Shown: piece by piece, positions 1 to 64,000 of the stretch
Layout of the letters: each line of letters starts with the position of its first letter
How positions within the stretch are numbered: the first letter of the stretch is position 1
NCBI GenBank assembly: GCA_052246995.1
Contig: JBQPWD010000002.1
Location: 75,307 to 139,306 of the forward strand
Source of the DNA: Candidatus Bathyarchaeota archaeon
GTDB taxonomy: Archaea > Thermoproteota > Bathyarchaeia > Hecatellales > Hecatellaceae
Reading direction: 5' to 3'
DNA: 64,000 nt
Program-made: the position numbers and the translations under genes
The notes under the pieces: generated by a model
Told to the model about the DNA's origin: nothing
What the model saw: only the letters and a program-made list of their open reading frames with translations
Databases searched by the model: none

Positions 1-9069: not shown

Positions 9070-9432
9070 TCAGAATGCTAGTAATGCTTCAACTTTCTTA
9101 AGCTGTCTTGTTACAGGGTCTACTTCAAGCCTTAAACCCTTAAGTGCATCAACACCTAAAACTTCAGCATCTTCACTCTCGGCGAAAACAACTATTCTTG
9201 TAGCTTTCTCACCTAAACATTCAACCACAGCCTCACCAATTTCACGCTCAATCACCCTACCCTCAATAGTCTTAAACTTCCATTTTGATGTTGATTTTAT
9301 GTCAAGTTTTTCAAGTTTTTCACGCTTAACCCAGCTGTACGCGCTACCAGTATCCACCAACAACTCTAAATCTAAAGATTTAGACACCTCATAAGGATTG
9401 TAGAGTTTAACTTTAGCTGTTGTATGTCCCAT
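9070..9432 (-). CDS. retropepsin-like (clan AA) aspartic protease, archaeal small form
   Basis: LLVDTGSAYSW catalytic D-T/S-G motif; 120 aa. Confidence 0.6.
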   Translation of the reverse strand: MGHTTAKVKLYNPYEVSKSLDLELLVDTGSAYSWVKREKLEKLDIKSTSKWKFKTIEGRVIEREIGEAVVECLGEKATRIVVFAESEDAEVLGVDALKGLRLEVDPVTRQLKKVEALLAF

Positions 9433-9564
9433 AATACTTCACCTATAAATAGTAATGACATATTTTAAGTTTCATTTCACTCCTTTTGGTTTTTCGTCAC
9501 GGCTTGTTGAAGTAAAACAGACATATTTTTATGTTAACTTCCACAAAAAATAGAGTAGAAAGCC

Positions 9565-10134
9565 TTGAATAGAAAATTTTTAGCTGCGCGTGGAGACCTT
9601 GTAGAGAAGATTAAATACCTTGCTAAAAAAAGAAACTTAACATTGTACTCTGTTGTAAACGAAATCTTAGAACAGTCTTTAAAGTTAGAAGCTACAGGTA
9701 AAACTCTTTCACAAGTTATTGAGGAATACAACATAGTTAAGGCTGTTAAAGATGCAGGCTTCATCCTAACACCTAGAATACTATGGTATGAGCTTCTAAA
9801 AAAACAGGATAATTTAAACATCACCAAATTTTGGAGTGAAACTGGAGAATGGTTTGGAAAATACTGTAAAACAGTTTTCCCCCAAGAAGATATACAAAAA
9901 CTTTTAGAGAAAGTTATCAGCATAGTTTTCTGGGACCTTTCAGAGTGTATTTTAAAAATGGATGGTGAAAAAGCTTTAATCCGATGTATAAGCTCAAACT
10001 ACTCAGAACTTCAAACAAACATTTTATGGGCCTTCCTTTCAGGAATGATGAAGGCTTTCAACTATAAAGCGTTAAAAACCGAGGTAGTTAAAGGAATTGT
10101 TGCCGCAACCTTTGTAAGAGAAATAGGTGGATAG
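9565..10134 (+). CDS. RHH-like (ribbon-helix-helix-like N-terminus) protein, paralog A, with ~130-aa C-terminal domain of unknown function
   Basis: TTG start; N-terminus RKFLAARGDLVEKIKYLAKKRNLTLYSVVNEILEQSL has a beta-strand/two-helix pattern like CopG/RHH; clear paralogy with the next gene; 4-nt gap to it. Confidence 0.5.
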   Translation: MNRKFLAARGDLVEKIKYLAKKRNLTLYSVVNEILEQSLKLEATGKTLSQVIEEYNIVKAVKDAGFILTPRILWYELLKKQDNLNITKFWSETGEWFGKYCKTVFPQEDIQKLLEKVISIVFWDLSECILKMDGEKALIRCISSNYSELQTNILWAFLSGMMKAFNYKALKTEVVKGIVAATFVREIGG

Positions 10135-10138
10135 GGAA

Positions 10139-10753
10139 GTGTCAACATCAAAAAAGTTTGTTGCTGTACGAGGAGACCTTTTACAAAAAATAATTGAAAT
10201 ATCCAACAGGAAAGGTAAAACTGTTTATGGATTTGTAAATGAAATGTTTGAACAGGCAATAAAAGCTGAAGAACTTGATTCAACCCTACCTGAAATTGTG
10301 GATTTTTACGTTTTAGTTAAAGCTTTAAGAAAAGCTGGAGCAGCACTCATCTTCTCAGACATTTTAAACTACTCCATAAAAAGGTTGTATGAGGTTGAAA
10401 AGGAAAAGCTTTTAAAAAGCTGGTTTTCCTCAGGTTTATGGTATGGAAAATTTTTAAAAGCAAAATTTCAAGAACCACTAGAAGTTTTAAAAAAGGTTTT
10501 AACAAGCCTCTTCTTCTTTGAAATCTCTGAAGTTGAATTTTTAAACACTGGTGGAAACAAGTTTACCCTTAAAGTTATCTCTCCAAACCAGCCTCAAGAA
10601 AACACTGAGCTTTTATCAAGCTTTCTTGAAGGATTTTTAGACGCATTAGAATTTAACATCTTAAACAGGGATTGCTGGCGTGGTATAATAGTTTTTGAAG
10701 TTGAAAAAAGAACAAAACTTTCAGAAATGGGCCTCACAGACATGGAAGAATAA
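10139..10753 (+). CDS. RHH-like protein, paralog B (track ORF starts 10127; the GTG at 10139 gives the N-terminus MSTSKKFVAVRGDL, parallel to paralog A)
   Basis: KKFVAVRGDLLQKIIEISNRKGKTVYGFVNEMFEQAI aligns with paralog A; the C-terminal domains also align (WFSSGLWYGKFLKAKF vs FWSETGEWFGKYCKTVF). Confidence 0.5.
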   Translation: MSTSKKFVAVRGDLLQKIIEISNRKGKTVYGFVNEMFEQAIKAEELDSTLPEIVDFYVLVKALRKAGAALIFSDILNYSIKRLYEVEKEKLLKSWFSSGLWYGKFLKAKFQEPLEVLKKVLTSLFFFEISEVEFLNTGGNKFTLKVISPNQPQENTELLSSFLEGFLDALEFNILNRDCWRGIIVFEVEKRTKLSEMGLTDMEE

Positions 10754-10935
10754 GCTTTCCAACATGTTAAAAGATAGTTACATATAAATCAAACTTTCAT
10801 TCAAACCTCACCTAAAATTGAATTGACACCATTTTTTTCAAGTTTAAAGTTAAACTTTACCTGTAAAATTTCTCAAACATTTTACCCTTATTTTAACTAA
10901 AAAAATTTACAAGCTTAATAGAGTTTTAAGTTAAC

Positions 10936-10944
10936 TATTTAAAT
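10936..10944 (+). promoter_or_regulatory. TATA-like box (tatttaaat) upstream of the cdvB operon, with a GGAGGG Shine-Dalgarno at 10979..10984
   Basis: AT-rich box about 47 nt before the TTG start at 10991, flanked by two GTTAAC palindromes; GGAGGG lies 6 nt before the start. Confidence 0.3.
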
Positions 10945-10990
10945 GCGCAACTTACAGCTTAAAAAGTTAACCTAAAGTGGAGGGTTAACA

Positions 10991-11641
10991 TTGACAAAGC
11001 TAACAAAAAACTGGGAAAAAGAATCTCAAGAATCCATTATTAAAAAGATAGGTGAAAAAATACACCATAAAAAAGAGTCCCTCAGGGAAAGAATAGAGTA
11101 TGTTTTATGGAAGCTTAAAACTCAGCATGAAAAACTTGAACAAGCATTAACAAGAATGCAAAACCATGATAAAGAGCTTTTCGAAAAATGTGTAAAAGCT
11201 GAACTTTCAAGAGACCATGCCCGTGCAACAATCTACGCTAATGAATGCGCTGAAGTCAGAAAAATGGCTAGAATAATGATTTTAAGCCAACTTGCACTGG
11301 AAAAAGTTATGCTAAGACTTGAAACAGTTAAAGAGTTTGGTGAAACATTAAAAGAAATAGCTCCAGTTTCAGGTGTAATCCACAACATTAAAGGTAGACT
11401 TTCAGGAATCATCCCCGAAGTATCATATGAGCTTGGAGCTATAAGCGAAATGCTGGATGGAATGGTTACTGAGGTTGGTGAAGCCTCAGGAGTAACAATA
11501 CCGTTTAAAGCTGAAAACGAGGAGTCAAAAAGAATACTTGAAGAGGCCTCAGCTGTTGTTGAACAGAAAATGAAGGAAAAGTTTCCAGAAACACCACCAA
11601 TCTACAAAGAACCCTCAACCAGCAGCTTACATCTAACATAA
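10991..11641 (+). CDS. cdvB: CdvB paralog (ESCRT-III/Snf7 family) lacking the winged-helix domain; proline-rich MIM2-like C-tail
   Basis: HDKELFEKCVKAELSRDHARATIYANECAEVRKMARIMILSQLALEKVMLRLETVKEF closely matches the CdvB core of Sulfolobus (DKDLFEK...ARATIYA...RKM...AIEKV.L.L.TV.E, recalled from memory); C-terminal PETPPIYKEP. Confidence 0.8.
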   Translation: MTKLTKNWEKESQESIIKKIGEKIHHKKESLRERIEYVLWKLKTQHEKLEQALTRMQNHDKELFEKCVKAELSRDHARATIYANECAEVRKMARIMILSQLALEKVMLRLETVKEFGETLKEIAPVSGVIHNIKGRLSGIIPEVSYELGAISEMLDGMVTEVGEASGVTIPFKAENEESKRILEEASAVVEQKMKEKFPETPPIYKEPSTSSLHLT

Positions 11642-11654
11642 CGGCTGGTGGAGG

Positions 11655-12599
11655 ATGAAGTATCCCCGTAAAATTTTTAAAAATATTTTGGAGGTTTTTG
11701 GTAAAATGCGTTTTCACTTTAGCTTCTCAAGAACACCCTTAAAGGAGAAAATTTCTCAGGCAATTTTTAGGCTTGAAACCCAGCTAAACAAGCTTGAACA
11801 ATCAGCCTCAAAACTTCATCAAAGAGATAGAGAAATGTTTGAGAGATGTATTGGTGCTAAAGCCTCGGGGGACGATGCACGTGCAACAATGTATGCTAAC
11901 GAATGTGTTGAAATCAGAAAAATAGCAAAGATTATACTTGCATCACAACTTGCAATAGAAAAAGTTATCCTTAGACTTAGAACAGTTGAAGACGTTGGAG
12001 ACCTTTTAAATCAAATGTCCCCTGTGGCTGGAATAATAAAGGAAACAAGAAACAAGCTTAAGGGGATTGTTCCAGAAGTAGCTTATGAGCTTGAAGAAAT
12101 AAACAACATGCTTGGAAACACCATAATAGAGGCTGGAAAAGCCCCGTTAGAGGAGGCAGCATCAGAGGTTACGTCAGACGAGGCTAAAAAAATTCTTGCT
12201 GAAGCAGCAACAATAGCTGAGCAAAAAATGGGTGAAATCTATCCAAAGCTTCCAATACCACCTCAACCTGAACCTAAAGTTGAGAAGCCTGTAGAGGCTG
12301 TATCACAAGCAGCTTCACAACCAATTCAACAGCCTGAACCTCAACAAACAAAACCAACCCCTGAAGAACCTATCAAACCAGTTATGGAAAAGATGGTGGA
12401 AGAGTCTAAACCTCAGCCATTAAAAGAACTATCCTTAGAAGATTTAGAAAAACTTGAAGGGGAAGTTTTAAACTACATTTACAATCATGGTGGAGAACTA
12501 AGCATAAAAAAATGTGCTGAAACTTTAAATGTGGATGTTGAAGACGTTAGAAAAGTGTTGACAAAGCTGGAGAAAGATGGAAAAATAGTTATAGTTTAG
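11655..12599 (+). CDS. cdvB: CdvB (ESCRT-III) with C-terminal winged-helix domain; probable true start is the ATG at 11706 behind GGAGG
   Basis: RDREMFERCIGAKASGDDARATMYANECVEIRKIAKIILASQLAIEKVILRLRTVEDV; Pro-rich linker (PKLPIPPQPEPK); C-terminal wH LNYIYNHGGELSIKKCAETLNVDVEDVRKVLTKLEKDGKIVIV. Confidence 0.8.
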   Translation: MKYPRKIFKNILEVFGKMRFHFSFSRTPLKEKISQAIFRLETQLNKLEQSASKLHQRDREMFERCIGAKASGDDARATMYANECVEIRKIAKIILASQLAIEKVILRLRTVEDVGDLLNQMSPVAGIIKETRNKLKGIVPEVAYELEEINNMLGNTIIEAGKAPLEEAASEVTSDEAKKILAEAATIAEQKMGEIYPKLPIPPQPEPKVEKPVEAVSQAASQPIQQPEPQQTKPTPEEPIKPVMEKMVEESKPQPLKELSLEDLEKLEGEVLNYIYNHGGELSIKKCAETLNVDVEDVRKVLTKLEKDGKIVIV

Positions 12600-12642
12600 G
12601 CATATGCAAAAAGGAAAAATAGGCTGTTAGGGTAAGGGCGGG

Positions 12643-13767
12643 ATGAACGGGCTTACCGAGCTTGAAAAGTATGCCTTAAACTATGCTAATGAAGCTGTTA
12701 AACTTGACCGTCAAGGTTTAAAAAACCAGGCTGTTGAGAAGTATCAAAAAGCTGTTGAAGTTTTACTTAAAATTTGCAACCTTTACCCTAACACTCCTCA
12801 AAGCAGAATATACCTTAAATATGTTGAATCTTACAAACGTAGAATAGAAGATATCAAGGGAAACCATGAAGAGGAGCTGGAAACATCAAACATAGATAAA
12901 GAAAAAGTTGTACTACAAACAGAAAAGCCAGGTGTAAAGTGGAACGAAATAGCGAACCTTGAAGAAGCAAAAAAAGCAATTCAAGAAGCAATAATCTACC
13001 CTGTTAAAAGACCAGACCTTTTCCCTCTGGGATGGCCTAGAGGAATCCTACTTTTTGGCCCTCCAGGTTGCGGTAAAACTTTGCTTGCAGCTGCGGTTGC
13101 AAGCGAGATTGATGCAAACTTTTACTCTGTTGATGCAGCGTCAGTAATGTCTAAATGGCTTGGAGAATCTGAAAAAAACGTTGCAGCACTTTTTACAGAA
13201 GCAAGAAAGTCTGCTGAAAACGGTAAACCTTCGATAATATTTGTTGATGAAGTTGACTCTTTAACAAGAACCTTCTCAACAGAGGTTGGAGGTGAAACTA
13301 GGGTTAGAAACCAATTTCTCAAAGAAATGGATGGAATAAACGACAAAAACAGAAAACATTTTGTCTACGTTATTGCAGCCACAAACAAACCATGGCTTCT
13401 AGACGAACCCTTTATCAGAAGATTCCAAAAAAGAATTCTCATCCCGCCTCCAGATTATCATGCCCGCCTAGAAATGTTTAAAATTTACGGTAAAGACCTA
13501 AACTTATCACCAAACGTGGATTTCATGGAGCTTGCAAGAAAAACTGAAGGTTACAATGGAAGTGATATAAGAGACATCTTCCAAACAGTTCAACTTAAAG
13601 TTGTAAGAGAATTTTTTAACAACCAAAAAGCCGACGACCCCAACCTAAAACCAAGACCAATTCAAATGGAAGACTTTCTAGAAATTATTGAAAAAAGAAA
13701 ACCAAGCATCTCACAAGAAATGTTAAAACAATATGTTAACTGGTTTGAAAAGTTTAAAGCCCTATAA
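12643..13767 (+). CDS. cdvC: CdvC / Vps4-like AAA+ ATPase with N-terminal MIT domain
   Basis: N-terminal three-helix MIT-like region (YALNYANEAVKLDRQGLKNQAVEKYQKAVEVLLKI); Walker A GPPGCGKT; Walker B IIFVDEVDS; AAA second-region motifs. Confidence 0.85.
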   Translation: MNGLTELEKYALNYANEAVKLDRQGLKNQAVEKYQKAVEVLLKICNLYPNTPQSRIYLKYVESYKRRIEDIKGNHEEELETSNIDKEKVVLQTEKPGVKWNEIANLEEAKKAIQEAIIYPVKRPDLFPLGWPRGILLFGPPGCGKTLLAAAVASEIDANFYSVDAASVMSKWLGESEKNVAALFTEARKSAENGKPSIIFVDEVDSLTRTFSTEVGGETRVRNQFLKEMDGINDKNRKHFVYVIAATNKPWLLDEPFIRRFQKRILIPPPDYHARLEMFKIYGKDLNLSPNVDFMELARKTEGYNGSDIRDIFQTVQLKVVREFFNNQKADDPNLKPRPIQMEDFLEIIEKRKPSISQEMLKQYVNWFEKFKAL

Positions 13768-13844
13768 CCTAAAATTTCTAGGTTTTTAGTTTTTACAATT
13801 TAACCTTTTAACGTTTAAATTTGGCATAGTTGTAAATTAAAGCT

Positions 13845-14975
13845 ATGGAAATAAACTCTCCAGACAAAAACCTTTTAGTTAAAACTTTAGTTGAACTTGT
13901 TCAAACACCAAGTTTAAGTTTAAACGAGAAAGAAATTGCTGAAAAAATTTTTAAAATGTTTGAGGAGTTTGGCTACAAACCAAAGATGGATGAATACTAT
14001 GATGTTATAGTTGAAGTTGGCAGTGGAAAGAAAACCATACTTCTAAACTCACATACAGATACAGTTCCACCAGTTGGAGATTGGAGTATAAACCCTTATG
14101 CTGGTAAAGTTGCTGGTGGAAGGGTTTACGGTCTTGGAGCCTCAGACAACAAGTGTGGTGTTGCCGCTATGGTTGAAATTGCAAGAATTTTCAGTTTTAA
14201 ACCTCCAAACGGTAAAGTAGTTTTCCTGTTTACAAGTAGAGAGGAAAGCGAAAAGGATGAAGCTAGAAAAGCCTTAATTGGTAAGGTTGAAGCTAACCTT
14301 GGAATATGTCTAGACCACTACATTTCCGCTAAAAACAAGGTTGCTGATATAGTGGTTGGCTGTAAAGGTATAGCCAATTTTACATTAAAAGTTTACGGGA
14401 AAGCATACCACTCATCAGAACCTGAAAAAGCTGTAAATGCAATTTATAGAGCTGTAGACGTTGTGGAAGCTGTAAAAAAAGCCAAATTTCCGTCAATATT
14501 TAAACCTCTAAAAGAGAAAGCTGTTGCAAGTATAACAAAAATAAGTAGTAATGGTTGGGCTACAAGAATACCTGACCAATGCAACTTAACAATAAACTAT
14601 AGAGCTCTACCTAGAGAAAAAAGGGATAAAGCTGAAAAAAGAATTTTTAAACTTGTAAAAGGAGTTTTAAAAAAAGACTTCAACTTAACCTTAGACACCT
14701 TTCACGAAGGTTACCTTATAAACTTAAAACATGAAGTTGTTAAGGCTGCGGTTAAAACCGCAAAACAAATCAAGTTTAAACCTAAACTATCCATAGCTAA
14801 AGGCTGGGTTGACGCTGCATTTTTTAACCATACTTTAAACATTCCAACAATCTGTATAGGACCTGGAACTCAAGGTCAAGCTCATGTTAAGGATGAGTAT
14901 GAGGATATAGAAGACCTTTACCATGGAACTTTACTTGTCTACAAAACTGTTTTAAACATTTTAGGTGAAAGTTAA
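13845..14975 (+). CDS. M20-family metallopeptidase/deacylase (ArgE/DapE/LysK-like)
   Basis: LLNSHTDTVPPVGDW...GLGASDNKCGVAAMVEIA metal-binding motifs typical of M20. Confidence 0.65.
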   Translation: MEINSPDKNLLVKTLVELVQTPSLSLNEKEIAEKIFKMFEEFGYKPKMDEYYDVIVEVGSGKKTILLNSHTDTVPPVGDWSINPYAGKVAGGRVYGLGASDNKCGVAAMVEIARIFSFKPPNGKVVFLFTSREESEKDEARKALIGKVEANLGICLDHYISAKNKVADIVVGCKGIANFTLKVYGKAYHSSEPEKAVNAIYRAVDVVEAVKKAKFPSIFKPLKEKAVASITKISSNGWATRIPDQCNLTINYRALPREKRDKAEKRIFKLVKGVLKKDFNLTLDTFHEGYLINLKHEVVKAAVKTAKQIKFKPKLSIAKGWVDAAFFNHTLNIPTICIGPGTQGQAHVKDEYEDIEDLYHGTLLVYKTVLNILGES

Positions 14976-14978
14976 AGC

Positions 14979-15920
14979 TTGAAAGTTGCCGTGCTGGCTG
15001 GAGGTACAGGGTCAGCAAAGCTTCTTAGAGGCTTAAAAAAGATAGTTCCAGAAAAAGATTTAACAGTTATAGTTAATGTTGGAGACAACTTTAAAATTCA
15101 CGGTCTTACAATATGCCCAGACCTAGACACAGTCATGTACATGTTTGCAGGAATATTGGATAAAAGAAGGGGTTGGGGGGTTAAAGGAGACACTTTCAAC
15201 TTTCAAAAAATGCTTAAACGCTACAAGCTGGAAACATGGTTTAACATTGGAGACATGGACCTTGCAACTCACATCTACAGAACAAACCTTCTAGCTAAAG
15301 GCTTAACGTTAACAGAAATTACAAAAATTCTTTGTAGAGCTTTAAACGTTAAAGCAAAAATTCTTCCAGCAACAGACGGCTGGGTTGAAACAAAAATAAA
15401 AACTGTAGATGGAAAGGAAATTCACCTGCAGGAATTCTGGGTTAAAAAACGTGGAAAAGTTAAAGTTTTTGATGTTAAGTACAGCGGCATTGAAAAGGTT
15501 AAAGCAAACTTTGAAGCCTTAAACCTTCTTTCAAAATCTGATGGAGTAATAGTTTGCCCAGCAAACCCTATTACAAGCATAAAACCCATCATCCTCCTAC
15601 CTGGAATGCTTGAAGAGTTAAAAAAACTTAAAAACAAGGTTTTAGCAGTTTCACCAATAATTGGAAATTCACCTGTAAGTGGACCAGTTGGAACCATCAT
15701 GAAAGGTTTAGGCTTAACCCCTATTTCACCTCTTAAAATCGCAGAACTATACAAAGAGTTTGCTGGAATTTTTGTTGTTGACAACAAGGATGTAAAAATT
15801 AGGAAAAAAATTGAAAAACTTGGTTTAAAATGTTTAACAACAAACATTTTAATGAAAAATTTTAAAGACGAAGTTAGGCTTGCAAGGTTTTGTCTTAAAG
15901 CTTTAAACCTACCTCCCTAA
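14979..15920 (+). CDS. cofD: 2-phospho-L-lactate transferase CofD (F420 biosynthesis), CofD/UPF0052 family
   Basis: MKVAVLAGGTGSAKLLRGL...VIVNVGDN...GLTICPDLDTVMYMFAGIL matches the CofD signature. Confidence 0.7.
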   Translation: MKVAVLAGGTGSAKLLRGLKKIVPEKDLTVIVNVGDNFKIHGLTICPDLDTVMYMFAGILDKRRGWGVKGDTFNFQKMLKRYKLETWFNIGDMDLATHIYRTNLLAKGLTLTEITKILCRALNVKAKILPATDGWVETKIKTVDGKEIHLQEFWVKKRGKVKVFDVKYSGIEKVKANFEALNLLSKSDGVIVCPANPITSIKPIILLPGMLEELKKLKNKVLAVSPIIGNSPVSGPVGTIMKGLGLTPISPLKIAELYKEFAGIFVVDNKDVKIRKKIEKLGLKCLTTNILMKNFKDEVRLARFCLKALNLPP

Positions 15921-16563
15921 ACCTTTTACCCAGAAACTTGGTTGTAAAGTTTTCCTTATCAACCAGGGTAAGCATTTTAAGATCCTCAGGCTCGTCAACA
16001 TCAAGCATAATTCCCCATGAAACATAAAGCTTAACCTTTACATTTCTTTTAAAAGCTTCAGCAACATGTCTACGAAAGCTGTTATTCTCGTAGAATGTTG
16101 GAATAACCCCTGGCGGGTTAAGTAGAAGAAGATTGGTGCCGTCAAACCTTGCTGAAGGAGAAATTGTAATACTTGGCTTTTCCAACCCTAAGCTGATAGC
16201 AATGTTAACATCTTCAGCTGTGATAAGCGGTATATCTGATGGTAATATAAGCAAAGCAGCATTTTCCTCATTTTGAATTTGAACATGGTTTAACACATAG
16301 TTTACAGCAGAATTTACCCCAGAATCCCTCTCCTCCTGCAAAACTTCCACATCAAAACCTTTAACAAAATCTAAAACTTCCTTATCCGAACTTACAACAA
16401 AAGTCCTCCAAACGTTCCTGGCTTGTTTAATCGTGTATAACACATCCCGAAGCATTTCAAGTGTTAACCTACGTCTATCCTCCATTGAAAGTATTGTTGA
16501 AAGCCTACTTTTAACATTTCTAAGATTTTTAACTGGAATAACAGTATAAACCTTCAAACTCAA
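15895..16563 (-). CDS. cofC: 2-phospho-L-lactate guanylyltransferase CofC-like (MobA-like nucleotidyltransferase)
   Basis: VIPVKNLRNVKSRLS N-terminus; size about 220 aa; convergent with and overlapping cofD. Confidence 0.6.
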   Translation of the reverse strand: MSLKVYTVIPVKNLRNVKSRLSTILSMEDRRRLTLEMLRDVLYTIKQARNVWRTFVVSSDKEVLDFVKGFDVEVLQEERDSGVNSAVNYVLNHVQIQNEENAALLILPSDIPLITAEDVNIAISLGLEKPSITISPSARFDGTNLLLLNPPGVIPTFYENNSFRRHVAEAFKRNVKVKLYVSWGIMLDVDEPEDLKMLTLVDKENFTTKFLGKRFREVGLKL

Positions 16564-16676
16564 CGCTACTTCAACCTAAATCTTTTACATCCCTAACCCT
16601 TAAATCCTACATCAAAAAATATTTTTAATATTAAAGCATTTAATAGGCACTTAATTAACCTTGAGGGTGTAAATCC

Positions 16677-17603
16677 ATGCCTATAAGCGAAACCAAGTAT
16701 ATATGGTTTAACGGTAAATTTGTTAAATGGAATGAAGCGAAAGTTCATGTTTTAACCCACACACTTCACTATGGCAGCGGCGTTTTTGAAGGTATAAGAT
16801 GCTACAAGACACCTAAAGGTCCAGCAATTTTTAGGTTAAGAGACCATGTAGAAAGGCTTTTTAGGTCTGCCGAGGTTTTCAAGATAAAAATCCCATACAC
16901 GCTGAATGAACTTTCAAAGGCCATTGTTGAAACTGTTAAAGTTAACAACCTGGATGAATGCTACATAAGACCCATAGTTTTCCGAGGTTACGGGGAAATG
17001 GGTCTTAACCCCTTAAACAGCCCAGTTGAGGTTGCAATTGCAACATGGACTTGGGGAGCATACCTTGGAGAGGAAAGCCTTAAAAAAGGTGTCAGGGTTA
17101 AACTTTCACCCTACATCAGAATTCCAAGAAGAGCTTTTCCATCAAACGTTAAGGCTACAGGAGCCTACATAAACTCTATACTTGCTAAGGTTGATGCCCT
17201 TATGGATGGGTATGATGAAGCCTTGATGTTTGATGAAAACGGGTTTGTTGTCGAAGGTCCAGGTGAAAACTTTTTTATAGTTAAAGATGAAGTTTTATAT
17301 ACTCCTCCGGATGATTCAGCAATAATCTTAGGCATAACAAGAGATAGTATTATTAAAATCGCAAAAAACATTGGGTACCGAGTTGAAAAGATAAACATAG
17401 ACGAACAGATGCTTTACAACGCAGACGAAGCCTTCTTTACAGGTACAGCAACTGAAGTTGCCCCTATTTGTGAGGTTGACGGTAAAAAAATTGGTAATGG
17501 GAAACCTGGAAAAGTGACACTAAGACTCCAACAGGAATATTTAAAAATTGTTAAAGGTGAAAACCTAGACTATGAGTTTTGGCTAACCTATGTAAACTAC
17601 TAA
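16677..17603 (+). CDS. ilvE: branched-chain amino acid aminotransferase (PLP fold type IV)
   Basis: HYGSGVFEGIRCY, ECYIRPIVFRG and EAFFTGTATEVAPI motifs. Confidence 0.8.
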   Translation: MPISETKYIWFNGKFVKWNEAKVHVLTHTLHYGSGVFEGIRCYKTPKGPAIFRLRDHVERLFRSAEVFKIKIPYTLNELSKAIVETVKVNNLDECYIRPIVFRGYGEMGLNPLNSPVEVAIATWTWGAYLGEESLKKGVRVKLSPYIRIPRRAFPSNVKATGAYINSILAKVDALMDGYDEALMFDENGFVVEGPGENFFIVKDEVLYTPPDDSAIILGITRDSIIKIAKNIGYRVEKINIDEQMLYNADEAFFTGTATEVAPICEVDGKKIGNGKPGKVTLRLQQEYLKIVKGENLDYEFWLTYVNY

Positions 17604-17677
17604 ACTTTTTTAGCTTGTATTATCAACTGTTTGGAGATATAATTTTTAAGTATCAATTTTTATTCTAATTATATTGG

Positions 17678-19075
17678 GTGGTACGAATGAAATACGGTGG
17701 CCTCCTATCATATATTGCGGGGGTTATCGTAGCTACACTTTTATCTTTAATGTTTAACCTTCAACCAAGCCAGGTAATATCGGTTGTATGCTTTATTGGA
17801 ATAATTCTTGGTGCAATATTTTTCTGGAGGCTTAGGGTTGCATTTGCACTTGCAGGTATAGCCTTAATGCTTTTTACAGGAGTTTTAGATGTACCCCACC
17901 TAATAGAGTATGCACACTTTGATGTTATACTTTTCCTTGTAGGCATGATGACTATCATAGGTTTTCTTGAGGAGAAAGGTTTTTTCGAATACCTATTAAA
18001 CCTACTTTTCAAGGTTTTTAGTAGAAGCGGTAAACTGCTTTTCTCAGGACTACTTATACTTTCAGCTTTGTTTGCAGCCTTAGTTGACGAAGTCACATCA
18101 ATACTGTTTATTACAGCCTTAACTTTGAGAATAACCAAAAAATACAACCTTGACATTTTACCCATGGTTATAGCAACGGTTATGGCTACAAACGTTGGAA
18201 GCAGCTACACAGTTATAGGTAACCCAATAGGTGTTCTTATAGCGTTTGAAGGAAAACTTACATTTTTAGACTTTATTCGATGGGCAACACCAATAGGAAT
18301 TGTGGTTTTAATTTTAACAATCTTCCTGGCGCTTGTTTATTGGAAGCCTTACGTTAAAGCCTTGAATGATGGAATGAAAACATTAGGTGTGGAGATGGAG
18401 TCATCAACAAATGGTGGTGGAAAAGTTACTCATAAAACCATGCTTATACCGTGGATTGTTTTTCTTTTAACCATTGGGGGGCTTGCAGTTCACCATCCCA
18501 TTGAAGAGCTTTTACATTTACCTAAAAATAGCTTACTACTTGCAGTCCCAGTTGTTATGGCTGGAGTAGCCCTATTTTTAAGCAGGGAAAAAGCAAGAGA
18601 GATAATTGAGCGCAGGGTTGAATGGTGGTCTCTTGTTTTCTTCATTTTTTTCTTTGCTTGTGTTGGAACATTAGCCTACACCGGGGTAAACAGGCTTATG
18701 GCTGAAGGTATTGTTTCTGCAGCTGGAGCCAATCCCATGCTTATGACAACAGCAATAACATGGACCGCCGGCATTTTAAGCGCATTCATGGATAACATTC
18801 TTGCAGTTGCCACGTTAATATCCATTGTACATGGGCTTGAAGCCTACGGCTATCACCTATTTCCAGTGTGGTGGGGTCTCCTGTTCGGTGCATGTTACCT
18901 TGGAAACTTAACAATGATTGGAAGCACAGCAAACATTGTAGCATTAGGGATTATCGAAAAGGAGAGGAGAAGGTACATAAACTTTATAGACTGGCTTAAA
19001 CCTGGACTTGCAATAGCCATACCTCAGCTTGCTCTTGCAACACTACTACTGCTAACTCAACATTACATGGTTTAA
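17678..19075 (+). CDS. multi-pass membrane transporter of the ArsB/NhaD/citrate-transporter permease superfamily
   Basis: 465 aa, about 12 predicted TM helices with internal repeat halves; no soluble domain. Confidence 0.5.
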   Translation: MVRMKYGGLLSYIAGVIVATLLSLMFNLQPSQVISVVCFIGIILGAIFFWRLRVAFALAGIALMLFTGVLDVPHLIEYAHFDVILFLVGMMTIIGFLEEKGFFEYLLNLLFKVFSRSGKLLFSGLLILSALFAALVDEVTSILFITALTLRITKKYNLDILPMVIATVMATNVGSSYTVIGNPIGVLIAFEGKLTFLDFIRWATPIGIVVLILTIFLALVYWKPYVKALNDGMKTLGVEMESSTNGGGKVTHKTMLIPWIVFLLTIGGLAVHHPIEELLHLPKNSLLLAVPVVMAGVALFLSREKAREIIERRVEWWSLVFFIFFFACVGTLAYTGVNRLMAEGIVSAAGANPMLMTTAITWTAGILSAFMDNILAVATLISIVHGLEAYGYHLFPVWWGLLFGACYLGNLTMIGSTANIVALGIIEKERRRYINFIDWLKPGLAIAIPQLALATLLLLTQHYMV

Positions 19076-19083
19076 AAAACATT

Positions 19084-21750
19084 TTACTGGAAAAATTCCA
19101 GTTTAGCCTCCCTAGGCATTCCTGTAATCTCATTAAAGCTTAAACCTAACGCATCTAAAACCTGTTCAAACGTTGTTTGAATATGTTCAACATACTTTTC
19201 CACGTCCACCTCATCCATTCTTGCATGGGTTATAAGTTTAACACCAGGTTCTCTTCTAACTTTAACATACCTAATAACCGACCCAGCGCCAACATCAACT
19301 TTTTCCTTTTTAGGTAAGAGTTTTAACGCTTTAACATGTTGAGGTGTAGTTTTATCGTAATCTTCAACATCTTTACCTAAAACAACTGTAAAAGCCAACT
19401 CTTCAAGACTGTACTGTCTATTTTTAAGCCTCACATAGCAATCTTTTACAATACTTTTTATTTTTTCTCTTGCTTTATCAAAATCATCCTCACTTTTAAC
19501 CTCTCCAAGAATTTTAATCATTTCAACAAAAGTCTTCTTAAGAAACTCAGGAGTATTTCTTTTCTTACCAGTTAAACCTTTAATTTCAACATTACCGTCA
19601 TGGTAAACTCCAATATAGTTCTTTTTTCTTGTTGAAAAAACAGAATACCTATACTGTTTATCAACATCAAGCTCCATTCCAAGAACATTTTTAGACCACT
19701 CTATAAGAGCTTCAACCTGCTCTTCAGAGGGATTTTTAAGAAACATTGAGTCAGTATCTCCGTAAATTACTTCTATCCCCAACTCCTCCGCCTTCTTGAT
19801 TGTTGTTTTTATAGCATATCTTCCAATGCTTGCTGTTGCCTCAGCCACAAGTGGACAGTAAAGAGCAAAATGCTCTGCACCAAAAACACCATAAGATGCG
19901 TTCAGTATTACTTTAAGAGTTCTCTGAACAACAGAATACCACACCCTAACCTCTTCAGGTAACGTTTTATCTTTAGCCTTAGCCTTATACCACTTTACCC
20001 TTAAATCTCTTAATGAACCTATAACTAGACTTGTTAACCCCTGCCTTCTTTTACAAACCCAGTAATTTGTTTCAGGTATAAGGTTGACTTTGCATTCTTC
20101 ATGAGAACATTTAACAGTTTCATAGGAAAGGTTCCACTTTTTAATTATGCTTGGATAGAGGCTGTTAAAGTCTAAAACTACTACACTAAAGTTTACTCCA
20201 GGTTTAGGTTCAATAACAATAGCCCCTCTATACTTTTTACCCTTAATGATTGAGTGGGTTGATGTTGAACCTTTTACAGCTAAAATTTCCTCAGATGATG
20301 GTATAAGGTAGTTGTTTCTTCTATGTTCCCAGTACATTAAACTTTTAATCCAGTTTGAAACACTCTGCCTTGAAACATCCTCTAAAATCATTCTTGTAAT
20401 TCTTGCTAAAGCTATAATAAGCTTTAGTACAAGGTTTCCATCAAAACTTGCAAGCTTAAAAGTTAACTCTGAATCTCTTAAACAATATGTTGCAAGCTGC
20501 TTATAATCTAACTCTGAAACGTTTTTACTTAACTCAACCTTACCTAAACCAAGAAAAACTAGTGAAATGTCGTGAAGGTTAACCTCCCTATACTTCTGGT
20601 CAAAAGCATAAACCTGAATAGCTTTGTTAAAAAAGAACCTGTAAAGGTCTATGTGAACACTATAGGGAAGGTATGCATATTCTCTAGTTAACTGAATGGG
20701 AACAACTTCTCTTTGAAAACCAAGCTTTTGAGCTCTATGGTAAAGATACTTTAAATCAAATTCATCACCGTTAAATGTTACAATAATGGGGTATTCAACA
20801 AGAAATCTAAAAATTCTGCAAAGAAGCTGAGTTTCATCGTCGTAAAATTCAACTTTAGCATCATTTAACCTGTCAAATTCTTCATCTTTAACTTCACTCC
20901 TTCTAAGAAGTAAAACGTGTTTAACCCCGTCTGAATCTACAATAGAAGCACAAATAACTCTATGTAAAGCCTCTTTAGGGTCTGGAACCCTATCTAAGCC
21001 TGGAGATTCAACCTCAATATCTAAAGCTGCAAATTTTAAATCTGGTAATGGTGTTTCAAGAAGCTTAGACCAGCTTCTTAAATACTGGAAAAACTCTTTA
21101 GGTTCATCTGTAAAAAGTTTTTCAACCTCAAAACTAGTGTTTGTAAGCCTGTTTTTAACAGGTATTCCATCTTCAATGTTGTATGGTAACCCTAAATCTA
21201 AACCCAAATCATAAATGTAACATTCATAGTACTTTATGTCAGCTTCCCAAACTTTTACGTCATGTCTAATCTTTGGTAGAACATCTCTAACTGAACCTGA
21301 AGGTTTCCCTCCTATGGTTAAAGGATCTTGAGCTACAATCTTTGTAACCTTTAATGGTTTATCCATCAGTAAACTAAACTTTTCAACAACCTCAAAATGG
21401 TCTAAACCTTTAACCTCCTTAAGTTCAGGAATGTTTTCAAGCTCCTCAGGTGTAATATTCGTTAGGCAATATGGTTTATGTCCAGTGGTATCACACCAAA
21501 AATAAATTTTCTTATCTTCCGGATTGTAAAACTTTAAAACTACACAACGTTTATCTCCATCATAGCTGGCTGAAAAAAGATACACATTTTTAAGGTTTTT
21601 AGAATTTACACATCTTTCAACAGTTAAACCTTTAAAATAGCTTACCCACTCATCAACAACATTTTTTTGAACATCTTCACTCTTAGAAGAAGGCTTCTCC
21701 TTAACCTCTCCAGCCCTTTCTCCAAAAAAATCCTCTAAGCGGCTTTTCAT
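19084..21750 (-). CDS. polB: family B DNA polymerase
   Basis: Exo I ALDIEVES; Pol A KVILNASYGVFG; Pol C VIYGDTDSMFL; 888 aa; no intein. Confidence 0.9.
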   Translation of the reverse strand: MKSRLEDFFGERAGEVKEKPSSKSEDVQKNVVDEWVSYFKGLTVERCVNSKNLKNVYLFSASYDGDKRCVVLKFYNPEDKKIYFWCDTTGHKPYCLTNITPEELENIPELKEVKGLDHFEVVEKFSLLMDKPLKVTKIVAQDPLTIGGKPSGSVRDVLPKIRHDVKVWEADIKYYECYIYDLGLDLGLPYNIEDGIPVKNRLTNTSFEVEKLFTDEPKEFFQYLRSWSKLLETPLPDLKFAALDIEVESPGLDRVPDPKEALHRVICASIVDSDGVKHVLLLRRSEVKDEEFDRLNDAKVEFYDDETQLLCRIFRFLVEYPIIVTFNGDEFDLKYLYHRAQKLGFQREVVPIQLTREYAYLPYSVHIDLYRFFFNKAIQVYAFDQKYREVNLHDISLVFLGLGKVELSKNVSELDYKQLATYCLRDSELTFKLASFDGNLVLKLIIALARITRMILEDVSRQSVSNWIKSLMYWEHRRNNYLIPSSEEILAVKGSTSTHSIIKGKKYRGAIVIEPKPGVNFSVVVLDFNSLYPSIIKKWNLSYETVKCSHEECKVNLIPETNYWVCKRRQGLTSLVIGSLRDLRVKWYKAKAKDKTLPEEVRVWYSVVQRTLKVILNASYGVFGAEHFALYCPLVAEATASIGRYAIKTTIKKAEELGIEVIYGDTDSMFLKNPSEEQVEALIEWSKNVLGMELDVDKQYRYSVFSTRKKNYIGVYHDGNVEIKGLTGKKRNTPEFLKKTFVEMIKILGEVKSEDDFDKAREKIKSIVKDCYVRLKNRQYSLEELAFTVVLGKDVEDYDKTTPQHVKALKLLPKKEKVDVGAGSVIRYVKVRREPGVKLITHARMDEVDVEKYVEHIQTTFEQVLDALGLSFNEITGMPREAKLEFFQ

Positions 21751-21788
21751 TTCTTGTCCTTAAAATGAACTAGGATACTTCAACCCTA

Positions 21789-22679
21789 TTAGCCTTTTCT
21801 GGATAAACATAAAATTTCAAAAACAGCTTTTGCAGCTTGAATGGCAGTAACTCCAAAATCAAAGTCAGGTGCAACTTCAACAACATCAAAACCTAAAAAT
21901 TTAACCCCACTAAAACCGCCTAATATATTGAAAAGTGTGGAAAAGTTTAAACCATCAGGCTCAGGGTTGGAAACTGCAGGTGCATATGCGGGGTCCAGAA
22001 CATCCATGTCAAGGCTAATGTAAACCTTATCATTTTCTTCAGCAAACTCTCTCAAAATTTTTGATGTGTTGTCTATGCCTAAACTTTTAATCTGTAAAGC
22101 TGTCAAGTATTTAATCTTATTTTTCTCAGCAAACTCAACCTCCTCCTTACATGCCGCTCTAACTCCAACCAAAAATACCCGTTTACCGCCAATTTTTTCG
22201 GTAATTCTACGCATAAATGTTGTATGGGAAAGTCTTCTGTTAAGATATTTGTCTCTTAAATCAAGGTGTGCATCAAAACAGATAAGGTTAAAATTTTCCC
22301 TTTTTAAAGCGTTAACAACACCATAGGTTAGTGTATGCTCCCCGCCTAAAGTTACAGGCACCTTTCCAGTTCTACTTATAATTGAAATAGCTTTCTCAAG
22401 AAGTGTTAAAGCCTCCTCGATACTTTTACATGGTTTAATGTTTCCAATATCATAAATTTTTAAGTCTTCAACGTTAAAGTTAAACCTAAAACTGTATGTT
22501 TCAATGTTTAATGATGCATCCCTAACTTTATCAGGAGCCTTAGAACATCCAAACCTATATGTACATGTAAAGTCAAAAGGAAAACCTAAAATAACATAAC
22601 TTGCATCGTCAAAGCTGGATAAAAACCCAAGAAACTCGTTTTTAGGCTTAGTAAAAAAATCTTTAATTTTATTTTCCAA
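21789..22679 (-). CDS. speB: agmatinase / ureohydrolase (arginase family)
   Basis: GGEHTLTYG, DAHLDL and SLDMDVLDP manganese-ligand motifs. Confidence 0.75.
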   Translation of the reverse strand: MENKIKDFFTKPKNEFLGFLSSFDDASYVILGFPFDFTCTYRFGCSKAPDKVRDASLNIETYSFRFNFNVEDLKIYDIGNIKPCKSIEEALTLLEKAISIISRTGKVPVTLGGEHTLTYGVVNALKRENFNLICFDAHLDLRDKYLNRRLSHTTFMRRITEKIGGKRVFLVGVRAACKEEVEFAEKNKIKYLTALQIKSLGIDNTSKILREFAEENDKVYISLDMDVLDPAYAPAVSNPEPDGLNFSTLFNILGGFSGVKFLGFDVVEVAPDFDFGVTAIQAAKAVFEILCLSRKG

Positions 22680-23643
22680 AAATCCTCTCCATTACAGCTG
22701 CAACAATAATTGGTAGGCAGATTGTTGCATCACCTATAACTTGAACCTTTAAAGCTTTACCCTCAACCTTACCCCATGAAACAGCCTCTTCAAGAGTTGC
22801 TCCTGAAAGTCCTCCTGGTTCCGGCCTGTCAGTTGTAATTTGGACTACATATTTATATGGTTTGTTAACTTTAAATGCCGCCTGAAAAATAAAGTTTTTA
22901 GGTACTCCTCCACCAATAAGCAAAGCACCATTTTCTGAATCATTCTTTTCTATAATTTCAAGAAACTCTAAAACGTCTTTAAACGCATCAACTATAATTC
23001 CCCTCTCTCCATAATGCTTTACATACTCATATTCGGCTAACCCGTAACATGAGTCGTGAAGTGTTGGAACAAAAATGGGCACATTACACTTGTATGCGTT
23101 ATAGATTATTGAATTTTCATCTACAATTCTTTTACCTACTTCCCTCATCAACTCGCATGTGGAGTACGCCTTGTTTTTTGCGTACTTGGCAATATCCCTA
23201 AAAATTTCAATCAAAGGTTTGTCAAATTTTTCTTTAAAGTCAGCTTCAGGAATAAAAACATCGTAAACCCTGTCAACTCCATGTTTGTAAAGCATTTCAT
23301 CGTCAACATGGGTTGTACCTTTATAATGACGCCCTCCAAAAACTTCAAGTAGATCATGAACCATGTTTGCACCTGTACTAACAATAACATCCACCATTTT
23401 ACGCTTAACCATTTCAGTAATAACGTTTCTCATACCTCCTGGAACCATTGCTCCAGCAAGGCCTAAAACTATCAAACATTTTTCTTTAAGCATAGATTCG
23501 TAGATATCTACTGCCTGAGCTAAACGTCCAGCACCAAAACATCCCGAACCAGCCATTTCACGAATAAGCTCATCAACATACATTTTTGGTTTAAGTTTTA
23601 CATGATGAACAACATCCTTAAAAAACTCTTTGTCAAATTTCAA
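22669..23643 (-). CDS. dys: deoxyhypusine synthase
   Basis: About 320 aa with GGGVPKNF and spermidine/NAD-binding motifs characteristic of DHS; overlaps agmatinase by 11 nt. Confidence 0.8.
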   Translation of the reverse strand: MKFDKEFFKDVVHHVKLKPKMYVDELIREMAGSGCFGAGRLAQAVDIYESMLKEKCLIVLGLAGAMVPGGMRNVITEMVKRKMVDVIVSTGANMVHDLLEVFGGRHYKGTTHVDDEMLYKHGVDRVYDVFIPEADFKEKFDKPLIEIFRDIAKYAKNKAYSTCELMREVGKRIVDENSIIYNAYKCNVPIFVPTLHDSCYGLAEYEYVKHYGERGIIVDAFKDVLEFLEIIEKNDSENGALLIGGGVPKNFIFQAAFKVNKPYKYVVQITTDRPEPGGLSGATLEEAVSWGKVEGKALKVQVIGDATICLPIIVAAVMERIFGK

Positions 23644-23832
23644 TACATCTTCCCCCTTTAGCAGATAGCAACGTCTCCTTTTAAGTAAATAGTTACTTTA
23701 ATAAATGTTTAAGCCTTTTAGTTTTTGATAAAGTAAGATGATCTTCCTTTTTAGCATCAACCTCAGCCTACATAGACATTATACTGCAAATCTAAACCTT
23801 ATTAAAGTCCTGAAAAGTTAACAGAACTGGTT

Positions 23833-24654
23833 TTATCCTATTCCGTAGTTTTTAAGTATGCTTTTAATCTTTACAGCGTCTTCTTCAAGAACAGGGCTTT
23901 CACAGATAATGGTGCCTTCAACATTAAAATCTTTTAAAGTTTCTGCCAGAAACCTGAAGTTTATATCTCCCTTTTCAAAAATTAGATGCCTTTTTTCTCC
24001 CGAAGTGGAATACTCAACTTGGGTAAAATGTTGATGAAGATTTTTAAGAGAGTTGCTACCAAGTTTTTTTTCAATTTTTTCTAAAATTTTTACAAAATCA
24101 TCCTTACTTTTCAAGCAGCCGTTACATCTAGCATGAACATGAGCCCAATCTAAAACTATTCTTTGACCTGTTTCATACACGATGTCTAAAACATCATCAA
24201 GAGGTCCAACCTGTGAATGCCGTCCCATTGTTTCAATTCCTATTGGTATGGGACACTGGTTTACTATGCTGTTTATCCCATCTACAATCATCTTTTTAGC
24301 CTCCTCTTTTGAATGCTTACCGTAGTAGGCTGGATGAACAACTGCAAGCTCAGCCTTATAATAGCTTCCAACTTTACATGTTTCAACAATTCTTTGTTGA
24401 GAGTTTTTTACAGTTTGTTTATCTCCACAAAGGTTGATAAAGTATGGAGCATGACATGAAAGCTTAACATTGTACTTTTTAGAATACTCGTAAAGCTTCA
24501 TAGCCACATTTACACCCATTTTAACTCCCCGAACATATTGAACCTCAAGAGCATCCAAACCAACCTCCATACAATATTTTAAAGCCTCATCGTAGCCTCG
24601 ACCCTTCACAGCTAAAGGTATACCTGCAGGTCCAACATTAATCATACTGTCCAC
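23833..24654 (-). CDS. nfo: endonuclease IV-like (AP endonuclease family 2, xylose-isomerase-like TIM barrel)
   Basis: CHAPYFINLCG, AVVHPAYY, IETMGRHSQVG and DWAHVHARCNG resemble the Nfo metal-binding motifs. Confidence 0.6.
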   Translation of the reverse strand: MDSMINVGPAGIPLAVKGRGYDEALKYCMEVGLDALEVQYVRGVKMGVNVAMKLYEYSKKYNVKLSCHAPYFINLCGDKQTVKNSQQRIVETCKVGSYYKAELAVVHPAYYGKHSKEEAKKMIVDGINSIVNQCPIPIGIETMGRHSQVGPLDDVLDIVYETGQRIVLDWAHVHARCNGCLKSKDDFVKILEKIEKKLGSNSLKNLHQHFTQVEYSTSGEKRHLIFEKGDINFRFLAETLKDFNVEGTIICESPVLEEDAVKIKSILKNYGIG

Positions 24655-24763
24655 CTTAACTATACCGTTTCAACAAGCCTACATTGATAGCTTAAACAGC
24701 TTAAAATATTAAGATTTAGTCAAAATCAATATCCTTTATCTTGCTACTAACTTAAGGAGAACT

Positions 24764-24790
24764 TGTAAATTTGTAAATTTGTAAACGTTT
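24764..24790. repeat. tandem repeat (taaatttg)x3 in an intergenic region
   Basis: cttgtaaatttgtaaatttgtaaacg read directly. Confidence 0.6.
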
Positions 24791-24827
24791 TTTGGCAGTT
24801 AGCCTACATTTAGCGGGCTTTTTATTT

Positions 24828-25955
24828 TCAACTTTTTTTAAATTTTTCTTCTACAATTTTTATACCGTCATCTCTAAGCATACTTATAATTTTGTTAAAA
24901 TTTTTTTCATCCATTCCAAGTTTTTCCGGTGGAACTATACCTTTCATCTTTACCTCGTTTTTTGCCAACAATTGAACAACGGTAGAGGCTGTGTATGCCG
25001 TTGTTCTCCCCATTGCTGTTACACCTTTCTCCTCATCATAGTAGTCTAGAAGATGGTAGGAGTAGATGTTTTCTACTTTATCTTTAACCCCGCTTACCTT
25101 AACCTTCATAACTACTAGGTCCTTGATTGACGGAAAACTCAAATTTTTCTCCAGTAGCTTGATGGTTAATTTACGTGGGGAAATGCCGTTTACAGGTTTA
25201 TCATCAAAAAACCCTAATGCCTTCAACATTTTTATTTTTTCTGCATGTCCAGGGTGTCTTAAAGTTTTTTCCCACATGTTTTCCACTTTAACTGTGTGGT
25301 GAAGTGTTCTTACACCATCTGTGTAAAAAGCCTCCAACCTCCCTAAACCTGGAAACTCTAACTCCTCCAAAGCCTCAACTTCAACAGTTTTACCGTTTTT
25401 AACAATTTTTACCTTTCTAGTGTATTCCTCTATTAAGTCTTCAACACACCAAGTTACCTTATAGTTTAGAGGAGGTATGGGTGTTTGAGGTATTCCTCCA
25501 ACAAGTATGACCACGTCTTTAACTTTGTCAAGCATGGTAACAGCCCTACCAACAAGTACGTTGCTTAAGCCAGGAGCAAGTCCACAGTCAGGTATTATGG
25601 TTACGTTTGCCTTTAAAGCATCCTTGTTTAAGGTTAAAGGGTCCTCTGACATGTAGGAAAGGTCTACCATGTTGACACCAGCCTCTATCGCCGCTTTAAC
25701 CGTTTTATAGCCCAGTCTTCCAGGAGACAATCCTATTAAGATGTCAAATTCGCCTGCTGTTTTAACAAGTTTTTTATAGTTGTTAAAGTCTAGTTGAAGA
25801 GGTGTAACATTACTTTTGTTTATGGAGGAAGCAACCTTTTCAACGGAATCCTTGTTTTCATCGGAGATAACAATTTCTGCTGAAGGAATTTTTTCAGATA
25901 GATATCTTACCAAAACTGAGCCTATGTATCCACAACCCATTGTAAGGATTTTCAT
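24828..25955 (-). CDS. saccharopine dehydrogenase-family NAD(P) oxidoreductase (possibly carboxyspermidine-dehydrogenase-like, given polyamine neighbours)
   Basis: N-terminal Rossmann MKILTMGCGYIGSVLVRYL; 375 aa; specific function not determinable from sequence alone. Confidence 0.5.
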   Translation of the reverse strand: MKILTMGCGYIGSVLVRYLSEKIPSAEIVISDENKDSVEKVASSINKSNVTPLQLDFNNYKKLVKTAGEFDILIGLSPGRLGYKTVKAAIEAGVNMVDLSYMSEDPLTLNKDALKANVTIIPDCGLAPGLSNVLVGRAVTMLDKVKDVVILVGGIPQTPIPPLNYKVTWCVEDLIEEYTRKVKIVKNGKTVEVEALEELEFPGLGRLEAFYTDGVRTLHHTVKVENMWEKTLRHPGHAEKIKMLKALGFFDDKPVNGISPRKLTIKLLEKNLSFPSIKDLVVMKVKVSGVKDKVENIYSYHLLDYYDEEKGVTAMGRTTAYTASTVVQLLAKNEVKMKGIVPPEKLGMDEKNFNKIISMLRDDGIKIVEEKFKKS

Positions 25956-26006
25956 ATTTTTCCCGTTTATTCTTGTTTTAAACTTTGATCATGTATACGT
26001 AAATTG

Positions 26007-26270
26007 TTAGATGTCTCCATGTTCCTTTATTTTTGAATCTTCGTAGGGGCTTACCCATCTCCTGTAAAACTCTTGTTGAATACATGTTAACAAACCCATA
26101 ATTCTTTCATAGTTAAAATAGCTTGGCTTGTAAAGAGTTTTTAACGTTTTAGTAAACAAGTAGTTTAACTGTCCATCCCTGTCTTTATCTTCAACCTTTT
26201 CAAAATAGTTTAAGATTTGGTTTAATATTTCATCCAGTTTTAACCTTTTTTCTGGTTTTATGTATGGCAT
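26007..26270 (-). CDS. hypothetical protein (87 aa)
   Basis: ORF with a reasonable start; no recognised motifs. Confidence 0.3.
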   Translation of the reverse strand: MPYIKPEKRLKLDEILNQILNYFEKVEDKDRDGQLNYLFTKTLKTLYKPSYFNYERIMGLLTCIQQEFYRRWVSPYEDSKIKEHGDI

Positions 26271-26650
26271 GGTTACCCCCTAAATTGTTGATTAACCCGT
26301 ATAAGTTTTATAGGTTGATTGGAAAAATTATATTACGTGTAGCAGTTTCAAACATGACAGTTTACGAAGGTATTGAAGCTATGAATGAATGGCTTAATCA
26401 ACTATCTTCACTGTCAGATAAACCGCTAATTCTCCTCCTAATCTACAGCCTGATACTGGTATTGATGTCGGTTGTAATAATTAAGATAGGAAAATAAAAG
26501 CGTTTGTATAGTAGTGCTGTGTTAACATTATGCGTATGGTTTGCATGTTTAAGAAGATGTATTGTGTAAAGAGTCTAAGAACCAGGCCTTTTTATCTATA
26601 GCAAGAAATTTTTAATTGTTTGAACGTGAATCCTGTAAAATAATGGCAGG

Positions 26651-27670
26651 TTAGGTTATACGTCTACTTTCTTCCTCTATTTTCTTTAATGCTTTAAGCC
26701 TTTTAACAATGTTTGGGTGGCTTGAAAAAAGCTCCATAATCCTGTCGGTAAACGTTATTTTCCTGGAAAGTATCTCGTTTACAAGTTGCTGGTCTGTTAA
26801 ACGTCTAAACATTGGAAGGTTTAAAATGCTCACTTCATCCATTTCAGCCCTATCAGGGTCTGAAATAAACAAGGATTTAAACGCTCCTACAGCACCAAGA
26901 GTCTCTTTAGCTTGGAAACTTTTCACCTTGGATGTGTTATGAACTATTTTTGCAAGAGCTTCTGAAAGTTTTCTTGCACCATCATCAACTGTTGTTGCAC
27001 TTCTTCTATCAGCGTAGTACTCCCTGTATCTGCTTAAGCCTAAAACAAAGAGGGATAGTATCCAGTATACAACTAGGCATATAATGCCCAAAATTGCCAG
27101 GTAACCAGCATTGTTACGGCTTCTATAACCTCCAAACCACCCTGAAAGCATTAAAGAATAACCTATAAAGTAGAATATTGCAGGTAAAACAGATACAAAC
27201 ATCATTATCTGAACATCTCTATGCTTTAAATGTCCAAGTTCATGTCCAATAACAGCTTCAACCTCCTCATCCTCTAAAACCTTTAAAAGTTCACTAGTTA
27301 CAGCAACACGCGACCCTGTTAACGGCGATCCGTAAGCAAAGGCGTTGGGTATGGGGATTTGGGCAATCATTACCTTAGGCATTTTTAAACCAATTTTTTC
27401 ACTAAGCCTTTTAACAGTGTTGTAAAGTTTAGGGTTATCCTTTGGTGAAAACTCCCTAGTACGGTAAATACTATCTATTATTTTAGGTGCAAAAAGCCAT
27501 TGAAGAATGTTAAAAACAACAACAAGCATTGCAAGAAGAAGGATGTTTAAAGCTCCAACCAACGTTAGCACTATAGTGAAGAAAAGCGTTGAAAGCATTA
27601 TAATAACGGTAAGGGTTCCATACATGGATAAACGTAGCTTCCATAGACCCATTTTTCCCAACCCCCACAC
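26651..27670 (-). CDS. htpX: HtpX-like M48 membrane zinc protease
   Basis: HELGHLKHRD zinc motif; N-terminal TM helices. Confidence 0.85.
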   Translation of the reverse strand: MWGLGKMGLWKLRLSMYGTLTVIIMLSTLFFTIVLTLVGALNILLLAMLVVVFNILQWLFAPKIIDSIYRTREFSPKDNPKLYNTVKRLSEKIGLKMPKVMIAQIPIPNAFAYGSPLTGSRVAVTSELLKVLEDEEVEAVIGHELGHLKHRDVQIMMFVSVLPAIFYFIGYSLMLSGWFGGYRSRNNAGYLAILGIICLVVYWILSLFVLGLSRYREYYADRRSATTVDDGARKLSEALAKIVHNTSKVKSFQAKETLGAVGAFKSLFISDPDRAEMDEVSILNLPMFRRLTDQQLVNEILSRKITFTDRIMELFSSHPNIVKRLKALKKIEEESRRIT

Positions 27671-27824
27671 ATTTTCTATAAAAGGAAAATTTATGCTGCT
27701 TATAACTTTTACTCCGCTAAAGTTTAAAGTTCAAGTAGTGAAACAGTCGGTTCACACAGTTTCACAGTTTCCCTTAATATCAAGTTTAACGTGTAGTAAT
27801 CTCAAGTTTCGGAGGTGGTAAGGG

Positions 27825-29006
27825 ATGGATGGATCTAAAATTTTGTCAATTTTAACAGCAGCCCTACTGCTTATTTCAGTTTCCACCATACAGGTTAACA
27901 CAGTTTTTACCACTGTGTATGCTGAAAATACTTCAGAAACCCCCACACTAAAATTTTTAGCTAATGAGCTCATAGATATCGCAAACAAGTCAAAGGTTAA
28001 GGTTGAAGAAATTTTCGATGAACTTAAAACTCAGTATATGGGAGTTCCCCGTGAAGCTGAGGAACTTTACGTTGAGGGTGTTAAACTCCTAAATGACGCC
28101 ATTTCCTGCAGGGATAACGGAGACTATGCAAACGCATGCAGTTACGCCCTTAAAGCTATGCAAAAATTTAAGCTTGCTTTACAGACAGCCTACAAATTTG
28201 CTCTTAGAGTTGAAACCAAAGAGGAAGAGGAGAAAGCTTTTAACCTTGTTTGCTTAAGAACTGCAATATCAAGAGCCTACGATTTTGCTGATAGAATTGA
28301 GGCGTTGGCAAATTCAACTGAAGAAAAGTTTGGCGTTAATTTAACTACGGTAAAAAATGAAGTTGAAGATGCAAGAGTTCATTTAAATAATGCGGAAAGC
28401 CTTCTTGATGAGGGAAAGATTAACGAGGCCGCAAAAGAACTAGCCACGGCAAGAGGTATTCTAGGAAGATGTGTTGGTGAAATACACAGCACCGCAAAAA
28501 AACTTACGATTCCTAGAGCTGAACGTTATCTTAACCAGGTAAGGGAGCGGTTGCAAGCCCATGTTGAACAAATGTCTAGGTTTTTAAATAGATACAGGGT
28601 TTCTGAAATGCTTCAAAACGCCTCCTACAGCATTACTACAGCTCAAGAGTACATCAAAAAGGGTGATGTTGAAAACGCTTTAAAGGAAATTGAGAAGGCA
28701 AAGGGGTATGTTGAAAAAAGTGTGGATGAAGTTAAAAGCTTAGAACCAGACACAGCTAAAATGATTAAAATGGCTGAAAAGTTTGAGGTTAGGTTAAGGT
28801 TGCTTGAAGGTATGCTTAAACACGCGAAAATTAAAGGACCTGAGCTGGCAGCAATTAAAGAAAAACTTGGTGAAGCAAAAAGCCTGGCTGCAAGGCTTTC
28901 AAATCAAATTAGGAATCAAAAAATTGGTGAAGCTGAGGAGACAGTAAAGTTTCTTGAAGAACTTTTAAAAAACATTGAGGAAAACATTTCTTCACGTTCA
29001 TCTTAA
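27825..29006 (+). CDS. secreted/anchored all-alpha coiled-coil protein of unknown function
   Basis: N-terminal signal/anchor (ILSILTAALLLISVSTIQV) followed by about 360 aa of helix-forming heptad-like sequence rich in E/K/A. Confidence 0.45.
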   Translation: MDGSKILSILTAALLLISVSTIQVNTVFTTVYAENTSETPTLKFLANELIDIANKSKVKVEEIFDELKTQYMGVPREAEELYVEGVKLLNDAISCRDNGDYANACSYALKAMQKFKLALQTAYKFALRVETKEEEEKAFNLVCLRTAISRAYDFADRIEALANSTEEKFGVNLTTVKNEVEDARVHLNNAESLLDEGKINEAAKELATARGILGRCVGEIHSTAKKLTIPRAERYLNQVRERLQAHVEQMSRFLNRYRVSEMLQNASYSITTAQEYIKKGDVENALKEIEKAKGYVEKSVDEVKSLEPDTAKMIKMAEKFEVRLRLLEGMLKHAKIKGPELAAIKEKLGEAKSLAARLSNQIRNQKIGEAEETVKFLEELLKNIEENISSRSS

Positions 29007-29013
29007 ACTTTTT

Positions 29014-30453
29014 TTAATCTTTTATTCCAGCTAAGTTTTCCGCCAACTTTCTTTTTTCCTCAAAGTTTACTGTTCTATAAATCTCTATTTTTTGGGCTTC
29101 AATAGAACCTGCTCCATGCCAAGTTGCAACACCATGTGTACCTGCAACCCAGTTTTGTATAAACTTTGTAATTCGCATTCTTTTTTCAGCTGGAACCCTA
29201 GCTTTTAGATATTTTTTAATGTATTCTGATGTTTCAGGGTTTTTAAGCTCTTTTTCTGAGGGCATTGTTGCAGCTAAACCCCCACAAACATCTCCAAGTA
29301 AAGCCATAAGCCTCCAAAAACCCTCAGCACAATTAAGTTTTGCAACATTGCTAAAAATTCTATCAGGTAAGTATATTCCCGAACCTTCAGGCTCCTCTAC
29401 ACCTTTAAACGCTGCTGCAACAGCACATGCATGAAGGGTTTCATTTATTTTAACCATTTCAATAAGCTTCTCTCTTACATGAGGAGCATCAGAAACTCCA
29501 AGATAGTCTGCTACCGCATGGGCTGCCCCTATCATTAAATCTCCAAAACCAACCTTACATGCTCCACCACAGGTCATTCTATGTGTTTTTGCAAAACGTG
29601 AAATTAAAGTTCCTGTAAACTCAACTTCTCCACACATAAAAACCCTATCCCATGGAACAAAAACATCATCAAAAATGATCATACATGTCTCCCTTACACC
29701 GTAAACAGGATTACCAAGGTAATATTGATCATCACTCATCAATCTTTCAGCATCTTGGGGGGTGTATTGACATATGTAAGTTATACCTTTAGACTCACTT
29801 GGAATGGCGAAAGCTACAGCATATTCCTCCTCACCTTTACGGAAAGCAGTTCCAGGTATGACCAAATGTTCATGGGCAGCTATTGCCCCGCTTTGATGTA
29901 CCTTTGCCCCTCTAACAATTATGCCCTCATTCCTTTTTTCAACAATCCTGATATACATGTCAGGGTCTTGTTCTTTAGGTCTTTTTCCCCTATCTCCTTT
30001 AACATCGGTAGCTGAGCCGCTTACCGCTAAATCATTTTTTTGAACCCATTTAACATAGTTAATAAGCCTTTCATGATATTTTGTTCCCAGTTTTTTATCC
30101 ATTTCATAGGTTGTACTTGCCAACCCGTTTAACATGTCACAGGCTGGACATCTATAGTTACATGTTCCAAGAAGACGGCTTGTTAAAATAGCCATTTCAA
30201 CCCTTTTTTCAAGGTCATCTCTACTTTGAAAAAGATGAACATTTCTATTTACTATTTCATGTATGAGTGGAGAATAAGCAGTCATAACGTCTTGATAGAT
30301 TGGATTTTGAGCTAAATCGTAAATTTTAGCTGTAGCATCAACAACTGTTTTTGTAACAGGGTTCTTAACTACTGAATCTACCCTTTCACCATTTAAATAT
30401 ACTCGAAGTTTTAGCTTTTCAATGCTTTCTAAATATTCTTTTACAGTTTTCAT
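29014..30453 (-). CDS. abfD: 4-hydroxybutyryl-CoA dehydratase / vinylacetyl-CoA isomerase (AbfD)
   Basis: Strong resemblance to Clostridium aminobutyricum AbfD as recalled from memory (DPDMYIRIVEKRNEGIIVRGAKVHQSGA, MPSEKELKN, KRMRITKFIQN, WHGAGSIEAQKIEI); Fe-S ligand equivalents CNYRCPAC and HRMTCGGACKVG. Confidence 0.8.
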   Translation of the reverse strand: MKTVKEYLESIEKLKLRVYLNGERVDSVVKNPVTKTVVDATAKIYDLAQNPIYQDVMTAYSPLIHEIVNRNVHLFQSRDDLEKRVEMAILTSRLLGTCNYRCPACDMLNGLASTTYEMDKKLGTKYHERLINYVKWVQKNDLAVSGSATDVKGDRGKRPKEQDPDMYIRIVEKRNEGIIVRGAKVHQSGAIAAHEHLVIPGTAFRKGEEEYAVAFAIPSESKGITYICQYTPQDAERLMSDDQYYLGNPVYGVRETCMIIFDDVFVPWDRVFMCGEVEFTGTLISRFAKTHRMTCGGACKVGFGDLMIGAAHAVADYLGVSDAPHVREKLIEMVKINETLHACAVAAAFKGVEEPEGSGIYLPDRIFSNVAKLNCAEGFWRLMALLGDVCGGLAATMPSEKELKNPETSEYIKKYLKARVPAEKRMRITKFIQNWVAGTHGVATWHGAGSIEAQKIEIYRTVNFEEKRKLAENLAGIKD

Positions 30454-30526
30454 ATTTTATTAACCTCAGTTTAGATTATGTAGTGTAGTAACTTATATAA
30501 ATAATGGTGCTGGTTACCTTATCTAA

Positions 30527-31285
30527 TTGATGAAAGCTGTAATCTTGGCTGGAGGTTACGCTCAACGTTTAAAACCCTTAACAAACAACAAAGCTAAACC
30601 TTTATTAAAAGTTGCTGGCAAACCTGTCATTGACTATATTTTAGAAAAAGTTTTAGAGATAAGGGAAAAAGCAGAAATTGATGAAATAATTATTTCAACA
30701 AACCTTAAATTTGAAGCCCAGTTTAAAGCATGGCTTAAAGAGAAAAATATTCCAATAAATGCTAGGATTGAAGTTGAGAGGTCTACAAGGGAGGAGGAAA
30801 AACCTGGAGCTGTTGCAGCCATAGCTTCAGCCACCGCGGAAAATACCAATGTAAACTACTTAATTATTGCTGGAGATAACATTTTTACAGATAGCTTACA
30901 AGGCATAATTAGTTTTTTTAAGGATAAAGATGCTACTACCCTTGGTGTTTACGATGTTAAAAGGAAGGCGCTTGCTAAAGAAGCCTCTGTTGTTGTTTTA
31001 GATTCTGATGGTAAAGTTGTAAAGTTTATCGAAAAACCTAAAAATCCAGATATCACGCTTGTTGGTACATGTATATATGTTCTTCATAAATGTTCTATAC
31101 CTCTTCTTCATAGTTACGTTAAACTTGAAAACGTTGGAAAAGACCAGCCTGGAAGGTTTATTGAATGGCTTTACACCCATCAACCAGTTTATGGGTACGT
31201 TTTAAGTGGATACTGGAATGACATAGGAACACCTCAAACCTACAGAGAGGTTAACAACCTTTTTAAGAGGTTTGTAAGAAGATAG
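30527..31285 (+). CDS. sugar-phosphate nucleotidyltransferase (MobA/GlmU-like NTP-transferase fold)
   Basis: MMKAVILAGGYAQRLKPLTNNKAKPLLKV N-terminal signature. Confidence 0.6.
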   Translation: MMKAVILAGGYAQRLKPLTNNKAKPLLKVAGKPVIDYILEKVLEIREKAEIDEIIISTNLKFEAQFKAWLKEKNIPINARIEVERSTREEEKPGAVAAIASATAENTNVNYLIIAGDNIFTDSLQGIISFFKDKDATTLGVYDVKRKALAKEASVVVLDSDGKVVKFIEKPKNPDITLVGTCIYVLHKCSIPLLHSYVKLENVGKDQPGRFIEWLYTHQPVYGYVLSGYWNDIGTPQTYREVNNLFKRFVRR

Positions 31286-31353
31286 CTGAAACTTTATCTA
31301 TCTTTACTCCCAATAATTTATTTTAACTCTAAAAACATTGTGGAGGAATTTTT

Positions 31354-31971
31354 TTGTTTAGAAATTATGAGTTAAAAATTCTTGGTATTGTTGGAAGTCC
31401 AAGAGCTGAAGGTAATACAAAAATACTGGTTGAGGAGGCTTTAAAAGCTGCCGTGGAAAGTTATAGTGCAAAAACGGAGCTTATTCTTCTTGCAGGTAAA
31501 AAAATAGAACCCTGTACGGCATGCGGTAACTGTTATGCTACTGGTGAATGTAACATTAATGATGATGCGAACCTTATTGTTAAAAAGTTTTTAGAGTATG
31601 ATGGAATTATTCTTGGAAGTCCAGTATATATGGGCACGATTACAGCTCAACTTAAAGCCTTAATGGATAGAACAACAGTTTTTAAAACTCTTAAAGGCTC
31701 AAAGCTCAAAAATAAGGTTGGTGGTGGAATTGCTGTTGGTTTTGGTAGAAGTGGTGGTCAGGAAACAACACTAAGAACTATACATGATTTCTTCTTAACG
31801 CATGATATGATAGTTGTTGGTGATGGAACAAAGTATGGTGGAACTGCTGTAGCTTTTGCTGCAGGAGAAGTTAGAAAAGATGAGCTTGGATTAAAATTGT
31901 CAAGAAAACTTGGTAGAAGGGTTGCCGAAGTCGCTAGCTACATTAAGAAAGCCTCTCTAGTTGAAGGTTAA
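31354..31971 (+). CDS. iron-sulfur flavoprotein / NADPH-dependent FMN reductase-like (Isf family)
   Basis: LGIVGSPRAEGNTKIL flavodoxin-like start plus CTACGNCYATGEC cysteine cluster. Confidence 0.6.
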   Translation: MFRNYELKILGIVGSPRAEGNTKILVEEALKAAVESYSAKTELILLAGKKIEPCTACGNCYATGECNINDDANLIVKKFLEYDGIILGSPVYMGTITAQLKALMDRTTVFKTLKGSKLKNKVGGGIAVGFGRSGGQETTLRTIHDFFLTHDMIVVGDGTKYGGTAVAFAAGEVRKDELGLKLSRKLGRRVAEVASYIKKASLVEG

Positions 31972-32013
31972 TTAGTATCCTCCTTCTTAAAGAATACTCA
32001 GAGGTGGTTAAGA

Positions 32014-32268
32014 ATGTATAGAATAGTGGTTACCGCGAAAAAACAGCTTAAAGGTTACTGTCATATTCATAAGGAGGGTGACACCTTTATTGTTGAAGAG
32101 GGTCAAATTGTACGTTTAGTCAAGGGTAGTGGAATATGCATTTATGCTTTAGCTGCTATGCTTCCTTTCTTTCCAGCTTTATCCAAGGAACTTCCAGCAG
32201 ACGATTGGATGTCTGCTAAAGTTCAAGAGTATATTTGCTTAGACCCTGAAAACACCATGCTTTTTTGA
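32014..32268 (+). CDS. hypothetical small protein (84 aa)
   Basis: ORF only; three Cys; no family recognised. Confidence 0.3.
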   Translation: MYRIVVTAKKQLKGYCHIHKEGDTFIVEEGQIVRLVKGSGICIYALAAMLPFFPALSKELPADDWMSAKVQEYICLDPENTMLF

Positions 32269-32314
32269 ACTTAAAAGAGAGAAAGTTTAAGCTAAAAACT
32301 TGTAAAAATCTTCC

Positions 32315-32761
32315 CTACTCTACAGGTATCCTAAACCCTACAACCTTTTTAGGTAAAATTATCTCAAGAACCCCTAACCTAAATCTTGCTTTAGCTCTTT
32401 TGGGGTCAACTAGGGTTGGAAGTTTTATTGTTTTCTTAAATACTTCAAATTCCACCCTTTGTAATGGTCCATAAAAATCTATTCTTATACATTCTCTCAT
32501 AGGAGCCTCAACTCTCACCATACTTTCTGTTGCATTAATCTTTATATCCTCCTTTCTTACACACGGTAAATCTATTGTTATTATAATATTTTCCTCAGTT
32601 TCTGAAATATGGGTTAATGGTTGAAGTTCTTTGTTAGAAATATTTTGCATAGGAGCTTCAACTGGAAGCATAGGTCCCATAAACTCTTCAAAAAATCGGT
32701 TAATTTCTTCACGAATTTCCTCAAAAACATCAAAAACTGTTCGCTTCTTACGTGTTGACAA
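32315..32761 (-). CDS. small heat-shock protein (Hsp20/alpha-crystallin)
   Basis: EDIKINATESMVRVEA ... GVLEIILPKK alpha-crystallin domain pattern. Confidence 0.7.
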   Translation of the reverse strand: MSTRKKRTVFDVFEEIREEINRFFEEFMGPMLPVEAPMQNISNKELQPLTHISETEENIIITIDLPCVRKEDIKINATESMVRVEAPMRECIRIDFYGPLQRVEFEVFKKTIKLPTLVDPKRAKARFRLGVLEIILPKKVVGFRIPVE

Positions 32762-32773
32762 CCAAATTCCCCC

Positions 32774-33538
32774 CTACACATATATTCCTCTAAGCTCTTG
32801 TTCTTGAACTTTTCTTAAAGCTTTCATTTGTTCGCTTGTTTTACGCATAAGCTCCCTAGCTTTAATTCTAATTTCTTCCTCCTTTTCCAGTAAGCTTTTA
32901 ACATTAATGTTAACTCCAAATAAAGAATTCAAAACCTCAACTGTTGATGCTGCAGCCCCAGGATCTGGAAATTGCATATGTGATTCTGTAAGTAAAGTTA
33001 TATTTGGCTGTTGTTCATTTATACAGTCTTTTACAAGTAAAGCATAAATACCAACAAGAATTCCCTCTTCAAACGGTTGAACCTTTAATTTTTCAAGCTC
33101 ATTTTTAGCTTCAACAGTACTTCCAAAGCCGTAAACACTTGGTTTTTCTATCTCAAGCCTGTTGGGTGTTGCAATTCCTGTAACTCCCACAACAAATTTT
33201 GCATTATGTCGTTTAGCCCACAAGGTTATTGCTTTTGAAAGCTGGTAGATTGCTTGAACTGGAAATACTGTTTCGGATAAAACTACTACTAAGTTATCCT
33301 TAGCAAAAATCCTAACCTGCGGTTTAGGTTCATTTTTATGGACAATTATCATCGGTGGAAAAAGGTCAGACTCGAAATATCCCACTTCTTTCATATTTAA
33401 AGCTTGGACAATATGGGAAGTTGCTATCGGCCCAACCAATCCAACATCAGGAAGCCCAACAGTGATAACTGGTTTTTCGCTTTCAATTTTTGCTGTTTCA
33501 ACTACTGTTATCTCGTTAAATTTTATTTTCTCCAACAA
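32774..33538 (-). CDS. PAC2-family protein (proteasome assembly chaperone-like, ATP-grasp-like fold)
   Basis: ITVGLPDVGLVGPIATSHIV ... GILVGIYALL pattern typical of PAC2/PbaA-like proteins. Confidence 0.45.
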   Translation of the reverse strand: MLEKIKFNEITVVETAKIESEKPVITVGLPDVGLVGPIATSHIVQALNMKEVGYFESDLFPPMIIVHKNEPKPQVRIFAKDNLVVVLSETVFPVQAIYQLSKAITLWAKRHNAKFVVGVTGIATPNRLEIEKPSVYGFGSTVEAKNELEKLKVQPFEEGILVGIYALLVKDCINEQQPNITLLTESHMQFPDPGAAASTVEVLNSLFGVNINVKSLLEKEEEIRIKARELMRKTSEQMKALRKVQEQELRGIYV

Positions 33539-33772
33539 GCAAACACCACATAACTCAACATTTTGTGTAATCTAAGCCAAATCCAAATAAAGTTTTACTC
33601 TTCACCTAAAGAATAAAGAGAAAAGCTTATAAGCATATCTTAAATTCTAACTTTCAGTTATTCTAACCTTAAAAGTTTAAACACGTAACTTGTTTGCGTT
33701 TAAAAACCCAGTCCACCTATGCCTCATCATGCCAGTATTGTTATCATATTTTCGCGGATAATAGTTTAAGGT

Positions 33773-34312
33773 TTGGTGTTAAACATGTCCTCAACTAATA
33801 CTCAGCATGAGAAAAAAGAAGAAAAGGAAGCTGAAATTGACACATTAAAAAAACTTCTGGATGAGGAACGTAAAAAATCTGAAGATTACCTTACAAGGTT
33901 AAAATACCTTCAAGCTGATTTTGAAAACTACTTAAAAAGAGTTAAACGTGAAATTGAGGAGGCTGTTGATATTTCAAAAGGAAGACTTATTCAAAAACTT
34001 TTAGGGATTATTGACAACCTTGAGCTTGCATTAAAAGTAGGCTTAGAAAGTAAAAGTTTAGATGCCTTAATTAAGGGAGTTGAACTAACATTAAACGAGT
34101 TTAAAAACATTTTAAAAGAAGAGGGTTTAACAAGCATTAAAGCTTTAGGTGAAAAGTTTAACCCAAACCTTCATGAAGCAGTTGGACATGTTGAAGTTTT
34201 AGACCCACCTGAAGGTATAGTAGTTGAAGAGTTAAGGAAAGGATACATGTTTAAGGATAGGGTTATACGACCAAGCATGGTTAAAGTTTCAAAACTTAAA
34301 GCTAACTTATAA
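33773..34312 (+). CDS. grpE: GrpE nucleotide-exchange factor (true start probably the ATG at 33785)
   Basis: Coiled-coil N-terminus then [15 protein letters not shown] and C-terminal beta domain ([17 protein letters not shown]). Confidence 0.85.
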
Positions 34313-34329
34313 TCAGGAGGTGGAGATGG

Positions 34330-36192
34330 ATGGGTAAAATTATAGGAATAGACCTAGGAACAAGTAACTCTGCAGCAGCCGTCCTAATTGGAGGAAAACC
34401 TGTAATCATACCAAGCAGTGAAGGAGTTACCCTTTACGGAAAAGCTTTCCCATCATACGTTGCTTTTACCAAAGATGGTCAACTTTTAGTCGGAGAACCT
34501 GCAAGAAGGCAGGCTGTAACAAACCCTGAAGGCACTGTAACAGGATTTAAACGAAAAATGGGTACAGACTACAAATACAAGATTTATGGTAAAGAGTGGA
34601 CTCCTCAACAACTTTCAGCATTTCTTCTTCAAAAAATTAAGAAGGATGCTGAGGCTTTCCTTGGAGATAAAGTTGATAAAGCCGTTATAACAGTTCCAGC
34701 ATACTTCAATGATAATCAAAGACAAGCAACAAAAGATGCTGCAGCCATAGCTGGAATTGAGGTTGCAAGAATAATCAATGAACCTACAGCAGCATCCCTT
34801 GCCTATGGTTTAGATAAAGCTGACAAAGAACTAAGAATAATGGTTTTCGACCTTGGAGGTGGAACCTTGGATGTAACTTTGCTTGAATTTGGTGGGGGTG
34901 TTTTTGAGGTTAAAGCTACAAGTGGAGATACCCAACTTGGCGGGAGAGACATGGATGAAGTTCTTGTAAACTACATTGTTAACGAGTTTAAAAAGAATAC
35001 AGGTATAGACTTAAGAAAGGATAGCATGGCCATGATGAGGGTTCGTGAGGCTGCTGAAAAGGCAAAAATTGAGCTTTCAACATCAATTACAACTGAGATA
35101 AATCTTCCATTTATTGCTATGGAGGGTGGAACACCGAAACATCTTCAAATGAGTCTTACAAGGGCAACATTAGAAGAGCTTGTTAAACCAATTGTTGAAC
35201 GATGTAGAGGACCTATGATGCAGGCTTTGGCTGATGCAAAAATGAGACCTGCTGATATTGATAAGATAATTCTTGTTGGAGGACCTACAAGAATGCCTAT
35301 AGTTCAAAGATTTGTTGAGGAAGTTATGGGTAAACCTCCGGAAAGAGGTATAGACCCTATGGAGTGTGTTGCTGTAGGTGCAGCAATTCAGGCAGGGATA
35401 ATTACTGGTGAGGTTAAGGATATACTGCTTCTTGACGTTACACCCTTATCCCTTGGAGTTGAGACTCTTGGAGGCATATTTACAAAAATAGTTGAAAGAA
35501 ACACAACAATTCCATGCAAGAGAAGCCAGATATTTACCACGGCCGAAGACTTTCAAACATCTGTTGCAATTAAAGTTTACCAGGGTGAAAGGCCAATGGC
35601 TGCGGATAACGTTCTTCTTGGACAGTTTGTTTTATCAGGTATCCCACCAGCTCCAAGAGGAGTTCCTCAAATAGAGGTTACCTTTGACATAGATGTAAAC
35701 GGGATACTTAACGTTACAGCTAAAGACCTGGCTACAGGAAAAGAGGAAAAGCTGACCATAACAGCTCCTCATAGGCTTTCAAAAGAAGAAATTGAAAAAA
35801 TGGTCAAGGAGGCTGAACGTTACGCGGAGCAGGATAGAAAAAGAAGGGAGGAGGCTGAGCTCCGTAACCAAGCTGACTCACTAATTTATACCGCGGAAAA
35901 AATGAAAAGGGAGCTTAAAGAAAAGTTAACAAAAGATCAGGTTGATAAAATAGACCAAGCTGTAAAAGAGCTTAAAGATGCATTAACCGGTAAGGATGTA
36001 GAAAAAATTAAAACGAAAAACGAAGAACTTTCAAAAGTTCTTCAGGAAGTTGGAGCAACAATGTATAGACAAACTGGATATAAACAAACTGGTGCTCAAC
36101 AAGCTAACAGTAACAATCAAACAAGCAAAGCTGGTGAAAGGGTTGTTAATGCCGATTATGAGGTTGTTGACGAGGAAAAAGGTAGAAAGTAA
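34330..36192 (+). CDS. dnaK: Hsp70 chaperone DnaK
   Basis: [19 protein letters not shown] and EKAKIELS signatures; 620 aa; GGAGG Shine-Dalgarno upstream. Confidence 0.95.
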
Positions 36193-36282
36193 ACTTTTTA
36201 CTTTACATTTCCAAAGTGGAGAATAAATCTTAGCCACAAAATTTAAGAACGTTTTTCTTTACAGTTTAAAATGTGAAAGTTT

Positions 36283-37452
36283 ATGTTAGCCTTAGAAGGA
36301 ATAAGAATTCTAGATTTAACATGGCTTCTACCATATACAACACTTTTAGCAGATTTTGGCGCTGAGGTTATCAAGGTTGAGGAACCTACACGTGGAGATT
36401 ATGCCAGATGGAACCCGCCGATGATTGGAGGAATCAGCCAATATTTTCTTTCTCTTCACCGCAACAAGAAAAGTATAACTTTAAACTTAAAAACAGAAAA
36501 AGGTAGAGAAATTTTTTACAAGTTAATAGAAAAATCTGATGTGGTAATTGAAAGTTTTAGACCTGGGGTCACAAAGCGTTTAGGAGTTGACTATGAAACG
36601 GTTAAGAAGTTTAATCCAAGAATAATTTACTGTTCAGTTTCAGGGTATGGACAGGATAGTCCATACAGAGACTTACCTGGTCACGATATAAACTATGTTT
36701 CCATTGCAGGAATAGTTGGCTTAACAAGACGTCCAGGAGAACCTCCAACAATACCTGGTGTACAGATAGCTGACCTTGGTGGTGGAGTTTTAATGGCCAC
36801 CGCCTCAATACTTATAGCTTTAATTGCACGTGAAAAAACTGGTAAGGGCCAATATATCGACATAGCTATGACTGATGGGGCAATTTCCTGGTTAACAATT
36901 CCATCCTCCTTCTACTTTGTTGAAGGTGAAAAGTTTGATGTCGGGAAGGTTCCTGTTGTAGGCTATCCTCCATGTTATAACATTTATGAAACCAAGGATG
37001 GAAAGTACATTAGCATAGGATGTTTAGAGGAACGTTTCTGGAGAAACTTATGTACAAGTTTAGGAAGAGAAGACTTTATTATCCACCAGTTTGCCGACGG
37101 TGAAAAAGGTAGAGAAGTTAAAGCTACTTTACAGGAAATTTTTAAAACTAAAACTAGGGATGAGTGGTTTAAAGAACTCTCTAAAGCTGATGTATGTGTA
37201 GGCCCAGTCTACAGTTTAGATGAAACATTTAAAGATCCTCATACCCTAAAAAGGGAGATGGTTGTCGAGTTTAACCATCCTAAAATTGGAAAAACTAAGT
37301 TATTAGGCATTCCGCCAAAATTTTCAGAAACACCTGGCAAAATTAGAAGTCCAGCACCAGAACTTGGTGAACATACAAGAGAAATATTAAAAAATCTTTT
37401 AGGATTTAATGATGAGGATGTTGGTAAGCTTAAGGAGTCGGGAGTTATCTAA
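36283..37452 (+). CDS. family III CoA-transferase (CaiB/BaiF/formyl-CoA transferase-like)
   Basis: LEGIRILDLTWLLPYTTLLADFGAEVIKVEEP N-terminal signature; about 390 aa. Confidence 0.75.
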   Translation: MLALEGIRILDLTWLLPYTTLLADFGAEVIKVEEPTRGDYARWNPPMIGGISQYFLSLHRNKKSITLNLKTEKGREIFYKLIEKSDVVIESFRPGVTKRLGVDYETVKKFNPRIIYCSVSGYGQDSPYRDLPGHDINYVSIAGIVGLTRRPGEPPTIPGVQIADLGGGVLMATASILIALIAREKTGKGQYIDIAMTDGAISWLTIPSSFYFVEGEKFDVGKVPVVGYPPCYNIYETKDGKYISIGCLEERFWRNLCTSLGREDFIIHQFADGEKGREVKATLQEIFKTKTRDEWFKELSKADVCVGPVYSLDETFKDPHTLKREMVVEFNHPKIGKTKLLGIPPKFSETPGKIRSPAPELGEHTREILKNLLGFNDEDVGKLKESGVI

Positions 37453-37470
37453 ACTTCCATTTTAGCTTTT

Positions 37471-38502
37471 TTAACTGATTGAAGTCTCAAAAATTTCATT
37501 TAAGGATTGTCTTGTTAAAAACATCCCAAACTTTTTTAACGTTTCTACAATTTCATCTTGGCTAAGCTTGTAGTCGTATAGGAATTTTTCAAAAGATAAG
37601 TTTACTAGGCTGTATGGAAATCCTAACGCTTCAGCTGTAAGTTTAATAGCTTCATCTTTCCGCCTTGAAAGTTTATCAGTATTTTCACAGTATTTTTTAA
37701 GAAACTTTTCAAATAAATCGTGATTAGCTTTAACAAATTTTGTATTAGCAGCTAATGTACAACATGGAAACTTGCCAAAGATATCTTCAAAGTTATAAAC
37801 CTTAAATTTACCCCTAAAGAGGCTTAAATACGGTTCCCAGATACTTAAAGCTGAAATCTCACCATTAATAAAGCTTTCAACCATACGGTCAGGGTTATTA
37901 AAGTATCTGATTTCAACTTGAGAAGGTTCTACATCCATTGTTCTTAAGAAAAGTTTCAAACTCATTTCCATAGTTGAAAGTTCTGAACATCCATAAATTA
38001 ACTCTAAAAGTTTTTCATTTTTAACCACAAGCCCACTACCGTTAAACCCACATCCTGCAAAAATTTTTATTGAGCGTAAAAGTAAAGCATGCAGCACCTG
38101 TGTAATTAAAGGTGAGCAGGCAACATCTAAGTATCCTACAGATAAAGCATTTGTTGCCTCTAAAGCGTCATCAAAAATTTTTAATTTAACATTTATGTTA
38201 GTCTTCTCCAAATCTTTAACAGTAAGTAAAACATGAGGATATTCTGTAGCTTTAAGTATCCCAACTCTAATAAGCTTTTTAACAGGAAAAGGTGCATAAT
38301 CTAAAAGCCAGACGCGGTAAATTTTACCTCCAATATTTTTTCTAACGACTTCCCTATCTTTAAGCATTTCAGTTAAAGTCTCAGATATAGTTGAACGAGA
38401 ACATCTTAATATTTTTGATATTTCTCCTTGAAGTATACCCTCAGAACCCCTACTTTTAAGCAAACCTGAGATTTTATCCTTCATATCTATACCCATTCTC
38501 AA
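37471..38502 (-). CDS. transcriptional regulator: N-terminal winged HTH fused to a periplasmic-binding-protein-like (NMT1/SsuA-like) domain
   Basis: LQGEISKILRCSRSTISETLTEMLKDREVVR wHTH; C-terminal about 250 aa alpha/beta domain resembling substrate-binding proteins. Confidence 0.4.
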   Translation of the reverse strand: MRMGIDMKDKISGLLKSRGSEGILQGEISKILRCSRSTISETLTEMLKDREVVRKNIGGKIYRVWLLDYAPFPVKKLIRVGILKATEYPHVLLTVKDLEKTNINVKLKIFDDALEATNALSVGYLDVACSPLITQVLHALLLRSIKIFAGCGFNGSGLVVKNEKLLELIYGCSELSTMEMSLKLFLRTMDVEPSQVEIRYFNNPDRMVESFINGEISALSIWEPYLSLFRGKFKVYNFEDIFGKFPCCTLAANTKFVKANHDLFEKFLKKYCENTDKLSRRKDEAIKLTAEALGFPYSLVNLSFEKFLYDYKLSQDEIVETLKKFGMFLTRQSLNEIFETSIS

Positions 38503-38606
38503 AAGTTAGTAACCAAAATATATAAATAAGGGTTATCCGAACAAATGTTTCAATATATCGAACATTTGTTCGAAGGAGAAAAATAAAATAATAGTGGAGG
38601 TTAATA

Positions 38607-38798
38607 ATGTTAACTAAAAACTATACGGTTACAGCATTGTTTTTTCTTTTAATACTCTTAAATTACTTGATTCCTTATTTAGTGCTTAAAGACTATCCAA
38701 CCGTTTTGGGAGCATTTCTTTTCTGGTGTTTAATTACCGTTTTTGTTGCTTTACTATGTTTTACCTTGATACTAAGGTTTTGGAGGGTTGAAGGTTGA
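38607..38798 (+). CDS. small two-TM membrane protein (DUF485/YjcH-like) preceding the symporter
   Basis: 63 aa, two hydrophobic helices, 4-nt overlap with the downstream SSS transporter as in yjcH-actP pairs. Confidence 0.5.
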   Translation: MLTKNYTVTALFFLLILLNYLIPYLVLKDYPTVLGAFLFWCLITVFVALLCFTLILRFWRVEG

Positions 38799-40279
38799 TA
38801 AGTTCAAGCTTAATTTTTGCATCAATAATTGTGTACTTTGGTTTTCTACTTGCCGTTGCCTACTACGGAAGATTAAAGACTGGTAAAGGTTTAGAGGAGT
38901 TTTATCTTGCTGGAAGAAAAATTACAGGATTTATTGCCGCGTTAACTTATGCAGCTACAACCTACAGTGTTTTTATGATGGTTGGGTTAGTTGGCTTAAC
39001 CTATGCTTATGGTGTTGGTGCTTTGGGTTTTGAACTTACATATCTTTTTGCTACAGTTCTTCTTCTCACGGTTTTTGCCCCAAAATTTTGGGTTGCAGGT
39101 AAAATATGGGGGTATATGACCCCAACCCAGCTTTTAGCTGAAAGATATGAAAGTAAACTTGTTGGTATTGTAGCAGCAATTTTATGCTTAATTTTTCTTA
39201 TTCCGTATATGGCTATTCAAGGTATGGGTTCAGCTTATCTTATTGAAGCCTTATCTGGTGGAACTGTAAGTTACGAGGTTAGTTTAACATTTACCATCTT
39301 AGTTATAGCTGTTTGTGCTCTTTTAGGTGGATTTAGAGGTGTAGCTTGGACTGATACCGTTCAAGGTTTACTTATGCTTTCAACCTCTGTTTACCTTTTT
39401 CTTTACCTTCTTTATACGTACTTAGGAGGCTGGGGGAATTTTGTAAGCATGCTTGAAAATCAGTATCCAGATATGCTTACAGTTCCAGGACCGAAAAACT
39501 TTTTCACCATCCAAAACTTTGTTACGTTAACCACTCCATGGTTCTTTTTTGCCTTAACAAATCCACAAGTTTCTCAACGTCTTTTTGTTTCAAAGTCCAC
39601 TTCATCCTTGCGTAGCATGATTGTTGGCTTTTTTATATTTGGCTTTATATACACCGTGATTAGCATTTTATTTGGCTTTATGGGAGTTGTTCTTAAAGTT
39701 TCAGCTTCTCCTCCAGATAAAGCTATGCCCCTAATGTTAGAACTTTTTGTTCCACCAATTTTAGCGTTAATAGCTATGTTAGGCATCGTTTCAGCAGGAG
39801 TTTCCACAGCAAACTCTATAATGCTTTCATTGGCCTCCATGGTTGGCAGAGATATTTATGGTGTATTGGCTAAAAAACCTTCAGAAAAAGTTGAAATGCT
39901 GGTTGGTTATGCAACAATTCTTGTTGAAGCTTTAATAATCTGGATTTTTGCTATTCAAAGAGTTGGGTTGATATCCTTACTAGCTGTGATGGCTTCAGCA
40001 GGTTTACTTGTACAACTACCCGTAATAGTTGGAGCATTCTACTGGAAAGGTGGAAGCGGAATTGGAGCATGTGTAAGCATGATTAGCGGGGGTATCCTGA
40101 CAGGAGTACTCTATACTTTAGGAATATCTCCTCTAACTTTAGGTCCACCAGTATGGGGTTTAATCGTTACAACCCTACTGTTTATCTTGGTTAGCTTGAT
40201 AACAAAGAAGCCTGCCAACGCTGAAAACTTTATTTCTCTAGTTAAAAAAGAGCTTAAGGTAAAAGGATTTATAAGATAA
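38795..40279 (+). CDS. sodium:solute symporter family transporter (ActP/monocarboxylate-permease-like)
   Basis: 494 aa, 13-14 TM segments, SSF-type motifs (GRKITGFIAALTYAATTYS). Confidence 0.7.
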   Translation: MISSSLIFASIIVYFGFLLAVAYYGRLKTGKGLEEFYLAGRKITGFIAALTYAATTYSVFMMVGLVGLTYAYGVGALGFELTYLFATVLLLTVFAPKFWVAGKIWGYMTPTQLLAERYESKLVGIVAAILCLIFLIPYMAIQGMGSAYLIEALSGGTVSYEVSLTFTILVIAVCALLGGFRGVAWTDTVQGLLMLSTSVYLFLYLLYTYLGGWGNFVSMLENQYPDMLTVPGPKNFFTIQNFVTLTTPWFFFALTNPQVSQRLFVSKSTSSLRSMIVGFFIFGFIYTVISILFGFMGVVLKVSASPPDKAMPLMLELFVPPILALIAMLGIVSAGVSTANSIMLSLASMVGRDIYGVLAKKPSEKVEMLVGYATILVEALIIWIFAIQRVGLISLLAVMASAGLLVQLPVIVGAFYWKGGSGIGACVSMISGGILTGVLYTLGISPLTLGPPVWGLIVTTLLFILVSLITKKPANAENFISLVKKELKVKGFIR

Positions 40280-40701
40280 AAATTAAGTGATTAAACGTTA
40301 AACAGCTATAACTTTTCCCAACCATAATATTTTTGGTTCAATAGTTATTCTGCTTTTATGTTTGAACTTTTCAATAAGCTTAGAGTACTCTTCGACCTAA
40401 CTTAACATAACGTTATCGCATGATTTAAGATTGAAGTATTACCAGAGGGAACTCTTATCTTTACAAGTTGAGCCATCGGAAAATGGTTTAGATAATTAAG
40501 GTTTCTAAGGATATATCAATGAAAGGGGTTTGGACTAGCTTGAGTATTCTCATATCTTAAGGCTAGCTTCATCTGAATCTACGCTTTATTTACGCTGAAA
40601 CAGTAAATCTAATTTTTCCCCTCTTTTGGAGGAAGACATAAACTTTTTTATCTTCATACCAACCTATTTTTTATTGAAAATTGTAAGTAGAGGGAAAAAA
40701 T

Positions 40702-41478
40702 TTGGAATATAAAACTATTATCGTGGAACGAAAGGACAATATTGGTTTAATCACCCTTAACCGACCAGAGAAGCTTAACACCTTCACAATGCAACTAGCT
40801 CAAGAGCTTAACACAGCCTTGCTGGAGTTAGATCGGGATCCCCAGATACGTGTCATAATCATCAAGGGTGCAGGTCGTGCATTTAGTGCAGGAATTGATG
40901 TTAACGAGTTGAAAGGTAAGAATCCTATAGAAATTCGCAACTGGGTTAAGGCTATGGATGCTCACAATATAACCATTGCCAACATGAGTAAGCCGGTGAT
41001 TGCCGCTGTGCATGGTGTTGCCGTAGCTAATGGTTTTGGGTTGGCCGCTGCCTGCGACTTAACCGTTGCAAGTGATGATGCCCGTTTTGGGACAACGGCC
41101 ATAAATGTTGGTTTATACTGTTTTGGCCCTTCGGCGCCATTGTGGCGTATACTGGGCAAGAAGAAGAGCTTGGAGCTCCTACTTACTGGAGACATTATCG
41201 ATGCTAAGGAAGCGGAAAGGATTGGCTTGGTAAATAAAGTGGTACCCAGGGAGAAGCTAGAGGAAGCCGCTATGGAACTTGCCCAGAAACTGGCCAGTAA
41301 AAGTCCTATTGCTCTGCAAATGGGTAAGACTTCCTTCTATAAGATGTGGGATATGAAGTATGAGGAAGCCTTGACTTACTTAGGAGAAGTATTCACTATT
41401 CTATGTACTACTGAAGATGCTAAAGAAGGAATTACCGCGTTTCTGGAAAAACGGCAACCAGTATGGAAAGGACGTTAG
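40702..41478 (+). CDS. enoyl-CoA hydratase (crotonase family)
   Basis: IKGAGRAFSAGIDV oxyanion-hole motif; 258 aa; GC visibly higher than flanking genes. Confidence 0.8.
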   Translation: MEYKTIIVERKDNIGLITLNRPEKLNTFTMQLAQELNTALLELDRDPQIRVIIIKGAGRAFSAGIDVNELKGKNPIEIRNWVKAMDAHNITIANMSKPVIAAVHGVAVANGFGLAAACDLTVASDDARFGTTAINVGLYCFGPSAPLWRILGKKKSLELLLTGDIIDAKEAERIGLVNKVVPREKLEEAAMELAQKLASKSPIALQMGKTSFYKMWDMKYEEALTYLGEVFTILCTTEDAKEGITAFLEKRQPVWKGR

Positions 41479-42097
41479 TCAGGATGATTGGAAGGCCAAA
41501 ACAAGTGAGTTCTTCTTCATTTTCTGGCTAACATTCTTATCATAACCGTAAACATCAACCTTCTTTTGTCAAAATAAACGAAATTTTTAGGATGATTTAA
41601 AAAATTCTGCCAAATAGATCTTTGGTTGACTGGTCTAACAAGAGATGACCATTATTGCTACATTAGAAAAACTAACAGCTTAATAACGGAGAAATATCCA
41701 GAACGTCAAAACTTTCCAGTTAGATGTAAACACAAAAGCATGAAAACGTATGCTAAAAGCCTTAAAAATCTTTTTCAGAGATTTTAGTCGGAAATTCCTT
41801 AAATTGTTGTCAGCTTCAAGTTTCCTTCTTAGGCACATTTTCCTAAAGAAAATACCAACTAGTGATAAGTTAAAAAATCAGACATCGATATGGACGCGAA
41901 TATTTCACATTACCCATTCTTTAAGAACAAAGACGATTGTTTTCGTTTTTCAATGGAAAAGCTGAAAATGTTTTGAATAGAGTATATTAACGTTAAAGCC
42001 ATAAGGTAGGCTATTTGTGTAAAGGGAAGAAAGCTTATGTCTTTTGAAGTTGCAATGAGGAAAAACTTGGATAAAAATAACCGTAAAAGATAGTTGA

Positions 42098-42183
42098 CGC
42101 CGGGGACGGGATTTGAACCCGTGCGGCGCAAACGCGCCACAGGCTTAGCAGGCCTGCGCCCTACCAGGCTAGGCGACCCCGGC
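42098..42183 (-). tRNA. tRNA-Ser (anticodon GCT) with a long variable arm
   Basis: Reverse complement folds as acceptor GCCGGGG/CCCCGGC, anticodon stem CAGGC/GCCTG with loop CTGCTAA, 17-nt variable arm, T-arm ACGGG-TTCAAAT-CCCGT, discriminator G. Confidence 0.85.
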
Positions 42184-42384
42184 AATTATCCCCTAGCTAA
42201 CAAATTATTGTCACGTCTATTAGGTGGTTTGTTATCATACAAACATACATAGGTATAGATATTTTTATGTTTTTGTTTGGAGTAAAGTCAGCGCTTATAC
42301 GAGCTTTTTTTTTATAACCGCAACTCCTCAAATAGCTCTATCCAGTTTGTTGATAAGAAGCCTTATATTTCTTCGTATACTGAT

Positions 42385-42630
42385 TTAAAAGCCAACTCGG
42401 CACTCGTGGAGGTAGTTTCGTCCCATCTGTCTATCAACGGTTGAGTCATCCTTAAATGTCCAGTAAAACCAGCCGTTTCTGATCAGCTTACCCTTATACT
42501 TGGTTAAATCTTTCAGCATAGCCTTGAACTGCAGGTTGTTGAGGTCTTTGCTTTTCTCAAACTCTCCTTTAGAGCATTGAATCTTCATCCATTTAATCTT
42601 GTCCGGATTCCGTGAAAACTTGAACTTCCT
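42385..42630 (-). CDS. hypothetical ORF / gene fragment beside tRNA-Ser (frame open from 42630; ATG at 42588)
   Basis: 67-82 aa; composition differs from flanks; no family recognised. Confidence 0.25.
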   Translation of the reverse strand, partial: RKFKFSRNPDKIKWMKIQCSKGEFEKSKDLNNLQFKAMLKDLTKYKGKLIRNGWFYWTFKDDSTVDRQMGRNYLHECRVGF

Positions 42631-42764
42631 TCAACCGTTCCTACAAGTTTGACAATTTCAGCGAAGAACTCTTATTCCAACTTTTATACTGTCAGTGTAT
42701 TTATGTTTTCTCTGGAGCTAATTCCCTGTAGACCAATGATTATTTTCTCTTTTTTTGGACGCGG

Positions 42765-43025
42765 TTATCCCCAGCGGTATTTTCTTCCCGTTCCGCCTTT
42801 GGGATATAAGAACTTTACGGCTCCTATGGTACATACAAACCAGCATGAGGCACACTCGCAACAGTTCTCGTATTTTACTGCTTTGGCTTTGCCGTTTACC
42901 ATAGTTATCACTCCTCCAGGGCATACCTTGACGCAGTCTCCGCATCCTGTGCAGACTTCCGGGTCGATGTTGATGAATTCGCCGCCTGGCGTCCAGCTTG
43001 TTCCTTCCAACATTTTATACTTCAT
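42765..43025 (-). CDS. fixX: FixX-like ferredoxin-like protein
   Basis: CTGCGDCVKVCPGG plus CCECASCWFVCTIGA cysteine motifs; 86 aa; directly downstream of the fixC-like gene. Confidence 0.7.
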   Translation of the reverse strand: MKYKMLEGTSWTPGGEFINIDPEVCTGCGDCVKVCPGGVITMVNGKAKAVKYENCCECASCWFVCTIGAVKFLYPKGGTGRKYRWG

Positions 43026-44356
43026 TTTGCCACCCCCGCAAGTAACATAAGTTCGTTAAATAGCATTGGAAGTTTTCTATAGAGGAATGGTCCTATATAT
43101 CTTATTAGGGGTAGGAATCCGCTTAGTAGCAGCATTAGGTCTGAGGGTTTGGGCTGGTCAAATGCGCTTCTGACTACGTAATTGGAAATCGTGGAGCTTA
43201 CTTGGACAATTTTTTCCCCACCCATCTTTGCAATGACGTCTCTTCTCCAAGGTCTTTGCATTAGTCTCCAAATTAGTCTCTTTTTATACTTCTCCTCGTA
43301 GATTGATAGTCCTTCTTCTGAGACGTTGCCTTTGGATATGGATTCAGCCGCGGCTTCTCCTGCAAGCATTCCTGAGGTCATTGCGCCGTAAAATCCTGCA
43401 CAGGTGAAGGAGTCTAAGAATCCTCCTGCATCCCCTGCCACGAGAATCCCGTTGCCATAAGTTTTTTCCAGCATTTTCTGACCTCTGTCGTGTGCTGACC
43501 ATAGGGGTACAGTGTTCCACATCCAAGCTCTGAATTTTGCTACGTCCTCGAATCTGTCTTTCCAGAGTTGTGAGCGTAGAAACCTCTCCATGAAGATGGC
43601 GGGATTCTTCCTGCTTGAAACCAGTGCTCCCACTCCCAAGTGAAAGCTTTCTCTATAGGGAAATATCCAAACATATGAACCTATATCTGCGGGGGTTAGT
43701 GTTCCCCAGTAAACTTCAAAAGTGTCCGCCAATCCCAGTCTTTTAATTTCCCTCTCTGGTATTGTGAAGTCTAGAACCACACAATTTTCCACATTTTCTG
43801 GCGGTAGCTTTCTTCTCACTCCAGCTCTGATTCCTATTAGCGATTTTGCTCCATCAGCTGCTATCACTACTTGGGAATTGATTTTTTCCCCCTTCTCCGT
43901 TACAACTCCCTTAACGTAGCCGTTTTCCTTTATAACATCCACAACGGTTGTGTTATTTTCGAATTCGGCTCCAGCGTTCACAGCGAGCTGGGTTAGCCAT
44001 TTACAGAAATCGTAGCAGTAGATGGTATATCCCACCCGACTATCATCAGTGCTCCTAAATGTGAGTTCCAATGGCGTCTCTCCCTTTTCGTTAGCTACAA
44101 TCCACCTAACGCCCTTAAGTTCTCTCTCCAATGGAGCCTCCTTTAAAAACTCTAACCCGGGCTCAATGAATGCGTCGTGGGTCAGAATACCTCCAGAAAC
44201 AATTTTTTCTCCGGGTTCAGTTGACCTTTCAAGAAGTAAAACTTTAAGCCCCTTTTCCGCAGCGGTCTTTGCTGCAACTGCACCAGCAAACGCTGAACCA
44301 ACAACAATAACATCGTACTTCCTATTCATAAAATCCACACATCCTCTTTCATGCAA
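43022..44356 (-). CDS. fixC: FixC-like FAD-dependent oxidoreductase (ETF-quinone oxidoreductase / geranylgeranyl reductase family)
   Basis: YDVIVVGSAFAGAVAAKTAA FAD-binding fingerprint; 444 aa; followed by fixX with a 4-nt overlap. Confidence 0.7.
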   Translation of the reverse strand: MHERGCVDFMNRKYDVIVVGSAFAGAVAAKTAAEKGLKVLLLERSTEPGEKIVSGGILTHDAFIEPGLEFLKEAPLERELKGVRWIVANEKGETPLELTFRSTDDSRVGYTIYCYDFCKWLTQLAVNAGAEFENNTTVVDVIKENGYVKGVVTEKGEKINSQVVIAADGAKSLIGIRAGVRRKLPPENVENCVVLDFTIPEREIKRLGLADTFEVYWGTLTPADIGSYVWIFPYRESFHLGVGALVSSRKNPAIFMERFLRSQLWKDRFEDVAKFRAWMWNTVPLWSAHDRGQKMLEKTYGNGILVAGDAGGFLDSFTCAGFYGAMTSGMLAGEAAAESISKGNVSEEGLSIYEEKYKKRLIWRLMQRPWRRDVIAKMGGEKIVQVSSTISNYVVRSAFDQPKPSDLMLLLSGFLPLIRYIGPFLYRKLPMLFNELMLLAGVAK

Positions 44357-44562
44357 GAGAGCATAGTGGTTATAGAACTTTTTCCCCTTTTAAAAATGTG
44401 ATACCCAAACATTGTTGTAGTAACTCCTACCCTCCTGGAGTCAGTGGAATCCCGGCAAAGCCTAGAGGCTTCTAAAGGGTTCAAATCCAAAACTTCATCA
44501 ATAGCCTTTGCAACCTCATTGGTATTCCCAGTTTCTGGATAATAAACAAATAATACTTTCAT
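44326..44562 (-). pseudogene. possible flavodoxin-like N-terminal fragment overlapping the fixC start
   Basis: Only the first 25 aa (MKVLFVYYPETGNTNEVAKAIDEVL) resemble a flavodoxin start; the remainder does not; 78 aa is too short for a flavodoxin. Confidence 0.25.
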
Positions 44563-44740
44563 TTTTCACACCTCACTAAATGAATATTTAAACATTATAC
44601 GTTTAAGCTTAATGAAACATGCATGCCTAAAAAATAGAAAGGATGAAGTTTCCTTTACGCTTCGCCCTTTACTGGTGTTTTTTAAAGTTTTAGAGAACAT
44701 TTTTGTAGACTTGTTGGTAGTTATTTAATGGTAGCGAGAT

Positions 44741-45739
44741 ATGAATTTTGCTGTTCAGGTTAACAGACTTGTAAAGGTTTACGATGGTAAGGTTAGGGCT
44801 TTAGATGGGGTGGATTTAACTGTTGAAGTTGGAGAAACCTTCGCGTTTCTGGGCCCAAATGGTGCTGGAAAGACTACACTTATACGTATTTTGACAACAC
44901 AAATCAAGCCTACTTTTGGGGAAGCATATGTTTTTGGGTTAAACGTTGTTCGTCAAGGTAGCAAGGTTCGGAAGCTGATAAGCTACGTTCCACAAGAAGT
45001 AAGCGTTTGGACAGACATCAGCGGCTATGAAAATCTTCTGATTTATTCTAAAATTTTCGGTTTACCATCTGATGTGAGAGAGAAAATAATTGATGAAGTT
45101 TTAGAATATATGGGTTTAACCAGTGTAAAGAATAATCTGGTTCGGACATATTCTGGCGGGATGATTAGGAGACTTGAAATAGCCTGTGCCATGCTTGTTA
45201 AGCCAAAAATCATGTTTTTAGACGAGCCAACTATTGGTTTGGATCCTGCTGCCCGAAAAATTGTCTGGGAAAGGTTAAACGTTTTTAAGAAGGAGTACAA
45301 TGTAACCATATTCTTCAACACACATTATCTAGATGAGGCTGACTTGTATGCAGACAAGATATCTATAATTAACCAAGGAAAGATAGTAGCAAAGGGAACA
45401 AGCGAAGAGTTAAAGCATTCGTTGGGCGGTGAAATTATCACATTTACCTTTGAAAAAGCTGAATTTAAACCCGAATTAGCTCAAGAATTTATAAAATTAT
45501 GTTTTGTGAGGGATGTCTTCGTTGAAGATGGAAGTTTAAGTGTGTTTGTTGATGATGCTGAATCCGCGTTGTTCAGTTTAATGAACATCTTTAAGGGTAA
45601 AGGCATATCTGTAGGAAAGGTTTCTATTACCAAGCCAACTTTAGATGAAGTCTTCCTTAAATATGCTGGCACACGGCTTGAGGAAGGAGGTAAATTTAGT
45701 GAGGTTAGGCATAGGCGATATAGAATTAGGAAGGGGTAA
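44741..45739 (+). CDS. ABC transporter ATP-binding protein (ABC-2 type) with C-terminal extension
   Basis: Walker A GPNGAGKTT; signature YSGGMIRRLEIA; Walker B IMFLDEPT. Confidence 0.85.
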   Translation: MNFAVQVNRLVKVYDGKVRALDGVDLTVEVGETFAFLGPNGAGKTTLIRILTTQIKPTFGEAYVFGLNVVRQGSKVRKLISYVPQEVSVWTDISGYENLLIYSKIFGLPSDVREKIIDEVLEYMGLTSVKNNLVRTYSGGMIRRLEIACAMLVKPKIMFLDEPTIGLDPAARKIVWERLNVFKKEYNVTIFFNTHYLDEADLYADKISIINQGKIVAKGTSEELKHSLGGEIITFTFEKAEFKPELAQEFIKLCFVRDVFVEDGSLSVFVDDAESALFSLMNIFKGKGISVGKVSITKPTLDEVFLKYAGTRLEEGGKFSEVRHRRYRIRKG

Positions 45740-45742
45740 AAC

Positions 45743-46507
45743 ATGATAGAAGACTTTAAAAACATGCTAGTTATGGTAGAGCTGGAATTGAGAAGACTAC
45801 GCCATGACAGAACTGAAATTTACCTTAGGGCTATTCAACCAGTTCTATGGTTAGTCATATATGGATCCATTATGAGCAGCGTTAGGGCTATACCGACAGG
45901 TGGAGTACCATATACAGACTTCATAACTCCAGGAGTTATGATTCAGACAGCAACTTTCGTCAGCATATTCTATGGGTTGATGATGATTTGGGAGCGTGAG
46001 TCCGGTATCCTAAAGAAACTGCTTGTTACTCCAACTTCAAGATACTTCATGGTGATAGGAAGGTCCATGGCTTCAGGTGTAAGAGCCCTTTTTCAAGCAA
46101 TATTAATTCTACCCATAGCCCTAATAATTGGTGTACGGCTTATACTTAATCCGATATACGTCATTCTAGCTTTTACAATAATTTTCTTCGTCTCAGGCGG
46201 ATTCGCAGCACTATCAATACTTGTAGCCTCAATCATAAAAACTCGTGAAAGATTTATTGGCATAGGCCAAGCCATAGTTATGCCCCTATTTTTTGCAAGC
46301 AACGCCCTGTATCCAGTTCAAATGATGCCTCCAATCCTAAAAGAATTATCAACATTCAACCCGTTAAGCTATGTCATTGATGCAGTAAGAGGCTTGCTAA
46401 TTACAGGAGATGTTTCAAATCTCCTACTGGATGTAACTGTGATAATAATTTTCAACATCATAATGTTTGTTACTGCATCAATAAGTTTCAGCAGAATAAT
46501 AGAATAA
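45743..46507 (+). CDS. ABC-2 family transporter permease
   Basis: 254 aa, six TM helices, immediately downstream of the ATPase. Confidence 0.7.
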   Translation: MIEDFKNMLVMVELELRRLRHDRTEIYLRAIQPVLWLVIYGSIMSSVRAIPTGGVPYTDFITPGVMIQTATFVSIFYGLMMIWERESGILKKLLVTPTSRYFMVIGRSMASGVRALFQAILILPIALIIGVRLILNPIYVILAFTIIFFVSGGFAALSILVASIIKTRERFIGIGQAIVMPLFFASNALYPVQMMPPILKELSTFNPLSYVIDAVRGLLITGDVSNLLLDVTVIIIFNIIMFVTASISFSRIIE

Positions 46508-46683
46508 AAAGCCGAGATGAACATTTTATGAAGCCTTATAAACCACCTATTGCTCAGCTACTAAATTTAGGCTTAAAAACTTCCTCTTTTCAAATTACAT
46601 AGTTAAATTAGATTTATGATGTGGTTTTCTGATGGTTCAGGTAAGGTAAACTGTAAATACTGCTTAAGCTTTAATAATTTTCG

Positions 46684-46905
46684 GTGGTGTCTTTGGCTGG
46701 AAAGAGAATTAAAAAGCCTCAAAAAAAGGTTTCGGCAACTCACATTATAAGCTGTAATGTTCATGAAGGTGAACCTTCACGAACAGCTTTACTCATCATT
46801 TACGATAATGGGGATGTTAATGTTCGCTGTTCGTGTGAAAAATGTGAACTCTGTAAGTATGGTGAACTTATAAAAACCCAACCTAAAACTTCAACTCAAA
46901 CCTAA
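46684..46905 (+). CDS. small Cys-rich hypothetical protein (possible zinc ribbon)
   Basis: CNVH...CSCEKCELC; 73 aa; GTG start; beside tRNA-Pro. Confidence 0.25.
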   Translation: MVSLAGKRIKKPQKKVSATHIISCNVHEGEPSRTALLIIYDNGDVNVRCSCEKCELCKYGELIKTQPKTSTQT

Positions 46906-47116
46906 ACTTTAAACCAGTTTTTCTCTTTACTAAGGTAAAAGCGGCTTTATTTCCAGTTTACATTTTTTCAATTTTTGTTGCGTGTTTCACTACTTTTCTT
47001 ATTAACCCTTTTTTCTTTAATCATTCAACTGTTATACATCTAATCAAAGCTGATCCATTGGAGAGGTAGAAATCCTCTACGCTTAAAATTTCTGAAAATA
47101 ATTTAACCAAAAAATA

Positions 47117-47195
47117 TGGTGGGGCCGGCCGGATTTGAACCGGCGATCTGGCGGGCCCAAGCCGCCAAGCGTAGACCAGGCTAGCCCACGGCCCC
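47117..47195 (-). tRNA. tRNA-Pro (anticodon TGG), CCA encoded
   Basis: Reverse complement has acceptor GGGGCCG/CGGCCCC, anticodon stem GGCGG/CCGCC with loop CTTGGGC, T-arm GCCGG-TTCAAAT-CCGGC, then ACCA. Confidence 0.85.
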
Positions 47196-47430
47196 TCATA
47201 ACACGAGGAACACAATATATAGTAGTAAAGCCTCTTCTAAATTTTTCTCTTACATGTAAGAGACGGTTAAATTTAGTAAAGTTAATGAGAAAAACCTCAT
47301 AGCAATTATTAAGTAAAGAAACTACCTTACCGGAGTTAGAAGTTTACTCCTTATTTTTAATGAGTTACGGATAGAAGAAATCTAATATATAAAAATTATT
47401 TTTATAAAAATATGATGTGGAGGAAAGTGC

Positions 47431-48456
47431 TTGAAAAACTTTAAATTAGCTTTTAATAGGGATTTATGTCTGGCTTGTTCTTCTTATGATTGTTTAGTTA
47501 AATGTCAATACCTGAACTTAGGGTCTACTGAGGCTAGAAGTGAAATTAGAAAAATTATCAGCGGTGAGTTATCCCAAGTTTTGTACAATTGCGTTACATG
47601 TTATGCGTGTGAAGAATATTGTAGATGGGGTAATCATCCATTTTACCTTATAGTTGAACGTCAGGAGGAAAAAGGAATTCTGCCAGCGCCAAAACCAATA
47701 GTTAAACGTTGGGTTCAAAGTGGAGAGTTAATTGGGAGAGAACCTGAAATTAAACCTGTTAAAGAACCTGTAATTTCTTTATGCTTTTTTCCTCAACTGG
47801 CACCCTTGATTCAAGGTAAGCTTTTCGATGGGGCTTCAGTAATTTACGGACGGCATGTTTTTTGTAATGTTGTTTACTTACATTTTGGAAAGTCTTCAAT
47901 AATAAAAGAGAGAGCTCCTATAATAATAGGAAATATTGCAAAATACGGTGTTAAGGAGCTTATATGTTTTCATGATGAATGTTATGGGTTATTTAAATCA
48001 TTAGCACCAGCATACAACATCAAAGTACCATTTAAACCTATACATCTTTTTGAGTATCTTTACAACAAGTTAATGGAGCATGAAAAAATTATTAAGCCGT
48101 TAAACTTTAAAGTTGCATATCAGCGTAATTGTTCAACTAGGTTAACACCAGATAAGGAACACTTTGTTGATGATATTTTTGAATTAATTGGTGTTAAACG
48201 TGTTAAGAGGGAGTATGATAGAGAAAACGCGTTATGTTGTGCTGGAATAATAAAGGAACTTGGATATCCTGAGTTGAGCGAAGAATTACAAAGAAAAAAT
48301 GTTGAAGATATGAAAAAGGCTGATGCGGAGTATGTTGTTTTTAACTGTCCAATGTGTTACTTTATTTTGGCTGAGAAAGTGGGTAAACTTGGCATGAAGC
48401 CGATGTTGATGAGTGAACTTTGTAAACTTGCTATAGGTGAGAAACCTATCCTATAG
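47431..48456 (+). CDS. Fe-S oxidoreductase with ferredoxin-like N-terminus and CCG (cysteine-rich) domains (HdrD/GlcF/LutA-like)
   Basis: CLACSSYDCLVKC and CVTCYACEEYC cluster motifs; CCG-type motifs later (CCAG, NCPMCYF); TTG start behind GGAGG. Confidence 0.6.
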   Translation: MKNFKLAFNRDLCLACSSYDCLVKCQYLNLGSTEARSEIRKIISGELSQVLYNCVTCYACEEYCRWGNHPFYLIVERQEEKGILPAPKPIVKRWVQSGELIGREPEIKPVKEPVISLCFFPQLAPLIQGKLFDGASVIYGRHVFCNVVYLHFGKSSIIKERAPIIIGNIAKYGVKELICFHDECYGLFKSLAPAYNIKVPFKPIHLFEYLYNKLMEHEKIIKPLNFKVAYQRNCSTRLTPDKEHFVDDIFELIGVKRVKREYDRENALCCAGIIKELGYPELSEELQRKNVEDMKKADAEYVVFNCPMCYFILAEKVGKLGMKPMLMSELCKLAIGEKPIL

Positions 48457-48465
48457 GGTTTTAAC

Positions 48466-49863
48466 TTGGAGGTAAAAAATATGAGTAGTGTGTATGAAGC
48501 TTTAGTTAAGATAGTTGGCGAAAATTATGTTTCAGATAGAACTGAGGAAAAGTATTTTTACTCTAGAGACCAAGGATTAATGAAACCTTGTAAACCAGAT
48601 TACATTGTTTTACCTAAAAGTGTAGAGGAAGTTCAAGCAATTGTTAAACTTGCATGTAAAGAAAAAATTCCTATTGTGGTTAGAGGAGCAGGTCTTGCCT
48701 TAACAGGTCTGGTTAGACCCTTAAAGGGTGGAATAGTTTTAGACCTAAAAAGAATGGATAAGATTTTAGAGATTAATGAGAAAGCAAGATACGCTGTCAT
48801 TGAGGCTGGAGTTACAACTGGAAAATTAAAAGCATACTTGGAACATTATTATCCACATTTAAGATTTTCAATTCCAGATGCCCCACCTTCTGCAACTGTT
48901 GCTGGAAACATTGTTATACATGGACAGGGACGATTAGCCCAGCAGTATGGTTTTAATTCTGATATGGTTTGCGGTTTAGAGGTTGTTTTACCTTCTGGTG
49001 ATGTTTGTAGAATTGGTTCATGTTCATTATCACCCTACTGGTTTTCTAAAGGACCACCATTACCAGACTTGTCAGGACTTTTCCTAGGGTGGTTTGGAAC
49101 AACAGGAATAATAACGAAAATAGGAATAAGATTATACCCAAACAAAAAGATAAGAGATGTAGAAGTCTTTGTAACAGATGATGAAAATCTTGTCCCAGAT
49201 ATTATATCTCGAATTACCTATACTGAAGTTGCTGAAGATGTAAACGTTTGGACTCAACCATACCCATTAATCTACAGAGGAATACATCATATAACTGTAT
49301 GCTTAACAGGAGATAGTGAGGAAGAAGTTGAGTTTAAAAGAAAACTGGTTGTAGATTCTCTCAGAGAGTATATTAAGCGTAAAGAGGGAGGTTTTATATT
49401 TTTAACACCTGACATTAAATCAACACTACTAGAAATGCCTCTAAGCAGTTTAACACGGTTTGCTGATGTAAAAAGAGGTGGCGGTTTCCAGTATACCGGG
49501 CCAATTATTCCTATTGAAAAATATCCTGAAGCTTATAAAAGAATGGTTGATGTAGCTGAAAAATATAAGACCACTTGGGCTGTAGCTTCACGTGTTATTG
49601 GTAGAGGACACTGTATGATGTTTGGTTTTTCATTCCCGTTCAACCGTATAGATCCGTCCGATATTGAACGTGTAGAGAAAGCTTTGCATGAATGTGACCT
49701 TATAGCTTTAGAGCTTGGAGGCCTTCCTTGGAAGGCTGAGGTGCCGGCTCAACAAGAAATTTTAAAACGTATGGATCCAAACACACGCAAGTTAATGGTA
49801 CAAATAAAGAAGCTTCTTGACCCCTATGGTATTATGAACCCTGGAAATTGGGAGGTAGAGTAG
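48466..49863 (+). CDS. FAD-linked oxidase (GlcD / D-lactate dehydrogenase family, PCMH-type FAD-binding domain)
   Basis: PIVVRGAGLALTGL FAD-binding pattern; 465 aa. Confidence 0.7.
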   Translation: MEVKNMSSVYEALVKIVGENYVSDRTEEKYFYSRDQGLMKPCKPDYIVLPKSVEEVQAIVKLACKEKIPIVVRGAGLALTGLVRPLKGGIVLDLKRMDKILEINEKARYAVIEAGVTTGKLKAYLEHYYPHLRFSIPDAPPSATVAGNIVIHGQGRLAQQYGFNSDMVCGLEVVLPSGDVCRIGSCSLSPYWFSKGPPLPDLSGLFLGWFGTTGIITKIGIRLYPNKKIRDVEVFVTDDENLVPDIISRITYTEVAEDVNVWTQPYPLIYRGIHHITVCLTGDSEEEVEFKRKLVVDSLREYIKRKEGGFIFLTPDIKSTLLEMPLSSLTRFADVKRGGGFQYTGPIIPIEKYPEAYKRMVDVAEKYKTTWAVASRVIGRGHCMMFGFSFPFNRIDPSDIERVEKALHECDLIALELGGLPWKAEVPAQQEILKRMDPNTRKLMVQIKKLLDPYGIMNPGNWEVE

Positions 49864-49864
49864 C

Positions 49865-51037
49865 TTGGAAAAAACAAGTTTAATTTTTCCTCAACTTTAC
49901 AGATGTTTTGCATGTGGCTACTGTAAGTTTACAAGTGATTTTACAGACTATAATTGTCCTTCGTATAAACGCTTCAAATTTGAAACCTACTTTACAGGTG
50001 GCAGGTTATGGCTTATGTATGCGTGGTTAAATGGCGAAATTAATTGGAGCAAAAACCTTGCAAATATAATTTACGCATGTACTACATGTAAAAATTGTGT
50101 TGAACGTTGTCCATTAGGGTTTAATCAAGACATTGTTAACTGGATTACTTTTGTAAGAAGCGAAGTTGTTGAAAAAGGATTGGCTCCTCCTGCTGTAAGG
50201 GATTTTCTTGAAAACATACGAAAGCACGGGAATCCGTGGGGAAAGCCTAGAAGCGAAAGAGAAGCATGGGCTAAAAATGTTGGTGTAAGAAAGTTTGAGT
50301 CTACTGATGATTATCTTCTTTATGTTGGTTGTTTAGCTTCTTACGATGAGCGTACACAGGAAGTAGCTAAAAGTGTTTCGGAAATACTAACTATTGCTGG
50401 TATTTCATTTGGCATCCTTGGAGATGAAGAAAATTGCGATGGAAACGAAGTTTTTATGCTTGGTGAAAAAGGATTGTATCAGTTGTTAGCTGAACAAAAT
50501 ATAAGAAAGTTTAAAGAGTTAAACGTAAAACGGATAATAACAATTTCACCTCATGCATATAATATTATGAAAAACGAATATCCAAAACTTGGAGGGATGT
50601 TTGAAGTACTACATTATACACAAATCTTGCACAACTTAATTAAAAATGGAAAAATAAAACTTTCAAAAAACGAAGTTAAAGTTACCTATCATGACCCATG
50701 CTTTCTTGGTAGGTATAATTGGATTTACGAGGTTCCAAGAGAAGTTTTAAAAAGCATTCCAGAACTCAAACTTCTGGAGATGAAAAGAAACATGGGAAAT
50801 TCGTTTTGCTGTGGAGGTGGAAGCGGAAACTTTGTAACAGACTTTTTAGGAGGTTCTGAAGATAGCCCTAACAGGATTAGAGTTAGAGAGGCTTATGAAA
50901 CTGGAGCTAAAGTTTTAGCGGTAGCATGTCCAAGCTGCCTGACAATGTTTGAAAGTGCATTAAAAGATGAGGAAATGGAGGAAAAATTAATAGTTAAAGA
51001 TGTTTCTGAAATTGTAAGGAATTCGTGTAGAAAGTAG
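49865..51037 (+). CDS. GlcF-like Fe-S subunit: two 4Fe-4S ferredoxin motifs plus two CCG domains
   Basis: CFACGYCKFTSDF...CPS and CTTCKNCVERCP; CCG motifs HDPCFLGR, CCGGGSG and ACPSC. Confidence 0.65.
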   Translation: MEKTSLIFPQLYRCFACGYCKFTSDFTDYNCPSYKRFKFETYFTGGRLWLMYAWLNGEINWSKNLANIIYACTTCKNCVERCPLGFNQDIVNWITFVRSEVVEKGLAPPAVRDFLENIRKHGNPWGKPRSEREAWAKNVGVRKFESTDDYLLYVGCLASYDERTQEVAKSVSEILTIAGISFGILGDEENCDGNEVFMLGEKGLYQLLAEQNIRKFKELNVKRIITISPHAYNIMKNEYPKLGGMFEVLHYTQILHNLIKNGKIKLSKNEVKVTYHDPCFLGRYNWIYEVPREVLKSIPELKLLEMKRNMGNSFCCGGGSGNFVTDFLGGSEDSPNRIRVREAYETGAKVLAVACPSCLTMFESALKDEEMEEKLIVKDVSEIVRNSCRK

Positions 51038-51057
51038 TTTTTATAAAAGTTTTAATT

Positions 51058-51792
51058 TTAATTTACTTTAAATGTCACAATATTTTGAAGGTAGCCTTGA
51101 ATACCTTCAAGAAAAGATTTCAATTTTAGTATGGGTGTTAACGGAACCATGTTAAAAGTTTTGTAAGGTACCTCTGCCAAGGTTACTATTAATGGTATTA
51201 CCATACTATCCTTGGCAACTCTTTTTTCAATTTTTCTTAGGGTAAGCGAAACTAGTTTTGCTCTTTCACTCTGCTTTTTTGTTATTTCATCAATTCTTGA
51301 TCTGCTAAGTCCGTGTTTCCAGTGTTTACAATCAACACAAAAACACAGATTCTCGTTAAAGGCTAAAATATCAACCTCAAAAATCTTTCCTTCAACCCTT
51401 AACCTTTTACGAATCATGGTTTTATAGCCCTTAAACTCGAAAATAGTTTGAACAATTCTTTCAAAATCTTCCCATGATAAGTATCTGCTTACAGTTTCTA
51501 TAGTATACCCGCTTTCTACAGCCTTAACACCAATCATAATTTTTTGTAATTGTTCTGCTGTAAAATTTTCTTGAACTTTGTTTACTAATCCTTCATTAAG
51601 CAGGATGTTTAGGTACGTTAAAACATCGTTCTTGGATGTTAAAAGTATGTTTGCAAGTTCATCTGCCGAGAAAAAGGGTTTTTCCTGCAATATTTTTAAA
51701 ATTGACAACAAAAAAGTTCCTTTTAATTGCTTTTCCATTGCACTTTCAGCAAAAATAACTAAGTAAAAGAAAAGTTTTATCTTTATTGTCAA
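51058..51792 (-). CDS. winged-HTH protein fused to a PD-(D/E)xK (Hjc/restriction-endonuclease-like) nuclease domain
   Basis: N-terminus LSILKILQEKPFFSADELANILLTSKNDVLTYLNILLNEGLV; C-terminus GKIFEVDILAFNENLCFCVDCKHWKHG resembles the Hjc core VDLIA...IECKSSK. Confidence 0.45.
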   Translation of the reverse strand: MTIKIKLFFYLVIFAESAMEKQLKGTFLLSILKILQEKPFFSADELANILLTSKNDVLTYLNILLNEGLVNKVQENFTAEQLQKIMIGVKAVESGYTIETVSRYLSWEDFERIVQTIFEFKGYKTMIRKRLRVEGKIFEVDILAFNENLCFCVDCKHWKHGLSRSRIDEITKKQSERAKLVSLTLRKIEKRVAKDSMVIPLIVTLAEVPYKTFNMVPLTPILKLKSFLEGIQGYLQNIVTFKVN

Positions 51793-51842
51793 ATTTTAAC
51801 TAAATACTACAGACAAATATTTGATGAGGCATAGGTGAAAAC

Positions 51843-53096
51843 TTGGTAGGCAAAACTATAGTAGAAAAAATTTTGGAAAAGGCTTCTGGAAGAAGAGTTG
51901 AGATTGGTGAGCTTGTAATTGCAAAAATAGATTTTGCTATGGCTCATGATGGTACAGGTCCTTTAGCTATAAAATCGTTTAGAGAGATGGGTGGTGAAAA
52001 AGTTTGGAACTCTAAAAAAATAGCTCTTGCCATAGACCATGTTGCTCCAAGCGCATCTGAGGATGTATCAAACCTTCAAAAACTTCTAAGAAATTTTGCT
52101 TTTGAGCAAAATATAGAAAACTTTTATGATGTAGGTTGGGGAGTAGGTCACCAATTAATGGTTGAAAATCATGTTCTTCCAGGTATGCTTATTGTTGGTG
52201 CAGATTCTCACACTTGCACCTATGGTGCGTTAGGTGCTTTTGCAACAGGAGTAGGCTCAACAGAAATGGCCGCTGTTTTTAAGACAGGTAAACTTTGGTT
52301 TAAGGTTCCAGAAACTGTTAGATACAATATTTCTGGAAATGTTCCTGCAAATGTTACAGCAAAAGATATAATGTTGTATATTGTTAGTGAAGTGAAGGCT
52401 GATGGTGCAACCTATAAGGTTGTTGATTTTTCTGGAAATGTTGTTAAAAAGTTAAGTGTTGATGGAAGACTAACCTTATGTAATATGGCTGTTGAAATTG
52501 GGGCAAAAACAGGTATTGTTGAACCAGATGATAAGACAGTAAGTTACATTGAGAATGTTAGAGGTAAGGTAGATTTTCAAGTTATAAGAAACGATGAAAA
52601 CGCTTATTTTGAGGAAATATACGAGTTTGATGTTTCTAACCTAGAACCACAGATAGCCTGTCCTCCAACTGTTGACAATGTTAAATCTGTAAGGGAGGTT
52701 GAAGGTTTAGAGGTTGATCAAGTTTTTCTTGGATCTTGTACTAACGGTAGACTTGAAGATTTAGAAATCGCGGCAAAAATATTAAAAGGTAAAAAAATAA
52801 GCAAAAAAACAAGGATGATAGTTGTTCCAGCCTCAAGAAGAGTGTATCTTGAAGCATTAAAAAAAGGTTTACTGGAGATTTTTGTTGAAGCTGGGTGCAC
52901 TGTTTGTAACCCTGGTTGTGGTCCGTGCGTCGGAACCCATCAAGGTGTTCCAGCTGAGGGGGAGGTTGTACTTTCAACATCCAACCGAAACTTTGTTGGA
53001 AGAATGGGTTGTGATAAAGCAGACATATACCTTTGCTCTCCAATGACTGCTGCAGCATCAGCTATAAAAGGCAAAATTGTGGAATATAAAGTATAA
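51843..53096 (+). CDS. leuC: 3-isopropylmalate / homoaconitate dehydratase large subunit (aconitase family)
   Basis: Aconitase-family motifs IVGADSHTCTYGALGAFA and Fe-S ligand region CNPGCGPCVG; 417 aa. Confidence 0.85.
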   Translation: MVGKTIVEKILEKASGRRVEIGELVIAKIDFAMAHDGTGPLAIKSFREMGGEKVWNSKKIALAIDHVAPSASEDVSNLQKLLRNFAFEQNIENFYDVGWGVGHQLMVENHVLPGMLIVGADSHTCTYGALGAFATGVGSTEMAAVFKTGKLWFKVPETVRYNISGNVPANVTAKDIMLYIVSEVKADGATYKVVDFSGNVVKKLSVDGRLTLCNMAVEIGAKTGIVEPDDKTVSYIENVRGKVDFQVIRNDENAYFEEIYEFDVSNLEPQIACPPTVDNVKSVREVEGLEVDQVFLGSCTNGRLEDLEIAAKILKGKKISKKTRMIVVPASRRVYLEALKKGLLEIFVEAGCTVCNPGCGPCVGTHQGVPAEGEVVLSTSNRNFVGRMGCDKADIYLCSPMTAAASAIKGKIVEYKV

Positions 53097-53105
53097 TAAT
53101 CCAGT

Positions 53106-53624
53106 ATGCGTGAAGCTTGTATGAAGTTTAAAGGTAAAGCTTGGAAATTTGGTGATGATGTAAATACTGATGTAATAATTCCTGGAAAATATAAATTTAA
53201 AACCTTAGATATGAAGGAGCTTGCCAAACATGCAATGGAGGGAATTGATCCTAGTTTTTCAAAAAAGGTTAATGTAGGAGACATTATTGTTGCAGGTAAA
53301 AATTTTGGCTGCGGTTCAAGCCGTGAACAGGCACCAAGAGTATTAAAGGAGTTAGGAATCTCAACAATAATAGCAGAGTCTTTTGCAAGAATATTCTTCA
53401 GAAATGCTATAAACATAGGGCTGCCTCTAATAGAATGTAAAGATGCTAGTAGAGAGATTGTTGAAGGAGATGTTGTTGAGGTGAACTTGGAAGAAGGGTT
53501 AATAGTCAACCATAAAACTGGCAAAAGTTACAAATTTAAACCTATCCCAAAACCTTTACTTGCTATTCTAAATAGTGGTGGGCTCATCAACTACTTTAAA
53601 AATTTCGGAGATTACCAATTTTAA
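53106..53624 (+). CDS. leuD: 3-isopropylmalate dehydratase small subunit
   Basis: GDDVNTDVIIPGKY and GCGSSREQAP motifs; directly follows leuC. Confidence 0.85.
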   Translation: MREACMKFKGKAWKFGDDVNTDVIIPGKYKFKTLDMKELAKHAMEGIDPSFSKKVNVGDIIVAGKNFGCGSSREQAPRVLKELGISTIIAESFARIFFRNAINIGLPLIECKDASREIVEGDVVEVNLEEGLIVNHKTGKSYKFKPIPKPLLAILNSGGLINYFKNFGDYQF

Positions 53625-53696
53625 CCGGATGTAATAAAATTAATCTATATGTTAATGTATTTTTATTATCCTAAATAAGGGATGGTGTTTTAGTTA

Positions 53697-54866
53697 TTGG
53701 TGGAAAAAGTTGTACTTGCATACTCTGGAGGCCTTGACACGTCAGTTATGGTTAAATGGTTAAATGAACATTACAACTTTGAAGTTATAACTTTAACGGT
53801 TGATGTTGGTCAAAAAGAGGATTTAAAAGTTATTGAGCAAAAAGCAATAAACTCAGGGGCAGTAAAGCATTACACCATAGATGCAAAAAAAGAGTTTGTG
53901 GAGCGATTTATCTTTCCAGCAATTAAGGCTAATGCCCTTTATGAGGGGAAATATCCTTTAAGTAGTGCTCTTTCAAGACCATTAATAGCTGAAAAACTTG
54001 TTGAAGTTGCAAGAAAAGAAGGAGCTTCTGCTGTCGCTCACGGTTGTACTGGTCGAGGAAATGACCAAGTTAGGTTTGAAGTTACAATTGAATCATTAGC
54101 TCCTGATTTAAAAATTATTGCTCCTGTACGTGAATGGAGGTTATCAAGGGAAGAGGAAGTTGAGTATGCAAAAAAACATGGAATACCTTTAACACTAAAA
54201 ACTCATCCATACAGCATCGACCAGAATCTTTGGGGTAGGTCTATAGAGTGCGGCCCTCTTGACAATCCTAGCGAAGAACCTCCACCAGAAGTTTTTGAGT
54301 TAACAACTTCACCAGAAGAGGCCCCTAATATTTCAGAATACATTACGTTAACATTTGAAAACGGTATCCCAGTGGCTATTAATGGTAACCGTCTTGACCC
54401 AATTACCCTAATAGATCAGTTAAACATTCTTGCTGGAAAACATGGAGTAGGTAGAATAGACCATGTTGAAGATAGAGTTGTCGGAATAAAATCTAGAGAA
54501 GTTTACGAGTGCCCTGCAGCCTTATGCTTAATTGAGGCTCATAAAGATTTGGAAAAACTTGTCTTAACTAGGCATGAACTAGCCTTCAAACAGTATGTTG
54601 ATGCTGAATGGACTTGGCTTGTTTACTCAGGTTTATGGATGGATCCGTTAAGAGAAGATTTAGAAGTATTTATAGATAAGACGCAGCAACGTGTATCGGG
54701 AGATGTTAAGCTTAAACTTTTTAAGGGCAGTATGACAATTGTTGGAAGATCGTCTCCATACGCACTTTGTAAGAAAACAGAATATGAACAATCCATCGCG
54801 TACGGGTTTATTAGACTCTGGGGATTGCAAACAAGGTTCTCAAGACTTACCTTTAGTAAGGATTAA
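53697..54866 (+). CDS. argG: argininosuccinate synthase
   Basis: KVVLAYSGGLDTSV P-loop-like motif and the rest of the ArgG fold. Confidence 0.9.
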   Translation: MVEKVVLAYSGGLDTSVMVKWLNEHYNFEVITLTVDVGQKEDLKVIEQKAINSGAVKHYTIDAKKEFVERFIFPAIKANALYEGKYPLSSALSRPLIAEKLVEVARKEGASAVAHGCTGRGNDQVRFEVTIESLAPDLKIIAPVREWRLSREEEVEYAKKHGIPLTLKTHPYSIDQNLWGRSIECGPLDNPSEEPPPEVFELTTSPEEAPNISEYITLTFENGIPVAINGNRLDPITLIDQLNILAGKHGVGRIDHVEDRVVGIKSREVYECPAALCLIEAHKDLEKLVLTRHELAFKQYVDAEWTWLVYSGLWMDPLREDLEVFIDKTQQRVSGDVKLKLFKGSMTIVGRSSPYALCKKTEYEQSIAYGFIRLWGLQTRFSRLTFSKD

Positions 54867-54892
54867 ATTAAGGAAAGATTTTTGAATATTTT

Positions 54893-55270
54893 ATGAGACG
54901 TCTGAGTTCGAGAGAACTTAAGCGGATTATAGGTAAATTCGGGGTAAATGCTAAGGAAGTTGAGGATGTTAAAGAAGTTATCCTAAAAACGTCAACAAAA
55001 GAGGTAATCATTCAAAACCCTGTTGTTACATTGTTTGAGTTTCAAGGTCAAAAAATCTTTCAGATTTTCGGTGAGAAAATAGAAGAAAAAATAATTTCAA
55101 AAGAACTTGAGTTGTTAAAGGAAGATGAAAAAATTTCAGATGAAGATGTTTTGCTTGTAGCTCAACAGGCAAATGTAGATTTTGAGGAAGCTAAAGCGGC
55201 CTTAAAAGAGTGTAAAGGAGACCTTGCTCAAGCAATTTTAATGTTAGCATCCAAGAAGAAAACGGGTTAA
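54893..55270 (+). CDS. nac: nascent polypeptide-associated complex alpha subunit with C-terminal UBA domain
   Basis: NAC domain (EVIIQNPVVTLFEFQGQKIFQIFG) and UBA-like tail (EEAKAALKECKGDLAQAILML). Confidence 0.8.
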   Translation: MRRLSSRELKRIIGKFGVNAKEVEDVKEVILKTSTKEVIIQNPVVTLFEFQGQKIFQIFGEKIEEKIISKELELLKEDEKISDEDVLLVAQQANVDFEEAKAALKECKGDLAQAILMLASKKKTG

Positions 55271-55923
55271 ACTACAACCGCTTTTTGTACTTCATGAATC
55301 TTTTTAATTCGCTTTAATCTAAAGAAATCTTCTCTTGTTCTCTCCTCAAGTTGCATTTGAATATACCTTACTGTGTTTTCCAATCTAGGAATTATAACCT
55401 TCTCAAGCGCATTAACCCTTCTTTTTGTCATAATAATTACTTCTGCAAGCCTTTTTACAGCTGTTTCAACCTCAGCTAATTCCACCATAAGTTTAATAGC
55501 CTCCTCCATACCTCTTATAGCATCATCAACGGCAGCAGATGTTTCGTGAACATCATACCACCAACCTTTTTCAGGTTTGTCTTTAACATAAACTTCAAAG
55601 ATCGGAATAGATACTCCTATAATATTCCTAATTTTTTCATCTACTTCAAAACGTTCAGGCATAGAATAAGCTAACTCATAAATTTTATCCGAGCCTACAG
55701 ACAATCTAGCCTTAATAAATTTTTTGTACGTCTCAATTAAAACCACTTCTAACCTTTTACGAGTTTTTTCAAACTTTCCAACAGCATCAAAAAAATGCAT
55801 AAGAAGAGCATCTCTTTTTTCGACAAGTAAGTCATGACCTCTACGCGCAATTTGGACTCTTCTTTTAAGTTTAAGCATCTCAGCCCTTGTTGCATGAACC
55901 CCTGCAACAATTTCCCTTGACAA
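55267..55923 (-). CDS. atpD: A/V-type ATP synthase subunit D
   Basis: ATRAEMLKLKRRVQIARRGHDLLVEKRDALL N-terminal coiled-coil signature of V-type D subunits; no other atp genes adjacent. Confidence 0.8.
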   Translation of the reverse strand: MSREIVAGVHATRAEMLKLKRRVQIARRGHDLLVEKRDALLMHFFDAVGKFEKTRKRLEVVLIETYKKFIKARLSVGSDKIYELAYSMPERFEVDEKIRNIIGVSIPIFEVYVKDKPEKGWWYDVHETSAAVDDAIRGMEEAIKLMVELAEVETAVKRLAEVIIMTKRRVNALEKVIIPRLENTVRYIQMQLEERTREDFFRLKRIKKIHEVQKAVVV

Positions 55924-56008
55924 TTCTTCCCGCCTACTATTTTTAAAACTCCGAATTAAATTTTTTTATACTTTACCCTATTTAAAAATATTTGGCTTTA
56001 TCTAATAT

Positions 56009-56024
56009 TCCAAAAATTGGAGAG
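56009..56024 (-). repeat. motif CTCTCCAATTTTTGGA (copy C, minus strand), about 85 nt upstream of atpD
   Basis: Plus strand reads tccaaaaattggagag; its reverse complement matches copies A/B with one fewer T. Confidence 0.7.
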
Positions 56025-56040
56025 ATGTACAGTTTAAAGC

Positions 56041-56586
56041 TTAATCCGGAATATCCTGTTTGCTAATAAAACGCCACTCTTTCATTAAAACCTCGTAAAG
56101 AGAATCCTCTTCCTCTATAATTTCATATTTTCCTAGGACTTCTGCAAGTTTTTGAGCTATTATATGATAACATGAAAAAATATCGCTACTTAAAACCCTA
56201 AAGTAAAAGTCATCACAACTACAGTAACCAATAAGCGGAATAACTTCATAATCTCTCTCTTTGCCAACAACAATCCACACAACTCTTCCGCTAGGTCTAA
56301 AAACATATTTTTTAACAGCTTTTTCATCTAAAGCTTTTAAAGCATTTTTAAAACGTTTACCGAAAACCCTGTAAAGTTTCAGTTTTTCGTTTTCACTTAA
56401 TTCTCCAGTCTTTCTTACATTTTCACAAACTTCTTCTATAAGTTTCTCTTCCTCATGCATCTTCTTATCTAAATAATTGTTATAGGTTAGTTTAGAAATA
56501 TTTTTAACGGGTATTATTTTGCTAATAAAACCGTATACTCCATGGCCTATCTTATTAATAGAAGAAGGTGAAGAAAAAAATATCAT
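56041..56586 (-). CDS. SWIM zinc-finger protein (true start likely the internal M near MHEEEK)
   Basis: GYCSCDDFYFRVLSSDIFSCYHIIAQ gives the CxCx(n)CxH SWIM pattern; the N-terminus overlaps the divergent downstream gene, arguing for a later start. Confidence 0.5.
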   Translation of the reverse strand: MIFFSSPSSINKIGHGVYGFISKIIPVKNISKLTYNNYLDKKMHEEEKLIEEVCENVRKTGELSENEKLKLYRVFGKRFKNALKALDEKAVKKYVFRPSGRVVWIVVGKERDYEVIPLIGYCSCDDFYFRVLSSDIFSCYHIIAQKLAEVLGKYEIIEEEDSLYEVLMKEWRFISKQDIPD

Positions 56587-57364
56587 CTTAAGCGATATTC
56601 ATCTAGGGTATGAACTTGAACTTGTAAAATCAGGAATAAATATTCCACCTCAAACTGAAAGATTTAAGGAAACGTTGCTTAAAGTGATTGAAGAAATTAA
56701 ACCTTATAGGCTGATAATCCTTGGAGACTTGAAACATGTAATACCAACAATTTCATCTAAGGAATTAGTAGATGTTTCGAGTTTTCTTAGAGAATTTGAA
56801 AAAAGTGTTGAGACAATCTTACTAATTCCTGGAAACCATGATGGAAAAATATCCTACCTCTCCTCACCAAAAATTGCTATAAGCTCCGCCAGAGGAACAA
56901 CTATTGGAAAAAAAGAAAAAATAGGGCTTTTTCATGGCCATACATGGCCAACCCCAAAGCTTTTTGAGGCAAAACTATGGATTATGGGACATAACCACCC
57001 AACAATCCAGTTTAAGGGCGCCTTTGGTTTTAAAATTTCTAAAACAGTATGGATTAAAGCCCCAATAGATGTTGAGAGGCTAGTAAGCTCTTTTTTAAGG
57101 CATAGAGGAATTACTATTGAAAAAAATCAACTTCCTAGCCAACTTTTAGCTGAAAGATACAATGTTCACGCTAAATGCTCTGAGTTGATAATTGTTCCAG
57201 CATTCAACGACCTTCTTGGAGGAGTGCCGTTTAACATTAAATCAAAGGATGAACTTTTAGGACCTGTTATTAGGTCTAATGGTGTACTTTTGGATAAGGC
57301 TGAAATTTTTCTTTTAGATGGAACCTATCTAGGGACTATTAGAGAACTGGAAAAAGTTTCATAA
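56519..57364 (+). CDS. calcineurin-like metallophosphoesterase
   Basis: ILSDIHLG, ILGDLKH, GNHD and GHTW/GHNH metal-ligand motifs. Confidence 0.7.
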   Translation: MLIKPYTPWPILLIEEGEEKNIILSDIHLGYELELVKSGINIPPQTERFKETLLKVIEEIKPYRLIILGDLKHVIPTISSKELVDVSSFLREFEKSVETILLIPGNHDGKISYLSSPKIAISSARGTTIGKKEKIGLFHGHTWPTPKLFEAKLWIMGHNHPTIQFKGAFGFKISKTVWIKAPIDVERLVSSFLRHRGITIEKNQLPSQLLAERYNVHAKCSELIIVPAFNDLLGGVPFNIKSKDELLGPVIRSNGVLLDKAEIFLLDGTYLGTIRELEKVS

Positions 57365-57447
57365 CGTGGGAAACCGTAACTTTTACTTTAAAAATTAAAA
57401 TAACAAAAGATATAAATCCCCACCCGATAATTTAAGAATGGTTTAAG

Positions 57448-58839
57448 ATGGTGGAAGAATCACCAGATGTAATCATAGTCGGAGCTGGTCCTGCAGGATT
57501 ATTTGCAGCGCTAGAAATTACGGAAAAGAGCTCATTAAAAGTTCTCATCATTGACAAAGGAGATAAACCATTAAATCGTGTATGTCCTGAGCAAAATTAT
57601 CGTGGATGTACAAAATGCTCTCCTTGTAACGTTCTTTGCGGTATAGGAGGTGCTGGAACTCTCTCAAGTGGGCGGTTAAATCTTAGACCTGATATTGGTG
57701 GAAACTTGTTTGAATTAACTGGTAGTACAGAAAAAGCTTGGGACCTTATCAAAAAGGTAGATGAAATTTTCCTAAAATACGGTTGTCCAAATACACTATA
57801 TGAACCTAGTAGTGTAGAAGCTGAAGAATTAGAAAGAAAAGCTGCCGCGGTTGGAGCAAAATTTATTCCAACACCTCAAAGAGAAATAGGAACAGATAAC
57901 GCCCCAAAACTTCTTCAAAATTTTATGGAAGATTTAGAAACAAAAAATGTTAAGTTTTTGTTAAAAACAAACGTTTCCCACATAGATAAAGGCTTTATTA
58001 CTCTGGAAGACGGTAAAAAAATAAAATCCAAGCATATTATTGTTGCTCCAGGAAGAAGCGGGCAAAACTGGCTTGCTGAAGAAGCAAAAAGGCTTGGAAT
58101 CCCAACAAAACATGAGCCAATTGACATTGGTGTTAGAGTGGAAGTCCCAGCAATAGTTATGGAGCCGGTTACCTGTATAAATAAGGATCCAAAGTTTCAT
58201 ATTTATACAAAAAAATACGACGACCTTGTACGTACTTTTTGTGTAAACCATAGAGGATTTGTATGCTTAGAAGTTTATGATAAAAATCTTGTAGGTGTAA
58301 ATGGACATTGTATGAATAGTTTAAAATCTCAAAATACAAATTTCGCCTTTCTCGTGAGAATAAGCTTAACAGAACCACTAGAGGATACTTCTGTATACGG
58401 TCGCACAATTGCAGCTCAAACAACCCTACTTGGTGGAGGAAAACCGATAGTTCAAAGACTTGGTGATTTAGAAAAAGGTAGAAGGTCAACATGGAAAAGA
58501 ATTGAGAATGGAAACATCAAACCGACGTTAAAAACAGTAACACCAGGAGACATTGCTATGGCCATGCCTCACCGCATCATAACTGACATCATTGAAGGCT
58601 TATATAAGCTGGATAACGTTATACCTGGAGTGGCATCTACCTCAACTTTACTATATGCACCAGAGGTTAAATTTTCAGCAAACCGAATTTACACTAACAG
58701 CAACCTGGAAACCACAATAGAAAACTTATTTGTAGCAGGAGACGGTGCAGGTCTCTCAAGAGGGATTGTAATAGCTGCAGCTACAGGAATTATAGCTGCA
58801 CAAGGTATTCTGAAAAAGGAGAAGATTATTCCCGCCTAA
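57448..58839 (+). CDS. FAD-dependent dehydrogenase (uncharacterised NAD(FAD)-utilising dehydrogenase family)
   Basis: DVIIVGAGPAGLFAALEI dinucleotide fingerprint; internal CxxC (CTKCSPC); 463 aa. Confidence 0.6.
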   Translation: MVEESPDVIIVGAGPAGLFAALEITEKSSLKVLIIDKGDKPLNRVCPEQNYRGCTKCSPCNVLCGIGGAGTLSSGRLNLRPDIGGNLFELTGSTEKAWDLIKKVDEIFLKYGCPNTLYEPSSVEAEELERKAAAVGAKFIPTPQREIGTDNAPKLLQNFMEDLETKNVKFLLKTNVSHIDKGFITLEDGKKIKSKHIIVAPGRSGQNWLAEEAKRLGIPTKHEPIDIGVRVEVPAIVMEPVTCINKDPKFHIYTKKYDDLVRTFCVNHRGFVCLEVYDKNLVGVNGHCMNSLKSQNTNFAFLVRISLTEPLEDTSVYGRTIAAQTTLLGGGKPIVQRLGDLEKGRRSTWKRIENGNIKPTLKTVTPGDIAMAMPHRIITDIIEGLYKLDNVIPGVASTSTLLYAPEVKFSANRIYTNSNLETTIENLFVAGDGAGLSRGIVIAAATGIIAAQGILKKEKIIPA

Positions 58840-58874
58840 AAACAAGCTGACAAAAAGAAAGTTTCAATCCGAAA

Positions 58875-59441
58875 ATGTTTATGGAATTAGATGTCAACTT
58901 TGTTGTTACAGCCTTCCTTATAATTGTTCCAGCTTATATGGCAAACAGCTTTGCGCTTTTACTTGGCGGTGGAAAGCCTCTAGATATGGGAAAAAACTTT
59001 ATTGATGGTAAAAGAATCTTTGGTGAAGGAAAAACTCTTAATGGTGCTATATTTGGAACAATTTTTGGATTTTTAGGTTATCTTATTGAGCTTATGTTGC
59101 TAAGCAGAATCACGTTTCCCACATCATTTTACATACAATCAAAAATTTACTACTTCATTTTATTCGGTTTTCTTATTGCTGCTGGTGCGGTTGTTGGAGA
59201 TTTGGTTGGGGCCTTCATAAAGAGAAGGGTTGGGTTGCCAAGAGGCGCACCAGCCCCTATTCTCGACCAGCTAGATTTTATATCTTTTTCACTTTTGCTA
59301 GCCTACCTATTCAACATCTTCTTTGATCTGGTTACAATAGACATTTACTTAGTTTTTACCATCCTTATTTCAACATTCATAGCTCATAGAGTTGGATGCT
59401 ACATTGCGTATAAAACTGGTAAGAAAAAAGAGCCTTGGTGA
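58875..59441 (+). CDS. carS: CDP-archaeol synthase (CarS, DUF46 family)
   Basis: Multi-TM 188-aa protein with GDLVGAFIKRRVGLPRG and LDQLDFI motifs characteristic of CarS. Confidence 0.75.
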   Translation: MFMELDVNFVVTAFLIIVPAYMANSFALLLGGGKPLDMGKNFIDGKRIFGEGKTLNGAIFGTIFGFLGYLIELMLLSRITFPTSFYIQSKIYYFILFGFLIAAGAVVGDLVGAFIKRRVGLPRGAPAPILDQLDFISFSLLLAYLFNIFFDLVTIDIYLVFTILISTFIAHRVGCYIAYKTGKKKEPW

Positions 59442-59758
59442 GGTTTGCTTGATTTATTTTTTTAAATTTAAAACTCGACTTTTATAAAGTTTTTAAATAT
59501 AAATGTTCAAAAAGAAAAATTTACAAGAAAACACAATTTTAAGTATCTTTTACAAAAATATAAAAAAAGCTTTATCAAAATGCCGTATAACAAACATATT
59601 TTTTAAATGTAATTGTTAAAAAAATGTTTTTCGAAAAAAGAATTAAAAAATTAAGAGCAAAATTTAAATTGAACCTGTATAAAAATCCTTTTTCAAGAAA
59701 AAATTTTAATAAATTGGTGTAAAATAAAAAACTAGTATTTGGAGGTTCAAAGTTAAGG

Positions 59759-60349
59759 TTGGGGAACAATACAAGTCGTAAGACATTTCTTCCAAGAAAA
59801 TTCTTTACTGTAAGCGCCTCAGCAACAAGTAACATCTCTCCATTAAACGCGTTTGATGCAGCTTTGATGAAAGCAGGCATTGCTCAATGCAATCTTGTTT
59901 GTGTTTCATCTATTCTTCCACAAGATGCCGAATACATTGAGAAATATGAAATTACGCCGGGAACTATAACATTCTGTGTTTTGGCGAGAATGGATGGAAA
60001 CCCAGGTGAAACAATAGGTGCGGGTATTGGCTGGGGATGGGGTGTTGATGCAAATGGAAGGAAATATGGAATCGTGGCGGAGGCACATGGATATAAGGAT
60101 AAGGAAGCCATTGAAAAAGAACTTAAGTGGAAACTACAGGAAATGGCAAAAATTAGGGGAATGGAGTTATCATCAGTAAACATAAAAAGCGAGCATTTTC
60201 AAGTCCCTAAAGGAAAATACGGAAGTGTTATTGTATCCTTGGTATATGTTCCATGGGATACTGAAGAGAATGAAAAAACTAGCCAAGAAGAGATGGTAAA
60301 ACAAGAAATCATAACTCAACAAGTAAAAGAAGAAATGACACTACAATAA
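59759..60349 (+). CDS. pdaD: pyruvoyl-dependent arginine decarboxylase
   Basis: SPLNAFDAALMKAGIAQCNLVCVSSILPQDAE contains the Ser-Ser self-cleavage site and aligns with archaeal PdaD; TTG start. Confidence 0.8.
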   Translation: MGNNTSRKTFLPRKFFTVSASATSNISPLNAFDAALMKAGIAQCNLVCVSSILPQDAEYIEKYEITPGTITFCVLARMDGNPGETIGAGIGWGWGVDANGRKYGIVAEAHGYKDKEAIEKELKWKLQEMAKIRGMELSSVNIKSEHFQVPKGKYGSVIVSLVYVPWDTEENEKTSQEEMVKQEIITQQVKEEMTLQ

Positions 60350-60389
60350 CTCGTAAATACACCATCCAATTTTTTGGAGGATTACCAAG

Positions 60390-60405
60390 TCTCCAATTTT
60401 TTGGA
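60390..60405 (+). repeat. 16-nt motif TCTCCAATTTTTTGGA (copy A; a truncated copy TCCAATTTTTTGGA lies at 60365..60378)
   Basis: Read directly; identical 16-mer recurs at 63562..63577 and a one-T-shorter copy on the minus strand at 56009..56024. Confidence 0.8.
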
Positions 60406-60605
60406 TGTTGGAAAAACATCTTCTAAAAGTGGGGAAAAAGAGGTACCCCTTAGTGTAAAAAATCTTGGAAACTTAGGGTTTTTTCTCCATGTTTTGTTAT
60501 TTTGGTTAATTATGTATTACTATAACAACTTTTTCAACAATTTTCTTTATATAACTTAGATTATATAAAGAAAAATCTTTATATAACCTTGAGAAATAGA
60601 GTCTT

Positions 60606-61667
60606 ATGCAGGAAGACTTCTCTAACTTTGAATCTGTCGCCAGATGGATAAGTAACTTTCCAGATAGACCAAACACGAAGAAGAATTATCTTATTAGATT
60701 TAAAAAGTTTATTGATTGGATAGGAAAAAATCCTGATGACCTTATTGCTGAAGCAAAGAAAAATCCCCTAAAAATTCATAATAAAATAAAAGAATACTAT
60801 AATTTTTTAATAAAGAAAGGTTTTAGCTCTAAGACAGCTATCCTCTCCTATAATTGTTTAAGGTCCTTTTTCAAATGGAACGATATATTTTTAGGACCAA
60901 CCCCCCGAGGATTTAAAGGTAGGGTTGAATATGAATCTTCCCATATTTTAACACCTGAAGAGATTGCAAAAATGGTTGATGTATGTAATAACATGCGAGA
61001 TAGATGTGTGATAACTTTTTTAGCTCAATCAGGACAACGTAGTGGGGTTTTAACGGCTCTTAGATATGGGCATGTTAAATCTGGGTTAGAAAGAGGAGAG
61101 ACACCATTAATAATTGAAGTTCCAGCTGTTTTAAGAAATATTAATGGTGTAAATGTAAACAAGCTTGGAGAAAGCTATAGGTTTGCTGTTGGAAATGATA
61201 GTATTACATGTCTTAAAATGATGCTCAAGGAGAGAATTGAGAGCGGAGAAGTTATTGATAAGGATAGTTGGCTTTTTAGAAGTTATTCAAAAGTTAAAGT
61301 TGAAAAAAGTGGGAAAAAAAGGCCTATTAGAGCATCAAAGAGTGAAAGAGGTTTTCCTTTAACAACAGTAGCTATACGTGAAATAATTAATAAGTCTGCT
61401 TTAAAAGCAGGAATTCAGGGAAAAGCTTCAGACAAAAGGTATGAGGTTCATCCGCATATTTTCAGGAGATATTGGAATATGAGAATGCAGGAAGCAGGAT
61501 TAAGTGAAGATCTAAGGGATTTTATGCTTGGACATAAGTTACCTTATGGTGGAGCGTACAGCAAATGGTATCCTGATGCTATTAAAAGAGTATGGATTTC
61601 AAAAAATGTTGAAAAATATATTGCAATTCCATCAAAAACAATCTACGCGTATTCTGGACTACTTTAA
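60606..61667 (+). CDS. int: tyrosine recombinase / integrase (XerC/D-like fold)
   Basis: C-terminal catalytic motifs HPHIFRRYW (H-x-x-R), LGHK and nucleophile Y in YGGAY; N-terminal core-binding-like domain; intact 353 aa. Confidence 0.8.
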   Translation: MQEDFSNFESVARWISNFPDRPNTKKNYLIRFKKFIDWIGKNPDDLIAEAKKNPLKIHNKIKEYYNFLIKKGFSSKTAILSYNCLRSFFKWNDIFLGPTPRGFKGRVEYESSHILTPEEIAKMVDVCNNMRDRCVITFLAQSGQRSGVLTALRYGHVKSGLERGETPLIIEVPAVLRNINGVNVNKLGESYRFAVGNDSITCLKMMLKERIESGEVIDKDSWLFRSYSKVKVEKSGKKRPIRASKSERGFPLTTVAIREIINKSALKAGIQGKASDKRYEVHPHIFRRYWNMRMQEAGLSEDLRDFMLGHKLPYGGAYSKWYPDAIKRVWISKNVEKYIAIPSKTIYAYSGLL

Positions 61668-61720
61668 CTTCAAAAAACTTTTATAGACGAACTTCCAATT
61701 TTATAAATTCTGCTAGCTGA

Positions 61721-63259
61721 GGGAGAAGATTATGGGGTGTTATTTTATTTAGTAATAAAGAAGAGAATAAACCACGTGTAATTAAAATTTTTGACACAAC
61801 TCTAAGAGATGGAGAACAAACACCGGGAGTCTCTCTTTCACCTGAAAAAAAGCTTAGAATCGCCAAACTTCTTGATGAAGTTGGTGTTGATGTTATTGAA
61901 GGAGGTTTTGCTAGCGTCTCTAGAGGGGACTTTGAGGCTTTAAAGATTATGAGCCAAAGCGGGCTTAACGCTGAGATTTTTAGTATGGCTAGAGCGGACA
62001 TTAAAGATATAGATAAAGTTATTGAAAGTGGAGTTTGCGGGATCAACATTGTTGTTCCAGTATCAAAAATCCAGATTCAATACAAACTTAGAAAAACGTC
62101 AGATGAAGTTTTAAACTTAACATACGAGTGTGTTAATTACGCAAAAAAGCATGGGTTGATTGTTGAATTATCAGCTGAAGATGGCTCAAGAACAGAGGTT
62201 GAATTTCTTAAAAGCTTCTTTTTAACAGGTATTGCAAGTGGAGCTGACAGAATCTGCTTATGTGATACTGTTGGTGTTTTAACTCCTGAAAAATGTTATA
62301 AGCTTGTAAATACCTTATGCAAAAGCACCAACAAGCCTTTTAGTATACATTGTCACAATGATTTTGGTTTAGCTACAGCAAACACTATCATAGCTGTTAA
62401 GGCAGGAGCATCTCAAGTACATGTAACCGTTAACGGTTTGGGTGAGAGAGCTGGAAATGCAGCATTAGAAGAGGTTGTAATGGCTCTTACAAACCTTTAC
62501 GGATTTAAAGTTAACATAAAAACAAACAAGTTATACGAGCTTTCCACGACGGTTTCACGCTTGACAGGTGTTCCAGTTCAACCAAATAAACCTATAACAG
62601 GTGAAAATGCTTTTACTCATGAATCTGGCATTCACGTTAAAGCCATTTTAACCAACCCCGCCACCTATGAACCAATTCAGCCTGAAGTTGTAGGTGTTAA
62701 GAGAAAGCTTGCAATAGGTAAGCATGCAGGAATGTTTAGTGTAAAAACGATTCTCGAAGAAGAATTACACATTCATCCCTCGGAAGAACAACTTCATGAG
62801 ATTTTTATGAGGGTTAAAAGCATTGGTGATAAAGGTAAAACAGTAACCTATAGCGACCTTCAAGCTATAGCTGAAGCAGTAATGGGTCTTCCACAAATAC
62901 GACTAATCAAGCTTAAAAATCTTACAGTAACAACAGGAAACAACATTACACCTATGGCCTCTGTCGTGCTTGAAGTTAACGGTAAAGAACTCGTTGAAGC
63001 TGGTGTGGGAGTTGGGCCTGTTGATGCAGCAATAAGTGCTATAAAGAAGGCTATATCAACAGTAGCCGACATAATCCTTGAGAATTATCATGTGAAGGCA
63101 ATTACAGGTGGAACCGACGCTGTAGTTGAAGTTGTAGTAAGAGTAAGAAGAGGAGAAAAATCGGTTACAGCATTAGGTGTTCATGAAGATATTGTTATGG
63201 CTAGTGTTGAAGCAGTATTAAGTGCAATAAATGTATTGTTATCTTTAGAAATGAGCTAA
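61721..63259 (+). CDS. leuA: 2-isopropylmalate synthase / citramalate synthase family (LeuA/CimA) with C-terminal regulatory domain; start region frameshifted or non-canonical
   Basis: In-frame IFDTTLRDGEQTPGVS...HCHNDFGLATANT...; the reading frame opens at 61721 with no ATG/GTG/TTG before the LRDGEQ motif. The ATG at 61732 is in the -1 frame and would be in frame if the T4 run at 61743..61746 were T3. Confidence 0.75.
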   Translation, partial: GRRLWGVILFSNKEENKPRVIKIFDTTLRDGEQTPGVSLSPEKKLRIAKLLDEVGVDVIEGGFASVSRGDFEALKIMSQSGLNAEIFSMARADIKDIDKVIESGVCGINIVVPVSKIQIQYKLRKTSDEVLNLTYECVNYAKKHGLIVELSAEDGSRTEVEFLKSFFLTGIASGADRICLCDTVGVLTPEKCYKLVNTLCKSTNKPFSIHCHNDFGLATANTIIAVKAGASQVHVTVNGLGERAGNAALEEVVMALTNLYGFKVNIKTNKLYELSTTVSRLTGVPVQPNKPITGENAFTHESGIHVKAILTNPATYEPIQPEVVGVKRKLAIGKHAGMFSVKTILEEELHIHPSEEQLHEIFMRVKSIGDKGKTVTYSDLQAIAEAVMGLPQIRLIKLKNLTVTTGNNITPMASVVLEVNGKELVEAGVGVGPVDAAISAIKKAISTVADIILENYHVKAITGGTDAVVEVVVRVRRGEKSVTALGVHEDIVMASVEAVLSAINVLLSLEMS

Positions 63260-63561
63260 TATTAGCAATAAACTTTTCAAATTCTGATAATGAAAAAATA
63301 TTATTTTTGACATAATCCTGTACAAACTTATTTTTCAAGAGAAAACAGCTATTCTCTTTTTCATAATTTTTAAACAAAAAACGCATATTTTATATCTTAA
63401 AATATAATCAAGTAAGCAAGTTTTTCTAAAAAATTAGTTGATGGTAGATAAATTTTATTGATAAGACCCCTAAACTTCTACTTTTCTCTCAAATCTCCAA
63501 AATCTGAAAAGACCATTACAGTTAAACATAACCTAAAAAAGCACGATTACACCCTCATAAC

Positions 63562-63577
63562 TCTCCAATTTTTTGGA
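63562..63577 (+). repeat. 16-nt motif TCTCCAATTTTTTGGA (copy B)
   Basis: Exact match to copy A at 60390..60405; lies in a 615-bp ORF-free region between leuA and tRNA-Gln. Confidence 0.8.
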
Positions 63578-63874
63578 AGCAAGAAATGATAGCCTAGGTT
63601 TATAGCTTTATCTTGAAACTTTTAGATTAGTATCCAACGAAATACTTGTCAATGCAAAAATGTTGTTTTAAAAATAGACAGTATACCTCATCCAGCTGGC
63701 ATCATTTTTACAATTCTTTCGCCAAAACCGAACAATATGCTAATATACGAAGTTTGTAAACCTTGACTGGGATGACTTCTGCGTATGTCTTGTGGAGGAG
63801 ACTAAAATCTAATAAAGGTAGAATTGGAATATGTCTACGAAGTAGATGATGTATAAAGTTCCAGAGTTTATTTT

Positions 63875-63968
63875 TGGTAGCCCGGGGGAGATTCGAACTC
63901 CCGTCGGCAGGTTTCTCCTATCTTGGATAACCAGAGCCTGCCATGCTTGGCCGCTACACCACCGGGCT
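63875..63968 (-). tRNA. tRNA-Gln (anticodon CTG) with an about 18-nt intron in the anticodon loop; A1:U72 first pair; CCA encoded
   Basis: Reverse complement: acceptor AGCCCGG/CCGGGCT, anticodon stem GCAGG/CCTGC enclosing 25 nt (CTCTGG + about 18-nt insert + A), T-arm GGGAG-TTCGAAT-CTCCC, discriminator A then CCA; 91 nt without CCA. Confidence 0.75.
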
Positions 63969-64000
63969 TCCCATTCTATTTAATGGTGTATAATTTTTAA

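Follow-up and report, generated by a model that had tools for sequence, protein, structure and literature searches.

Two adjacent cdvB genes in the cdv operon of a member of the Bathyarchaeia, only one of which encodes a C-terminal winged-helix (wH) domain, raise the question of what this domain binds in a locus that contains no cdvA gene, and whether the pair originated by a recent local duplication. The wH domain of CdvB is the docking site of CdvA, and apart from CdvA, no protein is known to recruit archaeal ESCRT-III to the membrane. In what follows, the window is the whole stretch of DNA that was analyzed, 64 kb in length.

The cdv operon in the window consists of the genes for a short CdvB, a wH CdvB and CdvC, in this order and all on the forward strand. 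The short cdvB gene (10991..11641, +) has a TTG start codon located 8 nt downstream of a GGAGGG ribosome-binding site and encodes a protein of 216 aa with the C-terminal end ...KEKFPETPPIYKEPSTSSLHLT that contains the ESCRT-III core only (NCBIfam CdvB1/B2 model, 6e-60; CdvB model, 1e-42). After a gap of 13 nt, it is followed by the wH cdvB gene (11655..12599, +), which encodes a protein of 314 aa that consists of an ESCRT-III core, a Pro/Glu-rich disordered linker and the C-terminal wH (NCBIfam CdvB1/B2, 2e-55; CdvB, 2e-46; Pfam Snf7, 3e-6). Either of two start codons may be used by this gene: both candidates, 11655 and an alternative ATG at 11706 that gives a protein of 297 aa, occur in public gene calls, and the N-terminal extension is kept at the amino acid level in a relative with an 86% identical protein. 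The third gene (12643..13767, +) encodes the CdvC/Vps4 AAA+ ATPase (NCBIfam CdvC, 5.7e-161) with an N-terminal MIT domain (Pfam MIT, 4e-9; AAA, 1e-38; Vps4_C, 3e-7). The open reading frames and the family HMM matches bear out the first-pass annotation of this region as two adjacent CdvB paralogs, the first of which is a minimal core of 216 aa ending in a Pro-rich, MIM2-like tail; for the second, the linker and the wH are present as had been described, and the ATG at 11706, which had been taken as its likely start, is one of the two starts used in public calls.

Among solved sequences, the closest are those of CdvB2 (9s97, 3e-42) and CdvB (9s9j, 3e-32). The AlphaFold (AF2) model of the wH CdvB includes a five-helix ESCRT-III core (helices 12-53, 57-92, 97-118, 123-143 and 158-178, with pLDDT >90), in which the long alpha1-alpha2 hairpin precedes three shorter helices, a disordered segment (residues 179-243) and a three-helix wH. 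A Foldseek search started with this model identifies Saccharolobus CdvB2 (filament) and CdvB (closed) as the best PDB matches (E = 1e-11, TM 0.85-0.88), and the short CdvB can be aligned to the wH CdvB across the entire core. Both cores score higher with the NCBIfam CdvB1/B2 model (202 and 188 bits for the two proteins) than with the CdvB model (147 and 159 bits), and neither protein reaches the equivalog cut-offs for the Sulfolobales-type proteins (350 bits for CdvB1/B2 and 370 bits for CdvB). Both genes belong to the CdvB family (ESCRT-III/Snf7 superfamily), outside the curated Sulfolobales orthogroups; one-to-one orthology to Sulfolobales CdvB and CdvB1/2 is not established because the scores are below the cut-offs and both proteins favor the CdvB1/B2 model.

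The wH domain (12456..12596, +; residues 268-314) is delineated by the alignment to 2XVC_A, PF27303 and the AF2 model. The C-terminal 46 residues of the wH CdvB align convincingly to the wH of S. solfataricus ESCRT-III (PDB 2XVC_A, E = 0.027), and there is a weak precomputed Pfam match to PF27303, CdvB_HTH. In the AF2 model, the domain comprises three helices with pLDDT of 87-93, the wing hairpin is not predicted and the C-terminal strand is unpaired, which is how a 2XVC-like ‘broken’ wH would be expected to look; the ‘broken’ wH of 2XVC is said to be completed by a strand of CdvA. The wH is conserved in all 20 aligned orthologs, and its G, C, L and I residues do not vary among the copies from both types of Bathyarchaeia cdv loci (X-type, to which the window belongs, and A-type, see below), suggesting that the wH of X-type CdvB remains under constraint. 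Both CdvB proteins of the window also contain a MIM2-like Pro-rich motif. In the short CdvB, this is FPETPPIYKEP (11582..11614, +; residues 198-208), and a motif of the form [FYL]Px[LTI]P is found immediately after helix 5 in 98 of the 102 short copies, in the same position as LPDLPHPP of Saccharolobus CdvB and FPSLP of CdvB2. In the wH CdvB, the motif is YPKLPIPP (12240..12263, +; residues 196-203 of the 314-aa form), which is aligned to LPDLPHPP at the end of Saccharolobus CdvB in 9s9j and is conserved in the wH copies without exception (86/86). Both motifs are predicted to bind the MIT domain of CdvC.

The first-pass annotation read the tandem arrangement as a local duplication, perhaps a recent one. 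Under this scenario, the short copy would be a tandem duplicate of the wH copy minus the tail, or else the wH copy would be a duplicate that gained a tail, and the adjacency of the two genes on the same strand, with the 13-nt gap, as well as the core architecture and the Pro-rich motif common to both copies, are compatible with such an origin. However, the two cores are only about 44% identical (44-45% between the neighbors), whereas the short CdvB of the window and that of Ca. Hecatella orcuttiae share 61% identity, and, in Hecatella as well as in A-type Bathyarchaeia, each of the two proteins has a closer ortholog (51-64% identity). In phylogenetic analysis, the two cdvB genes of the window are sisters in none of the 500 bootstrap replicates; the wH copies from all Bathyarchaeia group together with 81% bootstrap support, and for monophyly of the short copies, the support is weak, at 29%. 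Furthermore, the same pair, short and wH, is found in every Bathyarchaeia cdv locus examined, and the short cdvB of the window is orthologous to the short copy in each of them. A recent duplication is refuted by the tree and retains hardly any probability: these are ancient paralogs, which probably differ in function.

The gene order short cdvB, wH cdvB, cdvC is standard in Bathyarchaeia, where two types can be distinguished among more than 90 loci. The X-type, X1-X2-Bshort-BwH-CdvC (the window and loci L001-3, L009-19 and L108-113), is represented in Ca. Hecatella orcuttiae, the organism of the window and their relatives, a Hecatellales-like clade. In the A-type, Bshort-CdvA-BwH-CdvC (L006, L020-86 and L094), a canonical cdvA with an E3B-like tail is located between the two cdvB genes; this type includes more than 60 metagenomic loci as well as described members, e.g., the B24 genome (KYH37565-67; Makarova et al. 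2024, Table S1), and CdvA adjoins CdvB in the published Bathyarchaeota loci B24, B24-2 and BA2 (Makarova et al. 2024). The two types are mutually exclusive, with no CdvA match in any X-type locus and no X match in any A-type locus. In both, cdvC follows the two orthologous cdvB genes, whose order is the same, and the wH and the MIM2-like motifs are shared as well. Only the A-type loci contain the canonical cdvA (PRC, CdvA coiled coil, E3B-like tail). In the soil clade, there is also a Zn-ribbon CdvA-like gene on the upstream side, and downstream, a third cdvB is accompanied by another cdvA-like gene. In contrast, the loci of the window's clade have none of these genes and are characterized by X1 and X2, linked S-layer genes and a conserved promoter of a different kind. 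The tandem of cdvB genes, which the first-pass annotation singled out, is by and large the standard arrangement of a described clade with a canonical CdvA partner, except that the clade of the window has no cdvA in the locus. The locus is mostly ordinary, a modest variant of a known system, the sole unusual point being an operon without cdvA.

Sulfolobales, e.g., Saccharolobus, possess a cdvA-cdvB-cdvC locus and dispersed cdvB1, cdvB2 and cdvB3 genes (Lindas 2008; Samson 2008, 2011). The window resembles this system in the fold of the ESCRT-III core (TM 0.85-0.88 to 9s97-9s9j, structures of CdvB2 and CdvB), the presence of a (2XVC-like) wH in one paralog only, the Pro-rich MIM2-type motif after helix 5, and the gene immediately downstream, which encodes a Vps4/CdvC with a MIT domain. 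It differs in that the paralog without the wH is part of the operon, where it immediately precedes the wH paralog, and in the lack of cdvA, which directly precedes the wH cdvB in Sulfolobales and in other Bathyarchaeia. Besides, the cores are only 34-43% identical to the Sulfolobales proteins, with scores under the NCBIfam equivalog cut-offs, and the linker between the core and the wH, of about 65 residues, is much longer than in Sulfolobales. The combination of several CdvB paralogs with CdvC is also found in Thaumarchaea (Nitrososphaeria), where the cdvA gene is located apart from cdvB and cdvC; however, no thaumarchaeal CdvB has a wH (Makarova et al. 2024), whereas in the CdvB of the window this domain is retained and conserved.

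The observation that no cdvA lies nearby extends to the whole window: essentially all open reading frames of at least 110 aa lack a Pfam match to CdvA or PRC, a tblastn search of the window with nine CdvA or CdvA-like queries detects no cdvA, and neither does an HMM search of the six-frame translation with a model that does detect thaumarchaeal CdvA. Weak tblastn matches of CdvA N-termini (E = 0.4-0.6) to an open reading frame at 9070-9432 are judged to be due to chance because this frame contains a DTGS retropepsin motif. No cdvA was found in the available flanks of other X-type loci either, including ±10 kb of L001 and L109. A word-indexed protein search with two CdvA sequences identified only 4 proteins, and a search with a two-sequence CdvA alignment identified only 5 genome loci. 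Solitary cdvA genes, with no cdvB or cdvC within 10 kb, are present in Bathyarchaeia MAGs (L092, L093/L097) and encode proteins with E3B-like tails (RRPFVVRLQPE, ESFVMTE); therefore, in the X-type clade, cdvA has probably just moved elsewhere in the genome. Among shared assemblies, samples and accession blocks, the only overlap between the solitary-cdvA and X-type clusters is metagenome Ga0180301, which includes one identical copy of a solitary cdvA and four X-type loci; the GC content of the contigs is 34% and 47-49% for solitary cdvA vs 33-38% and 48-51% for the X-type loci. The Guaymas MAG series is common to both clusters, with distinct MAGs (DRO51 vs DRO26, 30, 36, 52 and 53). The shared sample and the matching GC classes provide a circumstantial link between the solitary cdvA genes and X-type genomes; these paralogs could instead belong to A-type genomes. 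A Zn-ribbon-wH protein encoded next to a solitary cdvA (L093) was considered as a lineage marker, but its wH is 27-43% identical to those of X-type and A-type CdvB alike, and this equidistance allows no lineage assignment.

Directly upstream of the cdv genes, the window contains X1 (9565..10134, +), a protein of 189 aa with a putative N-terminal ribbon-helix-helix (RHH)-like motif and a putative V4R/H-NOX-like domain, and its paralog X2 (10127..10753, +; 208 aa), which has a short acidic disordered C-terminal tail; the end of X1 overlaps X2 by 8 nt. The two proteins are 34% identical to each other, vs 46% identity between X1 and its own ortholog in L001. The family consists of 314 cluster representatives, members of which match RHH_1, RHH_5, DUF6364 and HNOB, in agreement with the initial description of these paralogs as RHH-like, and the predicted fold of X1 and X2 includes an RHH-like part, helices and an alpha/beta V4R-like domain. 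Identification of X1 and X2 with diverged CdvA was rejected given that there is no Pfam/NCBIfam match, none with two CdvA HMMs, and the fold differs. The C-terminal tail of X2 was also dismissed as a mimic of E3B: it is acidic and poorly conserved, whereas the tails of CdvA are hydrophobic (VMVLHV, IVVKLL, FVVRL).

The locus is likely to be the core Cdv (archaeal ESCRT-III/Vps4) membrane-scission operon of Hecatellales-like Bathyarchaeia, with ancient cdvB paralogs and with cdvA outside the operon. The roles of the two paralogs can be tentatively transferred from Sulfolobales. By this analogy, the wH CdvB would be the first, template subunit of ESCRT-III, which would reach the membrane when its wH captures the beta-strand (E3B) tail of CdvA, encoded, most likely, elsewhere in the genome of this clade; the short CdvB, akin to CdvB1/B2, would join later and co-polymerize on the template as a constricting subunit; and the MIT domain of CdvC/Vps4 would use the Pro-rich MIM2-type motifs after helix 5 to disassemble the polymers. 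Expression would start from a lineage-specific conserved promoter, and the operon is preceded by the conserved pair of predicted RHH and V4R/H-NOX-like proteins. If cdvA merely moved, which is the most likely scenario, this locus is no more than one further entry in the list of cdv gene orders of TACK archaea.

Two other interpretations have to be considered. The operon might serve for budding of extracellular vesicles or other membrane remodeling, with cell division carried out by a tubulin-family system. We regard this as unlikely: CetZ/tubulin-family genes are indeed located near the cdv loci in related contigs (L001, L108, L006), and vesicle formation in Sulfolobales is documented to be ESCRT-dependent, but a full CdvB/CdvB/CdvC set with a wH is the division-type set of Sulfolobales, and the CetZ proteins of haloarchaea are shape factors rather than division proteins.

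The other interpretation, true loss of CdvA in the Hecatellales-like clade, such that the wH binds X1/X2, some other protein that provides an E3B-like strand, or DNA, appears quite improbable. X1 and X2, the C-terminal domain of which would be Bet3/TRAPP-like in fold, could then replace CdvA as the adaptor, e.g., via the acidic tail of X2. The strict complementarity of CdvA and X across the locus types and the location of X1 and X2, which immediately precede the cdv genes in all X-type loci, fit such a replacement, as do the tandem and fused X-X forms, which suggest an obligate pair, and an X homolog that adjoins a Roadblock-small-GTPase fusion, a trafficking-like context. However, X1 and X2 contain neither the PRC barrel nor the CdvA coiled-coil domain (PF18822) nor a hydrophobic E3B-like tail; their N-terminus resembles RHH, a DNA-binding motif; some X2 orthologs, of 155-157 aa, lack the N-terminal part; X genes are not adjacent to cdv genes outside the X-type clade; the complementarity could reflect one evolutionary event; and solitary cdvA genes are present in Bathyarchaeia. 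The boldest version, in which the operon is uncoupled from CdvA and placed under or beside the X1/X2 pair and the conserved upstream promoter element, the genome encodes no CdvA at all, and the ‘broken’ wH is completed by another partner such as X1/X2, is likewise quite improbable. Were it true that the whole clade keeps the wH without any cdvA, recruitment of ESCRT-III would need a second mechanism, which would bear on the anchoring of ESCRT-III before ESCRT-I and ESCRT-II existed, and a wH completed by X1/X2 would be a new way to anchor archaeal ESCRT-III.

Returning to the operon with a relocated cdvA, the domain content of X1 and X2 is most simply read as that of a heterodimeric, ligand-sensing transcription factor. 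The RHH factors aCcr1 and CdrS control division genes in archaea (PMC9976878), and by analogy, X1 and X2 are plausible regulators of the cdv operon because here, too, an RHH motif is predicted in proteins genetically associated with division genes. Unlike aCcr1 (Sulfolobales) and CdrS (Haloarchaea), which are proteins of ~60 aa with the RHH alone, X1 and X2 are a paralogous pair of ~190-210 aa proteins with the putative V4R/H-NOX-like domain.

The promoter region of the cdv operon is conserved as well. A BRE/TATA-like box, TTACAAGCTTAATAGA (10907..10922, +), located ~70 nt before the start codon of the short cdvB gene, is nearly invariant among the X-type loci and, judging by the archaeal BRE/TATA consensus, probably acts as the promoter. 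Another ~38 nt upstream of this box is the element AGTTAAACTTTACCTGTAAAA (10848..10868, +; consensus ARTTGAAnTTTTyCyTGTAAAA), which occupies the same position in every X-type locus for which this region is available, at a GC content of 33-55%, and is not present in the A-type loci. This element lies 5' of the TATA box and shows no resemblance to the aCcr1-box (PMC9976878). The region upstream of X1, considered with autoregulation in mind, contains no element common across lineages. An apparent second copy of the upstream element, at 19082 (-), is a palindrome with 6-nt arms between convergent genes and most likely represents a terminator or a match by chance. A single historical event in one clade may account for the joint occurrence of X1/X2 and the special promoter in loci without cdvA. 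Of more use than the gene order itself are these by-products, a sharply conserved division-operon promoter in an uncultured class and the adjoining conserved pair of putative RHH/sensor-domain proteins, which provide a testable handle on cell-cycle regulation in Bathyarchaeia.

Five genes in a single shared orientation make up the cdv region of the window: X1 (9565-10134, plus strand, 189 aa) and its paralog X2 (10127-10753, plus strand, 208 aa, sharing 8 nt with X1); past an AT-rich gap of 237 nt, the short cdvB, which encodes the ESCRT-III core only (10991-11641, plus strand, 216 aa); 13 nt downstream, the cdvB that adds a linker and a C-terminal winged helix, or wH (11655-12599, plus strand, 314 aa); and, after another 43 nt, the Vps4 ATPase gene cdvC (12643-13767, plus strand, 374 aa). 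An NCBIfam search matches the 216-aa protein to CdvB1/B2 (6e-60) and CdvB (1e-42), the 314-aa protein, which is also recognized as Snf7 by Pfam, to the same models (2e-55 and 2e-46, respectively), and the 374-aa protein to CdvC (5.7e-161), with the MIT, AAA and Vps4_C domains of Pfam; both CdvB proteins score under the NCBIfam equivalog cut-offs. Among solved sequences, Saccharolobus CdvB2 (9s97, 3e-42) and CdvB (9s9j, 3e-32) come nearest to the 314-aa protein. Near-identical proteins are annotated in Candidatus Bathyarchaeota MAGs, and orthologs further removed, in Candidatus Hecatellales, Hecatellaceae and Candidatus Hecatella orcuttiae, lie in the same kind of locus, which makes the source of the window a Hecatellales-like bathyarchaeon. 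The first-pass description of two CdvB paralogs is correct, with the PETPPIYKEP tail, the Pro/Glu linker and the wH sequence that it quoted all found in the window; its two interpretive points, a local duplication and a wH left without its CdvA partner, mostly dissolve.

Metagenome contigs were scanned with an alignment of wH-CdvB orthologs, and 80 loci, together with others obtained separately, were classified with our own HMMs for the CdvB core, wH, X family, CdvA and CdvC. Two locus types emerge. The X-type, with the order X1-X2-short cdvB-wH cdvB-cdvC, comprises the window, L001-3 (Hecatella), L009-L019 and L108-113, with at least 49% identity to the wH copy of the window; the conserved downstream neighbors are genes for M20 peptidase, CofD and CofC, and these HMMs detect no CdvA in any X-type locus, the whole 64-kb window and the flanks (±10 kb) of L001 and L109 included. 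The A-type (L006, L020-L086 and L094; 41-47% identity), with the order short cdvB-cdvA-wH cdvB-cdvC, encodes a canonical CdvA (PF18822) ending in a hydrophobic strand, e.g., DQVMVLHVRET or DLIVVKLLD, and yields no match to the X-family HMM. CdvA also immediately precedes wH-CdvB in Sulfolobales and in locus L087, so that the A-type core order is most likely ancestral, and cdvA would have been lost from the locus in the clade of the window. Among published genomes, Bathyarchaeota B24 encodes CdvB (KYH37565), CdvA (KYH37566) and CdvB (KYH37567) consecutively, and CdvA adjoins CdvB in BA2 and B24-2 (Makarova et al. 2024), so these loci are A-type; another paper credits Bathyarchaeia with a full CdvABC set. 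In the soil clade of the A-type, a CdvA-like gene with a Zn ribbon is added upstream, and a third cdvB plus another cdvA-like gene downstream; in L020, L023, L024 and others, about 8 kb holds three paralogs of CdvB along with three CdvA-like genes, and in one CdvA-like protein a long disordered linker is accompanied by an ALVVKVVDD strand in the interior and a Zn ribbon at the C-terminus. Genes of the CetZ/tubulin family lie a few kb from cdv loci of both types (L001 1-132, L108 1-769, L006 674-1804), with an actin-family gene also close by in L006, so that several cytoskeletal systems are clustered in Bathyarchaeia.

The tandem order followed by cdvC, which the first-pass annotation took to suggest a local duplication, is thus the normal one in this class, the described members of which possess a canonical CdvA. 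Local duplication fails on the sequences as well: the cores of the two neighbors are only about 44-45% identical, each has a closer ortholog in Hecatella (61% identity for the short copy, 64% for the wH copy), and their sister pairing appears in 0 of 500 bootstraps of a neighbor-joining tree of 54 CdvB cores (185 columns) that included both paralogs of nine other X-type and eight A-type loci, Sulfolobales references and unassigned matches. In this tree, all wH-bearing copies form a single clade (81% bootstrap), and monophyly of the short copies is weak (29%); the two copies may be orthologous to either CdvB1/2 or CdvB of Sulfolobales. The pair consists of ancient paralogs present class-wide.

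The absence of cdvA near the pair extends across the 64-kb window: none is detected by a Pfam scan of essentially all ORFs of at least 110 aa, by tblastn with nine CdvA-family queries, or by a six-frame HMM search at E <=10, the same HMM recovering the Nitrososphaera CdvA in L095 and L096. Solitary cdvA genes do exist in Bathyarchaeia, in two contexts, with no cdvB or cdvC within 10 kb. In L092 (MAG CAZQWG01) and the related L090/L091, the gene order is S8e, cdvA, Gar1, TFB, and the protein ends in ...PESFVMTE. In the low-GC Bathyarchaeia MAG GCA_964569845.1 (34% GC; L093 9300-10684 = L097 9318-10693), the tail is RRPFVVRLQPE, and cdvA is preceded by a gene for a 215-218-aa protein combining an N-terminal Zn ribbon, which resembles the C-terminal one found in soil A-type loci on CdvA-like proteins of approximately 360 aa, a strand (MRLTIVKEAP) similar to E3B, the C-terminal beta-strand tail of CdvA, and a CdvB-like wH. 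Metagenome Ga0180301, in which four different X-type loci are also found, encodes an identical CdvA on one contig; the 90% cluster of this CdvA takes in DRO51, a MAG of the Guaymas series to which the X-type MAGs DRO26, 30, 36, 52 and 53 likewise belong; and solitary-cdvA contigs and X-type loci fall into matching GC classes. Because of these shared sources and GC classes, the most economical reading, given the locus type, is that cdvA has probably been relocated elsewhere in X-type genomes. The locus would be of real interest only if these genomes prove to be without CdvA altogether.

The C-terminal 46 residues of the 314-aa protein align with the ESCRT-III winged helix of PDB 2XVC (E = 0.027; e.g., ELLDYIVNNGG in the window versus EVLNYIYNHGG), and public gene calls assign to it the new Pfam family PF27303, CdvB_HTH. 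An AlphaFold model built with 20 orthologs as input (mean pLDDT 79.6) contains a five-helix ESCRT-III core, disorder at 179-243 and, at the C-terminus, a domain of three helices (pLDDT about 90) that lacks a wing hairpin and includes a free C-terminal strand, DGKIVIV, without a partner; in a Foldseek search, the core matches the CdvB2 filament and closed CdvB (E = 1e-11 to 6e-9, TM 0.85-0.88). The 2XVC domain is a "broken" winged helix, the fold of which is completed by the E3B strand of CdvA, and the unpaired strand of the model fits this arrangement. The invariant wH positions are identical in X- and A-type proteins, and the wH in the clade of the window is still doing something. By analogy with the Sulfolobales relay, CdvA would recruit wH-CdvB, short CdvB would co-assemble on it, and Vps4/CdvC would remodel the polymer through contact of MIT with MIM2, a Pro-rich MIT-interacting motif; the sequences show the parts list alone, and we infer every interaction. 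Where Saccharolobus CdvB has LPDLPHPP, 98 of 102 short copies and all 86 wH copies keep a [FY]Px[LIT]P motif directly after helix 5. The wH cdvB has two candidate starts, both used in public annotations: ATG 11655, abutting a GGAGG, and ATG 11706, 12 nt past another. Between them lie 17 residues (11655-11705; MKYPRKIFKNILEVFGK), an N-terminal extension that a close relative has conserved, and comparable short hydrophobic and basic extensions occur in several other wH-CdvB orthologs; the extension may be a membrane-binding helix.

In the 237-nt gap, two non-coding blocks are kept in all X-type loci despite a GC content of 33-55%, namely ARTTGAAnTTTTyCyTGTAAAA (10848-10868) and CTACAAG(G)CTTAATAGA (10907-10922), which look like an upstream regulatory element and a BRE/TATA box, respectively. 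Neither is found in A-type loci, and nothing comparably conserved precedes X1. Since the RHH factors aCcr1 and CdrS control archaeal division genes (PMC9976878), it is a reasonable idea that X1/X2 may act on the upstream element, which differs from the aCcr1-box.

X1 and X2 share 34% identity, each with its own ortholog in Hecatella, and match no CdvA or PRC model of Pfam or NCBIfam. Searched with a profile, 1.8 billion representative proteins yield 314 X-family clusters at 50% identity, mostly of 190-200 aa, several members being tandem fusions of about 400 aa; recurrent Pfam matches over 110 members are RHH_5, RHH_1, DUF6364 and HNOB, and the top PDB sequence match, MJ1460, is non-significant (E = 0.47). 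In the model of X2 (pLDDT 74), a unit of two helices at the N-terminus is followed by a helical middle part and by a beta-beta-alpha-beta-beta domain that is predicted with confidence. The family is best described as an RHH-like N-terminus joined to a V4R/Bet3/H-NOX-like sensor domain, and would act as a hetero-pair or pseudo-dimer; most simply, X1/X2 would be a ligand-responsive transcription factor. This archaeal family of about 190 aa has no Pfam model and usually occurs as tandem paralog pairs or fusions. Outside the clade of the window, no X gene lies beside cdv genes in the contexts of L004 (three fused copies by an ArsA/Get3-like ATPase), L114 (a tandem pair with no cdvB downstream) and L115 (a single copy adjoining a Roadblock-small-GTPase fusion).

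Directly upstream of X1/X2 in the X-type synteny lie genes for a SlaA-like S-layer protein (1114 aa), a coiled-coil protein (262 aa, DUF7310-like) and an Ig-like protein (362 aa), at 2425-7665 of the window; this position is kept in L001, L012 and L109, and therefore synteny between S-layer and cdv genes holds for this clade. What is left is a variant of the clade, set apart by the lack of cdvA in the operon, the conserved RHH/V4R-like gene pair, the linkage to S-layer genes and a distinctive promoter. A 120-aa ORF at 9070-9432 (minus strand) with a DTGS motif matches retropepsin-like aspartyl proteases (PF13975, 6e-5); Ca. Hecatella orcuttiae has a homolog of it (L001 1384-1734) close to its own cdv/S-layer region. 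About 2 kb separate a tyrosine recombinase of the phage integrase family (60606-61667, 1.6e-11) from a tRNA-Gln at the end of the window, and the two could mark the edge of an integrated element. ARAGORN identifies three tRNA genes (42096-42184, 47117-47195 and 63875-63968), among which only tRNA-Ser attains the gathering score of Rfam; the 94-nt tRNA-Gln call (63875-63968) may hold an archaeal intron.

Follow-up and report, generated by a model that had tools for sequence, protein, structure and literature searches.

The 64,000-nucleotide stretch of Bathyarchaeota DNA analysed here (the window) very probably carries two foreign units of separate descent in one variable zone of the chromosome: a recently acquired cassette of Jordarchaeial origin, encoding a flavoprotein and a ferredoxin, and an older, bacterial-type crotonase-fold gene. 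This confidence applies to origin and structure, while the functional part of our explanation is much less certain. We regard the case as ordinary horizontal gene transfer. The zone comprises 6.8 kb (40284-47116) from a conserved SSF-transporter gene to tRNA-Pro, with a native tRNA-Ser in its middle and, on both sides of the latter, cargo that differs among relatives. The features pointed out in an earlier note on this DNA (crotonase, tRNA-Ser, a fixC/fixX-like pair and a 78-aa ORF) all lie where it had placed them, and the region is composed as follows:

40284..40701, no strand: AT-rich spacer (GC 31.3%) with which the variable region begins on the left, directly after the conserved SSF transporter gene
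40702..41478, plus strand: crotonase-fold (ECH_1) gene of bacterial type (Pfam ECH_1, E = 1e-66)
41479..42095, no strand: AT-rich spacer of 617 bp without a recognisable gene (GC 31.9%)
42096..42184, minus strand: native, intron-less tRNA-Ser(GCU) (ARAGORN; Rfam, 59 bits)
42185..42653, no strand: spacer that borders the cassette's downstream junction from the host side, unrelated to the donor loci (GC 37.7%)
42385..42588, minus strand: unclassifiable 67-aa ORF (no Pfam or NCBIfam match; PHROGs noise, E = 0.11)
42654..44427, minus strand: imported cassette of 1.78 kb (blastn against Jordarchaeia) with putative promoter and leader, flavoprotein, ferredoxin and ~110 bp of 3' flank
42765..43025, minus strand: FixX-like ferredoxin of 86 aa that has two 4Fe-4S motifs (matches to Fer4_7 and related Pfam families)
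43022..44329, minus strand: 435-aa FAD flavoprotein of the FixC/ETF-QO/geranylgeranyl-reductase superfamily (TIGR02032, PRK10157 and PDB matches)
44326..44562, minus strand: 78-aa "stub" ORF, a chimera over the upstream insertion junction (comparison with the leader of Jordarchaeial locus L001)
44388..44396, minus strand: TATA-like box TTTTTAAAA within the imported block, ~60 nt ahead of the flavoprotein ATG (44329)
44741..46507, plus strand: ABC-2 transporter operon (ATPase and permease) of native type (80-84% aa identity to many Bathyarchaeia/Thermoproteota MAGs)
47117..47195, minus strand: tRNA-Pro(UGG), right anchor of the variable region (100% identical in contigs L008 and L035)

The borders of the zone emerge from comparison with L008 (= L033), the one close sister contig from Bathyarchaeia that covers the syntenic region and, like all sequences used here, a metagenome assembly with a taxon label from MAG binning. 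It is collinear with the window from 28858 at 84% nucleotide identity until collinearity ends at 40283, past which the two have only tRNA-Ser and tRNA-Pro in common; the genes flanking the zone are 82-92% identical at the amino acid level. In this sister comparison, of the type proposed in the earlier note, neither the crotonase-fold gene nor the flavoprotein pair is present in the 10 kb of L008 that were fetched. There, the interval from the SSF gene to tRNA-Ser is occupied by MFS and by an ABC pair of another kind, and an AOR cluster follows beyond tRNA-Pro. The distance from tRNA-Ser to tRNA-Pro ranges from ~130 bp in L035 over ~900 bp in L008 to 4.9 kb here. The tRNA-Ser itself is orthologous to the L008 copy, from which it differs only by a 12-nt anticodon-loop intron present in L008, in the variable arm and at the junction of variable arm and T-stem. 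The ABC-2 operon is context and, at phylum level, not foreign, though its identities to the ABC pair that takes this place in L008 are no higher than 45% and 27%; its relatives in L030-L032 sit in different contexts. The long flanking spacers are as devoid of recognisable content as previously described, with Pfam, NCBIfam and PHROG searches giving noise at most, no Rfam match and no repeats across the window and the fetched loci. Within this set the leftmost spacer (40284-40701) resembles no other sequence, six-frame translation of 41479-42095 yields short frames full of stops only, and the spacer at 44428-44740 has a GC content of 35.1%.

The flavoprotein/ferredoxin cassette matches loci L001-L004 in a single ungapped-like blastn block of 86.7% identity over 1796 columns and L005-L007 at 79-81% nucleotide identity over the genes only. 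Donor contigs align to the window at 42654-44427 alone, covering the two genes and ~100 bp on each side. The flavoprotein is 95% identical to its nearest homologue from Jordarchaeia/Freyarchaeota, and homologues at 74-95% come exclusively from Jordarchaeaceae, Freyarchaeota or "Lokiarchaeia" MAGs before the next matches fall to 43%; the ferredoxin shares 85-92% identity with its Jordarchaeial partners. The flavoprotein ORF at full extent spans 43022-44356 on the minus strand, but translation probably begins at the ATG at 44329, as this start yields the length of 435 aa shared by all homologues, and its stop is overlapped by the ferredoxin gene by 4 bp. The position of the TATA-like box is conserved (TTTTTAAAT in L001 and L005, a looser ATATAAAT in L007), suggesting that it may serve as promoter. 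The alignment of the pair in all four copies (1565 nt) contains zero gaps, and 105 synonymous versus 22 non-synonymous codon differences separate it from the nearest donor; the pair is intact and, judging from these substitutions, kept under selection. The probable source of the 1.78-kb cassette, own TATA-like promoter included, is a Jordarchaeia/Freyarchaeota (Asgard) archaeon from which it was acquired recently, and it may have entered by illegitimate or otherwise unmarked recombination without a tRNA-targeting integrase.

Given that every sequence stems from metagenome assemblies and that the block has sharp boundaries and foreign composition, a 1.8-kb Jordarchaeial segment might have been joined into a Bathyarchaeota contig by faulty assembly or binning. 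We consider such an artefact improbable: the segment lies in the interior of a 260-kb contig and is flanked on either side by genes of Bathyarchaeia type, and on a 75-kb contig of another Bathyarchaeota MAG there is a flavoprotein of 99.8% identity, hence non-identical, at equal accession spacing to the crotonase-fold gene. A co-occurring donor template was not seen either, with the closest Jordarchaeial DNA compared only 86.7% identical and no flavoprotein above 96% identity outside the two Bathyarchaeota MAGs in a search of 5.8 billion sequences. One Candidatus Bathyarchaeota MAG has, on a contig of 260,322 bp, proteins that match the crotonase-fold protein, the flavoprotein and the ABC ATPase at 100% identity.

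The crotonase-fold gene has relatives of a different kind. Outside Bathyarchaeota, its best protein matches are bacterial (76-81% aa identity), and at the nucleotide level it is 72-73% identical to related contigs of 46-54% GC, the nearest of which are bacterial (in L029 the copy adjoins an RF-1/PCRF gene); named relatives belong to Dehalococcoidia, Chloroflexota and Deltaproteobacteria. These matches point to a separate, older acquisition of bacterial (Chloroflexota-like) ancestry. The two canonical catalytic glutamate positions are occupied by Gly113 and Ala133, and among 121 relatives Gly is found at the first site in all and Ala at the second in 117, with Gly in the other 4. The protein belongs to an ECHDC3/PRK08139-like subfamily that as a whole is without the two catalytic glutamates, so it is unlikely to be a plain enoyl-CoA hydratase.

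The earlier note had instead read the region as a single, tRNA-Ser-targeted island in decay that formerly held a full FixABCX system (ETF and FixCX) and of which FixC, FixX and a flavodoxin stub are left. Foreign genes on both sides of the tRNA gene, long spacers without ORFs, the FixX-like ferredoxin, a top PDB match of the flavoprotein to FixC of EtfABCX and a weak flavodoxin motif in the stub all speak for this view, which we nevertheless deem very unlikely. Its unity is lost because the two units differ in donor, strongly in divergence and in age, with a native tRNA-Ser and AT-rich spacers between them. No integrase lies within 16 kb of tRNA-Ser and no duplicated tRNA-Ser half or att repeat flanks it, nor do att-like repeats enclose 40.3-44.6 kb, so that tRNA-targeted site-specific integration is not shown. 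Donor homology is confined to two genes and ~100 bp per side, and none of the five Jordarchaeia-clade loci carries ETF genes near the pair (1.5-10 kb of available flank per side), hence nothing was lost; nor was an etfAB-fixCX-flavodoxin operon seen with this flavoprotein clade. With the pair intact, ETF genes absent near the donor loci and the flavoprotein no nearer to FixC than to geranylgeranyl reductase, the two genes form a complete module and not a decayed FixABCX. As for the stub, its last 33 codons (46-78) are homologous at the DNA level to the non-coding leader of L001 and run through the imported promoter and 5' leader, so it does not qualify as part of the module; cassette insertion would have created this junction-spanning ORF. 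Codons 1-45, in DNA without homology to the donor, carry MKVLFVYYPETGNTNEVAKAI, a weak flavodoxin-like motif, and may have been left over from a flavodoxin-like gene of the host. Flavodoxin matches of the stub are weak only (E = 0.005 for Pfam, 0.008 for NCBIfam, 0.012 for PHROGs), and it has no homologue besides itself among 1.8 billion proteins.

In an NJ tree that is unrooted in practice and drawn from unevenly sampled MAGs, the Bathyarchaeota flavoproteins nest within the Jordarchaeia/Freyarchaeota clade. Lack of a root and uneven sampling leave some room for the pair having arisen in Bathyarchaeia and spread to Jordarchaeia, but this direction is still less probable, because the copies from Bathyarchaeota, 99.8-100% identical to each other, form a shallow tip within a Jordarchaeial clade spanning 74-95% identity, the location beside 3-hydroxyacyl-CoA dehydrogenase (3HCDH) genes is conserved in four lineages of that clade (L001, L005, L007 and L046) and the composition of the pair matches the Jordarchaeial background, not Bathyarchaeota. 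Its GC content is 45%, compared to 45-47% for Jordarchaeial pairs, 39-43% for the donor background and 36.7% for the host. In donors, too, the pair exceeds its local background by 4-6 GC points, and part of the GC excess therefore seems intrinsic to the genes. When substitutions are polarised, the branch leading to Bathyarchaeota shows 28 GC>AT versus 24 AT>GC (P = 0.2 in comparison with the donor branch) and hence no significant drift of the pair towards A+T, so residence time and amelioration are not demonstrated.

The window as a whole has a GC content of 36.7%, and its other 47 genes average 36.6% GC (sd 2.4) and 27.6% GC3 (sd 3.8). From this background the crotonase-fold gene (GC 44.8%, GC3 43.6%, GC3 z-score 4.2), the ferredoxin gene (48.3%, 52.9%, 6.6) and the flavoprotein gene (45.1%, 42.7%, 3.9) stand out as the top three in GC3 among 50 window genes. 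The higher-GC block reported before thus holds for these three genes, though not as a continuous stretch: spacers have 31.3-37.7% GC, 300-bp windows across the stub read 33-36%, which makes it not GC-rich, contrary to the earlier note, and the peak at tRNA-Ser is the tRNA itself. Least plausible of all is that the genes are native and owe their GC to the amino-acid make-up of redox enzymes or to codon bias linked to their expression, as the excess of the pair in Jordarchaeia and its GC1 (upper end of the window range) and GC2 (among the window's highest) might suggest, given that GC3 is the most deviant measure, that the closest relatives belong to Bacteria and to a different archaeal kingdom, with identities far exceeding those of any vertical relationship, and that phylogenetic nesting and the comparison with the 10 kb fetched from the sister contig contradict it.

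The small ferredoxin subunit might give low-potential electrons to the flavoprotein FAD, which could then reduce a lipophilic substrate, the alternatives being quinone reduction and reduction of a prenyl/enoyl C=C bond. Since the pair always adjoins 3HCDH genes in the donors, its most likely setting would be acyl-CoA/beta-oxidation redox balance. Ferredoxin residues 23-86 align to the end of the EtfX/FixX-like protein of T. maritima (7KOE_D). The flavoprotein is without the catalytic Cys and the RxxFD motif of geranylgeranyl reductase (GGR) and without the quinone-domain Pfam matches of FixC/ETF-QO (PF26311, PF21162), which are listed for more distant homologues. It scores 139 bits against TIGR02032 (GG-red-SF; cutoff 158.8) and 92 bits against FixC (PRK10157), the latter over the N-terminal half only, while its PDB matches include 7KOE_C (105 bits), the best, which is FixC of EtfABCX, and 3OZ2 (99 bits). 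An AF2 model (pLDDT 81.6) gives query-normalised Foldseek TM-scores of 0.73 to FixC and 0.71 to GGR, and the flavoprotein is equally distant from both.

The features considered here, each of which lies where the earlier note had placed it, are the following:

40702-41478, + strand: crotonase-fold (ECH_1) open reading frame, 258 aa
42096-42184, - strand: tRNA-Ser(GCU)
42765-43025, - strand: ferredoxin, 86 aa
43022-44356, - strand: flavoprotein open reading frame, most likely starting at the ATG at 44329
44326-44562, - strand: stub open reading frame, 78 aa

The ATG at 44329 is favored as the true start of the flavoprotein because it yields a protein of 435 aa as in every homologue. Measured against the 47 other genes of the window (G+C content of 36.6 ± 2.4% and GC3 of 27.6 ± 3.8%, with 36.7% G+C for the window as a whole), the genes for the ferredoxin (GC3 52.9%, z = 6.6), the crotonase-fold protein (43.6%, z = 4.2), and the flavoprotein (42.7%, z = 3.9) rank as the top three in GC3 among 50 window genes. 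The observation of raised G+C content is thus confirmed in part: it applies to these three genes but does not form one continuous block, since the spacers at 40284-40701, 41479-42095, 42185-42653, and 44428-44740 have 31-38% G+C, the stub region has 33-36%, and the local peak at tRNA-Ser is the tRNA gene itself. The description of the spacers as lacking recognizable content was borne out by searches that found no protein family, no Rfam family at E <= 1 beyond noise, and no repeat copies in the window or in 47 comparison loci. A 67-aa open reading frame within them (42385-42588) has no similarity to the small open reading frame in the inter-tRNA spacer of the sister contig L008, and a scan for sigma-70 promoters and terminators, a tool unsuited to an archaeon, returned counts at chance level. 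Elsewhere in the window, a second stretch of raised G+C content (932-7665; 42-44%) owes its excess mainly to codon positions 1 and 2 (GC3 0.29-0.36) and carries a small open reading frame with a PIN-domain gene (1191-1604, toxin-antitoxin-like) and the gene of a 1114-aa MG2-domain protein of the alpha-2-macroglobulin type, followed by those of coiled-coil and Ig-like proteins.

A Candidatus Bathyarchaeota MAG encodes, on a contig of 260,322 bp, exact matches (100% identity) to the crotonase-fold protein, the flavoprotein, and the neighboring ABC ATPase (MGP3704125.1, MGP3704128.1, and the cluster of P0276), and a second Bathyarchaeota MAG (75-kb contig) carries the same crotonase-fold protein with a 99.8% identical flavoprotein three accession numbers later. 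The remaining window genes encode typical archaeal or TACK functions (PolB, deoxyhypusine synthase, Snf7/Vps4, CofC/CofD, CDP-archaeol synthase, and A-ATPase subunit D), and the closest matches of the SSF transporter, whose gene borders the region on the left, come from Bathyarchaeia MAGs. The genes for Snf7 (ESCRT-III-like) and Vps4 (MIT + AAA) lie adjacent to each other at 11655-13767 and form the Cdv-type cell-division pair that a TACK archaeon is expected to have, in agreement with the assignment to Bathyarchaeota.

Comparison with L008, a 142-kb Bathyarchaeia MAG contig that is 99.9% equal to metagenome contig L033, shows where the region departs from its closest relative. The window is collinear with this contig from 28858 to 40283 at 84% nucleotide identity, and ten flanking orthologues share 82-92% of their amino acids. 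Past the SSF stop codon, the two have only tRNA-Ser, tRNA-Pro (100% identical), and the CCG-domain gene from 47451 in common. Between these shared anchors, L008 encodes an MFS transporter and an ABC pair that differs from the one in the window (only 45% and 27% identity), and neither the crotonase-fold gene nor the flavoprotein/ferredoxin pair is found in the 10 kb examined downstream of its SSF gene. The distance from tRNA-Ser to tRNA-Pro ranges from ca. 130 bp in L035, a more distant relative with a 75% identical SSF transporter, over ca. 900 bp in L008 to 4.9 kb in the window. Between tRNA-Pro and the CCG-domain gene, where the window has only 235 bp, L008 holds a 4.7-kb insert (15862-20552) encoding an aldehyde:ferredoxin oxidoreductase (AOR), a pyridine-nucleotide-disulfide oxidoreductase, and a ferredoxin, which is another indel in the same tRNA-anchored zone. 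Based on these sister-genome comparisons, a variable zone with two tRNA genes as anchors extends over 40284-47116, and the region described in the earlier note forms its left two-thirds. The tRNA-Ser of the window is native, given that it differs from the L008 copy (14772-14872) only by the absence of a 12-nt, intron-like insertion in the anticodon loop and by five further substitutions in the variable arm and its T-stem junction. ARAGORN misses the tRNA-Ser copies of both L008 and L035. To the right, an ABC-2 ATPase/permease operon (44741-46507) recurs as a discrete block with ca. 80-81% nucleotide identity on Thermoproteota contigs (10001-11767 in L030-L032) that differ strongly in G+C content (30% and 40%) and have unrelated neighborhoods. 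In L030 it adjoins an IS605-type OrfB/TnpB gene, and the operon may itself be mobile within the phylum.

The genes for the flavoprotein and the ferredoxin were recently imported as a pair from Jordarchaeia (Asgard). In a search of 5.8 billion proteins, the homologues of the flavoprotein form a tight group at 74-95% identity before dropping to 43%, and the named members of this group are Candidatus Jordarchaeaceae, Jordarchaeia, Jordarchaeum, Freyarchaeota, Freyrarchaeum guaymaensis, and one "Lokiarchaeia". The two Bathyarchaeota flavoproteins form a shallow tip inside this Jordarchaeial clade in a neighbor-joining tree, with the Jordarchaeial group belonging to the Promethearchaeati and Bathyarchaeota to the Thermoproteati. 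At the DNA level, the cassette at 42654-44427, which includes ca. 110 bp 3' of the ferredoxin gene and ca. 100 bp 5' of the flavoprotein start, aligns with the Jordarchaeial loci L001-L004 at 86.7% identity over 1796 columns; with L005-L007 only the genes align (79-81%), and nothing in the rest of the window aligns with Jordarchaeial contigs. Within the imported block, a TATA-like TTTTTAAA box (44388-44396) is located ca. 60 nt before the flavoprotein ATG, and its position is kept in L001 and L005, with a looser ATATAAAT in L007. At 45%, the G+C content of the cassette agrees with that of the donor copies of the pair (45-47%; donor backgrounds, 39-43%) and not with that of the host (36.7%), and with substitutions polarized by two outgroups no significant drift toward A+T was detected on the Bathyarchaeota branch. 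The general marks of horizontal transfer, namely atypical composition, absence from the examined stretch of L008, and nesting in a distant lineage, are all found here.

A chimeric assembly in which a Jordarchaeial segment was stitched into a Bathyarchaeota contig is unlikely, because the segment lies well inside a contig of 260 kb, a nearly but not fully identical copy occurs in a second MAG, and no Jordarchaeial flavoprotein among the 5.8 billion sequences searched exceeds 96% amino acid identity, just as the nearest Jordarchaeial DNA compared stays at the 86.7% of L001-L004. The reading of the genes as native ones with unusual composition is contradicted by the phylogeny and by the comparison with the sister contig. 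Transfer in the reverse direction, from Bathyarchaeia to Jordarchaeia, is contradicted by the position of the Bathyarchaeota copies as a shallow tip within a Jordarchaeial clade that is deep and keeps its gene context.

The crotonase-fold gene is of bacterial type and was acquired independently and earlier. With the identical MAG protein set aside, the best relatives of its product reach 76-81% amino acid identity, and those with a name or a genomic context are bacterial (Dehalococcoidia (L025), Chloroflexota, and Deltaproteobacteria; on contig L029, the relative adjoins a bacterial RF-1/PCRF release-factor gene). The gene itself is 72-73% identical to relatives at the nucleotide level, and the related contigs have 46-54% G+C. 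Its product matches Pfam ECH_1 (PF00378) over residues 9-257 of 258 (225 bits, cutoff 27; E = 1e-66), with the Metallosphaera sedula 3-hydroxypropionyl-CoA dehydratase 5ZAI as best PDB match (202 bits). The canonical catalytic glutamates of enoyl-CoA hydratase are Glu144 and Glu164 in rat ECH numbering; at the positions that align with the catalytic glutamates of 5ZAI, 5XZD, and 2PBP, the protein has Gly113 and Ala133. Among 121 homologues, mostly from metagenome contigs and bacterial where names or context are available, the first site is invariably Gly (121/121) and the second Ala (117/121) or Gly (4/121). Like rat ECH (1DUB) and M. sedula 5ZAI, the protein has the full-length ECH_1 fold, but both catalytic glutamates are replaced and its best NCBIfam model, PRK08139, is matched at 264 bits and thus below the cutoff of 313, so that "enoyl-CoA hydratase" is a fold assignment and not a demonstrated activity. 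Its VGLxC...P segment resembles that of ECHDC3-type proteins, which are not known to have an assigned activity, and the annotated activity of the large PRK08139/ECHDC3-like subfamily is doubtful. Ten kb upstream of the crotonase-fold gene lies a gene of the HpaB family, which includes 4-hydroxybutyryl-CoA dehydratases, and 3 kb upstream a gene for a family-III CoA-transferase (29014-30453 and 36283-37452). Both are conserved in the sister contig and may provide metabolic context for a crotonyl-CoA-type enzyme.

The suggestion that the tRNA-Ser gene had served as integration target found no backing. Similar to tRNA-gene-targeted integrative elements, foreign genes are located beside tRNA genes in a zone that varies between close relatives, but in contrast to such islands genes for integrases, transposases, or other mobile-element functions are absent from the 40-47 kb interval, neither 21-nt half of tRNA-Ser recurs in the window as a direct repeat (up to three mismatches allowed), such repeats as the region has are short and no more frequent than by chance, and the two units differ in origin. 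The tRNA association is therefore that of a permissive variable spot and not of demonstrable site-specific integration, and the units would have arrived by illegitimate recombination. A 12-nt perfect inverted match between the T-arm of tRNA-Ser and 44477-44488 was considered as an att remnant but is taken as chance, as its surroundings form no T-stem and match no tRNA or Rfam family. The sole Phage_integrase-family gene of the window (60606-61667, 353 aa) is 16 kb away and 2.2 kb from a 94-nt tRNA-Gln(CUG) call (63875-63968) that is probably intron-bearing; it could encode XerA or the integrase of another element and is unrelated to the region studied. Of the horizontally acquired, partly decayed island that the earlier note had envisioned, the acquisition is thus supported, though as two events that differ in donor and in age within a variable zone anchored by tRNA genes, whereas a single decayed FixABCX island is not supported, the pair of genes being intact.

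The 78-aa stub, which the earlier note had tentatively described as flavodoxin-like and set beside an incomplete Fix module, is not part of such a module. It straddles the upstream border of the imported block: codons 46-78 correspond at the DNA level to the L001 leader, which is non-coding, and codons 1-45, beginning MKVLFVYYPETGNTNEVAKAI, lie in unrelated DNA. Because its last codons are imported non-coding leader, its overlap with the start of the flavoprotein gene at ATGA is accidental. The match to Flavodoxin_3 scores 17.1 bits (cutoff 27.5) over residues 5-38, and a phmmer search of 1.84e9 representatives returned no homologue other than the stub itself. Given that flavodoxin is the sole family matched in Pfam, NCBIfam, and PHROGs, each time weakly (E = 0.005-0.012) and below cutoffs, the stub may be a remnant of a host flavodoxin-like gene. 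We also considered that the insertion had split a host flavodoxin gene, but this is not supported, as six-frame translation of 42185-42764 and the other spacers held no flavodoxin remainder and no flavodoxin gene is found upstream of the orthologous ABC operon in three relatives (L030-L032).

Taken as a whole, the archaeal gene flow seen in the region is well resolved but of an ordinary kind that would not surprise a specialist in archaeal genomics, with the uncharacterized flavoprotein clade and its recent mobility from Asgard archaea to Bathyarchaeia as mildly novel aspects. It documents recent gene flow between two archaeal kingdoms, from Asgard to TACK/Bathyarchaeia, resolved within a few bases, with a recent archaeal import beside an older bacterial acquisition at one tRNA-flanked variable spot, and adds a datum on the exchange of small metabolic modules among sediment and hot-spring archaea without recognizable mobile-element machinery. 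For annotation, it cautions that "FixC-FixX without FixAB" need not mean a broken Fix system and that not every ECH_1 protein is an enoyl-CoA hydratase. The ferredoxin-linked flavoprotein clade, consistently located beside genes for 3-hydroxyacyl-CoA dehydrogenases (3HCDHs) in Jordarchaeia, is a candidate for biochemical study.

The earlier view of the pair as an incomplete and decayed FixABCX module does not agree with its state in the donors or in the window. Four copies of the pair align without gaps over 1565 nt, and 105 synonymous against 22 non-synonymous codon differences to L001 show that the genes are intact and under purifying selection instead of decaying. No ETF Pfam families were detected in window open reading frames of at least 80 aa, and no ETF genes lie beside the pair in the Jordarchaeial loci L001, L005, L007, and L046 (1.5-10 kb of flank per side), so that an "orphan FixCX" is the normal state of this module. 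In the same four loci, the pair adjoins one or two 3HCDH genes. Ca. 8 kb from the pair, Jordarchaeial loci (969-2645 in L001, 1-926 in L005, and 1-258 in L007) also encode a flavoprotein paralogue of 463 aa that gives Trp_halogenase-like matches, together with a 92-aa ferredoxin, and this ferredoxin is 49-55% identical to that of the window.

Functionally, the ferredoxin subunit would feed low-potential electrons to the FAD of the flavoprotein, which in its reduced form might then reduce a lipophilic acceptor such as a quinone or a prenyl/enoyl double bond, in a setting probably linked to acyl-CoA metabolism. The AF2 model of the flavoprotein ends in a long, hydrophobic-rich C-terminal helix of ca. 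40 residues (395-434) predicted with low confidence, which could mediate membrane or partner contact. A bolder idea that we consider rather improbable is that the Jordarchaeial pair represents a distinct, uncharacterized family of ferredoxin-coupled flavoprotein reductases that is neither FixC nor geranylgeranyl reductase (GGR), independent of ETF, working with 3HCDHs, and self-sufficient enough for a promoter-bearing 1.8-kb copy to have become fixed after transfer from an Asgard archaeon to a bathyarchaeon. Such a family may be marked by GSAFAG, a serine in place of the GGR cysteine, the clade-specific CYDFC for RxxFD, and the long low-confidence C-terminal helix.

Among known systems, the pair resembles FixCX/EtfCX of FixABCX (EtfABCX), exemplified by chains C and D of the Thermotoga maritima structure 7KOE, in that a flavoprotein and a small 4Fe-4S ferredoxin-like subunit are encoded by two genes, but it has no etfAB/fixAB partner in the 64-kb window or the available donor flanks. 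The ferredoxin gene has a 4-bp overlap with the end of the flavoprotein gene at its stop codon, and its 86-aa product has two complete Cys motifs (CxxCxxCxxxCP and CxxCxxCxxxC), aligns to its last residue with residues 27-92 of the FixX-like 7KOE_D (E = 2.5e-8), and shares the C-terminal YPxGGxGxxYRxG-type tail. In size, gene position, Cys motifs, and tail it is of FixX type, with membership resting on the 7KOE_D alignment. FixC (7KOE_C) is the best match of the flavoprotein in sequence (105 bits) and, by Foldseek on the AF2 model (pLDDT 81.6), in fold (query-normalized TM-score of 0.73), whereas the NCBIfam FixC model NF007542 (PRK10157) is matched only in the N-terminal half (residues 14-200; 92 bits, cutoff 610). 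A Ser-Gly-Gly of the flavoprotein at the position of Met-Gly-Gly in FixC counts among the resemblances. Unlike FixC, the flavoprotein has YxWxFP where FixC has FLYTN and CYDFC instead of RxxFD, and its clade lacks PF26311 and PF21162, which are listed for true FixC-like homologues (FixC/ETF-QO) in precomputed Pfam lists. CYDFC (CxxxC; residues ca. 105-109) is kept across the whole Jordarchaeial clade in the place of the RxxFD FAD-contact motif.

Archaeal GGRs and their ferredoxin-linked paralogues (arCOG00570; Thermoplasma acidophilum 3OZ2, Sulfolobus acidocaldarius 3ATQ) are almost equally close. GG-red-SF (TIGR02032) is the top NCBIfam match of the flavoprotein at 139.1 bits, though below its cutoff of 158.8, and 3OZ2 scores nearly the same as FixC (99 bits; TM-score of 0.71 in the same comparison and 0.71-0.77 overall). 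The flavoprotein carries the GD motif and the YxWxFP catalytic-cavity motif of GGRs, the latter as YVWIFP with the upstream Pro of PxxYxWxFP displaced by three residues (PADIGSYVWIFP), but differs from them in CYDFC for RxxFD and GSAFAG for GxGxxG. Cys47 is conserved in all archaeal GGRs and catalytically essential in the S. acidocaldarius enzyme (PMC10821996); GGR-type matches have this Cys, whereas the window flavoprotein and all seven Jordarchaeial relatives have Ser there (KIVSGGIL). Archaeal GGR paralogues with adjoining ferredoxin genes have been described as a structural cluster of unknown function (PMC10821996, review), and the flavoprotein of the window falls between the two characterized families, FixC and GGR.

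Follow-up and report, generated by a model that had tools for sequence, protein, structure and literature searches.

The exact 16-nt repeat that brackets a tyrosine recombinase gene (int) and a leuA homologue in the window, meaning the whole 64-kb stretch of DNA analysed here, corresponds to one of the two arms in a composite DNA site that is conserved; tentatively, this site and the int product could together form a module of a resident XerA-like recombinase and its cis target, comparable to XerS/difSL. Judged from the DNA, the locus looks like a recombinase with its candidate site and not like the decayed ends of a mobile element, and by analogy the module's role is possibly the resolution of chromosome dimers.

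Repeat Boxes of the Window

The 16-mer TCTCCAATTTTTTGGA occurs exactly at 60390-60405 and 63562-63577, where an earlier sequence-only reading had placed it, and the left-hand copy falls inside the composite site 60365-60405 (Table 1). That reading had also claimed that nothing but int and leuA lies between the two copies, which was confirmed, the two genes matching PF00589 and NF002085. The upstream copy that it described as truncated is present at 60365-60378, 27 bp (start to start) upstream of the first 16-mer's own core, but is not truncated: it carries the complete 14-bp core TCCAATTTTTTGGA and is thus a full second box in which only the two flanking bases are different. The two boxes are separated by 13 bp. 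The solitary downstream box is preceded by CTC and is similar to the right arm of the composite site, and a decayed fourth copy with a 3-base centre lies 4.6 kb upstream, at a position whose orthologue in relative L007 holds a perfect TCCAATTTTTTGGA. The conserved unit is the palindrome TCCAA-N4-TTGGA.

Allowing at most two mismatches, four matches were found in the window against 0.20 expected, and none of 100 dinucleotide-preserving shuffles reached four, which excludes a chance repeat, as the earlier reading had supposed. A common genome-wide motif was likewise rejected, as TCCAANNNNTTGGA is found exactly at only three sites within the 64 kb. All boxes, three exact and one decayed, lie within 8 kb of int, with a single full pair in the window and none in the remaining 56 kb.

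Table 1. Positions of the boxes, genes and other features of the locus within the 64-kb window
Feature	Position	Strand	Description
Decayed box	56009..56021	.	TCCAAAAATTGGA; between ATP-synthase D gene and a 181-aa ORF
Composite 41-bp site	60365..60405	.	Box 1 TCCAATTTTTTGGA (60365-60378), spacer GGATTACCAAGTC (60379-60391), box 2 TCCAATTTTTTGGA (60392-60405)
Dyad	60536..60579	.	Arms 60536-60554 and 60561-60579; directly upstream of the TATA-like box
Second TCTTTATATAAC copy	60576..60587	+	Candidate TATA box ~20-25 nt upstream of the int ATG
int	60606..61667	+	Tyrosine recombinase, 353 aa, intact; PF00589, E 1.6e-11
leuA homologue	61721..63259	+	2-isopropylmalate synthase; NF002085, 617 bits
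Solitary box	63564..63577	.	TCCAATTTTTTGGA; right-hand 16-mer at 63562-63577
tRNA-Gln(CUG)	63875..63968	-	18-nt intron

The Recombinase and Its Putative Promoter Region

The int product belongs to the tyrosine recombinase superfamily, with a PF00589 match and the catalytic-domain residues R-K-H-R-H/W-Y. All 22 homologues share R131, K186, R287, H310 and Y318, and at least 90% of them have H284; from their positions, these six residues would fill the catalytic roles. The best NCBIfam match is XerA (NF040815), with a score of 66.4 bits against a cut-off of 220, its best stretch covering residues 22-157 in the N-terminal part only. An AlphaFold model (pLDDT 88) shows a two-domain recombinase fold whose best PDB matches are the archaeal XerA structures 5hxy and 4a8e (E 5e-10 to 2e-8), and as modelled the protein has a XerA-like fold yet represents a distinct family. 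Ka/Ks values of 0.09-0.18 indicate purifying selection, at Ks values of 0.7 to >1.7 that leave the synonymous sites saturated. No further tyrosine recombinase was found in the window.

Two TATA-like repeats had been reported 5' of int, and both copies of TCTTTATATAAC were located, at 60544-60555 and 60576-60587. The second, kept as ATCTTTATATAAC in L003, L007, L008 and L006, is likely the TATA box of int, and its short distance from the ATG would imply a leaderless or short-leader mRNA. The first is contained in the 5' arm of a dyad for which 14 pairs are predicted over eight lineages, seven of them kept despite changes on both sides.

Conservation among Bathyarchaeia Relatives

The analysis covered the 64-kb window and loci of up to 21 kb. 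The order ArgDC/DNA ligase, int, leuA is syntenic in about ten Hecatellales/Bathyarchaeia lineages, and int and leuA keep the same chromosomal context where int is only 60-88% identical, so that, on this comparison, int is taken to be vertically inherited and resident in the chromosome. Every close relative in this identity range carries two TCCAA-W4-TTGGA boxes upstream of int, 27-28 bp apart despite the saturation of synonymous sites, with a spacer of 13 or 14 bp that is partly dyad-symmetric and lineage-specific in sequence; in the upstream intergenic region of eight lineages, the box arms are the sole invariant columns. The earlier reading had held that an int-leuA order kept in relatives without the repeat would speak against its proposal; the arrangement is indeed conserved, which argues against mobility, but so is the repeat, which argues for function. 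It had also offered a shared regulatory palindrome as one of three interpretations. The palindrome stands as the conserved unit, but not as a common promoter element, given its rarity in the window and a distance between pair and int start that ranges between 170 and 1500 bp and can include a LAGLIDADG ORF or some other gene. Spacing as variable as this is more readily reconciled with a recombination site than with an operator.

The surroundings of the pair are more variable. In several relatives the pair and the 3' end of the gene for DNA ligase overlap, and the genes beside the boxes differ (ligase, Thg1, a 297-nt insert); no remnants of Thg1, ligase or orf127 were found in the window. Additional boxes occur within a few kb, and L010 has a second full pair. 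Equivalent upstream boxes are absent from the distant int homologues (38-44% identical; L015, L017 and L139-L142), and in L139 a different dyad, GTCTCCAA...TTAGGAGAC, lies upstream of the homologue. In L009 and L017, the stretches of N that precede int are 100-N scaffold gaps and not in-place masking, and the palindromes were considered an adequate technical cause of them. Contig ends within 100 bp of the pair (11 against 6.9 expected, P ~0.08) are not significantly enriched and were rejected as a sign of heterogeneity.

The sites might also mediate phase variation of int-leuA, serving as an on/off switch that works by inversion or excision, which is the least probable of the readings weighed here. 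Palindromic arms would permit inversion or deletion, and the orientation of the box centres varies among relatives (T/T, T/A, A/T and A/A). Against this, int-leuA has the same orientation with respect to its flanks across all lineages and assemblies examined, and the distal site in the window is a half-site only.

Relation to Mobile Elements

The first interpretation in the earlier reading was that the repeats are attL/attR-like ends of a minimal or decayed integrative element. The locus resembles pNOB8/SNJ2-type elements in its unsplit integrase gene, the short direct repeats on both sides and the tRNA gene at one end. Unlike in such elements, the repeat lies off the tRNA, the cargo is housekeeping (leuA, plus Thg1 in relatives) and syntenic, and neither presence/absence polymorphism nor mobile-element relatives were found, apart from two weak, partial matches of the int protein to haloarchaeal plasmids. 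Searches of phages with the int protein returned no relatives. The pair pattern gave 0 matches in viral contigs, and the single-box 16-mers gave 42 and 115, none with an int homologue nearby, numbers judged to be at chance level. Comparison with relatives, suggested earlier as a way to find a locus lacking int with a single remaining repeat, revealed no empty site and no alternative junction: each contig with this ArgDC runs into int or ends first, the only junctions found at the locus being ArgDC-int, and an exact-sequence look-up with leuA for excision junctions returned no record. Conserved synteny, the lack of phage hits and viral-contig pairs, and no more than two weak, partial plasmid hits are the behaviour of a chromosomal resident. 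Together with purifying selection on int, the housekeeping cargo and the boxes outside the bracket (such as that at 56009), they leave the interpretation of the repeats as element ends unsupported.

The intron-containing tRNA-Gln described about 300 bp past the right-hand repeat was confirmed, its 3' end pointing toward the solitary box at a distance of 297 nt, and an Rfam scan of 59.5-64 kb detected this tRNA only. A solitary box adjoining the tRNA-Gln 3' end is also kept in L003 and L007 (7 nt from the tRNA), the distance being 24 nt in L010, and the overlap of the box with the 3' part of the tRNA that characterizes pNOB8/SNJ2-type elements was not found. In L010 and L126 a complete second pair occupies the place of the solitary box. 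The 63564 copy would be unable to recombine with the full site because its partner arm is missing and its central sequence is different. It would be a conserved satellite or a decayed second site, a solitary arm retained by the tRNA-Gln, and no element boundary.

A variant that moves the element interpretation back in time takes the pair and the distal box as attL/attR-type remnants of an ancient element that inserted by the tRNA-Gln and was later domesticated. The bracket of pair, int, cargo and box or pair by the tRNA-Gln 3' end recurs in the window, L003/L007 and L010, a similar order of pair, recombinase, wHTH and single box is found in L131 and L063, the overlap of the pair with the ligase 3' end in several relatives is of a kind often seen at attB sites, and the genes beside the boxes (ligase, Thg1, the 297-nt insert) are variable. 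This history nevertheless seems quite improbable: the cargo consists of housekeeping genes that are syntenic across lineages, presence/absence polymorphism or an alternative junction was not found, the box lies 7-297 nt beyond the tRNA with no overlap, differing central sequences would prevent recombination between the proximal and the distal site, boxes also occur outside the bracket, and relatives are confined to the two weak, partial plasmid matches, with none in viruses. A tyrosine recombinase gene with flanking direct repeats and a tRNA is thus insufficient to call an integrated element without comparative evidence, and the present arrangement advises caution with such calls.

The Box Pair in Metagenomes

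A scan of metagenomes with the DNA pattern only found the box pair in more than 120 contigs. Of 120 loci found by the pattern, 61 have a tyrosine recombinase gene next to the pair, which corresponds to about two thirds of the loci whose flank reaches 700 bp. A 359-aa form of the recombinase is homologous to int along its full length (hhalign 98%, residues 4-325), and a 200-aa form aligns to the catalytic domain of int; besides the recombinase, no protein family was common to the Hecatellales and soil loci. The pair without a recombinase in the fetched DNA was present at about 23 soil loci (25 with two related loci; 108 kb in total), and identical boxes were found next to highly different recombinases (23% identity, or lacking the N-terminal domain). 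Among 62 unique pairs, the box centres were direct in 21 and inverted in one. No relevant paper was found in the literature for the box sequences.

These loci bear on the possibility that the boxes are bound by another dimeric protein, such as an Lrp/FFRP-like or helix-turn-helix factor, and form an architectural or regulatory element (an insulator, a looping site or a centromere-like cluster) that is merely syntenic with the recombinase. Palindromes and phasing of this kind are typical of dimeric factors with FFRP-style sites, and the box has 5+4+5 palindromic symmetry around an A/T centre, the two boxes of the pair being phased at 27-28 bp. The occurrence of the same box beside very different recombinases and at the loci lacking one, and the clustering of satellite single boxes within a few kb, would also suit such a factor. 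Overall, this explanation is considered unlikely: the only protein common to the Hecatellales and soil loci is the recombinase, with no candidate binding protein alongside it, the pair is located at gene 3' ends at a variable distance from any promoter, and boxes are very rare elsewhere, the remaining 56 kb of the window having none.

The boxes were also considered as origin-recognition-box-like elements of a replication origin. The TCCA...TGGA dyad of the box is reminiscent of a mini-ORB; genes of DNA metabolism lie close by (ligase, dCTP deaminase, HD nucleotidase), and the intergenic region in the window is AT-rich. Yet orc1/cdc6 is absent from all annotated neighbourhoods, the 13-bp gap between the boxes contains no unwinding element, the 400-bp flanks of the pair in soil loci are not AT-rich, and no GC-skew turn occurs at 60 kb. 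With neither an adjacent orc1/cdc6 nor an AT-rich unwinding element flanked by ORBs, an origin is very improbable and was rejected.

Candidate Mechanism and Comparison with Known Systems

Under the favoured reading as a resident recombinase with its target, which draws on their association, the composite site would be the cis-acting target of the neighbouring enzyme. Protomers would bind the inner half-boxes and roughly three of the spacer bases next to them (WWTTGGAGRG and CYCTCCAAWW), exchanging strands over a centre of 7-8 bp, which in the window reads TTACCAA. Read in this manner as arm, 7/8-bp centre and arm, the site would have canonical tyrosine-recombinase geometry, and resolving chromosome dimers would be its likeliest role. 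Conserved catalytic residues and top structural matches to two archaeal XerA structures support this module. On the other side, the 41-bp site is non-canonical relative to the 11-6-11 dif and its arms are themselves palindromes, which with the tendency of the two box centres to be direct and not inverted repeats would suit a dimeric DNA-binding protein. Identical boxes beside very different recombinases are unexpected if the recombinase reads the boxes, some 23 soil pairs have no recombinase in the fetched DNA, the distant int homologues have no such boxes, and extra boxes and the second pair of L010 within a few kb are unusual for dif.

Of the three earlier interpretations, recombination sites of a Xer-like system came closest, in that the boxes accompany a resident XerA-like recombinase across Bathyarchaeia; the system is not a canonical XerA/dif one. 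Single-recombinase Xer systems with a site directly upstream of the gene are known, such as XerS/difSL with its 356-aa recombinase (PMC1914069, PMC5357621). As in XerS/difSL of streptococci and lactococci, a single chromosomal recombinase of ~355 aa has a site linked to its own gene, upstream of it and conserved throughout the taxon, and the module is the sole conserved element in an otherwise variable neighbourhood (PMC1914069, PMC5357621). The int product, however, shows no detectable sequence relationship to XerS; the site, known here from sequence, measures 41-42 bp with internally palindromic arms where difSL has 31 bp, and it lies 170-1500 bp upstream where difSL abuts its gene. Archaeal XerA (5hxy, 4a8e) and the int product are both chromosomal, vertically inherited, two-domain recombinases, but int is ~70 aa longer and scores 66 bits against the equivalog cut-off of 220. 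The site is organized as 14 + 13/14 + 14 bp, in contrast to the archaeal 28-bp dif with 11-bp inverted arms and a 6-bp spacer (PMC2958812), and the dif of Thermococcales, unlike the site described here, is not adjacent to xerA. IMEX islands, such as the Neisseria GGI with dif and a degenerate dif, likewise consist of a few-kb segment between a full site and a partial or divergent one (PMC5357621), but the present segment includes the recombinase gene and core metabolic genes and is conserved across the order.

A further-reaching and rather doubtful proposal is that Bathyarchaeia possess an undescribed Xer-type system, in which a divergent single recombinase and a 41-42-bp "triple palindrome" site next to its gene, composed of box, dyad spacer and box, replace canonical XerA/dif. 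Archaea are not known to have FtsK, and the directionality that it controls in bacteria might in such a system be set by the internally palindromic arms and the satellite half-sites. The locus thereby touches the general question of how archaeal Xer reactions are biased toward resolution without FtsK. How chromosome dimers are resolved in archaea without a canonical XerA is a question left by Cortez et al. (PMC2958812). It becomes directly testable in vitro at this locus, where a substrate of 41 bp is defined and, like the enzyme of 353 aa, is kept throughout a class that is abundant but uncultivated.

The 5' End of leuA

The leuA homologue had been noted for its aberrant start. Its frame opens at 61721 without an ATG, GTG or TTG before 61949, while the conserved FDTTLRDGEQ motif is already encoded at 61790, ahead of this first canonical start. 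In the -1 frame, a 6-codon ORF opens with a Shine-Dalgarno-like GAGGGAG and its ATG at 61732 and ends in ...TTT ATT TAG. From the sequence, a conserved +1 frameshift appears to be required, for which the candidate segment is GAGGGAG...ATGGGGTGTTATTTTATTTAGT.

A Conserved Box Pair Upstream of the Recombinase Gene

The exact 16-mer TCTCCAATTTTTTGGA is present twice in the window, its copies enclosing an intact tyrosine recombinase gene (int, PF00589) and the gene of a 2-isopropylmalate synthase homologue (leuA). Its 14-bp core, TCCAATTTTTTGGA, recurs 27 bp upstream of the first copy, and a decayed copy, TCCAAAAATTGGA, was also detected. With up to two mismatches allowed, four matches were found in the window against 0.20 expected, a number reached by no shuffle of its sequence, and exact matches to the relaxed palindrome TCCAANNNNTTGGA are limited, in the 64 kb, to the two 16-mer copies and the additional core. 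The sequence-only reading, which had described exact 16-mer copies enclosing int and leuA near an intron-containing tRNA-Gln, was accurate in this respect.

The repeat is conserved as a pair adjoining int. Two TCCAA-W4-TTGGA boxes, 27-28 bp apart start to start, occur upstream of int in all close relatives, usually 170-270 bp from its start codon; the distance is 1.5 kb in locus L005 and 640-700 bp in L010 and L012, because a free-standing LAGLIDADG endonuclease ORF intervenes in these two Hecatellales lineages. Alignment of eight int upstream regions shows no invariant columns other than the box arms and two isolated positions. The A/T centre of the boxes is found in either orientation (T/T in the window; T/A, A/T, or A/A elsewhere), and each box is therefore effectively a palindrome. 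The first box overlaps the last codons of a DNA ligase gene in the lineages retaining it. This gene, which in most relatives separates arginine decarboxylase from int, is absent from that place in the window and was not found anywhere in the 64 kb; the box pair was retained when it left.

A dyad conserved in eight lineages lies immediately 5' of the TATA-like box that precedes int; 7 of its 14 pairs have been maintained although both partners changed, and it may represent either an operator palindrome or a hairpin. Its 5' arm is the first of the "TATA-like repeats" reported earlier. Breaks or 100-N scaffold gaps upstream of int or its homologue were observed in three independent assemblies; the long palindromes are the likely technical cause, and population heterogeneity is a less likely one.

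Coordinates of features in the window and in fetched loci
Feature	Locus	Coordinates	Strand	Remark
16-mer, first copy	window	60390-60405
16-mer, second copy	window	63562-63577
14-bp core	window	60365-60378
Decayed copy	window	56009-56021
int	window	60606-61667
Dyad	window	60536-60579		14-bp stem
Place of missing DNA ligase gene	window	60350-60605
DNA ligase gene	L004	7998-9782
DNA ligase gene	L006	8057-9796
127-143-aa ORF	L004	11039-11422	minus
127-143-aa ORF	L006	11330-11761	minus
127-143-aa ORF	L010	4261-4644	minus
LAGLIDADG ORF, 131 aa	L010	2808-3203		PF00961, 23.3 bits
LAGLIDADG ORF	L012	upstream of 2717
Assembly break or gap	L009	9885-9984
Assembly break or gap	L017	9548-9647
Assembly break or gap	L001 and L145	start of L001, end of L145
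leuA putative frameshift region	window	61710-61760
leuA putative frameshift region	L003	1475-1520
leuA putative frameshift region	L004	11545-11590
leuA putative frameshift region	L010	4770-4815
ORF-free insert, 297 nt	window	63578-63874
tRNA-Gln(CUG)	window	63875-63968	minus	18-nt intron
tRNA-Gln(CUG)	L010	7177-7252		no intron
Box pairs within 500 bp	L110	3363-3870
Box pairs within 500 bp	L094	6845-7460
Head-to-tail box array	L092	1188-1243

Chromosomal Residence of the Recombinase

Assemblies of Candidatus Hecatellales and of other Bathyarchaeia encode the int protein or its relatives (60-88% identical), with a conserved gene order of CDP-archaeol synthase, arginine decarboxylase, (DNA ligase), int, (small reverse ORF), and leuA, followed by citG, SUI1, and shikimate genes. 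The Ka/Ks ratio of int is 0.09 against an 88%-identical relative (Ks 0.73) and 0.13-0.18 in comparisons with more remote relatives; R131, K186, R287, H310, and Y318 are invariant across 22 homologues, at least 90% of which retain H284. No match to the protein was found among 50,697 phage records, haloarchaeal plasmids gave only two, both weak and partial, and each contig carrying this arginine decarboxylase gene runs on into int or stops before it, with no other junction. None of these data suits an element that integrated recently or is in decay, the mobile-element option raised from the repeats is not supported, and int is a chromosomal resident. An ancient, domesticated integration adjoining tRNA-Gln is improbable, and no test performed here supports it directly. 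In several Hecatellales lineages, int has as its tail-to-tail neighbour a conserved ORF of 127-143 aa without Pfam match, which is absent from the window.

The AlphaFold model of int (pLDDT 88) best matches two archaeal XerA structures, 5hxy and 4a8e (E 5e-10 to 2e-8), followed by the integron integrase, Tn1549 Int, and Cre. In sequence, the protein scores below the cut-off of the XerA equivalog model (66 bits vs 220) and matches this model with its N-terminal part alone. Among the three options first offered, a Xer-like system came closest. The family is small: a search of 5.8 billion sequences gave 82 clusters at E ≤ 1e-3.

Class-Wide Occurrence and Anatomy of the Site

Metagenome contigs scanned by DNA pattern alone (TCCAAWWWWTTGGA-N(12-15)-TCCAAWWWWTTGGA) yielded at least 120 pair loci, and the same scan of viral contigs yielded none. 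Most of the listed loci lie on contigs from soil or sediment, with a GC content near 50% and one common neighbourhood, in which DNA ligase, two dCTP deaminase-like genes, an HD nucleotidase, an AbrB-like ORF, and a 145-aa ORF precede the pair, while a tyrosine recombinase, a small ORF (read as winged-helix, with no Pfam match), and a convergent cytidylyltransferase follow it. A recombinase gene adjoins the pair in 61 of the matches listed (at least 120), or about two-thirds of those listed loci whose flank on that side reaches 700 bp or more. Two sizes of this recombinase occur: one of 359 aa, homologous to int over residues 4-325 (hhalign 98%), and one of 200 aa, whose alignment is confined to the catalytic domain. 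One homologue of the smaller protein is labelled Candidatus Bathyarchaeota. No protein family besides the recombinase is common to Hecatellales and soil loci. The pair recurs across the class in linkage with recombinase genes.

In about 23 listed loci (25 with two related ones; 108 kb in all), no recombinase was found in the fetched DNA, and the pair is retained between convergent genes. Such retention, the palindromic nature of the boxes, and the presence of identical boxes beside very different recombinases favour the main rival explanation, that the boxes bind another dimeric protein and are merely syntenic with the recombinase, which we consider rather unlikely.

Fifty unique 41-bp soil sites, oriented by the neighbouring gene, gave the consensus TCCAA-WAWW-TTGGA, GRGATGnCAWYYC, TCCAA-WAAA-TTGGA. 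The spacer is partly dyad-symmetric and lineage-specific (GAGATGnCATCTC at recombinase-linked soil loci, GTGTTCATGAACAC at loci without recombinase, GGGTTTATAAACCC in L008, GGATTACCAAGTC in the window), and identical box centres among 62 unique pairs are direct in 21 cases vs inverted in one. If the three spacer bases flanking each box were counted into the arms, the site would read as arm, 7/8-bp centre, arm, which is the usual geometry of tyrosine recombinase sites.

Taken tentatively, the best-supported reading is a putative resident recombinase-plus-site module like XerS/difSL, in which a single Xer-type enzyme is encoded adjoining its atypical site (PMC1914069, PMC5357621). Such a candidate enzyme-site pair would give an uncultivated archaeal class a defined, testable system. 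A replication origin and an invertible switch were also considered and are unlikely. Several box pairs close together were seen on two metagenome contigs (L110 and L094), and an array of boxes on a third (L092).

Downstream Box, tRNA-Gln, and leuA Start

The box at 63564-63577 is immediately preceded by CTC, as in the right arm of the pair, and has no partner. In L003 and L007, 7 nt separate the orthologous box from the 3' terminus of tRNA-Gln, and L010/L126 carry a second full pair at this distal position, 24 nt from tRNA-Gln, with a spacer differing from that of the proximal pair. Because their central sequences differ, recombination between the proximal and distal sites is not expected. In the window, an insert without Rfam match or similarity in L003 or L007 separates the solitary box from tRNA-Gln, and the Thg1 gene of relatives is absent without remnant. 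Two soil loci show the order pair, recombinase, small ORF, single box. Further single boxes occur beyond the segment between the proximal and distal sites, at 56009 in the window and, in L007 and L006, at −4.6 kb and −9.8 kb, respectively; single boxes are evolutionarily less stable than the pair and are read as satellite or decayed arms. The tRNA intron is shared by L003 and L007, whose copies ARAGORN labels tRNA-Arg(tct), probably through a misplaced intron.

The leuA gene apparently requires a +1 frameshift. In the window, a Shine-Dalgarno-like GAGGGAG precedes ATG GGG TGT TAT TTT ATT TAG (MGCYFI and stop), relative to which the LeuA frame is +1, with no start codon for 76 codons; the equivalent in L004 and L010 is GTG GGG TAT CGT TTT ATT TAA. 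A stop codon follows the conserved TTTTATTTA, an arrangement that points to either a shifty stop with programmed +1 frameshifting or a 6-codon leader ORF. One gene call in L001 begins at ATT (window 61742).
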